Origin: Monocercomonoides exilis PA203
Taxonomy: Eukaryota > Protista > Preaxostyla
Assembly (NCBI GenBank): GCA_001643675.2
Contig: LSRY02000041.1
Coordinates: 812,178-876,177, forward strand
Direction: 5' to 3'
Length of the DNA stretch: 64,000 bases
Numbering within the stretch: position 1 is the first letter of the stretch; every line of letters starts with the position of its first letter. Position numbers and translations under genes: made by a program. The notes below the pieces were generated by a model. That model saw nothing but the letters and a program-made list of their open reading frames with translations, searched no databases and was not told where the DNA came from. This document shows positions 1-64,000 of the stretch, one piece after another.

Positions 1-1545
1 GAAGAGGAAGACGAGGAGGAAAATGAAAAACGTGAGGAAGAAGAGGAAGAGGAAGAAGAAGAGAAAAAGGAGAGAAAAGATAAAGAAGATGTAGAGGAGA
101 AAGAAGAGGAAGAGGAGAAAGATGAAGAAAAAGATGACGAAAAGAGCGTGAAAGAACAACAAGTAGAAGAGAATGAAAAAGGAAAGGAAGAAGAAGACGA
201 GGGAAACTCAATGGAAAAGGAAAATGGTGAAGGAGAAGTTAAAGATAAAGACAATAATGAAAATCTATCTGAAGCAAAAGAAGAAGAAAGGGGAGAAAAA
301 ATAGATGAGATGGAGGAAATTAAGAGGACATATGAAAGGCAAGTGAAGAAGATAAAAGAAGCAGCAAGTCAAAGACAACTGGAAAGGTTATCGAGAATTG
401 AAAGGATGAATAGCAAAGCAGAAGGAGAAGAAGAGAGGAAAGAGGAGAAAGAGGAAGAGGAAGAGGAAGAAAAGAAAGAGGAGAAAGAAGAAGAGAAAGA
501 AGAAGGAACAGAATTGAATGGAAGTGAAGAAAGTGAGATAGAAGGAGAAAAAGCAGAAGAAGAGGAAGAGGAAAAAGAAAAAGAGGAAAAAGAGGAGGAA
601 AGCAAAGAACAAGAGAATGAATTAAACGAAGTGAAGAATAACGAAAGAGAAGAAAAGGATGTTGAAAAGGAAGAAGAAAAGGAAGAAGAAAAGAAAGAAG
701 AAGAAGAGGAGGAAGATAATCAAGAAAAGATTAAAGAAGAGGAAGAGGAAGCAGAAGAAGAGAAAAAAGAAGAGGAACAAGAACAGGAAGAAGTGAAAGA
801 AGAGGAAGAGGAGAAGAAAAGTGAGAAAACTGAAGAAAATGAGGAAATTATAGAAAAAGAAAAAGAGAAAGAGAAAGAAGAAAACACGGGAAATGATGAA
901 GAAGCACATGAAGAAAAAGAAGAATTAACTGTTACAATGGAGAAAGAGGAAGAGAAAGATGATGGAAATGAAGAAAAGAACAAAAAAGAACAAGAAGCTC
1001 AACAAGAAGAACAAAAAGAACAACAACAACAAGAAGAAGAAGAAGATTACACAGAAAAGTTAGAGAACAAAGATGAAGCTGAAAACATTGATGAAACAAT
1101 TCTCCAAAATGAAAAGAAACAAGAGAGTTCAGAAGAGAAGAATGAAACAAGTGAGATTGAAAATCAGTCAGAAGAAAAAGCAGAAAGTGAAGAAAAGGAA
1201 GAAATGCAAAAAGGAATTGAAGAAACAGAAGAAAAGGAAGAGAAAGAGAAAGAGAAAGAAGAAGAAGAAGAAACAAAAATTTCAGAGGAAAAGAAAGAAG
1301 ATGATGAAAATGAAAAGACAGAAGCAAAAGTTGATGAAAAAGAAGTTGAAAAAGAAGTGAAAGAAAAAGGAGAAGGAGAAAAAGGAGAGGAAGAGAAAGA
1401 AGAAGAAGAAGGAAAAGAAGAAGAAGAAGGAAAAGGAGAGGAAGGGAAAGAAAAAGAAGAAGAAAGGAAAAAAGAAGAATCTCACAATAATTTGAATTCT
1501 CAAATAGATTTATCTGTTGATAACAAGGAAGTTGCAAATGGTTGA
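1..1545 (+). CDS. Glu/Lys-rich low-complexity protein, C-terminal part (5'-partial)
   Basis: Frame 1 is open from base 1 (gaa gag gaa gac...) to TGA at 1543-1545, so the track start at 148 is not the true start. The GAA/GAG runs are interspersed with varied codons, unlike a pure microsatellite. Confidence 0.7.
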   Translation, partial: EEEDEEENEKREEEEEEEEEEKKERKDKEDVEEKEEEEEKDEEKDDEKSVKEQQVEENEKGKEEEDEGNSMEKENGEGEVKDKDNNENLSEAKEEERGEKIDEMEEIKRTYERQVKKIKEAASQRQLERLSRIERMNSKAEGEEERKEEKEEEEEEEKKEEKEEEKEEGTELNGSEESEIEGEKAEEEEEEKEKEEKEEESKEQENELNEVKNNEREEKDVEKEEEKEEEKKEEEEEEDNQEKIKEEEEEAEEEKKEEEQEQEEVKEEEEEKKSEKTEENEEIIEKEKEKEKEENTGNDEEAHEEKEELTVTMEKEEEKDDGNEEKNKKEQEAQQEEQKEQQQQEEEEDYTEKLENKDEAENIDETILQNEKKQESSEEKNETSEIENQSEEKAESEEKEEMQKGIEETEEKEEKEKEKEEEEETKISEEKKEDDENEKTEAKVDEKEVEKEVKEKGEGEKGEEEKEEEEGKEEEEGKGEEGKEKEEERKKEESHNNLNSQIDLSVDNKEVANG

Positions 1546-2116
1546 GACTGTATTTTTGAGGCTGTTAAATGACATATCATTTCAAATCTTCTTTCACCGT
1601 CTTTCATTTCCCTCCATTTCTATTATTTTAAATTCAAACATTCTTTCATTTTGTTCATTTCTTCTTCTTCTCTCTTCCATGTGTTTTTTTCAATTTCATT
1701 GTTGCCTTTGTAACTTTTGTTTCTTTTGATTATCATTCTGTTTGTTTGTTTGTTTTTCATTTCATCCGAGTTTTTATTTTATTATTTATTTTGTGAGTGT
1801 TTTTAAGTAAAGTGGAATAAAAAAGAAATGTTGTTCTGTGAGAGGAGAAAAGGAAATTGATTTTCTGTTTTCTTTATTTTTTTAAAAGTTCAATTTTGAA
1901 AGGAAACAACTGAAAAGTATTTTTCATAAATGAAGAAAAGGAAAAAAAAAAAGAAAAGAAAATGCTGATAAAGCAAACAACGAATGTTTCAGACATTAAA
2001 TACTTCATCCGATTTTCAAAATTATTGAAATTTAAATAAACGCAATTTCATTTCATTTCTTTTTTCATTTAAAAATTAAATAAAAAATAAAGCAAAGTAA
2101 AGTAAAGAAATATTCT

Positions 2117-3319
2117 TCATTCCTTCCTCATCTTCTTTTGTTTTTTGAGTGCTTCATTTTCCTTTCCAGCTGTTTTGAATGCAAATACTGTCCAACACCA
2201 GCACAAATGAATGAACTTCAGCGGAGATGATAGATAATACAGAGTTCCTGTCTTCTCTCCATTTCTTTTCTGTAAAATGGTGTGTGTGCGTGTGTGGGTG
2301 GGTGGGTGAGGGCAAAAAAAAAAAAGAAGGTTAAAGAAGATTAATTGAAAAGGAGGGGAGGAAAAAATGGAATAAATGAAGAGGAATAAAAGAAAAAAAA
2401 TTGATCACATTGATAATCAGAGAAATAGACAAAAAAATTTGTTCAATTTTTTGATTAAATGCAATAAAAACAAATGAAAGGGAATCGAAAAATTAATTCC
2501 GAAGAAATAAAAATGAAAAACAAAAAATAAAAATCTGAAAATTTTGACAGTCAAAAAAAACACACCTTCATCCAAAAATCGAACCAGAAAGAGGAAATAT
2601 TTGAAGGAGATAAAGAAGAAGAAGAAGAAGATGTTGATGATGAAGCTGATGCAGATGAAAAAGAAGACGAAGAGATTAGACTAAAAAGAGCATCCAGAAA
2701 AGAAGGATGAAATCTTATGAATTTTGCAAAGTTCATTTGCCTAATGAAATATAAATGTTGAAGTTTAACAAATGATAAAAAATGCAATTTAAAATAACAT
2801 AATGTCATATATTTGAATGAATGAATGAGCAACAAAGAAAAGAGAATTCCAAAATCAATAAATAAAAGAAAAGAAAAGAAAAGAAAAGAAAAGAAAAGAA
2901 AAGAAAAAAAAGAAAAGAAAAAAAAGAAAAGAAAAGAAAAAAAAGAAAAGAAAAGAAAAGAAAAGAAAAGAAAAGAAAAGAAAAGAAAAGAAAAGAAAAG
3001 AAAAGAAAAGAAAAGAAAAGAAAAGAAAAGAAAAGAAAAGAAAAGAAAAAAAAGAAAAGAAAAGAAAAAAAAGAAAAGAAAAGAAAAGAAAAGAAAAGAA
3101 AAGAAAAGAAAAGAAAAGAAAAGAAAAGAAAAGAAAAGAAAAGAAAAGAAAAGAAAAGAAAAGAAAAGAAAAGAAAAGAAAAGAAAAGAAAAGAAAAGAA
3201 AAGAAAAGAAAAGAAAAGAAAAGAAAAGAAAAGAAAAGAAAAGAAAAGAAAAGAAAAGAAAAGAAAAGAAAAGAAAAGAAAAGAAAAGAAAAGAAAAGAA
3301 AAGAAAAAGAAAAGAAAAG

Positions 3320-3350
<31 letters not shown>

Positions 3351-3416
3351 GAAAAGAAAAGAAAAGAAAAGAAAAGAAAAGAAAAGAAAAGAAAAGAAAA
3401 GAAAAGAAAAGAAAAG

Positions 3417-3447
<31 letters not shown>

Positions 3448-4070
3448 GAAAAGAAAAGAAAAGAAAAGAAAAGAAAAGAAAAGAAAAGAAAAAGAAAAGA
3501 AAAAGAAAAGAAAAAAAAAGAAAAGAAAAGAAAAGAAAAGAAAAGAAAAGAAAAGAAAAGAAAAGAAAAGAAAAGAAAAGAAAAGAAAAGAAAAGAAAAG
3601 AAAAGAAAAAAAAAGAAAAGAAAAGAAAAGAAAAGAAAAGAAAAGAAAAGAAAAGAAAAAAAGAAAAGAAAAGAAAAAAAGAAAAGAAAAGAAAAGAAAA
3701 GAAAAGAAAAGAAACGAAAAGAAAAAAGAAAAGAAAAGAAAAGAAAAGAAAAGAAAGAAAAGAAAAAAGAAAAGAAAAGAAAAGAAAAGAAAAGAAAGAA
3801 AAGAAAAGAAAAGAAAAGAGAAGAAAAGAAAAAAGAAAAGAAAAGAAAAGAAAAGAAAAGAGAAGAAAAGAAAAAAGAAAAAAAGAAAAGAAAAGAAAAG
3901 AAAAGAAAAGAAAAGAAAAGAAAAGAAAAGAAAAGAAAAGAAAAGAAAAGAAAAGAAAAGAAAAGAAAAGAAAAGAAAAGAAAAGAAAAGAAAAGAAAAG
4001 AAAAGAAAAGAAAAGAAAAGAAAAGAAAAGAAAAGAAAAGAAAAGAAAAGAAAAGAAAAGAAAAGAAAAG

Positions 4071-4103
<33 letters not shown>

Positions 4104-4505
4104 AAAAAAAAAAAAAGAAAAAAAAAGAAAAAAAGAAAAGAAAAGAAAAGAAAAGAAAAGAAAAGAAAAGAAAAGAAAAGAAAAGAAAAGAAAAGAAAAG
4201 AAAAGAAAAGAAAAGAAAAGAAAAGAAAAGAAAAGAAAAGAAAAGAAAAGAAAAAAAGAAAAGAAAAGAAAAAAAGAAAAGAAAAGAAAAGAAAAGAAAA
4301 GAAAAAAAAAGAAAAGAAAAGAAAAGAAAAGAAAAGAAAAGAAAAGAAAAGAAAAGAAAAGAAAAGAAAAGAAAAGAAAAGAAAAGAAAAGAAAAGAAAA
4401 GAAAAGAAAAGAAAAGAAAAGAAAAGAAAAGAAAAAGAAAAAGAAAAAAGAAAAGAAAAGAAAAGAAAAGAAAAGAAAAGAAAAGAAAAGAAAAGAAAAG
4501 AAAAG

Positions 4506-4575
<70 letters not shown>

Positions 4576-4999
4576 AAAGAAAAAAAAAAAAAAGAAAAGA
4601 AAAAAAAAAGAAAAGAAAAGAAAAGAAAAGAAAAGAAAAGAAAAGAAAAGAAAAGAAAAGAAAAGAAAAGAAAAGAAAAGAAAAGAAAAGAAAAGAAAAG
4701 AAAAGAAAAGAAAAGAAAAGAAAAGAAAAGAAAAGAAAAGAAAAGAAAAGAAAAGAAAAGAAAAAGAAAAGAAAAGAAAAGAAAAGAAAAGAAAAGAAAA
4801 GAAAAGAAAAGAAAAGAAAAGAAAAGAAAAAAAAAGAAAAGAAAAGAAAAGAAAAAGAAAAGAAAAAGAAAAGAAAAGAAAAGAAAAGAAAAGAAAAGAA
4901 AAGAAAAGAAAAGAAAAGAAAAGAAAAGAAAAAGAAAAGAAAAGAAAAGAAAAGAAAAGAAAAGAAAAGAAAAGAAAAGAAAAGAAAAGAAAAGAAAAG

Positions 5000-5034
<35 letters not shown>

Positions 5035-5078
5035 GAAAAGAAAAGAAAAGAAAAGAAAAGAAAAGAAAAAAAGAAAAG

Positions 5079-5109
<31 letters not shown>

Positions 5110-7366
5110 GAAAAGAAAAGAAAAAAAGAAAAGAAAAGAAAAGAAAAGAAAAGAAAAGAAAAGAAAAGAAAAGAAAAGAAAAGAAAAGAAAAGAAAAAAA
5201 GAAAAGAAAAGAAAAGAAAAGAAAAGAAAAGAAAAGAAAAGAAAAGAAAAGAAAAGAAAAGAAAAGAAAAGAAAAAAAGAAAAGAAAAAAAGAAAAGAAA
5301 AGAAAAGAAAAAAAGAAAAGAAAAGAAAAGAAAAGAAAAGAAAAGAAAAGAAAAGAAAAGAAAAGAAAAGAAAAGAAAAGAAAAAAAGAAAAGAAAAGAA
5401 AAGAAAAGAAAAGAAAAGAAAAGAAAAGAAAAGAAAAGAAAAGAAAAGAAAAAAAGAAAAGAAAAGAAAAGAAAAGAAAAAAAGAAAAGAAAAGAAAAGA
5501 AAAGAAAAGAAAAGAAAAGAAAAGAAAAGAAAAGAAAAAAAGAAAAGAAAAAAAAGAAAAGAAAAGAAAAGAAAAAAAGAAAAGAAAAGAAAAGAAAAGA
5601 AAAGAAAAGAAAAGAAAAGAAAAGAAAAGAAAAGAAAAGAAAAGAAAAAAAGAAAAGAAAAGAAAAGAAAAGAAAAGAAAAGAAAAGAAAAGAAAAGAAA
5701 AGAAAAGAAAAGAAAAAAAAGAAAAGAAAAGAAAAGAAAAAAAAGAAAAGAAAAGAAAAGAAAAGAAAAGAAAAGAAAAGAAAAAAAAGAAAAGAAAAGA
5801 AAAGAAAAGAAAAGAAAAAAAAGAAAAGAAAAGAAAAGAAAAGAAAAGAAAAGAAAAGAAAAAAAAGAAAAGAAAAGAAAAGAAAAGAAAAGATAAGATA
5901 AGATAAGAAAAGAAAAAAAAGAAAAGAAAAGAAAAGAAAAGAAAAGAAAGAAAAATTCCAAACCTCTTTATCATTTCTGCACTATCATCCACTCTATCCC
6001 CGTGCATCTTCCACAGATTCGGTCTCTCCCAGTTCTTCTTCTCCTCAAAACAGAACTCCACCGCATCAGCTGCCGTAGCTGCGGAACGAAGCGAATAAGC
6101 AAGCGTTTCTCCTTCTGAATTGGAAAGCGCTGCTGCCTGCCCAACAAGAAGCAGATGCGACATCACAGGAAGCGGAGACGCACCGCCACGGATGCGCACA
6201 TAGCGCAGCTGGGCAAACGGCGTTGATGAGGTGAAAGAGAACGAGGGAGATGGTTTGGATTCTGACTCGCTCTTGTTGTCTGACTGTGTGTTTGATTTAG
6301 ATTTTGGATTTTCTTTTGTTTTTGGATTATCATTTTTGTCTTTTGGGTTTGATTCTTGTTCTGCTTTTGAAGAATTTCCGGTGTTTGTTTCAATTCTGTG
6401 CTGATCCAGAAACTTTGGCAATGACATTTTTGACACTGAAGGAACGAGAAACGTTCTGAAGTGATTGTTCTCGCTGACTTCTTCAGATTCGCTTTTGCAC
6501 AGGTACTGTCGATACCCAGGAAGCAGCTCTGTTTCGTATACTGTCTTCAGCACACACTTTTGATTTGTTAATTCAGAATGAAACAGTTTGTCCTGATAGA
6601 TCAAAAACCCACTCATGGGATGTGCATATTTGTTAATCAATCCAAGAGAAACAGGAAGATCTGCATGAGATCCGCAAGCACCAATTAATATTCGCGTATC
6701 CATGCTATGTAGTTTCTCATCACGATCGTTGTATTTCACGGTCCAATAGCCTCCATCACTGGTGAATTGAGATTCTGTGAATTGTGAATTCCATCTAATT
6801 CTCACCCTGCTCTTGTCAATAAGCCCAAGCAAAATCTGAAGAACAGAAATACGTTTTACAGCAATAACTTCAATTGGAATTTTTATTGTCAAGCCACTTG
6901 GAGATACAACAGTCTCCGAACCAATAGTTATAGTCTGAGATTGTTTTGACACTTTGTCCCATATCCCTAATTCCTTCATCTGTTCGATTTCAGATGAACG
7001 TAACAATTCAAATGTGGTGTTGGGGTCTGGATAAATTTGTGGTGTGGCATTTGAAGGCAATTTTGGTTGTTGAAATGACTCAAGCATCCTTTCCAAAATT
7101 ACAATATGTTTAAGTTTTGTTTTTTTCTGTATCTGAATAGCAGCAGATAAGCCTGAAATGCCTGCTCCAACTATTACAACGTCTTCAGCTTTCATATCGG
7201 TATCAACGCGATAATTTGGCTTTTCCTTCTTCCAAGCTCTTCTAAGTTGCTTTATTCCATGCATAAGGCCCATTCCAAGTGCGACACTAGCGCATACAGT
7301 TAAAATTACTTTTTTTGGCAGCTGGAGAAAGTCAAAAAAGCCCATTTTGATTATTGATTTGATCAT
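2117..7366 (-). CDS. FAD-dependent oxidoreductase (geranylgeranyl-reductase/flavin-monooxygenase-like), 3 exons, ~576 aa
   Basis: Rossmann motif DVVIVGAGISGLSAA...ILER, plus degenerate DG (RILIGACGSH) and GD (LLLVGQAA) motifs and an N-terminal hydrophobic segment. Exons 7366-5964, 2740-2566 and 2269-2117 join in phase through GT..AG introns (AG|GTTTGG..TTAG|G; AAG|GTGTG..ACAG|AAA). The total is 1731 nt ending in TGA. Confidence 0.8.
2863..5950. repeat. (AAAAG)n/(CTTTT)n microsatellite, ~3.1 kb, intronic, containing an A68 run at 4506-4573
   Basis: Directly visible pentamer array that is almost purely purine on the + strand. It lies inside intron 5963-2741. Confidence 0.98.
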
Positions 7367-7512
7367 AAAACCAAAAGGAAAATTTTCAAAATTTTATTGA
7401 ACAATGAAAAATAAAATGGAAAGCAAGGTTATAAATCTAATATTCTCAATATAAATAAATAAATAATTTTTTAAAACATAATATAACATAAACGAAACAA
7501 CTTAATAACAAT

Positions 7513-8107
7513 TCAATTTTCTAACACAAAGTCTGTAAGAGTTGGCTGTATACCAAAAGAATGAACAACCGGTTTGATGTTTTTCCAGTAAATAATCACA
7601 GGCTGATCGCCCTGGGCAAAGTTATCTATTTGCTTCAATTTCTGCTTTCCATTGTTTGTTAAAGAATTATTATGAGGTAGAAATATATTTGGAAGGCGGT
7701 TAGAACAATCATCAATACATTCATTATGAATCTTTCTGTTTGGATTATCATAACTGTCATTCTTCTTATTCGATTGCATTGTATTTTCAGTCTCAAACAC
7801 AACAGCTTTCAATTCCACGTCTGCAAAAACTGAGTTGAAACTGAGAAAACAAGCTGTTCCCTGATAGGAAGCTTGGCAGTTTTTGAAATAACATCCACAA
7901 ATTGACACAGAAGATGTGGCTTTGCAATGAAAACTGTGAAAAATTTGTGGTTTTTGAGGGAAAGCAGGAAATTGATAGGAAATATAGATAGCTCCGCCAT
8001 TTGATTGAGAAGGTTGGTTGTTAGTTGATGATGATGATGATGAAAAATAAGAAGGAGAAGGAGAAGGAGAAGGAGAAGGAGAAGGAGAAGAAGAAGAAGA
8101 AGAATAA

Positions 8108-8140
<33 letters not shown>

Positions 8141-11100
8141 AACGAAAATGAAGAAATAGGATGATTGTAAACACAATTACTGAAATTAAAGTACGAACAT
8201 GAATGCATATTACTTATAAAAGGGTGTTTGGAACAAAAAGGCATTGATATTGTTGTAAATGAAGGAGAAGATGAAAATGAAGAAGAAGAAGAATGAGAAG
8301 AAGAAGAAATAGAATGAGAAGGAGAAAGAGAAGAAGTATCTGAAGTTGTTACATTCTGATTAACACCGCCTGCACTGCAATTGATGAACTTGCAGCGGGC
8401 AAATGAAACAAAACGAGAAGAAGACTCAACAAAAAAGCAGCCGCCGTGTAACACAGAGGAACATGAACTGAAAGTGCAATTCTCAACATTCAGAGAGGAG
8501 GAAGGGGAAGGATAGCAGAAAGAGGAAGAAGAAGAAGAGGGAGAGGAAGAAAGAGAGGATGAGGAGGAAGAAAAGCGAGAAGAAGAAGAAGATGATGATG
8601 ATGAACAACAACAAGAAGAAGAAAGAGAATGATCGGAAGAGAAACGTGAAGAAGCTGAAGAGGCTGTTGAATTGCTAAAAGTATGAATGAAATCGCTAAG
8701 CGACAAAATAGAACCCGAGGAAAAAGTATGAAAAGAACTAAAATTTGATGATTTGATTGAAACAGACAAAAAATGATTGGAAGAAGAAAAGGAAGGAGAA
8801 GAAGAGAAGGAAGAGGAAGAAGAGGATTGGGAAGAAGGAAAAGTGGAAGAAGGAGAAGGAGAAGAAGAAGTTGATGACGATGAAGATGACGATTGTTCCA
8901 TCGAACAAGAGCAAGCAATAAGAGAAGAAGACATATTTATAGGCAGATCAACATTATGTGCTGGCAAATCCACAGAAATATCAGAAAGAGAAGCATCCAA
9001 TTCGGCAATGTTCAAATAGGAAGTTTCTTTTGGACAGCATTTGATGAGAGAAAATGACATTATCCAGTTTGAGTCAAAGGGAACAGAAGCAGAAAAGGAC
9101 AAAAAGGAAGAGTTTATTAGCAAATGGCCAGATGTCAAGAGAAGAAGGGAATCGTGACGAAGAAAAGGAGGGATTTGAAAGTTGACAAGGGAAAAAGAAA
9201 GAGAAGGAGAAAATGAGGAGGATGATGATGATGAAGAGGAGGAAGGAGATGATGAAGAAACATCTTCACTTTGTTCACTTTCTCCACAAATAAACCTTCC
9301 ATTCGACTTCCACCTGAGTAATCCAAACTTTCTCGTCTCTCCTCCTCCTTCTCCTATTCCTTCTCCTCCTTCTCCACTTCTTCCACTTCTTTCCCCTCCA
9401 TTAATCTCCACATCACCCGCCACAAGGGAAGAAGAGAACACTTCATCCACATCCATCGTGTCGAAGACGATGATGGCGTGTTTCAGCAATGAAGAAGACT
9501 GGAGCCTGTGAATGGCCATTGCAAGTGTGGCACATTTATTTGTGGAGAAAGAGGAGGAAGAAGAGGAGAAAGAAGAAGAAGATGATGTGGAAGAAGAAGA
9601 AGAATCAAACGAATTATGCATTTCACTTCTTTCATCTCCACTCCCACCTCCACAGCATTCTGTATCTTCTCCTGTGTCCGAATCAACAGCTACTCCAAAC
9701 TTAATCCCCATCAAACTCTCCTGATCTTCCAGGCAGCTTCCATCAGGCAACTCAATTTCGCTCCTGTTCTTCATCACAAACTCCTCCGAATAGAAAGGTA
9801 AGCTCACAAGTTTGTATTCTCTTGTCTCTGGCTCCACAACCCAGTTGTCTTCCCACCTCGCCACACGCACCGCTACTTCTTCTTCCTTCTGTGTCCATTT
9901 CAGAAGATGAGAAGGAATTTTGCCTATTGCTTCTTCTTCGTTGTGATAATCGGTGAAGGGAAAGGGGTAAATGATGGTGGAGTTGTGGAAGCGAGAAATA
10001 AGTTCATAGGACATGTTGCATGGGAGAAGCAAAGAACCAGAGAAGGTGAGGCGGGAATACCAGGAAGAAGAAGAAGGAGAAGAAGGAGAAGAAAATGAGG
10101 AGGAACAGGAAGAAGGAGAAGAAGATGAATTAGAAGAAAGAGAATTAGGAGATTGAGATAAAAAAGTGTCTGAAGACAAAGATGAAGAAGAAGACAATGT
10201 TGTTGATGATGATAAATGTGTTGTTTCATCTGCATCTTCAACAGCAATTGAATCCAAATTCGTGACAAACAGCTGTGGAAGTCTTTTTTCCTCGAACATC
10301 TGCCCAACAACTGCACATCCCTTGTTGAGAATCCACAAAGAAGCTAAAGATTCATCTATAACGCTTTCTTTTGTTGGAAAATTTTGATCATTTTCTTGTT
10401 TATTTTGAAAATTTCCTTCTTTTTCTGTAAAGTTTCTTCTTTTCATATTTCGTTTTTCATTCTTCTTTTGAGGTAGATTGGGAGAATAGGATGAAGAAGA
10501 ATGACTCATAAACCGCAAACTGGACACATTCAAAATGCATTCAATAGATTGGCTTTGAAGTAAAGATGAAGAAGAATAAGGTGAATAAGAATGATGAGAA
10601 GAAAGAGAAGAAGATGATGATGATGAAGCATAAGACTGCTGCCCAGTTCTTTCGCACAGAATATTCCTTCGAACCTGACTGTAATTTGGGATCTGTGGAT
10701 TGTTTGAATGAAAATAAACATCAGAAAGAGAAACAATGCTGTCACAGATAGAAAGTGCGCCTTCAGATGAAAAAGACAAAGATGAGTTGCAAATAGAGGC
10801 AAAGGAATTGCGAATATGAAGCATAGAACCGTTCCAGTGGCATATGAGATCGGCAGAGGAGACAGAGAAACGTGATGAAAAAGATGAAAATTTTGATTTT
10901 GGAGAATGGATACAAGAATTTTTCATATAAATACAATCTGAAGATGATAAATCTGAAGAAGATAAAGAAGATAAAGAAGAAGATGAAAAAGAAGAAGAAG
11001 AAGATAATGATGATGATGATGATGATGACATCAATGCTTCCACATCCCCCACGAATTCACAGTCTGTCAATGAAAGTTGAGGAACATTTGCAAATTCTGC

Positions 11101-14100
11101 AATCTGCCCTTTGATTGAAGGTGTGGAGCAACCAGCAAAAGAGCAATTGAAAAGAGAGACGGAAACTGGGTGATTATTAAATTCTTCATTGAACAAACTG
11201 TTTTGTTTGGAATTTTGTGTGTTTTTGTGTTTTCTATGAGAATTCAATTGATTCCTGTCAAAATCAGAATTTCTGAATGTGATTAAGATAACAGCTGGTC
11301 CAATGTGTGTTCGTGAAATGTTTGTGAATGTGGAACTAGAAAGAGAAAATGTGATTGGCTCATTGATGTCAGCTGTTTCATCGGAGGAAGAAAAGGAGGA
11401 AGAGGAAGAAGAAGAAGAAGTAGAAGAAGAAGAAGAAGAAGAAGAGGAAGAATCCAAAGAAGAAATAAAAGATGCCTCAGAAGTGAACGAGACATTACGT
11501 GCAGCCATCTTATTCAGTTTGATCTTCTGTGAAAGCGATACAGCCACAACAGGAGCAGACAGCGCAGCTCTTTCAACTTCTATTCCATCTGCTTCTACAT
11601 TACAGTTGCCATCAACAAGAAGTGCAGAAGAGGAAGAAGAGGAGGAGGAAAAGGAAGAGGGAGAGGAATAAGAAGGAGAAGTTAATAATGATGATGTTAA
11701 TGTTCCAACTGAATAAACACCTGCTGTGTAGTTAATGTCACATAGCTTCACATTCTCAAGATGAAGAAAAGCTCCTTTTTGAGTACAAAACACAGAGGAT
11801 GATAGAGAAAGATGGTGAATTTGCACTTCATTCAGTTCGCATCTTCCTTTTCTCAGGTGGAAAAGCGAGTGAGGAAGCAAGAAAAGCGACGAGGGATCGT
11901 TCAAACTGTCATCAGATGAGGAAATTTCACAGGAAGAAAGAGAAAAAGTTCCGTTGTGCTGATAAAAGAGTGAAGGATGCTGTGAAACAAAGGATTCTCC
12001 AATGAATATGCTGACACTTTCAACAGAAACTGAATCAATTGCAAACAAAATGGCACCTGATGAGGAATAACTGCGAGAAATGGAAGAGTTAAGCAGCAAA
12101 GTTGCTTTGGAATTGCTTTTTTGTTTGTAAAATTTTGAACTGTGGTGATTTATGTTATTATTATCATTATTTATGTTTTCATTTGAACTCCCTTCAATTT
12201 TCAATGAAACAAGAACGCATTCACCTTCTACACTGCATTTCTGGTTGATAACAATCCTTCTTGTCATCAACTCATTCTCAACTGGATTCAATGAAATTCT
12301 GTTTTTTCCCTTCAATTTCAAAGAATTAATCTTTTTGTTTCTTTGTTTATTCGCTCCATATTCAGTTCTCTCAAGTGCCTTCAAATGTGCCACACCAACC
12401 TCCAACGTAGAGCAAGGCTTAACTTCACTCCCACATTCCTTCTCATTGATGTCTCCTCTTCCTCCTCCTCCTCCTCCACTTCCATTGCCAGCCACATACA
12501 CACACTCATACAATGTGTTTGATAGATATGCTTCGAGCAAATCCACAACAAAGTCCTCTTCATTACTGTTATCTTCATTATCATTGTTATTATACACCGA
12601 TGAAGAAGAAAGAAAAGAAGATGAAGACAAGCAATCTGTCCCAATATCGCATTCCGCTGCACAAATCACACTGCCTCCTGAAATAAGACTTGTGGAATTA
12701 CTGAAAGTGCAACCAAACCTCCCAACGTTCATCTGCAATGCCAATGAATTGCATATGAAGAATATGTCTTTTCCTTGTTTTGCTTCGTTTTGTGTGAATG
12801 TGACGTTATCAAACACAAATGGAAGATGAGGAAGAAAAGGGAAATTTGGTGAAGAAATAGAAACATGAGGATCGGAGCAGTTGATGAAGACTGCTCCGCC
12901 TTTGCCTTCTGTTGTGGAGCAGGAACAAGAGGCGAATGTGGTGCGGGATATGGTGAGGGATGAATGCTCAGTTGTGTCAGAGATTAGAGAAGAAGAGGAA
13001 GAAGAAGAAGAAGAAGGAATAGAAATCGAATGAGAAGAATGAGGAATTCTTGATGGAGATTTTGGGTGGTTTAATTGAGATGCAGAAGAAGAAGAAGAAT
13101 CAGCTAAATACACATCTTCAGGTGTTTCATCATTAAATGTGGGCAGAGCAAGTGAAAATAACGCCACTCCTCCGAATTTGGAGTTCAGTGAAGAGCAGGA
13201 AGAGAATGAGCAGTCAGACAAAACAATGTGGAGAGGGGAAAAAGTGTTGAAAGGAGAAACGAGGGGAAGAGTATGTGTGCTTTGGATGTTGGTTAGGTTT
13301 GTGGAGTTGAAGAGGAGATGGAAGGAGGAAGGAGAGGAAGACGAGGAAGACGAGGAAGACGAAAAAGAGGAAGAAGAGGAAGAAGAAGAAAAAGAAAATG
13401 AATGAGAAGAAAATGGAGAAATCGAATCAGAAGAAGAAGAAGAAGAAATAGAATTCAAAGAAGGTGTTGAACACATAGACGATAAAGAAGATGTCGTCAA
13501 CCTCCTTTCTTCCTCTTCTTCTCCTCTATCTTCCACCTCCACAAGTGGATGATTCTTCATTGACACATTCTGCAGCGAGCAGTTGCTGAAGATGAGGAGA
13601 AAAGAAGCTGAAAAACAAGACTTCACAAACCACGCCGTGAAGACATTGTTTGTGTTGAATGCAAAAACACAGCCGGAGAAATTTAATTCTCCGGATTTTG
13701 CCTCGCACAAGCTGAAGTCGATGGCTAAGCTGCCGACGCTGTCAGACAAAGAGAACAAGCAATTGTGCATGGAGAGAGAAGGGCCGTGGGTGAGGAGGAG
13801 GGCTTGGATTGGGGGAGAGGAAGAAGAAGTGGAAAAGGAAGAAGAAGATGATGATAAAGATGAAAGAGATGAAAGAGAAGATGAAGAAGATGAAGAAAAA
13901 GATAACACATTCCTAGATAATTTCGAAATAGCACTCGGAAACAGGATTTGTACTGAGTCAAACGTCAAAACGCCAAAGTTCTCAAGAACAGCTGAAGAAT
14001 CTCCATAATTGACAGGCTCAATGGTTAGCTCAGCATATGTCATGTCATTTGAAGAAGGATTTATTTGATTGTTGGAAGAAGGAGAGGAGGAAAAAGAAGA

Positions 14101-17100
14101 TGATGATGACGATGATGAAGACGATGGGAAATGATGGTTATTATTATTCTTGAAAGCATATGAAGAAGAAAAAGAAGAAGACAAAGAGGAAGAACGAGGA
14201 GAAGAAAGAGAAGAAGAATAACCAGAATCTTCGCTTCTGCTTGGACGAATTAATAGATTGTTCAGTTTGTACGTGCTGTTCAGGCGAAGAGGGCTAACAA
14301 TGTTGATTGCAGTTAAAACTCCCTCTTTCTCTAATCTTGTACGAAACTCATTCATTTGTCTCATTTTTTTCACATTCTCTTCTTCATTACTTGCGTTTTT
14401 CGTATTTCTTTTTGTTTTAACAGTTTCTTCTTCTCTTTCTCTTTCTCCTTCTCCTTCTCCCTCTGACTCATTCATTTCACTTTCTCCTTCTCCATCTCCT
14501 TCCCTCACATGTTTCACCGCCTCCTCCAGACTCAAGCACGGAGTCTCCTTTCTTCCACACAGAAACCAATCTCTTCCTTTGCCCTCTGGAATGGACAAGC
14601 CATCTACAAACACCTCATCCAACTTCTCATTCATCAAAGGCAGGCAATCAATGGGAATATCATTGTGCTCGTTCTCATCCACCCCAAAAAACGCATTTGA
14701 CACGTTAAACACAGAAAGAGAAAAATCCATGTCAAATTTGGAGATTTGACATGCAGATGACAAGTTGCAGCAGGAAATGAAGAGATCGCTGCCGTATTTG
14801 GCTTTGTTTGCGGTGAATGTGACCGTTTTGAACAGGAAATTGTCAGTTAGAGAGGAATCTGAAGAAGAGAGAGGGTGGAAATTTTTATTGGTTAATTGTT
14901 GTTGGTTTATTGGGTGTTTGAGAGAATTTTGTTTGTTTTTGATGGAAGAGTGAAGGTTTCTTCTGCTTTTATAACAGCAGTTTTCTTTGTTCTGTTTTGT
15001 ATTCAAACCAGAAATGTAATCGATATTGTCCTTCTTGTTTATTTTTTCTCCTTCGTTATATTCTCTTTCTCTTCTGTTATAACGTTTATTTCCTCTTCTA
15101 CTGTTTCCATTTCCTTCTCCTCCTCCTTCTCCTTCTCCACTTCCACTTCCACTTCCACACCCTCCACAATCCAAATAAACTGCTCCTCCTCTTCCTTCAC
15201 TCTCGTTCTCTGCTTCGCATTCCTCAAACACACAATTTTCAGCCACAAAATCGCTGCCGGCAAAAATATTGACTCGAATTGCGCCTCCTTTTGAGATTTC
15301 AGAGGAGCCAGCGAAGGAAAGAGAGGTGTTGGAGAGATGGAGGGAGAGGGAAGGATAAATAGAAGAGGAGGAAGAAGAAGTTGATTGCGATAATGAAGAT
15401 GAAGATGAAGATGATGCATCTCCTGTATCTTCAAATAGTGCAGAAGAAGAAGAAGGAAATGAAGACAATGTAAAATTGATGAAATGAATAAAAGGAATGT
15501 CATTTGAATTTGATGAAGCAAGATGTGATGATGTAAAAGAAGAAGAGGAAGAGGAAGAAGAGAAAGAAGAAGAAGAAGAAGAAACATGCTTAATTTTCAC
15601 CAAAGAATTGCAATCAACAGAAGAAGGATTAAACACATTGGATAGATTTGTGTTGCAAAACAAGAAACCAGAGGAAAAAGAAGGAGAAGAAGATGATGAT
15701 AATGATGATGATGAAGGAGAAGAAGAAGAAGAAAGAGAAGAAAATGGAGAAGAAGGAGAAGGAGGAGGAGGAGGAGAAGGAGAAGAAGAAAGAGAAGGCA
15801 AAGAAGACAACGAAAACACAATAAAAGGAGAAGATAGAGAAATAGGTGTGTTTGTATTAGAGAGTTGGAAGTTGTCGATTGAAGCTGTTCCACCTATGAT
15901 GGACAGAAAAGAGAAGGAAAGAGAGGAAGAGGTAGAGGTAGAGGTAGAAGAAGAAGAAGAAGAAGAAGAAGAAAAGGAAGAAGAAGAAGTGCTGCTTGCA
16001 ACAATCAGATGGCAATGTGAGATTGAAGCATCGCCTGACAGAACAAGCAGAAGAGAAGAAATCAAATGAGCGTTTGAATGAAAAAATGTCTTTGAATAAG
16101 AAGCGGAAGAAGAAGTGGAAGAAGAAGATGATGATGATGATGCAGATTGTTGTGAAGCGCTCGTTTCAGATGAAGGACAAAAAGACAAAGAAGAAGAATT
16201 CAAAGAAGTTGAGGGAGAAGAAAAAGAAGAAGAAAAAGAAAAATATGAAGATGAAGAAGAGGAAGAGGAAGAAGAAGAAGAAGAAGAAGAAGATTGCACC
16301 ACAGATTCAATCGAAGTGCCGCATTTGAGGCAGATGAAGCAGATGGCGAAGGAGCCTTCAGTTTGAATGGCAGCTTCGCAGTCGTCGCTCAACTGGATGG
16401 GAATGACAAGGTCTGCAGAGAAGGAATAAGAGGAAGATGGAGATGATTGTGAAGAATAAGAAGAAGAGGAAGGAGAAGAAGAGGAGGAGGAAAAGGAAGA
16501 AGAGGAAGAAGAAGATGGTGATGATGATGATGAGTGGGAAGAAGAGGAGGAAGAAGAAGAAGACTCACTCACTTTCTTCATCCCCTCCCTCTCTTCTCCA
16601 TTTTCTCCATTCCCCTTGTACCCTGTATATCCCAGCGGCCTAACCTTCACATTCACCAACCTCACGCTCTCTGTCATTGTCGCCCTTCCAAACACATTTA
16701 TCTTCGCCTGCATTGAACTCTTCCCTGTCATCACATGATTCTGCGCCTCTGATAGAGTCAAGCACGGCGATTCCACACTTCCACACCTGTGCCAATCTCG
16801 TCCTTCTCCATCTTCTCCTTCACTTCCTCCTCCTCCTCCTCTCCCATCCACATACACCTCCTCCGCCACATATCGCAAAAAAAACAAAAGCGTCTCGTCT
16901 CTGTTGATTTCGCAGTCCCTTCCAAACAGCGCATTTTCTTCTGCAAATGCAGACGCTGTGAAATCCAGCTTAATCTTCTCTTCCTTCACACTTTCGCTCA
17001 GATCCCTCGCAAACACAAACAGATCTCGTCCAATTGTCGCCAAATTTGAGGTGAACAGCATCGCTTGCAACAGAAATTCATCTCCTTGTTGGCAGTTCAA

Positions 17101-20100
17101 ATAAATGCCTCCTCCTCTGCCTTCATTCTGCGTGTGTTGTGGCTGCACAGAGCAAGTGCTTTCGATGACGTAGGAAGAAATGAACTGGATTTGGCTGTTT
17201 GGATTGAGGATGAGGCAGAACCCTCCGCCTGCGGTAGACATTTCACTGGCACAGTGAGAGACTATGGAATTGTTGAGGAGGAAGAGGAAGGAGGAGGAAG
17301 AGGAAAGGGAAGAAGAAGATGTTGATGATGAAGAGGATAATGATGAAGTGGATGATGTGGAAGAAAGAGAAGAAGGATGAGCAGTCTTGTGAAATGGCTG
17401 AAATGAATGCGAAGTGTCTGATGGATGAAGATTATGAGATGAATGAGAAAAATGAGAAGGATTCGACGAATGTGATGAATGACATGAATAAGATGCATAA
17501 GATGAATAAGAAGAGGGTGAGTGTGTGGAAGGAGAGCCACACAAAGCAGGCGAAGGAGCAGTTGAAGCGAAACCAGAGATGTTTGTCTGTGTGATGTTGA
17601 TGATGTTGATGAAAGTGTCATCGTTGAATGAATTGGATGGTTTAAGAGGTTTTATTGTTTTTATTGGTTTATTTGGTTTAATTGCATTACCTTTGTGTTG
17701 TTTAGCATTCACTTTGCGTGGATGTTGGTGAAGAGAGCGAAATGAAGAATGAGAAGAAGAGGAAGAAGAAAAAGAAGTTGATGCTGGTGTTGATGATGAT
17801 GATTTTGATGGTGAAGATGGAGTAGAAAAACGGTGTGAAAAACAAGAATCTCTTAACTCCGAATCTGATGGATTATTCCCGCCATCCGATCCATCAAGAG
17901 CATCAAAAGCATCAAAGCCAGCAAAATTATCAGAGTTATCAACGCCATCAGAAACAATAGAACTGTCAGTGTTTTCAGAAATTTCAGTGTTATCAATGTT
18001 GTCAAAGTTATCCAATTCATTCCCATTGTCAGGGCATTTATGAAGCAATGGATCAAACAGCTGTGAGTCAAACAGAAGCGAAATGAACGGCGCGTTCAAT
18101 GAGAACGTGGTCAAAAGCGAGCGTTCAACCAAAAGCGAGCCGCCTTCCAGCACAATCACTCCGCTTTCGAAGCTGAGGTTGAAGTGGAGGAGAGGAGAAT
18201 AGAGGTTGACATCGATGAGGCTGAGGGAGTAGGAAGGGGAAGAGGATGAAGAGGAGGAGGAAGATGAAGAGGAAGAAGACGTGGAAGAAAAAGAGGAAGA
18301 TGAAGAGGATGAAGATGAATATGAAGAAGAACGAAGAACTCTGAAAATCGGCTGTCTGTTTGTTTGTTCTAAGCTCAAATCGCACGTGATATTGAGCGTC
18401 GCCATCGTCAGCATCCCTCCTCTTTCTCCTCTTCCTCCCGCGTCAATCTCAAACCACGTCTCAAACTGCTGTGTGTGTGTGTCAATCAGCTTCGTCCTAT
18501 ACGCCTTCGCCACATTTGCCTTCCCCTGTACGAATATTTCTCTCTTCCCGACTTCAATCGTGCCTTCTTCCCACTCAAACGTCGCATTTGGCGTCTGCAC
18601 CACTGTCCCTGCCTCTCCCCCACACCTCCTGATCGCCACATACACGTCTGCACACGGAATCACCCTGTTGATCCCACAATACGCGTCCTGTGAGATCTTC
18701 ATCAACTCGTCCTTCACAATGCGGTGCGCCACGTGCGTGCTGAGCCAGCCGTTCAGATAGCGCCGCTCCTGTGAAAAGAACACAGTGCGGTTGGTAGGAT
18801 TTGTCGTGACACATTCTTCAAACGGGTTTGAACCGGGAACAGTCACAGCCCCGTTCACGACGAAGTCACAGCCAGTGCTGTTGACCGTGCAGTGGTAGAA
18901 GAGACACAGGCGGAACGAAAGGAAAGAAGAGAGCTGGGAGACAGGGAAGAGGAAAGAGAGACATACTGCCCCGCTGTCGTTGAAAGTGGAGACGCTTGTG
19001 TTGAACACGTTTTCGAGGATGTTGACTGGAACGCTGTTGGAAGAAAGGGGTGGAGAGTTGGAAGAGAAGGGGGTGTGAAGAGGATGGGATCGAGAAGAAG
19101 AAGAAGAAAGAAGATGTTTGTTTGAGCCATTCTTTTGTTCATCAGCAGCTAACGCATCCAATTCATCCTCTGCTTCCTCCTCTTCTTCTCCTCTTCCACT
19201 TCCAATTCCCTCTGTATTATGCATCTCCACCCTGTCAATGCTACTACTGCTACTGCTACTACTCTGTGTGCTTTCCACATACACCGCGCCTGCCAGCAGC
19301 TTCGCCGAGCACGACGTGAACAAACACTCCGCCACAATCACACAGTCCACCGCATCAGTCACAAACAGCGCCCCGCCGCTCCCTTGCTTCGCGGAGCACT
19401 CCAGGAACACGTTGCTCGTGAAGTTGACTTTGTACACGTGAGAGGCGTACAACATTCCCCCGTTCAGACCGGCTTCGGCATAGCTGGCATCGCATCGGTA
19501 CATGCTGAGTGCATAAAGAGGGGAAGGCGATGTTCCTGTGCCGTGAATGAAAATCGCACCGCCGCAACAGTCTGAAGAGCCAGCAGTGCATGCAGCAGAC
19601 TGTGGTGTCTTTGAGCGCACGAACGAGGCGCTGTTGAAAGATGCATCTGCGTGAAGAAGCTGCTGCTCAAAGAAATAACCAGATTGTGAATTGTTCTTCT
19701 GATGAAAAGTATCGAAAGAATTTGATTGGTCCCTGGTGCGCTGCTTGCAGTCGGTGAATGTGCAGTTTGTGCAGCTGAAATGACTGCATCGCCCGTCAAT
19801 ACCATGAACTACACCGCTTGAGAAGCTGTCTTCAACATTTTCAAAAGACGAGTCAAAAAGACAACAGCACTCTCCAAAAGAAAAATGATTCAGTGAAATG
19901 TTTGTTTGAGGATTTAGCGATGTTGTTCTTGTGTTGGTGGAATTGGAAAAAGAACAACTTTGAACGATGGCAGTTTGATATAATCCTGAAGCAAGAAAGG
20001 ATGAAGAAATATCAGTGAATTTCATATCGCAATGTGAAATTTCAGATGAAAAAATGTACATATGTCCTCTTTTCTCCAATGAATGCATCAGTGGAGATGT

Positions 20101-20562
20101 AAAATTTTTTGCTGAAGTTGAAAATTCAAAACTGACATTACGTAAATAAATACAACCTTCACATTGAAAAAGAGCTTCGTGTTGAAAATGAGAGAAATAA
20201 AACGTGCAACGAGAAAAAGAACTTTTTGAAGTTGAAGATAAAGAGCCAAATGATCGATTATAAGCCCATTCAAATTTCACCATGTCCAAGAAAGTGGAAG
20301 AATTTCTAAATTGAATACAGAAAGGAATTTGAGATGGAGGAAAAAATAGATGACATGTGGAATTCGAATTATCTTTCAGGGTTGTTGAAGAAATATCATA
20401 TTGCCTTGTTGAATTAGATCCAAGCAAAAACGATTTAAAAGAATTGTTTTTTGTGTTGCATTCTGTTTCCGAAAAAGAAGATATAAATACGCTCGGCTGG
20501 CTATAGGCAAAAATTAGTAGATACAATAAAATGAAAAGATGAGCGCGACAAAGTGTATGCAT
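7513..20562 (-). CDS. Giant (4349 aa) secreted/surface Ser-rich protein with Pmp-like (GGAI / FxxN) and CG..PC repeat modules
   Basis: Uninterrupted 13-kb ORF from ATG. It has a signal-peptide-like N-terminus (HLFILLYLLIFAYSQ) and recurring modules (GxGGA[IV][YF][LI]xC ... FxxNxAxxGxD[LI]F ... V[YF]V..CG...PCx[TS]L) separated by poly-Ser. No obvious C-terminal TM helix. Confidence 0.85.
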
Positions 20563-21201
20563 AAATAATATTCATAAAAAAACAATATTAATTCATTTAA
20601 ATAAAAATATGGTGGATATGATCTTTCTGAGAAAAATTGAATGAATTAAATCAACTCATTTTTCAATATATGAATGTATGTGTTGGAGACATTTGTTCAT
20701 CATTTCTTTGTCAATAATTAATTATGGTGAATGGAAAATTGTCAACTTGGGATTATCAAGAATTATAATAAAACTCCAACAAGAATGCTCCTGACTTGTG
20801 CGTGAAAGATTCATGTCTATTTCAAAAGGAACTTCAAACAAGATGAAAAAAGTGTAGAATTGAAAAAAAGAAAAAGTTTTTTCAATTCTTTTTTAAAAAT
20901 GAAGCTATTTCGCATCACGAATTGATTTTGTGTTCGATGCGTACACATTTTAAATATTCAAAAATTTAACAAAAGTTTTTTTTAAAGAAATAAAAACAGT
21001 GAGAAAAGATCATGAACAAATTTCAAACAAAAATAAAATAGAATAAAACTGAACAAACAAATAGACAAATAGAAATAAATAAAAAATGAAATGAAATGAA
21101 ATGAAATGAAACAAAGAAAGACAAATAAACAAAAAAATAAATTGTAATTTGTATGTAAAATGCAAGTGGAAAAAAAGAGAAAGAAAGATAAAGATAGATA
21201 A

Positions 21202-21212
<11 letters not shown>

Positions 21213-21232
<20 letters not shown>

Positions 21233-21247
21233 AAGAAAGAAAGAGAG

Positions 21248-21326
<79 letters not shown>
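21213..21326. repeat. (GA)n microsatellite downstream of the Yif1-like stop
   Basis: Visible GA dinucleotide tract with occasional AA interruptions. Confidence 0.9.
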
Positions 21327-21331
<5 letters not shown>

Positions 21332-21345
21332 AAATGAAGAAAGAG

Positions 21346-22035
21346 CTATTTCCATAAACCCCAGACAACAATCAATATGAGGACTAATGGCTGCTCAATG
21401 TAAATGAACAGAGAAAGCAAGATAAGCAAAGGTGATTGAGATGAAGGAGAAGAAGATGATGAGGAGGAGGAAGAAGAAGAAGAAGAAGAGGAAGAAGAAG
21501 ATGATGATGATGATGATGAGGAAGAGGCCAATAAAGAAGAAAAGGGAGGAGAAGAAGAAGAAGAAGAGGAAAAAGAAGAAGGATTCTGTATTTGAGTGGT
21601 TTCTGACAGTTTATTTGGTTCTTGTGTGGCTGAAGTGGCAGCTGATGGCTTTGAAAAGAAGTCAAATAATTTTGGAATAAGAACAATATTGTTTGATATA
21701 GTTTTAACCTGTACATAAATTAAATGAAAGAAAATGAAAGGAAAGGAAATGAAGAAAGAAAGAAAGAAAAAGAGAAAGAGAAAGAGAAAGAGAAAGAGAA
21801 AGAAAAAGAAAAAGAAAAAGAAAAAGAAAAAGAAAAAGAAAAAGAAAAAGAAAAGAAAAATTGAAAAATATTAAGGTGTTATAAAAAATGAAGAGTGGAA
21901 ATAAAACAAAGAAAAATATGTTTGCAATTAAAATTGATTGAATGGTGATCATGAAAATGCGATTTTCTCTCTTTTTTTCTCTCTTTTCTTCATTTTCTTT
22001 TATCTTTTATCTTTTCTTCTTCTTTTTTCTTTCTT

Positions 22036-22068
<33 letters not shown>

Positions 22069-24348
22069 TTCAAATAAACACTTGTATATATTTTTCCCCT
22101 TCTCTTTCCTCCTCCCTCCACAAACCAAATACTGCTCAAACGCAATGGCTGCATAGATCAAAAACGCACTTCCAATTTTCCACCAGCCAAACAAGAAAAA
22201 TGCGAAGGACAAAGAAATAAACAGCCATTTTGTTGAGACAAACGCACAAAGCTCCAAAAGACAGAAGGAAGGAAGACACAAAGGATAGTCTTTGCAGAAG
22301 GGTGTGCTTAAGGGAAATGATGGGGTGGATGAAGGAGAGGAGGAGGAGGGAGAGGAAGACGAAGAGGAAGAAGAGGAGGAAGAAGATGAGGAAGAAGATG
22401 AGGAAGATGAGGAAGAAGAAGATGATGGTGATGATGATGATGACAATGTAGTGGGTGTGGATGCAGATGTAGATTGTGATTGTGATGAATGTGTAGTTGT
22501 TGATGATGGCGATGCCATCGCAGCTAATGTGGATTGTGACAATGTTTCAGATGAAGAAGAAGAAGAAGAAGAATGAGGATGAGAAGATGAAGAACTTGCA
22601 GCAGATAAAACAGAAGGAGAAGAAGAAGAAGACAATGAATTCGTTCTCTTCACTCTCCAAAACGGCTTTCTCTCGTTCTTCACCCTCTCCTTCTCCTTCT
22701 CCTTCTCTCTCTCTTTCTCTTTCCTCCTCCTCTCCTCTTTCTCCTCCTCCTTCCTTCTCAGCTCCTCCTCCCACACGCTGTCTCTCTCCGCCATCTTCTT
22801 CTTGATCGCCAGCCACAACAGCAGCCCCATCGCCACACAGTCCCCCACACAAAACCCAAACACTTTCTTCATCCTGCTCAGCTGTCTTTCAGGTGACTCA
22901 TACCTCCCAACTTTCAAGTCACGCAGCGTCAGAAGCAGAACAAACGTGAGGAGCGCCATCGAAGGCAGATACAAGTCGGGTGTGCAATGGTCGCATCCTG
23001 GTGGAATACGGCTGAAAATGCGCTTGCTGTGTGAAGAGGGTTCGCTTTCTTCGGAAGGTGTGGAAGGAGAAGATGGATGTGAAGACGATTGCATAGACAT
23101 CTTTGAGGAGGAGATTCTGTTTTCCTTTGAAGCTTGCAGAGTGCTACTTTGATTTGTTGGCTTGTTCTCTGTTTTTTTCTCTGCTTTGTTCTCTTTTGTA
23201 TCTTTTATCTGACAATTTCCTTTGTTTTTCTTCTCCTTTCCTTCTCCAGCAGTTTCATCTGCCTCGTATCTGTTTTCTTCATCTTCTTCGTCGTCACATC
23301 CAGTTTTCCGCCTCCAATCATCGTCCTTCAAAAACACAGCTGGTGTCAGCAGTAGCTTCACCCGCTGCAAAAGCGAAGAGATGTTCGTGTGGAACAAGAA
23401 GCGAGCTTCAAACAGCAGCAGCGTCAGAAAGGAGAGCCAGTTGGATGATTTCGGCGGGATGTTTGGGAGTGAAGAGGTGTGCTGTGAAATGTGTGTGAGA
23501 GACGTGGCGGCGGACGTAGGCATAGGAGACGATGCGGATGCGCTCGACTTTGTCAAATACGAATCCATCATGTTTACCAGAAATGCTTCAAAGGGATGGC
23601 TACTTTGGGTCTGGATTATGATTGTCGTCTGAGGAGCTATTTGACTCGGGTTCGAAGTACGTGCATGCGAAGTCAAAGAGTTAAATGTCATGTTTAGTGT
23701 AGGTTGTGGAGAATGAAGGCTTTCTGGATGGTTATTGTTATCATCAGGTCCCTGTTCCTGTACTCTTTCGCGAAGAAACTGTTCTTCATTATTGTTGGTG
23801 ATGTTCGTTTGCTTGTTTGTTTGTTTTTCATTTATACTTCGAGTGGAAGCAGAAGAGGAAGTTAAAGGCTGGGGATGGATAGAAATAGTTTCTAAAGTTG
23901 GGGAAGCATCGTCTTTGCATTGAGTTGAATGTTGAGAACTTAAGACAGGAGAGCGGTGATTCAGCAAAGTCATAACTTGAGGATCTTCAACAGAACTTGA
24001 CGATGAACCCTTTACTGCAGCAAAAGGAGAGCGAGGCTCTTCGACAGAAAAGGATGCAGAAGTACTTGAAGAAAGCCCAAAAAAGGGAGACATCTGCGAC
24101 ACTGGAATTGCAGCACGTGTTTTTGGAAGCGTTCTTGCTGAAGAATCATTTGAAAAAGTGTTATGACGTGATTTTGGAGGAGGTAGTGTTGCAAATCCGT
24201 CCTTTACAGATGTCTCTTTGCGAGATTGATTCTTCAATGTTGCAAAGTTCGGAAACTACAAATTTTGAACAGAAAAAAATCATGTTTTTTATTAAAGCAA
24301 TTGGCTTATTATCAGAAGTGTAAAAACTTCGTTGCATACTTGATTCAT
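21346..24348 (-). CDS. YIF1: Yif1/Hrf1-family (YIP1 superfamily) ER-Golgi membrane protein, 3 exons, ~833 aa
   Basis: PDLYLPSMALLTFVLL resembles the Yif1 signature PDLYIPxMAFxTYIL. RVKLLLTP..DDDW and LLELCAFVSTKW also fit the family. Exons 24348-24340 (MNQ|GTATGC), 24255-22126 (TAG|..TTG|GTTTGT) and 21708-21346 (CAG|) are all phase 0. Confidence 0.75.
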
Positions 24349-25169
24349 CTCCAAAGGAAATCGAAAAAATACTTTTATAACCTTAATATTTTTACAAGAC
24401 AAAAATTTGGTGAAAATCAAACTGTTGAGAAAAAGTTATTTTTTTAAAAAAAATTATCTTTATCTGTTAATAAAAATTTTTCTTATTTTCAAATTGATAA
24501 TAACGCTGTTAATATCAATTCATTTCTTTATATGAATTTCATAATAGTTTTGAAAACTGAATACAATAAAATAATGTTAAAACTTTAATTCTTGATATAA
24601 GAATTTGATTGTTTTTTAAAAAGAAAAATAATAAAAATAAACAAATGAAACACTGCTTGAGTTAGATTTGCAATATTCGTTAATAAGGTTATAAAATGGC
24701 AAAATAATTATCAACTTGATTGAAATTTCATGGATTGCGTGCACAAAAGCGAAATAAAATATTTTTTTTGCAACTTATTGGTATTGTTCAATTAAGTAGT
24801 TATTATTTTCAAAAGTGGTTATTTTCATTTAACATCATCATTTAGAAAGTGTAGTTTTGAAAATATTTCTTTTTTGTAGTGAAAAATAATTGTTTTCTGT
24901 TTCTTCGAATTTTTCATGTTGTTGTTATTTATGAATTCAATTTTGAAAATCGTTTTGTGTTCATTAAAATTTCTTGAAAAAAATGAAAATTATCTTTATA
25001 ATCGTTCAAAAAGATATTTTTCAAAAAACAAAAAAGAATATTTAGACAAGAAATTGTAATTGAAATAAGATAAATCGTTAACCTTTTTCATAATATCGAA
25101 ACGAGAAATGAAACCAATGATAATCATTTTATAAGTAATAGTGGGATATATTTGATCAGAAAATCAAAG

Positions 25170-27110
25170 ATGCATCACAGAATTCCAAAAAAGAGAGTAA
25201 ACAAAAAAATAAATCAATTTGAAGAGAAAGTTCTTGTGGTTAATAATATTATAACGAAACTGGCAAAGGATGAAGATTCAATTTTGCAGAATTTTGAGGA
25301 GATAATATTTTTTATACATAATACACCAATTTATATGATAGAAGAAGAAACTTTTCAAAATCTTCTTTGTTGCATAAAATCAAAAATTTCTACTGAAAGT
25401 TGGGAATCAACAGAATTGGATGAATTATATGAATTCTTGAAGAAATTAACAGATATTTATTATTTAGCGCACATTTTCAAAATTAAAAGCAATTCTCCAA
25501 AAGCCAATTCACAAATTAAAGAAGATCCAATTTTGGAGCACATTAAGAATTTTTTTAATCTTCCTCAGAGAGTAATTGAAGCGAAAAAGGTAAAACTAAA
25601 GAAATTAGCACTTCTGAATGTCAAAAGCTTTTTGTTGATGTATCTTGCTTCATTCCCTTCAGTTGAACTATCTTCAATTGCAATAGCAAGTATTGAGCCA
25701 GAATTTAATTTGCAGCAGACATTGAACATTGATGATATTGAAGACTCACTTTTTTACATGGAGCAGTTTCCATTCGATCATCAATATCAGCAATATAGGT
25801 CAAATAGCATCATTCCATTAGTGATTAACATCTTGAAGACTAAAGTTGATCAACTGTCTCCGAAAGGCATCTGCAGTTGCGTTGGAATTCTTGCGCATTA
25901 TTCGACTGTAAACAGAAAAGCTGTGAAAGATTTTCTTCTCGAGAACGAATTACTGGAATTATTGGAATCTATTTTTTCACGCTGCACAAAAAAGGCAAAG
26001 GAAGTTTTCGCTCAGCGCAAGATTATTATGAAAGAAGCGGTGCAAATTAAACATGAAGAATGTGTACCATTAAACAAAAAGGAATTTATGAGAAAATACT
26101 TCAATTCAAGGCCAACAAAATTGCCACCTAATTTAGACAAAAATCGAAAGAAAAAGAAATATAGTGATGAAGTCGAAGCCAAAAGCAAACATCAACATCA
26201 ACCAGATGAAAAAGCAAGTAATGATTTATCCAAAGAAAAACTCCCTTCTAGCAAGTTGGATCTTCCTCGATGGTCGTTGGAAGCCAGCAGCGTGCGCTGG
26301 ACAGTACTGAGTGCGCTGATGCAACTTCGTCATTTTGTCTTGTCGTTTGATGATGTGCTCCCAGAAATTCTGCAACACGAGCCGCTTCACAAGAGACTGA
26401 TGAGCCCGTACTGTTTGTTTGATGAAGTGAGTAAAGATCATGAGAATTTATCTTCATCGCCTTCTTCATCTCCTTCTTCATCTCCTTCTTCATCTCCTTC
26501 TTCATCTCCTTCTTCATCTCCTTCTTTAGACCTTCCGATTTTATCATCAAATTCAATTGAACCTTTCGGAAATGCTTCCAAAAGTATTTCTGCTTTGAGC
26601 GAGACTGAAACAATTAATTCGTCTTCGAGTAACAAAGCGTCGCCTCGAGAACTTTTATATCACTTTTGTTCTCTCAAAGACATTGAAACAATCTGCAGCG
26701 CGCTTGTGGCCATATACTCCAGGTGCTTTCGGAGCGGAGGTTTCGAAGCGATGAAGAAAACGATTGAAATTAGGTGGTACAGCCAGTTTATTACCGTAGG
26801 ACTGGGAGTGGATATCCAGTTTCATTCTGTCTCAGTCAGCACACTGAACTTTCTGGGTTCGCACTTCTCGCTCGTTGGACGGATGCTAAATGAGTCTAGG
26901 GGAGAAGGGAATGCTAAAGAACTTGCCGATCTTTATCGAAGAGAAATAATTGAGTCTGGACTGGAGGATCTTCTATGGGCAATGGACAATAGCGTCAGCA
27001 AAGTGAAGAGGAGGGTAAGGCTAATTATGAAAGTTTGGACTTATTTCGAGTTTATGCTCACTGTGAACGTAGAAATAGGAAATGCTGAGTTTGCAAGGGA
27101 TGACGAGTGA
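25170..27110 (+). CDS. Hypothetical helical (ARM/HEAT-like) protein, ~646 aa
   Basis: Long non-repetitive ORF whose first ATG is at 25170. It has an amphipathic helical pattern and a 12-nt (SPSS) tandem repeat at ~26457-26525. The fold assignment is a weak inference. Confidence 0.75.
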   Translation: MHHRIPKKRVNKKINQFEEKVLVVNNIITKLAKDEDSILQNFEEIIFFIHNTPIYMIEEETFQNLLCCIKSKISTESWESTELDELYEFLKKLTDIYYLAHIFKIKSNSPKANSQIKEDPILEHIKNFFNLPQRVIEAKKVKLKKLALLNVKSFLLMYLASFPSVELSSIAIASIEPEFNLQQTLNIDDIEDSLFYMEQFPFDHQYQQYRSNSIIPLVINILKTKVDQLSPKGICSCVGILAHYSTVNRKAVKDFLLENELLELLESIFSRCTKKAKEVFAQRKIIMKEAVQIKHEECVPLNKKEFMRKYFNSRPTKLPPNLDKNRKKKKYSDEVEAKSKHQHQPDEKASNDLSKEKLPSSKLDLPRWSLEASSVRWTVLSALMQLRHFVLSFDDVLPEILQHEPLHKRLMSPYCLFDEVSKDHENLSSSPSSSPSSSPSSSPSSSPSSSPSLDLPILSSNSIEPFGNASKSISALSETETINSSSSNKASPRELLYHFCSLKDIETICSALVAIYSRCFRSGGFEAMKKTIEIRWYSQFITVGLGVDIQFHSVSVSTLNFLGSHFSLVGRMLNESRGEGNAKELADLYRREIIESGLEDLLWAMDNSVSKVKRRVRLIMKVWTYFEFMLTVNVEIGNAEFARDDE

Positions 27111-28501
27111 TTTCGAAGACGAGATGCTTTTAAAAACAGTTTTTCATTCGAAAATTTGGAAAATGCAAAAAACAATTTAATGACTTGTGAATTGATGGAA
27201 GTTGCAATTCAGACATTGAAAATACGTAATCTTGTTAAAATGGCTCATTTGCAGGTATTGATTGGATTGCAGAAAAAATGCATTTGTCTGTGTATTTTTT
27301 TTGTTCACAGAATTTTTTATGATGTTCATACTTTTACCTCTTAGCTGTAATGTGCATATACAGTTTGCTTATTTTGAAATTTATTTGCTTTGTTTTGTTT
27401 GTAATCTTATTTTTTGTTGTTATTTTCGATCATGAGTTAAAAGTTGAATGTTAACTTTGATCTGAACAAACTGTAATTCACCTTTGAGCCAAATATGTTA
27501 AAAACAAAACAAAAATTCGCTCGAACAAAAATTTATCGATATTTTACGTATTTGAGCATTTATTTTTTAATTTATTCATTTTTATTCAAGTTTCTGTCTT
27601 TCTTTCTTTCTTTCTTGAGTTCGCGTAGTTCTTAATATATATTGTTTTGTTTTGTTTAAAGTTTTCTTTTAAGACTTATTTTATTGTATATATAGTCGGT
27701 GACAAAACTCGGTACAGGGATACAACCCTGGACAATTGGAACAGGTTATTTGCAAAAAGGTGTATACAAGATAGAATGCGAAAACTGCTTTGTTTTTTGT
27801 TGTGAATAAATTAACAGTAAAGATAAAATGATTTCAAATGGAGAAATTCAAAAATCCGAAATGATGCAACTGAAATATTGATTAATAACGAAAACAATTA
27901 TAAAAAGAATAATTAGAAGTTTTATAAAGAAGTGACAAGTTTGTTTCACTGTGAACAATTGCATTGTTTTACTTATTAAAAGTTATGAACCGAAACAAAA
28001 TATTGATCAATAAGCACTTTTGCGAGTGAATTTTTTTTCCCCTTTTATCAATGATAAACAGTGCATTTTCAATAAAAAATTTTCTGATAGCGTTTTATAA
28101 ACTTTTTCTGTTTCAAAAAATTTTCAAGTCGCTTCATCTCATGCAATTGTTTTCTTTACATATTTATGAGTTTCAACTCTTTCTGTATCTTCTGGAATTG
28201 AAGACCTATTGTTCGTAATATTTGATGATTCGTTTTCACTTCATTTCTAAATATTGCGTTTCATTGAAGAACCTGAAGTTAAACTTTTCCTCTTTATTTC
28301 CAATTAAATGGAAAAGTTGATATAAGTGGGCGATATGGGAGTTTTCAAAACTCAATTAAACTAAGTTTTTAGTTCATTACATGGTTTTCAATCATCATTA
28401 TTTATGTTTATTATCGATGGAAATGTGTATGGATAAAATAATAAAAAAATGAAAAAATATTAAAAAATTAAGAATAGTTCAATATCTGATGTATTTTCTT
28501 C

Positions 28502-29516
28502 TTATGTCCAAAGCCCTGATGAATAATCATCAGTTTCATCACCTCCCATAATATCTTCAATTTGAGGGATTTCTGAATCTTCATCTTTGACTTCCTCTTC
28601 ATCAAGATCTTCTGCTGGCTTTTCTACTGCTTTGCACTTGACGATAGAAGGTGAAATATCTTGAAATTTAAATTTCAAAGAAGTTTTAACCAGAAACATA
28701 GCTAAATGATCTGCAATCAAAGTTTTTCTCACTCCATACTGAGGGAATGATTGCGCAATGTTCCCCACAAGCCCTCTATCGTGTTGGCGCATGCACCTGA
28801 AACAGGATCAACAAAATTTCTTTATCACAAACAGTTTTATGAATGTTATTGTATTGATCCAAAGTGGAGAATGCTTTTCACTCGTCGCTCATGATTGTTG
28901 ATCGGAGCTGGATTGTTTCTCAAACGATAGGAATAAGAGTTTCCATCTTTCTGTTAGGAACGATTTTCACAAAACGAAAACCAGCTCCGCCTCCATCCAA
29001 CCTCTCAACCCCACCAAATATCCAAATTTGTTCCTTTCTTCTTCCTCTCTTATAATTTCTTCTCCTCCACACAGCCTCATCAATTTCTACAACTTTTCCT
29101 TCTCCTCCTATTGGATTTTGATGTAAATTCCAAATTTCCATGCATGAAACTCTAACGACACTGCACCAAAATCCAATATTTTCCTATGAAATCCCAGCAT
29201 TTTCGAAATGAACTTTATTTTTGTGCATCCCCAATAATACAAAATGGTTCTAAAAATCTTTTCCAACCCTAATTTATTCCCAGAGAAAACTGTTTCATCA
29301 TATACTAATTTCCTTCTGTTGCATTTTGAACAGTAGAAATATCTGCAAAACTTTTCTCCTTTTGGAATAGATATTTTTCTTCAACAACGGATGCAAATTT
29401 TCGATTCGTTTTCCAAAATATTTTCGTTAAGCCACCTCCACGCTCCGTCTTCGTCTGTGAAAACATTATCCAGCTGATGAGGCATAATTATCTGAAGATC
29501 CAGCATTGCCATTTCA
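28502..29516 (-). pseudogene. ISXO2-like/Merlin DDE transposase pseudogene
   Basis: N-terminal CxxC..CxxC zinc ribbon (CIRC, CSKC). Catalytic core IGGEGKVVEIDE..NYKRGR..WIFGGVER..VPNRKMETLIPIV*..IMSDE*KAF.. then, after a frameshift, FVDPVSGACANTIEGLWG. Several stops and frameshifts. Confidence 0.9.
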
Positions 29517-29575
29517 ATGTAACAATTTTGATCACAACCCATGATAACTAAAAATCAACATTCTTCATTAAAAAT

Positions 29576-29838
29576 GTGACGAAATATTTGACTTCAGATA
29601 TTTTCATTAATAAATAATGCACGCAATAAGAACTTTTAGTGATCATAAAAATGCAATTTAAATGGTATCGTTTTTTTGCATTCTTGGAATGTAACAAAAC
29701 TTCTTGATATAACAACTATAAGATTTGTTTGCAGATATGAAAATCCTATTTCTTTTTTGATCTGAGAAAGATTTATAAAGTTATTTGCGAAAAAAAAATG
29801 TGATGATTCGTGCAAAAAAAGCTTGAAAGTCCATAATC

Positions 29839-29843
<5 letters not shown>
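29576..29843 (+). mobile_element. MITE family B copy nested in the Merlin element, ending in a C30 run
   Basis: Shares TTGCAGATATGAAAATCC..TCTGAGAAAGATT..AAGCTTGAAAGTCC and the left-end motif with 56748-57014. Confidence 0.7.
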
Positions 29844-29870
<27 letters not shown>

Positions 29871-30119
29871 TTAAAAAAAAAAAATTTAAATTATGGATTT
29901 CCAATGATTATTAGCATGAATGATGATGTTTTCTAATCATATAAATTACAATATAATAATTTTAAAGGAGTTTTGAAAACTCCCATATTGCACTCATATA
30001 CAGAAAAGTTTACACATGAATCATCTTTTCATTTAAATTTCATTCTGATGTTACTCGAAAATGATGTATCGTCTGTTTTTATTACAATCATAGAAAGGGC
30101 TTTAATGTTCTGCGGAAGA

Positions 30120-30733
30120 AACCAATTAACTGCAAAAGGGTCAAATTGATAAATTCCTCATGCTTTGAATGACTTTCTCACAATTTTGGGAGAGAGAGTC
30201 ACAAACAGCTTCTGATACTGTTGGTATTAACAATTTCCGGAAAGAAGAGTTAGACGAGTTTGATAAAACCGAGAATGCTCTTTTCAAGCTATTTTTGAAA
30301 TGCACGAACACAAACCTGTCCAGTGGTAGATTCAAATGTGTCGCGTGTGACGGAAGAATCAACAAATGGATGAAATGTTTTCTGCAACAAGATATTTCTG
30401 TAAATCTGAAGATAGAAAAATGCTTATAAAGTATTATCAAGGCAAAGGAAGATGGGACAAAATTTTTTGTTTTGCGAATTTTGTTCCGCACAGTTCTTTT
30501 ATAGAATTTTCTCGTTTTTTTTATTTTCATATTTAATATTGCACAACAGCGTTGGAATAATAATCATATAATTGCAGAAAAAGTTTGGAACAAATCATTG
30601 AAATTTTCTTAAATGAAAGAATTCTGTCACAGATCGTAAATTAAGCTCATCTCTTTTCTCTTTTCTTTTTGGGAACAAAATCTCGATCATTACTTTTTCA
30701 TAATCTCTTATTGTCATCCAGCCAGTACCATTT
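30120..30733 (-). pseudogene. pogo/Tc5-type DDE_1 transposase remnant, interrupted by MITEs
   Basis: GTGWMT..(MITE)..ALIILYKHFS..LLILPSHATHLNLPLDRFVFVHFK and, after a frameshift, RKSFKA*GIYQFDP. These match DDE_1 motifs GWM, LLxxDxxxSH, LPxxxTxxxQPLD and FxxxGIxP. Confidence 0.8.
30454..30630. mobile_element. MITE family A (~177 bp), AGAT target-site duplication
   Basis: AGAT|GGGACAAAATT...AATTCTGTCAC|AGAT. Removing it restores the DDE_1 reading frame. Confidence 0.8.
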
Positions 30734-30911
30734 GGGAACTAATTTTTTGCTTTGTGAATTTTGTTCCATTCTTCACTTTCAAAAATTTTTATTATTATAT
30801 AAAATGTTCTTCTTTTTTTTTTCATGAAAATGAAAAACTTTTGATGATAAGGCTGCAGAATAAGTTTGGAGCAAATCGTTGTTTTGTTCATAAATGCTAG
30901 AATTTTGCCCC
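30734..30911. mobile_element. MITE family A copy
   Basis: GGGAACTAATT...AATTTTGCCCC, with internal GAATTTTGTTCC and AAGTTTGGA motifs shared with the other copies. Flanks are ATTT/ATAT. Confidence 0.7.
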
Positions 30912-31088
30912 ATATGAAATCGTTGTTCATAATTAAATATTTAATATGATTAATAACTTACAGAGAAAAAAATTACCCCATGAATAAATAATTTTCATTT
31001 TTGTAACATTTATTTGCAAATGAGTGTTTTGCTCCAAATCTTACGACATTTTTTTAATTTATAAAACAAAAACTAACTCATTGTTCAA

Positions 31089-32563
31089 TTACTTTGAAGT
31101 CGAAAGCGGTATTTCACAGAGAGAGCAGAGCGATATTGCCCTCGATCTTACAAATTGATCAGAATGCGAAGTTAACTCGATTAGTCGCCGCGGAACAACA
31201 TTCTCTTTCACTTTGCTAATTGTAGAAAGTGTTCCTAATACAAAAACAAGAGTGCAAATGAACCAACAATATTTAAAGAATATAATAAAAAAATCAATCA
31301 ATAAGAAAGTTTATTATAAATGCAACAGCAAAATGAAGACGAATATACAAGAATAAAATCGTGGTTAGAGAACAAATTTTAAACATAATAAAAATAAAAA
31401 CAACCTTCAGAAATCAAATTGATAAGGAGCTGAATTGAATGACGGAGTGTGAAAGTATCTGTAGTATTCCTGTTGTTTACCAAAAAAAAATTTTTTTTTC
31501 ACAATTAAAATAAAAATGCAATCCAAAACATACATATACACTCGTTTCAGAACGGATAGAAAATCATCCATTAATATCAATGCATGATTTTCTGAAGAAA
31601 AGAAACATAAATAGTTTCAGCAGAAGCATAATTACGAAATAAAAGTGAATCGCTATGAAAACATATGTTAATACTGATAACTATTAACAAACCTTCAACA
31701 ACAGCCATCAGCCTCAATCTCATTAGAGCCATCCTAACCTGAAAATCCTCCCCATTTTCAACCAGCTTCTTTAATATTACCACTGCACCTTGTGTCTGTT
31801 CATTGGCTGCTTTCCCCTGAAGCATTGCCCCAACGCACAACGCGGCTGCGTGCTTATATCCCAACAAAACATCTTCCTCATTCATAAGATTAACCAATAA
31901 AGCATCAGCTCCACAATTTCGAAGAGAGTTCCCCAAAGGATGTTCAGTTCCATCCTTTCTGGATTCGTGCTCTGACAGAAGATTGTTAATTGCGTAAACT
32001 CCATGACCTTTAGCCTCCAATTCGTCGTTTTTTAGTAATCCTACACAAACATCCAATATTCCCATATCAAGTAATTTTGATGTATCTGCTTTAGATGCAC
32101 GAAACACCATTTTGTCAAGAGCCCCAGTTTTCCATATAGGAGCATTTGAAGGATCCTTTTTAAGTTCAAATATTATATGTTCCGCAAGTGGAGTTTTAAC
32201 AGCATCAGAAACACAAGCTTCTTCTTCATCGAAAATCTGCGTTATCAACTTATAAATATTCTTAACAAAATCTTCATCTTGAAGAGCTTGTAATAACAAT
32301 GAAAACGTTTTGAAAAGTTCTTCAGCTTTAATTCCTTTGAGATGAGAAAAGTGCTTTTCAAAAAAGTTATTGAGAAGATCAAGAGACATCCTAATCATTT
32401 TCAATCCAATATCAGAAGATAAAAGCCTTCAAAAATAAGCAAAAAAAAATCCATAGAAAAGCTCAATTATCAAAAGATCAAACTCTTCGCAAAGAAATAA
32501 CTGCGTGGATGAGGAGAGCTCATCTACAAGTTCATTGACTTTTTTTAAATCGGAAAATATCAT
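31089..32563 (-). CDS. ARM-repeat-like protein, multi-exon
   Basis: ATG at 32563. Exon 1 splices in phase (GA|GTTTGA..AAG|G) to the 32426-31693 exon (LLDMGILDVCVGLL..GVYAINNL; GADALLVNLM..AAALCVGAM). A donor G|GTTTG sits at 31692, and the terminal exon is ..RRLIELTSHSDQFVRSRA..*. The small middle exon boundaries are less certain. Confidence 0.7.
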
Positions 32564-32895
32564 TTAAATTAAAAATGTTTTCAAAAAGAATTTTAAAATC
32601 CAGCTCATACAAGTTGAAATTACAGAATTTTGTACTTCCATTTTTCATTCAATTATATAATTCTTATTTTGATCAAATTGGAAACGTTCTCACAAACAAT
32701 TTTATGATTCAATAAGAACAATACTTTCCTTTAATATTTTATTATTCTTTTAATTGATAATTTCAAAAAAAAAAATAATTTGTTATTATTAATTCTCCCT
32801 AATGCAATGTTTAACAATGCAAGGTATGAAAAAGAAAATATATTAAAAAAAAAATAATATCTATCTTTTATTGCATCAATATGTTGCAATTTGAT

Positions 32896-33744
32896 TTACA
32901 AGCATTTCATCTGTGGTCCATAGACTTGGTTCTCAATTCCGCAATGGTTTGATCCACGGAGAATCTTGAAGTGTCCTTTCTCTCCCCATGCTGGTCCCCA
33001 TGAGTTCTGGCACAACCAGTATGGTGTGTTGTCCTCTACACCCCATCCAATGCACAAAACAGCGTGTCCACCAGCAACACCTCCCGTTTTGTGAACATAG
33101 ACACCGCTCTTGTAGTTCATAAAGTCATAGTAGACTGTGAATGCAACTGAAAGAGGACCATTTTCATAAAGCTCCTGTTGCATTTGGCTTGCGGTAAAGT
33201 GAGTGAATGATTGTGATTTTGTTCTCACAATTGTTGATCCATTAACACATTTTGCTGGGCAAGCTGGAACACGTCCACCTCCAGATTGATATGGCATGCA
33301 TTCCTCATTTGTGACTCCGTGGCTCTTTGTCCATGCCCATGCTTTATCCATGTATCCTCCATTGCATCCCATATCGGTTGTGTCGCATGAAACGAGATCT
33401 TGTGGAGACATGTGTCCACGCCCGCATCCAATGATTGAGAGACGGTCGCCCATGGTCTCAGCAACTGAGAAAGCCCAGCATGATCCGCATGAAGCTTGGT
33501 CACGGACTGGAAGAATTTGTTCGGGCCATTGTTCGCGGGCATCGAAATTTTCTGGGAGAGCGTTGTCGGATTCGTATGTTCTTTCTTCATATTCCTCAAC
33601 ATGTGTTCCTAAGCGAGCGAGGAATTTTGCACGAGTGATCACAGATGCTGGGTATTCAACTGCAACCCATGTTGATGATGGATCGTTGTTGACTGTTTCA
33701 ACTATAGATTCAGCTAAAACTGAAGCAAAAAGAAGGAAAAACAT
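32896..33744 (-). CDS. CTSB: Cathepsin B-like cysteine protease (papain family C1A), 282-aa preproenzyme
   Basis: Signal peptide MFFLLFASVLA from ATG 33744. Motifs LPENFDAREQWP, DQASCGSCWAF (Gln, catalytic Cys), GCNGG, GGHAV (His) and QNSWG (Asn). Intronless and intact. Confidence 0.97.
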   Translation of the reverse strand: MFFLLFASVLAESIVETVNNDPSSTWVAVEYPASVITRAKFLARLGTHVEEYEERTYESDNALPENFDAREQWPEQILPVRDQASCGSCWAFSVAETMGDRLSIIGCGRGHMSPQDLVSCDTTDMGCNGGYMDKAWAWTKSHGVTNEECMPYQSGGGRVPACPAKCVNGSTIVRTKSQSFTHFTASQMQQELYENGPLSVAFTVYYDFMNYKSGVYVHKTGGVAGGHAVLCIGWGVEDNTPYWLCQNSWGPAWGEKGHFKILRGSNHCGIENQVYGPQMKCL

Positions 33745-33944
33745 TTTATTCTGATATTGTTTTATCAAAAACTGAAGGTCTCTTTTGGATTTTAATGATC
33801 AGAAAAATTTAAAAAATAATGGAATATTTTGGTTAAAACAAAACATTTCTCATAATTATAAAAAATTTAGAAAATATATTTCCAACAAATTGTAATATTT
33901 TCATTCATCTCTTTTAATGAACGATTGATGAAGCATTTCGAAAT

Positions 33945-34119
33945 ATCCATCACAAGTTTTTCACGAAATAAAACAAGGATTAGTTCCAAACTTTTTGTGC
34001 AAATAAATCATAAAAAGTCTTGTATTCTTATGAATAAAATATGTAATTTATTAAAAAAATTGAGAAGAATATTTGTTAGAGCAGAATGGAACAAAATTCG
34101 TAAAGCAAATAATTTCGTT
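33945..34119. mobile_element. Degenerate MITE family A copy (opposite orientation to the 30.4-30.9 kb copies)
   Basis: GTTCCAAACTTTTT and GAATGGAACAAAATTCGTAAAGCAAA..AATTTCGT are reverse complements of motifs in 30734-30911. The left boundary is approximate. Confidence 0.55.
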
Positions 34120-34134
34120 ATAAACAAATAAATA

Positions 34135-35009
34135 CACCAAAAATTATTTAAAGTCGGAAAACTTTCATTCAAAGTCGAAAACTATTATTCAAAGTCGAAA
34201 AAGTTTCATTCAAAGTCGAAAACTATTATTCAAAGTCGAAAAAGTTTCATTCAAAGTCGAAAATTATTATTCAAAGTCGAAAAAGTTGCAAACGAAATCG
34301 AAAAACTTTCAATCAAAATCGAAAATTTCACAAAAAAATAAACGTATAATAAAGAGAATTTTATTAAAGAATAATATTGTAATTTTGTTTTTGTGATTAT
34401 AATCAGCAATGCCTGTGTTGCTGTTTTCTGCAAATTTTGAAGATTTCGTACCAAAATAAACTCAATAATAAACTATAAACAAAAGTTATTACATTTGTTG
34501 CCTTCCATTAGAAATAAGTTTTTTAATATTAAAAACGCGAAATTAGAGAGCCAATATTGTGTGCATCATTCTTCATTAATTGAGAAAAAATATAAATTAA
34601 GATTTTTGCCAATCTTTTGTAAAGCAGTGTTCTTTTAATTGAAAAAAGATCAAAATGTGTCAGTATTTCTCTCATATTTATAAATTTTGCAATTGGATAA
34701 AGGAAAGCAAAGAAAAATATCGGAAAAAACATGAAAAATCATTAAAATAACAAATTTCATTGATATTTTAACAATCACTATGTTTTTTTGACTTTTATTG
34801 ATTTTTGTCATCTTTTTGAAAATTTGAAGTTTTTCGAACTTTCGACTTTGCTTGAAAGTTTTTCGATTTCGTTTGCAACTTTTTCGACTTTGAATAATAA
34901 TTTTCGACTTTGACTGAAACTTTTTCGACTTCGAATGAAAACTTTCGACTTTGAATGAAAGTTTTTCGACTTTGATTGAAAGTTTTTCGATTTTGAATAT
35001 TTTTTGGTG
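34135..35009. mobile_element. Non-autonomous foldback element with CAC..GTG termini, TA flanks and inverted arrays of a 20-21-bp repeat
   Basis: TA|CACCAAAAA...TTTTTGGTG|TA. About 9 copies of TTCAAAGTCGAAAA(N6-7) at 34146-34328 and about 8 inverted copies at 34830-34997. 34251-34312 is the exact reverse complement of 34852-34913. Confidence 0.85.
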
Positions 35010-35099
35010 TAAATTTCCAAATAATCTTTAAAGTTTTTACATAAAAAATTATCATTAGTTGTTCCTTGTTCAACGCAACGAATTAATGCAACGAAATTC

Positions 35100-36330
35100 A
35101 TTTCATCTTCTACATCCAGTCAATTGAGTCTCTATCTTTTCATCTCTTTTCATTTTGCTTTCTCTCTTTCTTTTCTCATCATTTCTTTCAAATCCTTTGA
35201 AAAATGCACTCATAAAATTTTAAATAATTCAAAATTTGTTGATCTTTTGCATGCGATTGATTAACTTCCTCAAAAATAACACCAATAGTTCGACTTTTCA
35301 ACAAGAAATCAAATTTCACAGCTTTGTATCCTGCTGACGGATCAAATAAAAATGAAATATAAAAAAGAAAATGTTACAAATTTCACAGAGATTCTCCTTT
35401 GATAACCGAAATATCTCAGCAATTCTTCCAATAAATCCAATGCATTCATAATTTTGGAATTCTCTAAATGGAAAATAATTGTCCCGTTCCATGATTCACT
35501 TTCTCATAGCCACTACGTTTTCTTTTTCTTTTCTTCTTTCTTCTTCTTTCCTCTTCCAAAGAATGCATTTCGGTAATCCCTCAAGTTCATTTGTTTCCTC
35601 TCTCACAAAGTGATGCTCAGGCACAATCACTTCTTCTAAGTTTCTTTCAATGTGGTATTGATTTCATTAAAAATTGAAAAGCAATCTGATAGGCAAGATG
35701 TGAAATGTTGCAATAATCACGATGATATTTGATGATTTCAAAAATTTCATCCAAATATGATCCTTTCTCGATTTTTTGCTTTAATATTTATAAAAACACA
35801 TCAAAAAACAAAAAGAATTATGAAAATTTCAAACGTAATGCCCACAAATGAAACTTAAAGCCTGCAAAGCAATTTCTACTTTCTTTTTGTGCATCCTCGT
35901 TTTCATCTTTTTTAAGGCAACTTTCTGAATGACAGGCACTCAGATGGAAAACGATTCAGTAAAATAAACTTTGTATCAAAAACAGATAGAATCCACAAAG
36001 AACAGCATGCAACTTTTCATTCTTCCCTTCATTCTTCTGCTCTTTGTCAACAATCATCTTTCTGATTCTATTGCTTGATAAAGAAAAATATTAACATTTT
36101 CTCTGTTTGTCTTTCAACATATTGAAATATCCCATCTGGTTCAGAAAAAAAAGTGAGTTTTTAATTGAAAATATTATTTCTGCGATCATTCATTCGATTC
36201 TTTCGAGCATTTCCACAGTCAAAACTGAAAACTGTCCATAACCATCCATCTCTTTAACAATATCATCCTATTCACAAAACATATGTTTTTGTTCATTTTC
36301 AGAATATTTTTCATGCGTTGCAAGCAACTC
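35100..36330 (-). pseudogene. Heavily decayed copy of a helical hypothetical-protein gene
   Basis: Coding-like fragments such as MIVDKEQKNEGKNEKLHAVLCGFYL and VPVIQKVALKKDENEDAQKEVEIALQALSFI, separated by many stops and frameshifts. Resemblance to an expanded oxymonad family is from memory only. Boundaries are approximate. Confidence 0.5.
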
Positions 36331-36656
36331 TGAAAATAAAAGTGATAAGAGAAAATCATCAGGAAAATGTTTTATTTCTATCTAACGAACTTTACACAGC
36401 TCTTCGTTCAATTCTTCAAATGAAGAAGCCATTTTTATCTCATTTGATTCATCTGAAAGAAAAGAAAAAAATACTTATTAAGATTGTGTTCTTTTTTTCC
36501 TGATTGTTTATTTGGACAAACAATTTCAAGTTATGAATATGTTGTCTAATAACAATTTCCTTCATTTTTTTAAATTCAATCTGAAAATCAATTTTTTCAT
36601 TGAATACAAAAAATTATATTTTTTTCGAAATTATATTGAAAAGGATTCAACATTAT

Positions 36657-36732
36657 TTAAAAAAGAAAGTGATGAATCAATTCCTTCTCTTGTTTGAGAG
36701 ACGCCACAATCTATGGGTCAGTCGCCCATTTG
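36657..36732. repeat. DIRS 3' inverted terminal repeat with unique extension
   Basis: ATCAATTCCTTCTCTTGTTTG..GAGAGACGCCACAATCTATGGGTCAGTCGCCCATTTG is the reverse complement of 41150-41211, with small indels. Confidence 0.9.
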
Positions 36733-36865
36733 TATGTAAGGGTGAATTGGATAAAAACCGCTTTGCGCTTATAAAACCAAAAAGCGCAAAGAGAAGGAAC
36801 TACAAAAAACACAAACAGTTTTGAAAACAGAACTTCAAACGGTGGGAGTGAAAACGGTGGTGGGC

Positions 36866-36968
36866 AAAGAGAAGGAATTGATTCTCCACTTTCTTTTTTA
36901 ATTAAAGTGCATAAGCACCTTAATTATCAAGAAAGTGTTTCATCGATTCCTTCTCTTGTTTGAGAGAA
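36866..36968. repeat. DIRS internal complementary region (ICR)
   Basis: 36866-36901 is complementary to the 3' terminus (36657-36691). 36899-36968 is complementary to the 5' terminus (~41185-41254). The two halves overlap at TAA 36899-36901. Confidence 0.92.
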
Positions 36969-39033
36969 TCAATTTGTTGGATGATGAAGCCATCATCACT
37001 ACCACAGTGTGCGTCTTCTTTGCTTTGTTGTTTTCTTCCTCCTTTTTTGCTTGCGACCTTGTTCGAATAATGAATTGTTCTTCAAGTGGTTCTCGTTTCT
37101 CCATCTCATCGTCAGGCTCATCCACTCGAGAGGGAAATTCAACAGAATTTTTCGCTTCTTCCACACTCATATGTGGCTTCATCAGGCGCTTATTGTCCCT
37201 TAACACCATTCCAGATTCCATTGACCTTCTCTCCTCTTTGTGCTTCTGGTCTCTTTCTGGTCTGACACACGCCTTGCCACCATCCTCTGCCGACCGCTTG
37301 GTTGCTAACTCTTCACTGGGAGCATTCATAGTTGAAGCAATCACTTTTCCAAAGGTTGAAGCAAGATTGGCCTTCACATAATGCTTTACCAAAGTGTCTG
37401 TTCTAGGGGATAGTCGGGCAAACTTCGCAATCTGAGTTGGTGGAATTCCAGACATCGTTAGCGTTGAAAGTGTTGCAGCCTTTATTGAATAAGGAGTAAA
37501 ATGGCTCGGAATTCCTGCTTCCTTTAACGTCTCCTTTGCCAATCGTCTGATTCCTTTTACTGTTCGAGGATGAAATGTTTCGGTATTTAAAAACAATTAA
37601 TTTCCATTTGGTCTTCTTCTTTGTATTTCTTCCCACAAAACCTGAATGGCCGAAGCTGGGCAAATCGCTGGGTTTTCATTCAAAAACGGAACGGCAATCT
37701 CTGTTCGATTAAGCGATGTTTTTGGCCTTGTGTTCAGGTATATTCCTTCATGCTCGAATCTGGATCGTTCCATATCTACCCTTTCCAACTCTGTAAACCT
37801 GCACGCAGTGAATAACATTGTAAGCACAATGACTTTCATTGTCAGATGTTTGAAGCTCAAAGTCTGATTTTCTCCAAGACTAGAAAAGTATGTCAAAATG
37901 GTCTTCGGATTCCAGATCTCTTGAACCTTCTTCTTTCTTGTCATCTCCGTTCTTCTAAACCCTCTGAACAGTATTTTTATTATAGGAATATCCCCCAAAT
38001 TTGTGTTGAAAACCAAGCTTGTGAAGAATGAAATAGCTGAGAGGATAAGTTGCAAACATGACAGTTTCATTCCATTGTCTTTGAGTGTTATGAAAATACT
38101 CGAACATTGAGCGGCCCATTCATTAATATCCTCTGGAATTATGCCCATATCACTTTTTTCCCACTGTTCTCCAAAGTGTGCGAAGCCGAATAAATATCCA
38201 CCCCACGTCGACAGAGCAATTCCTGCTCTGCATTCCTCTGCCAGTGAAACCGGGAAAGCTCTTTCCTCCAACGCCCTTCTCCACCAGCTCTCGCCTTTCT
38301 CTCTGGTGGATTGATCAATATGGCTCTCAACCTTCCTGGAAGGAGACATGCACCTGTGTTTGTCATTGATAGCCCCTTTCTCAACACTGTTCTCAGACTC
38401 CTCCATTCGAATGTCCGATGAGGTTTTATCTCCAATAGCACATCCCAGTTCTGCCCTTTCCAGTTCGGCAGGAGTAATACTACTGGTACTCTCTCCTTCT
38501 GTGCCTTCCGAATCGTCATTGGAATCAGTGGAATAGGTGGGTGTACCAGAACGCACTCGTTCTTCCATGGATATGCCAGACCGTCTTCTCCCAATGGGCT
38601 TCCTATTCCGCACCAACGCTCGACCTTGTGGTTGTGTTGAGCTGCAAAGGCATCCAGCGTTGGAGAAACTTGAAGAGTTGCCAAGATTTCTGTGAGCTCG
38701 CTGTCTGCAATGCTGTAGTCTCCTGCTCTTTCCAGGCGGGATAAAGCATCGGCTCTTGTGTTTCGCAATCCGGGGAGATGAACTGCTTTCAGGACTATAT
38801 TCAATTTCTCCTTCAATGTCCATATCCTTTTGAGTGTCGGGCGAAGATTCCTTCCTGCATTCCATCTGTTCACGTTGAAAACGACTGCCGAATTGTCTGA
38901 CCGAAGTTGTAACTGTGATATCCGACTTTCTGATAGGATTGGGGCAAAGTGAGTTAAAGCAAGTTCTACTGCTTTTAATTCTCTGTAGTTGGATGATTGG
39001 TTTTTCATGGAGAATGGAAAACGACTGTGACAA
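36940..39033 (-). pseudogene. DIRS tyrosine recombinase ORF, one in-frame TAA at 37599-37597
   Basis: W..K.IL..(LMLF)TACRFTEL (catalytic Arg), RPKT (Lys), ICPASA, FTPYSIKAA (HxxR position) and LVKHY (catalytic Tyr). ORFs 37597-39033 and 36940-37596 are in the same frame. Confidence 0.88.
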
Positions 39034-40267
39034 TCTAGTGACATTCTGTTAATTCTGAGGGTTGCTCCCCAGGAGCATTCTGATGCATCTGTGGTTAGAA
39101 CTGCTTCTGGAATAAACACTGGATTTAGTCTGCGTCTGGGGTTCTTCCTCAATGTCCATCTCCATCTTCTTATCTGCTGGAGGATTGACGCATTCAGCCT
39201 CATCATTCCATCCCATCCGCCTGTCGTAACTCCTTTCTGCAACAATTTGCAGATTGATTGGAGGTGTAAAGATGCATCTGGCAGAACGAAGCGTGTAGAA
39301 CTGAGCTTTCCCACGAATGATGCGAAGTCCTTCACTCTGACAGTCTTGGCTCTTATGCATAATCTCTCCCACTTGTGACACAGCTCTCGCACTGCCTATC
39401 TTCTTTCCTTTGATAGACAAACATCGAAGCTGGTTGTGTTCCATTCGAATCCCAAAAAACTGAACTGCGAACTCGGAATGAGGTTGCACTTCTTCTTGTC
39501 TATCAGCAGATCGAGGCTTTCCAAAAATACGATTATTTCCTGAATTATTTTCTTCAAGACTTCTTGATCTTGATGCAGAAAAAGAAGATCGTCCAAATAG
39601 GCAACGACTCTGACATCCCATCTTTTTCTTATCTCCACTGTCACCTTCCTCATTATATGTGTGAACAGTTGCGGTGCATCTTCAAAGCTGAAAGGCATGC
39701 CTTTGAAGGAGTAATCTCTTCCCATGAATCTGAAAGCAAGATAGGGTATTAGTTCTTTTGATACTGGGATTAGATAATAAGCTTGTTCCAAGTCTAGGGA
39801 TACAGCGTTATTCTTCCGTCTTATCAGCCGCTCCACTGTCTTCTCACCGTCGCACTTGAAATGTGTTCTTTTCACCTCTGCATTCAGTTTCCGACAATCG
39901 AGAATTTGTCTCCAGCTGCCTGACTTCTTTGAATGAGGAAAACATTGTTTCTGTATTTCACATCATTCTGCTCCATCGGGATAACGACTCCTGTTCGTAT
40001 TTGTTCTTCTAATATCATCTTGAATTCCTGTATATTTTGTTGAATGAGAAGCAACGCTCAGTCTCTGAACTGAGCTTTGCTGAGAGCTTTTCTGGCTTGC
40101 TTGCTCTTCCATGTGGCCTGCACTTTTTTGCATATCAATTTCTCTCCTCCGATTTTCTTCCATGCTGAGAGGAACAAAGCGGTCCTCCCTCCTATTTGCC
40201 TCCTTTGCTCTGTTTCCTTGAGAACTGGGCCTAAAGTTGTTGAGGCCACCTTGGCCTCCTGCTCCAA
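38139..40267 (-). pseudogene. DIRS pol: reverse transcriptase - RNase H - methyltransferase-like domain
   Basis: IGGRTALFLSAW; KKSGSWRQILDCRKLN; SLDLEQAY; GMPF; AYLDDLL; FLGFEW. RNase H: TTDAS, NYRELKAV, RSDN, HLPGLRNTRADALSR. MT-like: LDAFAAQHN..DGLAYPW..HPP..LPNW. Lesions are TGA 40060-40058, a 1-nt deletion at ~39930 and TAG 39398-39396. Confidence 0.93.
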
Positions 40268-41145
40268 CTGCTCTGACTCCGCCTTCTTCCGAATTGATGT
40301 CTTCTTGAGAGGGCTGAGGACCGGGGGTATCTCCGAAAAAACTGTGGGCTTGAACGAAAAATGGTATGACTAAATCTTCTTTGAAGTGTTCCTGGTTGAT
40401 CTCTTGCAGAAGGCTGAACACGTGTAAAAGGAAGTGCTGGTCTCTGGAAGTTTCTCTCCAGCTTGGCTTCTTTTCTTGTTTCTCTGAGAATCAGTTCCTG
40501 TTTCTCTGTAAGGATTCCCGTAGAAGTGTCTGTACTCATCGCTGAGGCAGCTCTGAAACCAAACCCGCCTTGAATTCGAACCGTTCGTGCCTCTTGAAGC
40601 GCCTTGGTAATCATAATCAAGATGTCAGCCAGTCTTTGTTTTGCACCTTCCTTTGAAGTCGGTATCTCGGCTAAGCCTATGAGCGCAGCTATAATTGCCT
40701 GGAAAAAATAAATCTCTACCTTGTGACCCGCTTGATCTAACGCGTCGTTAATCCAGTTTTCTGTTCTCTTGGCAGGGGGCGGTTCAAGTGATAATAACTG
40801 GCTAAAATCCTGTGTTGAATACTCCTCAACTACATCTTGAATGGATCTAGTGGTAAGCTTTAGATCAAAAATTGAAAAATTCGGCGCCTGTCCAAAAATG
40901 TCCTCAAACTCCTGACAAATACGTTGAGATATCTCTAAGTCATCTTCGTTCTCATTTCTGTCATCCGAATGGGTCACCTCCTGTGAAAAACTTTCCGATG
41001 ACGAAGGTGAAAAAATTGAAGCGGAAGAAAATATGTTCGATTGAGATAAGGTCCCTGGTTGGCTTTGCGCCCCACTGTTCTGCATTACAGCCTCAGCCGT
41101 CGGCGCAAGTCCAACAATCGGAGGGAATTGTGAAGAAGACATCAT
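40231..41145 (-). CDS. DIRS ORF1 (gag-like), 304 aa
   Basis: Intact ORF beginning 5 nt inside the 5' ITR and overlapping the start of pol. It has a helical core and an Arg-rich C-terminus. The assignment is by position. Confidence 0.75.
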   Translation of the reverse strand: MMSSSQFPPIVGLAPTAEAVMQNSGAQSQPGTLSQSNIFSSASIFSPSSSESFSQEVTHSDDRNENEDDLEISQRICQEFEDIFGQAPNFSIFDLKLTTRSIQDVVEEYSTQDFSQLLSLEPPPAKRTENWINDALDQAGHKVEIYFFQAIIAALIGLAEIPTSKEGAKQRLADILIMITKALQEARTVRIQGGFGFRAASAMSTDTSTGILTEKQELILRETRKEAKLERNFQRPALPFTRVQPSARDQPGTLQRRFSHTIFRSSPQFFRRYPRSSALSRRHQFGRRRSQSSWSRRPRWPQQL

Positions 41146-41149
41146 TGAT

Positions 41150-41254
41150 CAAATGTGGCGACTGACCCATAGATTGTGGTGTCTCTCTTACAAACAAGAG
41201 AAGGAATTGATGAAACACTTTCTTGATAATTAAGGTGCTAATGCACTTTAATTA
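41150..41254. repeat. DIRS 5' inverted terminal repeat
   Basis: Complementary to both the 3' ITR and the ICR. Confidence 0.9.
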
Positions 41255-41660
41255 TTCAAATTATACAAAGAGAAGTCACTGTTATTGAAAAACAATAACA
41301 AATGAATAATAATTATTGTTATCGAGATAATTAGTTCTTTTGAAATGTTATTTTCATGATTTCTCAAAAGTGACAGAAAATTCTTCGCACCCTTTAAAAA
41401 AACAAATATTGAATTGCATCAACATTTATCAACAAAAAGATGAATTTGACGATTTTTTGTATTCATCGTAATATTTTCCGTGTGATATGTATAGAATAAA
41501 GTGAGAATAACATTGAATAGCTAAAATGGATGGACTAACAGCAAAGGAAACAAAAATGTTTCAAAATTATATTCAAATGAATACACATGGAAAAACAAAT
41601 ACTAATATATTTCAAAAAATCACCGTTTCCAATCATCCATTTCTTGTTATTTATTTTCTA

Positions 41661-44038
41661 TTAGTTATTTGATCTTCTTTTCTTCACAACGATAACAACA
41701 ATCACAATCGCCACAACTGCCACAACAACAATCGGAACAACAATAGCAACAATGATCCCTGTTTTATTCTTTTTGTTTTGATCTTTCAGTTTCTCTTGTC
41801 TCACTTTCACATACTTCTCATACACATCCTCAGGCTCTGATTCTGCATCTTTTGCTCCCTCCACCCACCCAGATGTTGATTCATCGAAGTCATTCGCAAA
41901 CGCAAAGGCATCTTCTTGTTTGCAGAACTCTTCGAAGTCTGGGGCAATGATAAGCAGAGATGTTGTTTTCGAGCCAGCTGTGTTTGAGCTGTCAATCTCC
42001 AGGTTGTGTTCTGATGGAAGTTGCAGATTCGATGTTGCCTTGGGCATGTCAATGAATATTGCTCCTGATTTCCCTTCTGGTGCTGAACATGACTTGAATG
42101 AGCATTTGCTTGACCTTCCAATGGCCACTCTTGATTCCTCTGAACTGAGGGTGATATCCAACCCTGCTGCTGCTCCTTTCTCCGATTTCACTTCCTGAAC
42201 ATTCAATCCTTCGATTGAAACCTTCGAAGATGAATTGCTCCCATCATCGATGCTGATTGCTGCTCCACTTTCCACATTCACTTTGCTGATGTCCATTCCA
42301 CTCAATGACACTTCACGGGCTCCAGAAAATGAAAATGGTGATGATGAGAATGTCACAAATGAGGTTTCATCTGTGCATTTCACTGTGTCCATTTCCACAC
42401 TTCCATATGCCACGCTCACAAGACTGCTCTCCAAGGGGCTGTTTCCATTATCGTTTGCCATCATCCCTTCTTGTGATTGTGATCCTATTCTGACAAATCG
42501 ACATGTTGATATTTTCAGTGATATTGAACCTGATCCTGCACTGATCAATGAGTCCCAATTCTTTTCTGTTGAAGAGAATTGGAATGCCAGATACTTGAAT
42601 TCCACAATTCTCTGACAAGAAAAGAGAAAAGATGAAACAGAAACATCACAATTAATTGCAACTTCTATGTTTCCATCTCCATCGCTGTGAACTCCTTCAA
42701 TTGTTATTCCACTGTTAATGCTGAAACTTATGGCTTCTGCTTTGATTGGATCAGATGTTTTGACAACATCAATGAAACATTTCCCACTCTTTTCCAAATA
42801 TTCATATGCATCATAAATGCTATCGATTGCAGAATTAACATCGATTCCATTTCCCTCCCTCCATTCTTTACAAATGCCCTTGTCATATTGTCTGGTTTTG
42901 GGGGAGGTGGATCAAAATATGTGCTAATGAAATCACATTCTTTTTTTGTTTTATTGTCATAACCAACAACAAACCACAAATTATCATCTCGTGTGTAATC
43001 AGCTGCAAAACTTTCTTTCATTGCATCTGCGATATCTTTGAACAATGAATCATTATTCATTTCAAAATATAATCCAGTATTTCTCTTCACTCCATTATAT
43101 TCAGATGAGCAATTCTGAAATACTAGATTCTTTCCATCTATTGGCCATATTAATTTAGATGCAGATCGTGCATTTGACAAATTCAAATAGATTCCTCCAG
43201 ATTTAATGCCAGTACAAGATGAGAAAGAAGTAACTCCCGCATCTCCAACTGAAAATGAGCTTTCACTGTTTCTGCTTTCAAAGTATACTGTTCCTTCACT
43301 TCTTGATTGACATTCAGTGAAAGTGCTGTTACTCATCGTTACATCAATTTTGTTTACAGTTTCTCCATATATAAAAACAGTTGGAATGTTGCTTTTTATT
43401 TTCTTCAAAGTCACATTCGTCAATGAAACTGTTCCTGCAAATAGCAGATAAAAAGGGTTTCTAGAAAATGCAACTGTTGAATAATCATCAACACACTCAA
43501 CTGAATCCATATTGAGATTTCCACCATGCATATGCACTAGGTAATAATTAACTGTTGATCCATCAAATGGTGGCCGAATAAATTGACAGTTTTTTATTGT
43601 AAGTTCACCAGAACCTCCATAAATAAATGGATCTTCACCGTTTCTATTTAATGTGGTTGGAAAAATGAATGCCAAGTAATTGAATTTTGTAACTCCACCA
43701 CATGAAAATAGATATCTTTCTGGATGCACATCACAATCTATTGAAACAATTGTGTTTCCATTTCCATCGCTATTAACTCCTTCAATGCTGATTCCTTGGT
43801 TTTTGTAGAATTGAACTGCTTCTGCTGTAAATGCAGTTTCATCATTCACAACATAGATCTTGCATGCTTCATCATCCCCCAGCAGATAATATGCACTTTT
43901 CAATGATTTCTTTTCCTGACCGATCTCTGTTCCAGTGTGGGTTTCACTTCCACTTTGCTTCACATAAACTGTATATGGTTTTCCTTCATCCAATTCTTGT
44001 GAAATTGACAATGATATAATCAGAAAAACAAAAAGCAT
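41661..44038 (-). CDS. Type-I membrane surface protein with duplicated Pmp/beta-helix-like ectodomain; 1-nt frameshift at ~42855
   Basis: Signal peptide MLFVFLIISLSISQE (ATG 44038). Two homologous units (AEAVQF..GISIEGVNSDGNGN..IDCDV..LFSC..FNYLAF and AEAISF..GITIEGVHSDGDGN..INCDV..LFSC..FKYLAF). C-terminal TM GIIVAIVVPIVVVAVVAIVIVVIVV followed by KKRRSNN. The two track ORFs join if one base is added in TTCCCTCCCTCC 42851-42862. Confidence 0.8.
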
Positions 44039-45523
44039 GAGTGTTGATGTTTCTTGATCAATATCACAACAGATCAACAAATCCTTAATACAAAGAAAAC
44101 AGAATGCAATTAATGGTTTGCTTTTCTTCAAAGATCATTTGATAAGTGCATTTATCATAATTTAACAGTTTCCACCACGAATGAAACACTCATTAAAGAA
44201 GATAAACTGATTCAATTAACAAAAATAAGTTAACGCCCATAAAAATATATTTGAAGCCCCTTTTGTTCATCATTGCTTCGTTTTGATTTGAAAAAACATT
44301 TGTCAAAATAAGCAACATGCGCATATAAATTAATATGGTTTTAATAATTATGAACAAAATGCGAGTGGATTCATGATGTTCACAACAAATATTTATCAAA
44401 TTCAAAAACGAAAGTTCTCTTGAAGATTAATATATTTCAAATGATGGTTTATAAACTGAAAAATAATATCTTTTGCAACAAAATAAGAGTTTCATTATTT
44501 GATATCAACGAACAAACAGTTTGGATGCATGTTACAAAAGAAATAATTTTGAATATTTCATGATATGTTTTTCAAAAAACAAGGATTAACTTTTTCAATG
44601 GATGAAATTCCATGTTGGATCATTGCCCATTTCTCAAATCACATGGTGATTTGCATTGAAAAGCATTTTGATTTTTTTTCTTCGAATCATTAAATGTTTC
44701 GTCTTTTTCCAATGTTTATGTGATGAGCAAGAGATTCGCAAAATCACCACCACTCTCTCTATTTTGTTTTATGATGAATGGAATAGTAGAAAAGAGTGGT
44801 TGCACAGATGCTTGAAATAGTGGAATGTTATGTTTTTAAAAGATAGCTCGTTCTCTTTTCCAATTAGAAAACAATTCATCCATTTTTGTGAACTTCAAAA
44901 GAATTGAAATAAATGAAAAAACTATTGTTATAACTGGATTAAATCATCCAATTTTTCAAATTGAAAAAATCAATTTCTTGTTCAACTGTTCAAGAAACAA
45001 AGAGATAAAAAGGGGAGATAAATGATATTCAGACTTAACTGAATATTCGTGCATGCTTTTCTCTTAATGTTCTCTTTTGAATAACATTTCCACAACTTCC
45101 CTCAAAAATGGAGAGTCACAAAAAGAAAACCAATTCACATCCGAAAGCACTTTCATATTTTAATGGTTTTTGATGTGCAAAGAGTATCTCTGATTTTTCG
45201 ACTCTTCCTATTTCAATTGCAATAACGAAATCGAAGAACATTTTCAAACATTCAAAAGCCATAAATTCTCGCTCCTTTTAATCTGCAATGTGAAATCACT
45301 CTTCTGCTGAGAGACAATGAGAAAAAGATAGTTTGCATCTGCTTTTTGTGTTGATATGAAAATAACAAATGAGTTGATTCAACAAAATAAAGAAAAAGAG
45401 AAAACATATTTAAAGATAAACAAACATAAAACAAATCAGCAAAACCAGAAATCCTTTTTCGTATGAACAACTTTGAATCCTTTTCCTTCACACACAGTCA
45501 CACACCCATCAATCCCATCATGC

Positions 45524-48500
45524 TCACTCTGGTGCTTCCTCCATTGCCGTGCTGTCTTCCACCCCTGCCATCTGAAGCCCCCTTTCAGTCATCGCCACTG
45601 CAAGAATTACAAACGGTCGCAGCCGGCACAGCGTGCTCAGCAGCATTTTCTTCACCAGATCTGTTCGGCTCACCATATACGAGAAAAACAGCATCTCAAA
45701 CGCCTCCACCAGCTCCCCATAGTCTTCACACTCCTCACACTCCTCACGCTCCTCACTTTTCTTTTTCCTGATCAATTCTGCTTTGTCTTCCTCAACCAAG
45801 CTCTCAAACATCTCCTCAAGCAGAAAGAATAGCACACGCATTCCATAGCTCAGCGTCTTGTTCCTGTGCCTTGCAAACACATTCCTTTTGCCCTCGCTTT
45901 TCATTGTTCCATTCTTTCCTTTCACTTTTCCCCTTTTCCCATGCCCGCCCCAAGCATCAGTCCAGGTGCCCATCTTGCAGCAGTCTTTGCCTTGACCTTT
46001 CTCACTCGCTATGTTCCCTTCCCCCAGAACAGCTTCACCCTCCCCTGCCTCTTCACCCCAGCTGCAAAACCCAGCAAACGGAATTCCGCACCCACACTCC
46101 CGAACCACCCTGCTTCTGCCTCTTGCATGCAGCTGGTGCTTGTTCAGCACAAGAACTGCACCAGCTCCCTCTCTCGTCTCTTGGCACAGCTGAATCCGAA
46201 CGAACAACCCTGCTCCCACTCGCTTCCGGAAACTCCACCGTTCTCATGAACCGCCCATCTTCGCTAACCTCAACAGCACTCAACGCACAAAAGAAACTCA
46301 GCGCACATGCACGGCTCACCCCGTCCTTTGAAAACAGAAGCCGAAAATAAACCAGATGCAGCTGGTTCGCAACCACATCCCGCACAAAATCTCCCACCAT
46401 CTTCTGCGCCCTCACACTCCGCCTCTTCTTCCTCACACACTCCTCCTCTCCAAATGCCTCTGCTTCAGCACCTGCCTCTGCCTCAGCACCTGCCTCTGCT
46501 TCCGTCTCATAGCTCGACTCCTTCAGCAGCAGCACAACAAGCGCTGTGATCACACACCTCACCTTCCTGTCTCCGCTGCCCAGCAGCCACTGCCCCATCT
46601 GCCTCACAATCCCACACACTCCCAGCAGCGGCCCTGCCGGCAGCGGCACAACAAGTCCCAGAATCTTCAGCCCTGCAAGCGCTGCCTCCCTGCTCCCCAC
46701 TGCAAGACTCTCTCTCACAACATCCACTATCCCCATCACCACCTTCTTCATCCCATCCCCAACACACTCCACTCTCTTGTATCTCCGAAGGGTGAACAGC
46801 GACAGATTCAGCGATCGCTGAAATCCTCCCAATCCCCTGCTCTCTTCTGTTGATTCTGCTTCTCTTGAGTTGCCATCCTCACCCATCCCCTTCGCCTCCT
46901 TTCTCTTCAATGGATTCAAATGCGACTCCCCACAACCCTCGTAGAAAGCACATTCAGCCACACGCTCCCGCACATACTCGCTCTTCAGCAGCGAATGAAT
47001 CGCATGCAGAGCAGAAAGCGATGCTGACTCAACAAACAAACATTCCTCCTCCACCTCCTCCTCTGCCCCTGCTCCTTTTCTTTCCTTGCATCCAATCCTC
47101 TTTTCTTCTTCTTCTTCTTCTTCTTCTTCTTCTTCTTCTTCTTCTTCTTCCTCCTCTTCCTCTTCCTCCTCCTCCTCCTCTTCTTCTTCTTCTTCATCCT
47201 CCTTCTCCAAAACTTTCCCTTTTGCCTTTGCCTCAGCAATCTTCTTTTCCAGCTCCTCCAGCTCCTCAATCTCTCTGAACTCCTTCAAGTCCTTCTCTCT
47301 CGCTCCCATCAGCCGCCACCTTCCAACAACTGCCAGCGCCACCCCCAAAAGCGGCTCCAGCATCCCGTTCTTGAAAAACAACACCCGCTCCTTCGTGTCT
47401 CCACTCATCCCAATCCTTGGACAGCCATCCCCCAACCTTCTGCTCCCCTGAACAGTGTGCACCACTTCCATCAGCGCATCGTCCCAGTGGCTCCCAAAAT
47501 AGAAGTCTCGGTAGTAGTGCCCCTTCTCTGCTGCCAAACACTCCCCCTCTCCCCTCTTCTCCTTATCTCCTTTCTTCTTCCTTCTCAGATTCCTCTTCTC
47601 TTCCTCCGCGTTGTCCGTTTCGTCTGACGATGAGCCATCAAATGCAACTGAACATTCAAATCCTGCTCCTTTCCCCTCTTCCCCCTCTTCATCGCTGTCT
47701 TCGTCTCCAAACGGGTTCAGATGCTCAGCAGACTCCCCCTCAAACACCTCTTCATTCGTGTCCCCTAGCAGCATCTCAATCCCACTCAGCACTTTGCTCA
47801 CAAATCGCACCCCAAATGACCTGTCCTCAAACACGCTTCGGGGGCAGGACGACTCCTGCTCTGCAAACTGCAGCAGCGACACTGGGTTCTGAAGAAAGTG
47901 CGACGGCGACAGTGCTGCCAGCGTGGCGCTGTGAGAATGCTTGGGCGATGAAAGTGGAGATGCCAAAGGAGATGCCAAAGGAGATGCCAAAGGCGAAGGT
48001 GGAGGAGATGGAGATGGAGAGAAAAAGGTGTTCAGCGAAGCACTTGTTGCACTTGCCGAAGCTGGTAATGATTTTGAAGAAGGAGATGAGGAGGAGGAAG
48101 AAGAAAAAGGAGAAGATGGAGAAGTCACTGTTGTTGTTGTTGTGGTTGTTGTTGGGCTTTCGTTGCAAAAAGGCAGCCCTCTCGAGTGTTTCACAAACAC
48201 CTCTGAATATGTCGACCCCGTCACAATCTGAACCCCATCTCCAAACATCTCGCTGAATGGCTCCTCTTCATCGCTGCCATTTTCTTCCTTCCCTTCTTCA
48301 TTTTCAGTTCCCTTCTTCTCTTTCCAACCCCCACTCATATCTTCTTCATCCTCGTTGCAAGACAAAATGCCATGCGATTTCCTCTTCAAAAAAGATGTTG
48401 ATGCTGCAAGTTCATTCACAGCATCCTCCCTTTCTGAACGGACAAACGCTGTTCGACGAGGAGTGCAAGGCAGGCACAAACAAGGGGAATTACAGCGCAT

Positions 48501-51500
48501 TTGAGCATCAGCGATGGCATCATGCACTTTGATGTGGCTGGATGGCGGGAACAGCACAGACGAGGGCAGCTTGGGTCCTCCCTGCTCAGCACAAGTCACT
48601 GCCAGATGTGATTCCTTCAACTCTGTCGTCATTTTCAGCTGCTCAGAAACTCCAATCGGCACAGCATTTGGCACGTCCTCCGAACAGACACAGCACACAT
48701 CCACATCATCCATCTCAGGCGATTCTGCATTCACCACGCAAGGCAACCCCGATGAGCCTGGTGGATTGGCACAGCTGCAACCATCGTTCTCATCTTCACC
48801 AAAAACACCACAACGCAAATTCGGCTGCACTGCCTGATGCCCCACACGCCTCCCACACGCCATGCTCGCTGCAATCGGACTCAGAAGTACTCTGCTTTTC
48901 GTCGGTGACACATTCACCCGATCAGCATCAACACTAATCCGCCTCCTCGCTGGTGGCGAGCTTGCATGCTGTGCCAACAAACACAATGAAGATGAAGGTG
49001 AAGATGAGGATGGCAAAGGCGCTGATTCAAAATGCTTCTTCTCTCCAAGTGTTTTGTCTTGAACTGCAACTCCACCTGAGCCCTCCTCCCTGCTCTCCTC
49101 TTCCTTCCCTGCCTGCCTCGCAAACGAAAACAATCTCTTGAAGAACCCCATTTTCTCCCGCTTTGTCCTCAGCCCCATTTCCTCTGCTTTCTCTTTCATT
49201 TCTCTTTCCTTTTCTCCTCCTCTTCCTCCTCTTCCTCCTCTTCCTTCCCTCTTTCCCTCATCATCATACACACTCTTTCCAACCCCTTCAATCGAAAAGC
49301 TCCTTCCCCTTCCCTTCTCTCCCCTTTCTTTCCCTTCCTCCTCCTTCTCCTCCTCCTCTTTTCTCCTCGCTTTCTCTTCTCTCATTGAAAGACTCTTCTG
49401 CTCCTCCCGATGCACCGCCTCTGTCTTCAGTGCCTCCATCTCCCTCACCCACCCCTCTACCGCCTTCGGGTGTGTTCTCCTCAAAAACCGATCCACCCTC
49501 AGAACAAGCTCCGGCTGCCGATCCCACTCAAACTCCTGTCTGCCTTCCTTCGCAGAGCTTCTTCTTCCCCCATCTACTCCAAATGGCAGGCAACCACAGC
49601 TGCTCCCTGCTCCGGCTCCTGCTCTCTGCAACCGCTCTTTCTCTTCCCGCACCCACTCTCCAAGCATCCGAAACCGCAGCGACGGAACAACAGACGGATT
49701 CGCAATCAGCAGCGACTCCCCCGACCGCAGCCCCAGACACACCGAGCATCCCTCGCTGAACGGCGAGGTGTCAACATTCGTCTCCCTCGTGCCCTCCAAA
49801 GTGGACGGCACAACTGCACAGAATTTGGGGCGTCGGTGGCGCGGAGGCAGCAGCAGAGACGAAGAACGCAACGACGCGCTGGATGCACTCGACTCGACAG
49901 CCGAAAGGAAAGACAGCACTCGCCAGTTCACAACAAACTGTGTGGGGAAGAAGTACACCTGCGATGGCTTGCTCTGCCCTCTTCCTCTTCCATCCATCGA
50001 CTGAAGATCCAGAACAAAAGACGAATTGCTCGGCTGCCTTGCTTGTGAAGTGTGTTGAAGAATACCATCAGACGGCAAAGAAAGAGAAGAAGATAAAGAT
50101 GATGATGATGATGATGATGCTGAAGTGATTCGAGGTGAAGTGGTTGAAGACGAAGTGGTTGAGTTTTCGAGTGGATAACTCACAGAAAGTGGTGCAAAGT
50201 GTGCCAAATCTCTTTTTTCTGCTGTGCCTTCCCACTCGCCTGACGAAGCAGTGGATGAAACAGACAGACTTCCCATTCCTGATGAACACCCCTTTTCTTT
50301 GCTGTTCTTCGAAACCAGTTGACCTTTGCTTGGAAGCACATCACAAGAAGACAACATCGAATCTGCTTCGCAATTGCTCCTTTTCTGCGAAGCAGGACGA
50401 AATTCCAGAAGCGACTGAAGCTGCCCAAAGTGCAATGTTGTCCCTTTCTCCTTTTCCATTTTCTTCTTCTGCTTCTTCTTCATTATCGTCTTCATTCTCC
50501 TTTCTCTCCTCCAAATCCTCTTTTCCTCTGCTTGCTGCTGCTGCTCCTTCCATTTCGGATAAAACCGCCCCAAAAACGCCTCTTCAAACGGAGTTATTTC
50601 TGCGCCTGCCCCAAGCGCTTCCGCAGACACAACTCGCACTGACTCACTCTCTCTTCTCACACACCCCGTCTCTCCTGCTGCCTGCAATCGCAATTGCTTC
50701 GATCGTTCCAATGGCGCTGCTGCCTCTGATGCCCCTATCCTCACACAGCATCCTGCTGCTTCCATCGCCTTCTCCTCGTTCTCCAGAAGAATCAGATGCA
50801 TAAACACATTCTCCGGCAGACACCTTCTTCCTCTCCCTTCTCTTCCCTCTTCCACTCCTCTGCCCTCTTCAACGCTCCGCAGTGTGATCTGCTCCAACAC
50901 ATCCACATTCCTTTTGCCCATCCTGCTCTGCCGCCTTCTCCCTCGCCTCAGCATCTCCTCAGGCGCCACAAATCCACACGGCCTAAATGTCTGCTCACCC
51001 TCTTCATAAACAGGTGCCATATAGCTCTCAAAGCATCCCTCACTCTCATCACTCCCATCACTCCCATTCTTCTTTGATCCCATCGAATGTTTGTCTTCAT
51101 CCTGCTTTTTCTCCTTCTTCTCCTTCATCTTCTTCTCCTTCTCCCTCTTCTTCATCTGCTGCTTCACTCCAGCCCAACACATCCCCTCTTCTCTTCTTTC
51201 TCTTCTGTCTGCTTTCCAGCCTCCTTCTGACAGAGCAGACGAGCGTGCTTTCTGAGAACGCTCTTCTCTCTCCTTCTGATAGGCAGCTGCGAGGCAAGTG
51301 CTGTCTGAAGAGCGCTCTTTCCCTTCTGAAGGTGCAATGTGCCTCTGAAACAGCCCAAATTCCAGCTCTTTGTCTCCTTTCGGAATCTTGAACGAGGAAA
51401 CAGAAGAAGACGTTGTTGATGATGATGATGGTTCAGTTGCTTTGTTGGTTGTGAATGGCTTCTGTTCGAAAACACATTTCTGTCCAACAGCATTGGACAA

Positions 51501-54500
51501 TGCACTCACCCCACAAAATGCCTTCTCACACTTTTCTGCTGCATCCCTCGCATTTGAAGGACAAGGTCTGAAATGCGAATAATCAACCACCGGAAACAGC
51601 GAAGAAAGAGGCATTTTGGAGGAAGCAGGCAACAAGGTTGGAGTTCTTTCTGCACAAAGATTGATGCTGTTTGTGTTTTGCGTTTGATTTTTCTTCATTT
51701 CTTTCTTTGAGTGCTGCCTTGTCTCTTCCACCCCCAATCTCCATGCTCCAGCTGCTGCTGAATGGCTCCTCTCCACCTTGTTTCCCATCCTTCTTTCTCT
51801 TCTTTCTCTTCTTTCTCTTCTTCCTTCTCCTCCTCCTCCTTCCCCTCCTCCCCCTTTCACCACCAAATACCCTCGAAAAGTCCGTCGCCCTTTCACCTTC
51901 CGAATCTCCACTGCCTCTTTCCCAACTGACCCTCTGCTGTTCGTCGACACCGCATACCGCTGCCGACGCACACGATACAAAACAAGCTCTGCCTGTGCTG
52001 AATTCGAAGTGCCCTGCTGGCACAGGCAAGACTGCCCCTCTCCATCTCCACCTCCACCTCCACTCCTCTCAATCACACAGTCCTCTTCCTCACACTCTGT
52101 TCGCACAAGCGGAACAACACTTTTCTTCTTCTTCTGCCGCTTCTTCTTTTCCCCTTTCTCCTTCTTCTCTCTTCTCCTCGCTGTGAACCCAAGCACCTCC
52201 ATCCCGTCCGACGACAAAATCACATGCTCAATCTCTTCCCCGTCTCCAATCCGCCTCCCTTCAAACAGTCGTGTCTCTGCTCTTGTCCTCCCACAAAGCT
52301 CCTCCTCGCACAGCCCCATCTCCACCCCTGCAAAATATCGGTCTTCCATTCTTCTGAGCTCTTCTCCTTCTCCTTCTTCCTCTTTCTCTCTGTCTTCCTC
52401 TTCTTTGCTGCTCTCCTCTTCGCTTGCTGCCTCTTGCTCTGTCGTCGACTGCCACAGCGGCGACTGAAACCGGCGCAGCGTCGGCAGAGGCGCCGATGCA
52501 GACCGCATGCTGCTCAAAGGGCGGAACCTTCCATTCGGCGGAGAAATCATCTGCTGCTCAGCCAGACACGAAGAACACAGCATCCCTGGCAGACAAGATG
52601 AATCAGATGACGAAGATGATGATGAAGTTGATGATGAGGATGATGATGAGGATGATGAATGAAACGACGATGAATGAGATGGATGAGTGAGGCAGTCAGA
52701 AGGAGAGCGGCAGAAGGCAAGTGGCGAGGTGTTTGGAGGAGTGCCACGTGCTGCAGTCGACCGGCCGCGCTGCTTCGGAGGCGAAGGGAGGGTGGGCAGC
52801 GGCGCAGACGGTGACACATCCATCCCGCCAAAACGGAACCGCACCGGCTCCTCCACCGGAAGAGGCACAGACACACCTCCAGACACACATGTTGACTCAG
52901 ATGCATTTGTTGAATGTGACATGGGAGATGTCATTGGAGCAATCAGCTGCCGAGAAGATGACAAAGAAGACAAAGAAGGAGAAGCATCCTTCGCTGCTGC
53001 CCACTCTGCGCTGCTGTGCACAGCCTTCTGCAGCAGATTCCGCTGCCCCTCTGAAAGCAGCACACTTCCTCTCTCTGCGCCTCGCCCGCAAATCACCGGC
53101 CTCGCCTTGCTCTCTCTTATCTCCCTTCTCTCTCTGCTTTCCCTTCTCTCTCTGCTCTCCTGCGGATACAACATCTGCAGCTCCATCGGCGGAAGGCGCA
53201 GAGGAGACTTTGCTTCGGCGACGGCTGCTTCGGCGGAGTGTGCTGCCAGAAAGAGGACTGCGGCAGAGACACACACTCCTTCTGCCCATCCAGCACCCCT
53301 CCTCTGCTTCCCTGCTTTTCTTTCTCCAACTCTTCTGCTTTCCAGCTGTTGCTGAGGCAACTCTCAGACGTTGACATTTTTATTTCCTCATCTTCATCCT
53401 CTTCCTCCTCTTCCCCTTCCTCCTCCTCTTCATCATCATCTTCATCATCTTCTTCCTCTTTCTTTGCTTCCAGCAGCTCCTGTCGGCAGGCACGCCAAGC
53501 TTGCTCTCTTTCCTCAAGAAGCTGTCGAGTGCTTTCGCCAAACAGAACATCAACTGCCTTCACAACAGCATCCATAAGCACCACCTCGTTCTGCACTCCG
53601 TCATAGCAACGCACATACACGCACATAGAGAGAGAAAGAGAAAGAGAAAGAGAAAGAGAAAGAGAAATTCATAAACATCAAAAATATTCATATGAATGAA
53701 TGAATCGACAAATAAAAAATGAGTGAGTGAGTGAATGAATAAATCAACAAACAAGAAATTTAAAGCATGTTTTTTTAAAAAAAAAAATAAAAATAAAAAT
53801 AAAAACCAAAAAAATTTGCAAAGCTACATGAGGCACACCATATGGAACATAAATAGCTCTTTTCGCTGTGCAAGGCTCGTTCTGTCAAACCCCAAGTTGT
53901 GCATCGCAATCATCGTCCGCAACTGGTCGCACAAGTCCGTCTGCCTCTGTGACTCTTGCCCATCACTCTGTCCCGCTTCTGCGCCTGTCTCTCCAAGCGC
54001 ACAAAGTGCTTTGTGCAGAATGCTCTTCATCGGCTGGTATTTTGCTGTGGCAGAGGCTGATAAAGATGGTGGGACTTTCGACGATGCCACTCCGAGAACG
54101 ACATCTCGCCCGCTCGCCACACGCCTCAGACGTGACTTGCTGTTTGGGCTGAGTATCACCACACATGCCTCTGCATATTTCATAAGCACAAATCGGGCAA
54201 TGCTCAATATAACAGGAGCCACGGAAATCAAAGGTTGATCAGGAAAATCCATCCTCAGCGTCAAAACCTTCAAAAACGACGGATAAAGAGACTCACAGAA
54301 TTTTACAAGAGAAAACTTGGCGAAATAAATAAAAAATTCACTTGTCGAAATAAAAGCTTTACTCTCAAACTGGTGTTACAACTTCTGGTTCTGAACGATG
54401 CCCATAAATGTCAACAAGATTCAAAGATACCGTTTCATGCAAAAATGCATCGGCATAAGCCAAATTTTCAATCAGATTGGTTGAAATAACATGCTTGGGC

Positions 54501-54709
54501 AATCGAGCTTTTTTTTGTTTTCGCTGTTTGACTGGGGGGAATAGAAGCGGTTCTACCCCAGCCTTTACCGGATTCCATTTAAAGTTCCCAAATGGGCTCC
54601 TGAGTCTTTTTTGTACTGCTGAGGGAATGTGAATTGTTTCATTTAAGCAAGACTTAGAAAACAAATTTCGTTTCTCCAAAGAAGAACTCGTTTTCTCGCG
54701 CTGCTTCAT
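45524..54709 (-). CDS. Very large hypothetical low-complexity protein (~2900 aa), >=3 exons, two apparent frameshifts
   Basis: Exons 54709-54371 (CCA|GTTTGA), 54267-53839 (AAG|..ATG|GTGTGC) and 53590 onward (CAG|AAC) join in phase 0. The frame then switches within 53360-53117 to the 2435-aa ORF and within 46219-46053 to the terminal ORF. No domain was recognised. Confidence 0.65.
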
Positions 54710-55670
54710 GATTTTTGTCTATAAGAGCGCGTTGATGTTATTTTACACTCGCAATAGTTTTCACTTTGCATGACTGGACGCTTTTTTTAAAAACAACTCC
54801 CATAACAAAATGCAATTGAAAAACAAAATGTGAAATTTCATAGTTAATTTCAAAAGACAATGCATCTTGCAAAACGATGGCTTGCAATACGTTCTTGATG
54901 CATGACAACTGCTATAAAATAGAAATTGAGCTATTTCAAAATTGTTTATTCTTTCACACAAAAAATAATTCAAAATGGGAATTTTTCAAAAAAATTGAAT
55001 AATTTTCATACGAAATAGAAAAATCTTTTTAAAAACAAATATATTTTATCTGTTTTTTTTCAATAAGAATAATCTGATTAATGCACTTAGGGAAAATCAA
55101 CATAGTGAAAACAGCATTTAATCAATTAACAAAAAAAATTGACTCAAATTTATTTCTTCAAATTTTTCTTTATTGAATCTTGATTAATATCCCGATGTGA
55201 ATTAAAATGCTTATGATGAAGAAACAAACAAATAAAATATTCCCAGATATTTTTTATGATTTGAAAAAGAATGACCCAAAAAATAAGTTTTCTGTTCTTA
55301 ATAACAACAATGCGATCAAAATAATTATTTTTGCAATGAAAATAAAAATTTCTCATGCTTTCATTGGAAAAAAGATTTTTGTGGAAAAAATGACCTTTTA
55401 ACAAAACAATGAAAATTTTTAAAAAATTGCTCACTCGCACACAAAGTTTAAGCTGATACAGTTTTTAAAAACGAAAACAATGGAAAAAATCTACTCAAAC
55501 ATATTTTCAAATGATTGTGAATAAAAAATTCGTCAGTTGAATAATAATTGTTATTTTGAATGGTAAATTAGTAATTTTGAGTTCATGAAATTTTAATTTT
55601 GAATCATTTTTGGCGTATATCTTTAAATTATAAATTCATCAAATATAATATAGGTAATTCTTTTTCACGT

Positions 55671-55843
55671 GGGACGAAATTTTTGACTTCATGTATATTT
55701 TTCAACACTATATTTTCTTTCATTTTTCTCAATCTTTTAATTTCACTTTGTTTTTTTTCCATGAAAATGAAAGACTTGAAATAATGAGATGACAGAAAAG
55801 TTTGGAACAGTTTTTTTCTACATAAATTCAAGAATTTCATTCC
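55671..55843. mobile_element. MITE family A copy
   Basis: GGGACGAAATT...AAAAGTTTGGAACA...AATTTCATTCC. Same length and motif order as 30454-30630. Confidence 0.6.
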
Positions 55844-56382
55844 ATTCATGTTTTTTTCAAAAAAATATTTTGAATCGAAATTTTGAAAAAAAACAAAGTT
55901 TGGAGATACATTCGATGATGAATTTCGCTATGAAATGAATTTTCTGCTTCACTTTCATGTTAAACATATGTTTCAGTGATAATTGAAAAGCATAGAACAT
56001 TTCAACTTTAATTAATCTTCCTGTGATTTGAAACTCTATAATTATCGATACTCCGAAAAAATATGTGATTTTAAAAGTTTTTACAAATCATTTGAAGATT
56101 AATTAAATAAAAACAATGATTTTTTTTTTTTTTTACTAATAATGATTTCTCATTTTCAAAATAAAAAAAACAGATTTGATTTCTTTCTGTTCAACAAGTT
56201 ATTTATTGTCGCCTGAACATTTGTTTGCATTATTTTTATCAAATTATTCAATTTCTTATTGCTTTCTTGCTTTTCTTTCGTTTTTCTTTAGACTATTTTA
56301 ATAAATTAATCATTCAATCCCACTTTTTTTCGGAAGGAGTTCTATTGTCTTTGTTTGATAGTTCAGTAATATTCAATTAAAT

Positions 56383-56638
56383 GGGTGATTCTTTTTGATT
56401 TCATGTTTTTTCTGTTTTATTTTTCGATTTTTGTATTTGTCAGAAAAACTTGGAAATCAATCAAATGTTCTTGATAATGACACTTATGCACCTCGCTGTC
56501 TTTCTTTTGTAACGGATGTTTTTTCGGCAAACAATATCAAAGCATTGAACATATCGATAAATATTCTCTCGTCAATAACATCAAACCTGGAAATAATACT
56601 CACTCCAAAGAAATATATTATTTCAAAAATAATCACTC
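56383..56638. mobile_element. MITE family D, AAAT target-site duplication
   Basis: AAAT|GGGTGATTCTTTTTGA...TCAAAAATAATCACTC|AAAT. Confidence 0.75.
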
Positions 56639-56747
56639 AAATTGGAAGAAAAAACAAAAACTGAGGAAATTGTGTTTGCATTATCATATAAGTGATAATT
56701 GTTGGCATTATCCATTTATTTATCAAAAAATTTCAAATTAATGATAT

Positions 56748-57014
56748 GGGACAAAATATAAGACTTCAGGCATTTTCATAGATAAATTATGCACTTTTGA
56801 TTAACTTTTTCTGAACAAAAAATACAAATAAATCGGGTTCATTTTTTGAAATACATGTGATGTCACAGAATATAATGTTACGCAATTATTTATCCCTGAT
56901 TGCAGATATGAAAATCCAATTTATTATCAAATCTGAGAAAGATTCACAAGGTTATGAGTGAAACAACTATTTATTGCTTTATGCAAAAAAGCTTGAAAGT
57001 CCGTATTTTCCCCC
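56748..57014. mobile_element. MITE family B
   Basis: GGGACAAAATATAAGACTTCAGGC...GCTTGAAAGTCCGTATTTTCCCCC. Homologous to 29576-29843 and ~58590-58860. Confidence 0.7.
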
Positions 57015-57426
57015 TTATGTTCGAAATTCAAGAAATAAACCTTCAGCTCAATGAAAACAGCATTGATTCTTCTCATTATCCGATTTTCATATCCAACGTT
57101 TGCTTTTATAATAACTGCAATGCAACAAACTATCAGATACAGATGCAGTTTTGAGTGGGAATTGATAAAGGCTTGAATTCACACAAAGAAAATTTTATTG
57201 TTCACAAAAACAATCACCAATATGCAAGTTTCATATTGGATTTTTTTCAGAAATGAATTGTGCTTTCAACGAGGGGCTTTTAACATTCAAAGATTTGTTG
57301 TTCATTTGACTACAGGATATAATATAAAAAGTCATTAATTTTATTCAAATGTGTTGTATTTCAAACAAGCTGCATCAGAACACAATCAACATTTTTTTGG
57401 TGTCATTTCCAGAAAAAGCAATAAAT

Positions 57427-57684
57427 GGGTGATTATTTTTGAAATCCTATATTTTCTGTCAAATTTTTCGGTTTGAATTATTGTTATGAATATTTAAAAA
57501 TGAACCCTGAAAAGTGATAGAGCTATTTTGTGGCGCATCTGCTATTTTTTTTTCAAATCAAACTTTGGCTTTTGAAACGAAAAATAAATTTTTAAATTTT
57601 GTTTGAAATTATTTAACAAATGACAATGAATTTTCATTAAAAGAAACATACCGAGAAAAGTTATGATTTCAAAAAAAATTACCC
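57427..57684. mobile_element. MITE family D, AAAT target-site duplication
   Basis: AAAT|GGGTGATTATTTTTGAAATC...GATTTCAAAAAAAATTACCC|AAAT. Confidence 0.78.
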
Positions 57685-58319
57685 AAATGGCACATTATTA
57701 TTAACAAGCTTCATTATCAACAAAAAAAGAAAAAGAAAAAGAAAAATGATTATGGAATATGCATAAACTCACATTAATGCGGGTTAATGCATATATCATA
57801 AAACTTATCTCATGATTTTCTTTATTGTTAATATTAAATTTTGTTTTCCCATTGTTTCAAAGAAAAATGAAAAAATATTTAAAATATCCAGACTTCATAA
57901 ATTTCATTCAATCTATTGATTTTTTTATATAAAATCATGAACTGATAAAACAATGATTACTAAAAAATATTAATGCTTTTGAAAAATGAACAAAGATTTT
58001 TTCCACTTCATGTTTAAAAGAAAGTTGTTAATGATGTTGTTCATTCTTCATATTTCAATAATAATTCTAACATCAAAAACTTTTCACTTTTCTGTATTCA
58101 TCGTAAACTGAAGCACATTCTCCATCTCCGGCCTCAAAAGTGTTTGAATCTTATTCGAAGAGATCAATACTTCGTTGAAGATCATTTTTTGCGGTATTTG
58201 TTTATTTTTTTCATTTCAAAAAAACTATTTATGATTTCCTCATCGGTTTCTTGATCATTGTCTGATCAAAAGAACATTTTTCAAAAATCTTCTGAAAAAC
58301 AAATGGGATATTTGAAATG

Positions 58320-58563
58320 TGTCTAAGTTATTTTGAAAAGTTCCTTTTGTTTAATTTTCATGAAAAAATGAAAATTTCACGTCTTTATCAAATTTCTCTT
58401 TTCACTTATGAAACTTCACGAAAATGCATAAATTAACATTGTTAAGCATTCATATCCATACGGGTGAATTTTGGTTTGTTGGAATGAAAATTTGATGAAA
58501 AAATTCAATTTTCCTTTTCACCTGAAAATTAAACAAAAGGAACTTTTCAAAATAATTAAGACA
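58320..58563. mobile_element. MITE family C with 41-bp inverted repeats
   Basis: 58320-58360 matches the reverse complement of 58523-58563 at 39/41 positions. A second copy lies at ~59318-59558. Confidence 0.75.
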
Positions 58564-58589
58564 TGTTATCAGAAATTTTTCTCTGTTCA

Positions 58590-58860
58590 TTGAACAAAAT
58601 GTTGCACTTCAGACTTTTTAACAGAAAAACACTGCACCACCGACAAACTTTTCGTGATCAAATAATTTAAATAAAATCTGTTCGTTTTTTGAAATACATG
58701 TTAAGTCACATAACATTATATAATTAAATCAATGATGGATTCAAACTAATATAAAAATATCTTGTTTATTCAGATATTGAAGAATATTTTATAAAATTAT
58801 TCGAAAAATAAAGTTTTTATGATTTGTGAATAAAAAGCTTCAAAGTCCATATTTCAATTC
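58590..58860. mobile_element. Degenerate MITE family B copy
   Basis: Shares TTTTTGAAATACATGT..GTCACA and AAAAAGCTT.AAAGTCC.TATTT with 56748-57014. Confidence 0.55.
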
Positions 58861-59317
58861 ATATTTTAGAAATCTTGCAAAATTATTCTCAAACAAATTA
58901 TTTTTGTGGAGAAGTTGAAAAAGAATTTTATTGTTAAAAATGAATTATTCCAACACTGAAAATAACATGTTGTTTCAAGCAATGAATGAAAATAACATTT
59001 TGAGTTTTTGAAGAATAATTTGAAAGAAACAAATTTTTGAAATACGGTTATCCAAAACATACACATATTATTTCAAAAATAGTATCCCGCATGGAACGTG
59101 ATTTTTGAATGGTCTCAAATGTTTAATCTTATGGTTGAATAAAACATTTCATTCCATTATTATTTTTTGAAATCAATCCGTCAAATTTCATCGCTATGCA
59201 AACCATTTCAAGTTGGAAATCAATATATTGAATTGATTTGTTCCATAACAATATAAATGGTTGAATTGCTGGAATTGATCGAAGAATTCAATTTTTTGTT
59301 AAATTGAATAATAAAAT

Positions 59318-59558
59318 GTCGAAATATTTTTGAAAAGTTCCTTTTGTTCAGTATTCAGGTTTATATGAAATTTGAATATTTTCATCAAATTTTCATTCCA
59401 ACTCACTAAAAGCTTCCAGAATGGAAATAAATGCTTGATAAAGTTATTATTTCTATTCTGGAAACTTTTGGTGAATTGGATGAAATTTTCTTCAAAATAC
59501 ATAATTTTTGTTTTCACCTGAAATTAAACAAAATGAACTTTTCAAAAAAATTTGGACA
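59318..59558. mobile_element. MITE family C copy
   Basis: TGTC..TTTTGAAAAGTTCCTTTTGTT...TTTTCACCTGAAATTAAACAAAATGAACTTTTCAAAA..GACA. Confidence 0.7.
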
Positions 59559-60016
59559 AATATTTGCAAAATATTATTTTTAAAAAAAATAGCATGTATC
59601 TGATATAATATGGTTCTTTAATCATATTTGTTGAATAATATTGCATTAGTCGTGAACATTTTATTGTCAGAAATTCACATGTAATAGTTTTTTCCTTCAG
59701 AAATATATCAAATGGAACAAAATTTAATATGATTGAACATAAGGTTACTTTTAGGGAACCTCAAAAATTGAAAATTTGCTCATAAAAATGCTTTTTGTTA
59801 ACAAGCAAACTTTCATCAACACTCTTTGATGTTGAATGCATGTTTTATTATCATTTTGCTTTTATAGGGTTTTCTTTTCAAAAACAACTATCCCCTTTTG
59901 AAATTTTAGAAAAATATTTTAGAAGAGTTATTTTTATTCTAAAAAAAGATATCTTTAGATTTCTTTTTTGATTGATGGTGTTATTTGCGATTGTTATAGT
60001 TCGAAACAGCTCAATT

Positions 60017-60191
60017 GGGGCGAAATTATTTCTTTTATGAAAAAACTTTGTTTTGTTCCAAACTTTTTCCCTATCTTATCATAAAATATCAAACATTCCC
60101 ATACTTTAGTGTGAAGAAAAAAAAGAAAATTGATAAAAACATCAAAAATAATTTGGTGGAACAAAATTCATAAAACCTAAAATTTCGTCCC
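60017..60191. mobile_element. MITE family A, AATT target-site duplication
   Basis: AATT|GGGGCGAAATT...AATTTCGTCCC|AATT (IR 10/11). Confidence 0.8.
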
Positions 60192-60273
60192 AATTCAAGT
60201 ATTCAAATGAAGTTTGAATAAATTCTTTTGAAATTTCAGATGTGAATAGAAAACCATTCAATCATTTTTGACT

Positions 60274-60683
60274 TATAGTAACTTTCATAATAGGCGGACA
60301 CTTTCCTAATGGCCGGACAGTAGCCTTTTCTCAGCAGCTAATGAACGTAGAATTTTGATTTTTTCCCACATCGATCGTAAGGCGAATATGAGTATATGAA
60401 GCATTCTGAGAATACTTTATTCTTGTTCATTCATTTTTTAAAAATAAATTTTGTTTTTCGGAGAAATTCGGAAAAACTAATTACTCCGTGTTTCTCCGAA
60501 AAACAAAATTTATTTTTAAAAAATGAATGAACAAGAATAAAGTATTCTCAGAATGCTTCATATACTCATATTCGCCTTACGATCGATGTGGGAAAAAATC
60601 AAAATTCTACGTTCATTAGCTGCTGAGAAAAGGCTACTGTCCGGCCATTAGGAAAGTGTCCGCCTATTATGAAAGTTACTATA
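60274..60683. mobile_element. Perfect palindromic (foldback) element: 193-bp arms, 24-nt spacer, TA ends
   Basis: 60274-60466 is the reverse complement of 60491-60683 with no mismatch found by eye. The ends are TA|TAGTAAC...GTTACTA|TA. Confidence 0.92.
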
Positions 60684-61749
60684 TATCAATAGGTTAGTAT
60701 ATGCATAATGCATTAATAATATCTCAATCTTTGAGTTTTTGGATTCATATTCATGTATTAAAGCAAAAAAGCGGGTGCTCCTAAAGTTACCTTTTGTCTA
60801 TGATTGCAGCAATGATGCCAATTAGCCGAATTGAAAATGTGATTAATATATTGACACAAATTGGAATTGAATTTTTTTTGATGAAGGAAGTTTTAATGAA
60901 TTAATATAATAACAACGCAAAAGCTTGATAATCCTTTTTTCCCCCTAATCAAAAATTACTCCGAAATCTTTATTGAAAACAACAAAATTCAACAGTTTTT
61001 CATCCAAAAAACAAGCTCTAAATAGAAAATTAAATCAAACAAAGCATTTCCACTATTCCAAGATTATATAAACGAAGGAAAGTTGAGACTGATATAAAAA
61101 ATAAAAAAAAAATAAAGATATTTAAAAAAGAATAAATCCTTATGTCAATCAGCACGACTTTTCTTTAAATCTTTCAATGAGAAAATTTGTTCACGAAATC
61201 AGTATAACTTTTTAATCCATCACATAATGCAATATTTGATAAATATTCAAAAAGTTGATATCAGAGGTTTTGCTTTATTCGAGCGGTCATATCAATTTCT
61301 CCATTGGCATTGAATAGAATTTTTTCTGTTTAAAAAGCAAAAATTCTATCAAATACTCCAGATCGACAAAATGTTCCGCTTTTATTAACTTTTATTTATC
61401 TTTAAAAAGTGATCATGCATTCTCTTTCTTGATTAACATTTCTGGCGTTCTTCTGGGGAGAGCGTCTCAGAAAACATTAACATTGACGCACAAACAAAAA
61501 ATTTGATGTGCTATGACATTACAAGAAGAAGTAGAAAAACAAGTGAATGAATATTGTAAGTGTTTCCAAAAAAAATATATTGAATAATAAGTGCAGGCTG
61601 ATGACACAATTAATGGGCTTTAAATTCATCAGTCTTTGATTTCTTGTGAGAACAGTGCTTCCTTCACTTTCTTGTTTCAATATTCTCTCCTTTGTTCTGT
61701 CTGCTCAGCACAGGATGATCACTTTCCATATGTTTAGTATTCTTTGTCT

Positions 61750-64000
61750 TCAAAACACACTTGTGTACTCAAACCCTCTGCTCTCGTTTTCTGATTCTGC
61801 CTCAATACCAATTGCATCAGTCATCATCAGGACTGCTGCGCCTTCAGGAAACAATTCCACAAGGATACGCTTCATATTCGCAAGTGACAGTCTATCCCCA
61901 ACATTCGATGACAAACACTGTTTCGCCATCGATTTCAAACGAGATCCCTCAACTTTGCCCAAGTTTGGCCTTTCTCCGTTCACAATCTTCTGCCCTGCCA
62001 CTTCTGCCTCATACTCTCCAAATGGAATCTCCAGTGTCAAACACTCCCACAGCATCATCCCTATCGAAAAAGCAACAGATTCCTTTGTCGCTCCCAATTT
62101 CTTGTTCATCAGCAACTCTGGTGCCTTCCACCTCAGGCACTCCTTTTTGAAGTCATCCTCATCCTCAAAGGCGGATGAAGGAAGAGAGTCACTATCATCA
62201 TCACTGGCAGATGTGACAACAGTTGAAGATGAAATGGATGACGAGTCTGAATCATCATCTGACAATAAGTCAGAGTGCATCACAATACAAATCACCATGT
62301 GTTCGGAGAACAAAACTATGTGAGGACTCATATTGGCAAGTGACTGAAGAGGATTTTCCATTTCATCAAAAGAGTGAATTGCTCCGTTCGCCACCCAGAA
62401 CAGGATCTGAGCAGCTGTTTGTTCTCTTTCCTTCAATGTGCCAATTGCCATCTCTTTTGTCTTATTCCTTCCGTGGAGCAGCATGAACAATGAATCCCTC
62501 ATATCCACAATCAGCTTCTCATGTGGAGATGAACAGGCCATCGCATCCACCAGATTCGACATTGATGATGTGGTTGGGCACAGATCCTCTCCACGAACAA
62601 ATGTTGAATCTGAATCAGTTGTTGAAATGGATGAGATAGATGAAATAGATGGCGATAGTGTTCTCTTCCTTATCCCTTCTTCCTTCTCATCAACCTTCTC
62701 TAGCATCCATTCTGGGATCTTGTCTGAGTCTCTCCCCAAAATATATTCCGTTGAGCCACATTCACTCAACAAATGCTCTGACGACTCGGAATGTCCCAAG
62801 CTTTTCGCATGCACTCTCTTCTTTATCCTCTCTTCATTCTTCTTCTCTGCCTCCTTCTCTGCTCTCCTCCACTGCTCCTCTGGTGACATCTCCATCGTCA
62901 CCATCTCAAACACCTTTGGATCCTTTTTAATTGTATCATCTACTATTTCCTTGTATTTTCTTGCTTCTTCTTTTGCACTTCTCCATCGAATAATTGCAAT
63001 AACAGATACAACAAGAACAATCAAAAGAACAACAGCCAGAATAATCACAACAAAGAACCATGATGATTTCGCTTCATTTTCTTCTTTGACGATGTTCCCA
63101 TCTCCTTTTCCATCGGGCTCGCTTCTGTTCCTCAAAACAGCCATAGAAGTGAATGCTTGAGCATCTAGTCTCCCAAACAAAATTCTCACCGATATTTCTG
63201 CTTCTTCTGGAGCCGAGTCAATGAAGCCTGAATCGATGGTCGAGAAGACATTTGTCTCCGATCCAAATGAATCCTCTTTCAAATCAAATGTTGTGATTGA
63301 CTTTTCATCACCAACAGATATCACCACCTGAAACGAAAGGTTGCACGGAAGAAGCAGCGATCCTTCAAAGACTATCTTTGCTGAATCTTTTTCTTTCTCC
63401 ATTTTTGCTGAATCCAAAATGGGAATGAAAAATGGAGAAATTCGTTCACCTGCCATCCCATCCAATTCGCACCCATCATTCAGAATCCAGAGAGATGTGT
63501 TTGGCAAGATTCCATCTCCCCCTTTCAAGCTGACAACATTCAACATTCCACAATCCGAGCAGATGATGTTCCTTCGAGCCGAAGGATATCCCTCAACAGA
63601 TGGATTATTGTTCTCAAATTCTCCTTTTGTTATGGAAAGAGAGCCATCTGAAACTGATAACCCTCCAGCCGATGAATTCGATATTGTTGTTTCTTTCATT
63701 ATCACAGAACTCTTCGCAATGTGTACAAGAGATCCATTCCACTGACAGATCTCATCAACAACTTCATTCATCTCTGAGACTGAAATCAGATTTCCTTCAA
63801 ACTTACACGAATCAATCAATACGTTGTTGGCCGACAATATTGCCACTTGACTTCATTTCATGGAATCTGAAATACACTTATCAAGTGAGCAGTTAAACAT
63901 TTCAAAAGCTGATGCAGTTTGATATGACCTAACAACACAAGGACCAGAAGAAGATTGAATGATGTTTGCAAACATCATTCAATCTTCTTCTGGTCTGTGT
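61750..64000 (-). CDS. Receptor-like membrane protein with degenerate (pseudo) TKL-type kinase C-lobe; 5'-partial, upstream in-frame TGAs (possible pseudogene)
   Basis: Ectodomain module, then TM (WFFVVIILAVVLLIVLVVSVIAII-RWR), then RWKAPE..SVAFSIGMMLWECLTLEIPF..GERP..C...DR (kinase subdomains VIII-XI). There is no GxGxxG, VAIK, HRD or DFG. The same frame continues to the window end but has TGA at 63855-63853 and 63981-63979. Confidence 0.8.

Follow-up and report, generated by a model that had tools for sequence, protein, structure and literature searches.

Few retrotransposons are as poorly understood as DIRS elements. The 3-bp crossover rule attributed to them is based on comparison of termini, and to our knowledge, the integration step has never been reconstituted. 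According to the published description of DIRS1 elements, integration makes no target-site duplication (TSD); 3 nt of junction sequence occur at each end of the element, and the target has a single copy of them. The founding DIRS1-like element, DIRS-1 of Dictyostelium discoideum, encodes gag, a pol with reverse transcriptase (RT), RNase H (RH) and methyltransferase (MT) domains, and a recombinase in a long ORF that lies over pol. It has inverted repeats of ~316 to 330 nt, an extension mainly on the right and NTT termini, carries an ICR near its 3′ end that is complementary to both termini, and inserts without a TSD. In the established (Cappello) model for DIRS-1, the ICR is essential and the cDNA intermediates are single stranded (PMC7192593). 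Long ORF overlap is a known trait of DIRS1 elements, and compact members with a left extension, such as AcasDIRS1 of Acanthamoeba and its fungal counterparts (3974 to 4801 bp), are described in a study that reports this extension for Amoebozoa and Fungi only (PMC3266345). PAT-like and Ngaro-like elements share RT/RH, a tyrosine recombinase and the logic of a circular intermediate but have split direct repeats (A1-B1 ... B2-A2); Ngaro moreover has neither the MT domain nor the long ORF overlap. A 2011 survey confirmed DIRS1-like elements in unikonts only and left Excavata uncertain (PMC3266345), and in the published literature, as distinct from Repbase and Dfam, we found no DIRS1-like element described for Metamonada.

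The window, the whole stretch of 64,000 nucleotides that was analyzed from the Nanopore (ONT) assembly of the amitochondriate protist Monocercomonoides exilis PA203, carries such an element at 36657-41254 with its coding strand on the minus strand. The element proper spans 36657-41253; the A at 41254 is a target base, and a TT dinucleotide is common to element and target. We conclude that 36657-41253 is an old, structurally full-length but coding-defective copy of a DIRS1-like tyrosine-recombinase retrotransposon, with the following features.

36657..36726, minus strand: right (3′) terminus, ~70 nt (direct reading, repeat finder, copy alignment)
36657-36662, minus strand: right short extension, with the shared core (36657-36658) at its end
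36663-36726, minus strand: right inverted terminal repeat
36727..36866, minus strand: conserved spacer from ICR to right repeat; contains a hairpin of 10 bp (arms 36761-36770 and 36782-36791)
36867..36967, minus strand: ICR (direct reading, repeat finder, copies)
36867-36908, minus strand: ICR half against the right terminus, 35-42 nt complementary
36905-36967 (repeat finder: 36899-36967), minus strand: ICR half against the left terminus, ~68-69 nt complementary
36895-36902, plus strand: junction palindrome TTAATTAA, with core AA at 36897-36898
36976..38555, minus strand: tyrosine recombinase part of the ORF2 frame (Phage_integrase on copy L008); here with a stop at 37597-37599 inside the catalytic domain
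38142..40363, minus strand: pol, with RT, RNase H and methyltransferase-like parts (RVT_1, amphibian DIRS alignment)
40231..41145, minus strand: gag-like ORF1 of 304 aa, uninterrupted here and 79% identical to gag of copy L004
41157..41254, minus strand: left (5′) terminus, ~98 nt including a 30-nt extension (direct reading, repeat finder, copy alignment)
41157-41224, minus strand: left inverted terminal repeat, pairing with the right repeat
41225-41253, minus strand: left extension, a near-palindrome complementary to the ICR only
41252-41253: shared core at the left end, TT on the plus strand and AA in sense

The original prediction was of a DIRS-type element in which the ICR reproduces the sequence formed by joining the two ends, and direct reading and the repeat finder both bear this out. 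[quoted passage not shown] The repeat finder aligned each half to its terminus, with 94% complementarity over 69 nt (36899-36967 versus 41186-41254) and 90% over 42 nt (36650-36691 versus 36867-36908), and the predicted TTA was read directly at both ends (36657-36659 and 41252-41254). The inverted repeats are short, as had been noted, but the proposed sizes of ~75 to 105 bp required correction: a core of ~64 to 68 nt pairs 36659-36726 with 41157-41224 (repeat finder), with the same arrangement in 16 copies, and the termini measure ~70 nt (3′) and ~98 nt (5′). Likewise, the gag ATG at 41145 lies 12 nt, rather than 5 nt, inside the inner repeat edge at 41157. A promoter within ~105 bp of the end, as was also predicted, is a reasonable expectation. 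Apart from the match of the right terminus to half of the ICR (36663-36701 and 36929-36967), there is no direct repeat, and the split direct repeats of PAT-like and Ngaro-like elements were not found, as the terminal repeats are inverted.

The coding regions resemble those of DIRS1-like elements in content and order. Gag-like ORF1 had no Pfam match. RVT_1 matched the window piece 39396-39875 at 5.7e-22 and the intact pol of copy L008 at 2.9e-30, and the RT motif reads YLDD, in keeping with the YxDD motif of the Ty3/gypsy-related RT that marks DIRS1-like elements. Pfam matches farther along pol were weak (RT_RNaseH_2, 0.06; Dam, E 0.018, below cutoff), but the RH and MT part aligned with a DIRS protein from an amphibian that contains PF05869, at 33% identity over 236 aa (E 5e-31), the alignment covering the DxFA...N and PPI motifs. 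By this alignment, pol contains the DIRS-specific methyltransferase-like domain after RNase H. In intact copies, ORF2 is 1156 to 1161 codons long; it begins slightly within gag and extends over the whole of pol, with the recombinase at its 3′ end; 0 to 2 stops were seen in the ORF2 frame across pol versus ~30 expected from synonymous shuffles. Phage_integrase matched copy L008 at 7.6e-8 (32.8 bits versus a cutoff of 27.1). The recombinase motif Y-S-I-K occupies the usual H-x-x-R place and is conserved across M. exilis families, which puts Lys at the usual second catalytic Arg as assigned by motif position rather than by structural alignment; in AmDIRS2, H-x-x-R is similarly replaced by S-D-L-K (PMC3266345). 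Single and profile sequence searches of the recombinase against the PDB gave no meaningful match, and a word-based homologue search matched M. exilis proteins only. Neither a DDE integrase nor an endonuclease is encoded. A Crypton, which has a recombinase without RT, does not describe the element, as RT is found in the same element in all copies. We conclude that the order of gag, RT-RH-MT-like pol and a recombinase ORF over all of pol makes the element DIRS1-like and not PAT-like or Ngaro-like.

The element had been called complete, which is correct for its structure but not for its coding capacity: pol contains two in-frame stops (40058-40060 and 39396-39398) and a frameshift near 39914-39944, and the recombinase contains one stop. 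The frameshift could be a sequencing error of the Nanopore-based assembly, and the stop codons could not. The window copy is therefore no longer able to supply RT or recombinase.

At least 16 full-length copies of the family are present in the assembly, and their layout recurs at unrelated sites. Among copies of the family, 7 of 23 lie on one contig (C21), reminiscent of the centromere clustering of DIRS-1. The ICR junction is invariant in all 16 full-length copies, as is the T at its third base. Moreover, two diverged sister families (families 2 and 3) repeat the DIRS layout with 100% complementarity between termini and ICR and with all ORFs open, and both carry the ICR junction of the window family. 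We exclude a chance origin of the ICR junction because it is kept in the 16 full-length copies and in both sister families. The palindrome in the left extension is conserved, with a compensatory change between families. The spacer hairpin is kept in 16/16 copies with no covariation and a fold z-score of -1.4, and we regard it as a candidate structure, conserved in sequence and unproven as a fold. In a tree, the M. exilis families cluster together, adjoin amphibian and metagenomic DIRS-type sequences and lie apart from gypsy-like ones. The closest named relatives outside M. exilis are amphibian DIRS1-like pol proteins (Hyperolius P0018 and Lithobates P0017; 32 to 33% identity over RT, RH and Dam-like MT), which form a separate clade and thus give no sign of recent transfer.

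Compared with DIRS-1, the M. exilis element has the same gene content, inverted repeats and ICR position, but its repeats are far shorter (~64 nt), its extension is mainly on the left, its termini read YAA...TAA, and protein similarity is distant only. By description rather than by sequence comparison, it resembles AcasDIRS1 and the fungal elements, being compact (4.6 kb) with a left extension, and it shares the long ORF overlap of the fungal elements; it differs from both in its metamonad host and in an AA/TT core with an unconserved third base.

Integration was examined at 19 insertions, and element and target have a core of two bases in common, TT on the window plus strand and AA in sense. 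The original prediction had placed the crossover at TTA and expected a TTA rule in the flanks of other copies; only TT is shared. Across the 19 insertions, the third base is T at 11, C at 6 and A at 2, and it is target derived, as the empty paralogous sites for four further copies reveal. These empty sites (L009, 3 paralogs; L013, 2; L005, 3; L015, 5) are paralogues with 80 to 94% identity rather than true pre-insertion alleles. Their flanks abut on a single AA (a single A for L015) with no larger duplication, whereas occupied sites carry AA at both ends. Thus, four insertions occurred without a TSD, as had been proposed for the window copy, sharing 2 nt with the target (1 nt in L015, where target and junction are identical at only one base). 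Targets also resemble the junction more widely, being T rich upstream followed by Y-AA and AA at +5/+6, with a similarity of 8.06 versus 5.36 of 17 positions (resampling p<5e-5). Four copies (L005, L011, L014 and L015) have TA for AA at one end. The target of L015 explains its TA, and that of L005 is a later change because both its target and its junction read AA. For L014, no paralogue usefully reached the junction, and paralogues of L004 match its 5′ flank but do not continue into its 3′ flank and so are silent on that side. A pattern search of this genome found no empty site for the window copy, whose flanks occur at one other locus only, that of copy L002 on C52, which is also occupied by the element. 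True empty alleles are predicted to read flank-Y-AA-flank, which for the window copy would be CATTATTTATTCAAA on the plus strand; the empty site predicted for this copy, CATTAT-TT-ATTCAAA, has the letters forecast originally and follows from the family rule.

Replication steps for the M. exilis element are taken over from Dictyostelium DIRS-1 and would proceed as follows. A transcript starting and ending inside the termini would be reverse transcribed, and the ICR would bridge and template the missing ends, joining the 3′ end to the 5′ end. The expected circle join would read ...TTTTTTAATTAAAG... between a full right repeat and a full left repeat; the genome assembly contains no match to such a head-to-tail junction flanked by a complete repeat on either side. 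The recombinase of the element would then recombine the double-stranded circle with a genomic site resembling the junction, with exchange effectively taking place at AA. Reading the ICR as the circle junction is not new and repeats the published DIRS1 model (PMC3266345, PMC7192593). The empty sites found within the same genome refine that model to a two-base AA and do not overturn it. Taken as a whole, the best explanation is a dead full-length DIRS1-like copy, descended from an ICR-bridged circle that recombined at a junction-like AA site, to which we assign a probability of roughly 0.85.

One way in which AA could come to lie at both ends without a circle crossover is as a 2-bp TSD, produced when a linear cDNA (TTAAAG...TTTTTT) is inserted where staggered cuts flank a favored AA. 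The footprint would be the same, with one AA in empty sites and two in occupied ones; moreover, DIRS-1 cDNA is mostly linear and single stranded with a circle junction that could not be amplified (PMC7192593), and the one-base identity at L015 would fit. The ICR, however, encodes exactly one AA between the ends in 16/16 copies and in the sister families, and the AA therefore belongs to the templated junction of the element. The element also encodes a tyrosine recombinase but neither a DDE integrase nor an endonuclease, and its targets resemble the junction on both sides, as site-specific recombination predicts. We consider a TSD unlikely and favor circle recombination.

A second rival reading is that the window copy is still autonomous and that its frameshift and stops are Nanopore assembly errors. 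Repeats are hard to polish in an ONT-based assembly, and L002, a 99% identical twin, has no recombinase stop. Yet the two pol stops are substitutions found in the twin as well, the window copy is 9 to 12% diverged from all other members of the family and has more terminus-ICR mismatches than younger copies, and none of the 16 full-length copies has all three ORFs open, each being disrupted differently. Autonomy is thus very improbable. Least credible of all is that another kind of element (PAT-like, Ngaro-like, Crypton or LTR), or a nested or assembly artifact, mimics the layout of inverted repeats and ICR. Recombinase and RT are common to those groups, and two copies (L006 and L020) sit in perfect palindromes and may be artifacts, but the inverted repeats, MT-like domain and long ORF overlap do not fit the other groups, and the layout is repeated at unrelated loci by 16 copies and again by two diverged families. 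We conclude that the window copy is an ordinary dead DIRS1-like copy and that nothing unusual about it is left to explain.

Relative to the published literature, the new finding is that well-resolved DIRS1-like elements occur in Metamonada, with open ORFs in two sister families. A broader reading is possible but, taken together, rather doubtful: that families 2 and 3 are active now or were very recently, that a Lys-for-Arg recombinase exchanges over ≤2 nt at a junction-like target, that these are the first DIRS1-like elements firmly documented in Metamonada, that the architecture of inverted repeats, ICR and long ORF overlap predates the split of metamonads from Amorphea, and that the left-extension palindrome acts in priming or joining cDNA ends. 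For DIRS integration, the many copies and unoccupied paralogous sites limit what element and target share to two bases, and the targets look like the circle junction. Unclassified repeats account for 35% of the assembly in the published description of the M. exilis genome, and the DIRS1-like families fill part of that annotation. Finally, the finding of three families with the complete DIRS1 layout in an oxymonad extends the range of hosts confirmed for these elements and argues for an ancient origin.

Direct reading of the plus strand placed TTA at 36657-36659 and again at 41252-41254, with an internal region that reads CTTTCTTTTTTAATTAAAGTGC. A repeat finder recovered 94% complementarity over 69 nt between 36899-36967 and 41186-41254, 90% complementarity over 42 nt between 36650-36691 and 36867-36908, and an inverted-repeat core in which 36659-36726 is paired with 41157-41224. 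The DIRS layout of the original prediction, with TTA at those positions and an internal complementary region (ICR) matching the termini, was confirmed by both approaches. Every coding frame sits on the minus strand, defined here as sense, so that the element runs from 41254 (5′) to 36657 (3′).

Parts of the element (minus strand, 41254 to 36657)
Left terminus: 98 nt; sense 5′ to 3′, 1 target-derived base, a 30-nt extension complementary only to the ICR, and a ~68-nt repeat
gag: 304 aa (window copy) or 305 aa (other copies)
pol: ~743 aa in intact copies; RVT_1 match at 2.9e-30
Recombinase frame: Phage_integrase match of the catalytic part, above the Pfam cutoff
ICR: two halves, complementary over 68 nt and 35 nt
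Spacer: 140 nt, conserved, between the ICR and the right terminus
Right terminus: last part, at the 3′ end in sense orientation

The four-way relation among the left terminus, left ICR, right terminus, and right ICR was visible in each copy, and the ICR junction, ...CACTTTAATTAAAAAAGAAAG..., was identical in every copy. Pfam matches of pol to RNase H and Dam were weak, and the RH-MT part of pol aligned over 236 aa (33% identity; E 5e-31) to an amphibian DIRS protein carrying PF05869. The recombinase frame was open across the entire pol gene, with 0 to 2 stops versus ~30 (minimum, 15) in synonymous-codon shuffles, and the other alternative frame contained ~50 stops, matching expectation. The same arrangement has been reported for DIRS1 as “considerable overlap between pol and YR” (PMC3266345). 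PAT or Ngaro identity was rejected, as the split direct repeats of those elements are absent. We conclude from the anatomy and the pol/recombinase overlap that the element has all of the structural hallmarks of the DIRS1-like group.

Two potential hairpins were also observed. The spacer contains a 10-bp hairpin (CTTTGCGCTT / AAGCGCAAAG; 36761-36791) that was kept in 16/16 copies, among which no covariation in the hairpin was seen, and its location is reminiscent of the 3′ hairpin put forward as the reverse-transcription primer in DIRS-1. The left extension (41225-41253; ICR complement, 36905-36935) is a 26-nt near-palindrome, AATTAAAGTGC-ATAA-GCACCTTAATT, the lone mismatch of which corresponds to a G:T pair in the opposite strand. 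In two sister families, the extension reads AATAAAAGTGC...GCACCTTTATT; there, A:T replaces T:A, a compensatory change suggesting that the hairpin is functional in RNA or cDNA.

The genome searched was the ONT assembly of strain PA203 (82,301,135 bases in 101 contigs), the paper on which contains no mention of DIRS, with 29 Mb of repeats left unclassified (PMC8767320). The top protein matches of the element were M. exilis gene models (91-97% identity) labelled only “putative reverse transcriptase” or “uncharacterized protein.” DNA searches returned 16 full-length copies of the window copy's family, 84-99% identical to it, besides deletion derivatives and fragments. The copy L002, on contig C52, has 99% identity to the window copy and both flanks in common with it, which makes L002 a duplicate of the window locus. 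Contig C21 (1.32 Mb; 1.6% of the genome) holds 7 of the 23 long copies of the family, a clustering that recalls DIRS-1 at Dictyostelium centromeres, and several paralogous flank repeats likewise map to it.

Judged against the open frames of sister copies, the window copy retains gag, but its pol contains in-frame stops at 40058-40060 and 39396-39398 and a frameshift near 39914-39944, and its recombinase frame contains a stop at 37597-37599 that is absent from the twin L002. Thus, the element is complete, as originally predicted, in structure but not in coding. Indels in the window copy may be errors, since the assembly is Nanopore based; the stops are substitutions. All three frames were open in 0 of 16 copies. 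Apart from its twin, every copy differs from the window copy by 9-12%, and mismatches between termini and ICR are more numerous in the window copy than in a younger subgroup, which differs by 3-5%. Two more DIRS1-like families, with ~65-68% DNA identity to the first and the same layout of inverted terminal repeats (ITRs) and ICR, were found at the following loci.

Sister-family copies in the M. exilis genome (G000)
L056: G000:C17:1104700-1111400, 4669 bp
L057: C30:845600-852300, 4669 bp; 99.4% alike to L056
L055: C31:751300-758000, 4573 bp

In all three, the terminus-ICR arms were 100% complementary and three ORFs were open, encoding gag (308-341 aa), pol (717-728 aa), and an overlapping recombinase (1156 aa). 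These families look recently active, unlike that of the window copy.

Elsewhere in the window, a 3.1-kb microsatellite of ~625 AAAGA copies (2860-5954) accounts for the extreme purine skew at the window start. Very long minus-strand ORFs at 7513-20562 (4349 aa) and 46053-53360 (2435 aa) gave no Pfam match at E≤0.001, and 32896-33768 holds a gene for a papain-family cysteine protease.

The 3′ ends of 19 independent insertions were all ...TTTTTT followed by AA (TA in two copies); the 5′ ends were N followed by AA and TTAAAG, where N was T (11 insertions), C (6), or A (2). The ICR base at the N position was T in 16/16 full-length copies. Several insertions sat in repeated DNA, and flank searches retrieved paralogues that represent unoccupied sites.

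Empty and occupied sites
L009 (3 paralogues; sense): empty, ...ttc-AA-agaagag...; occupied, ...ttc-AA-[element]-AA-agaagag...
L013 (2 paralogues; sense): empty, ...tgc-AA-agaaga...; occupied, AA at both ends
L005 (3 paralogues; plus strand): empty, ...gttat-TT-gcaaaag...; occupied, TA (a later change) at the low and TT at the high end
L015 (5 paralogues; sense): empty, ...cact-A-(c/t)tgaaatc...; occupied, A at both ends

At all four, the flanks of the empty site meet on one core copy, there is no duplication beyond the core, and the base 5′ of the core is target derived. L015 has a single base in common with the junction, and its odd 5′-end TA is target sequence. In the sister families, TT was common to the ends and the next base varied between copies. 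Given the four empty-site sets and the sister-family ends, effective exchange is apparently limited to 2 nt or fewer. The empty site predicted for the window copy, CATTATTTATTCAAA, was absent from this assembly. Because N varies among insertions, TTA at both ends holds for the window copy but not for the family, the core of which is at most 2 nt. We conclude that the original interpretation is correct in kind, overstated on completeness, and over-strict on TTA.

Target choice was analyzed for 18 rebuilt targets, with 4192 YAA sites from the same loci as controls. Insertion sites were T-rich at −9 to −4 (4.06 of 6 positions versus 2.07 in controls), and A was present at +5 in 15/18 and at +6 in 16/18 sites (binomial P of 2e-4 and 6e-6). 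Of 17 flanking positions, 8.06 agreed with the circle junction of the element itself, versus 5.36 in controls (resampling P<5e-5). Site-specific recombination would predict such a resemblance of target to donor junction.

In the published model, recombination takes place between the junction trinucleotide and a genomic trinucleotide of the same sequence, and one copy ends on each side (PMC7192593; PMC3266345), and thus the earlier circle-junction reading re-derived the standard model. For DIRS-1, retrotransposition after first-strand synthesis needs the ICR, the cDNA is single-stranded and mostly linear, and the circle junction has so far yielded no amplification (PMC7192593). The present analysis demonstrates how the element is built, that its ICR junction does not vary, which footprint insertion leaves, and which targets are preferred. 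In most copies, a divergent 7-nt block in the right terminus has the right-ICR type of sequence; in four others (L007, L013, L014, and L017), which belong to different lineages, it has the left-terminus type. Such switching would be expected if ends were rebuilt by copying across short blocks common to all four repeats. Four copies (L016, L017, L018, and L019) are deletion derivatives in which recombination between 39-nt direct repeats (36663-36701 / 36929-36967), one in the right terminus and the other in an ICR half, has recurrently removed 266 nt. Both the block switching and the 266-nt losses fit ICR templating. Two copies, L006 (G000:C27:598698-606292) and L020 (C80:641636-648987), each lie inside a perfect large palindrome, with flanks that are 100% inverted copies (587 nt and 1500 nt) and a fold point at the terminus/ICR inverted repeat. 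The palindromes are either fold-back rearrangements seeded by the inverted repeats of the element or Nanopore assembly artefacts.

Compared with the elements surveyed by Piednoel et al. (PMC3266345), the M. exilis element is within the size range (4.6 kb; range, 3974-6283 bp), and its ITRs (~64 nt) are at or just under the shortest (66-316 nt). It has a left extension, found in that survey only in fungi and amoebozoa, and its termini are YAA...TAA, whereas the norm is NTT (23/28 elements). The recombinase motif is Y-S-I-K rather than H-x-x-R, itself variable (e.g., S-D-L-K). An alignment (37370-37510) indicated that (Y/H/S)-S-x-K is conserved in all M. exilis recombinase paralogues, with Ser and Lys kept across diverged ones, and thus the motif is a lineage trait and not decay. 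An invariant Arg lies 12 residues ahead of the presumed catalytic Tyr.

In a quick tree of sequences other than named PAT or Ngaro references, the M. exilis families and one outside sequence formed one clade (support, 99) that adjoins a clade of amphibian and metagenomic DIRS-type sequences, apart from gypsy-like elements (support, 100). The outside sequence, L053 (GCA_009771425.1, WPCJ01145137.1; 3.8-kb contig), is the nearest relative outside M. exilis, with pol 43% identical. The 2011 survey confirmed DIRS1-like elements only in unikonts, with Excavata uncertain (PMC3266345), and no description of such elements in Metamonada or M. exilis was found in the literature, a search separate from Repbase/Dfam. 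We conclude that the element is of a known type, in a host group where that type is undocumented.
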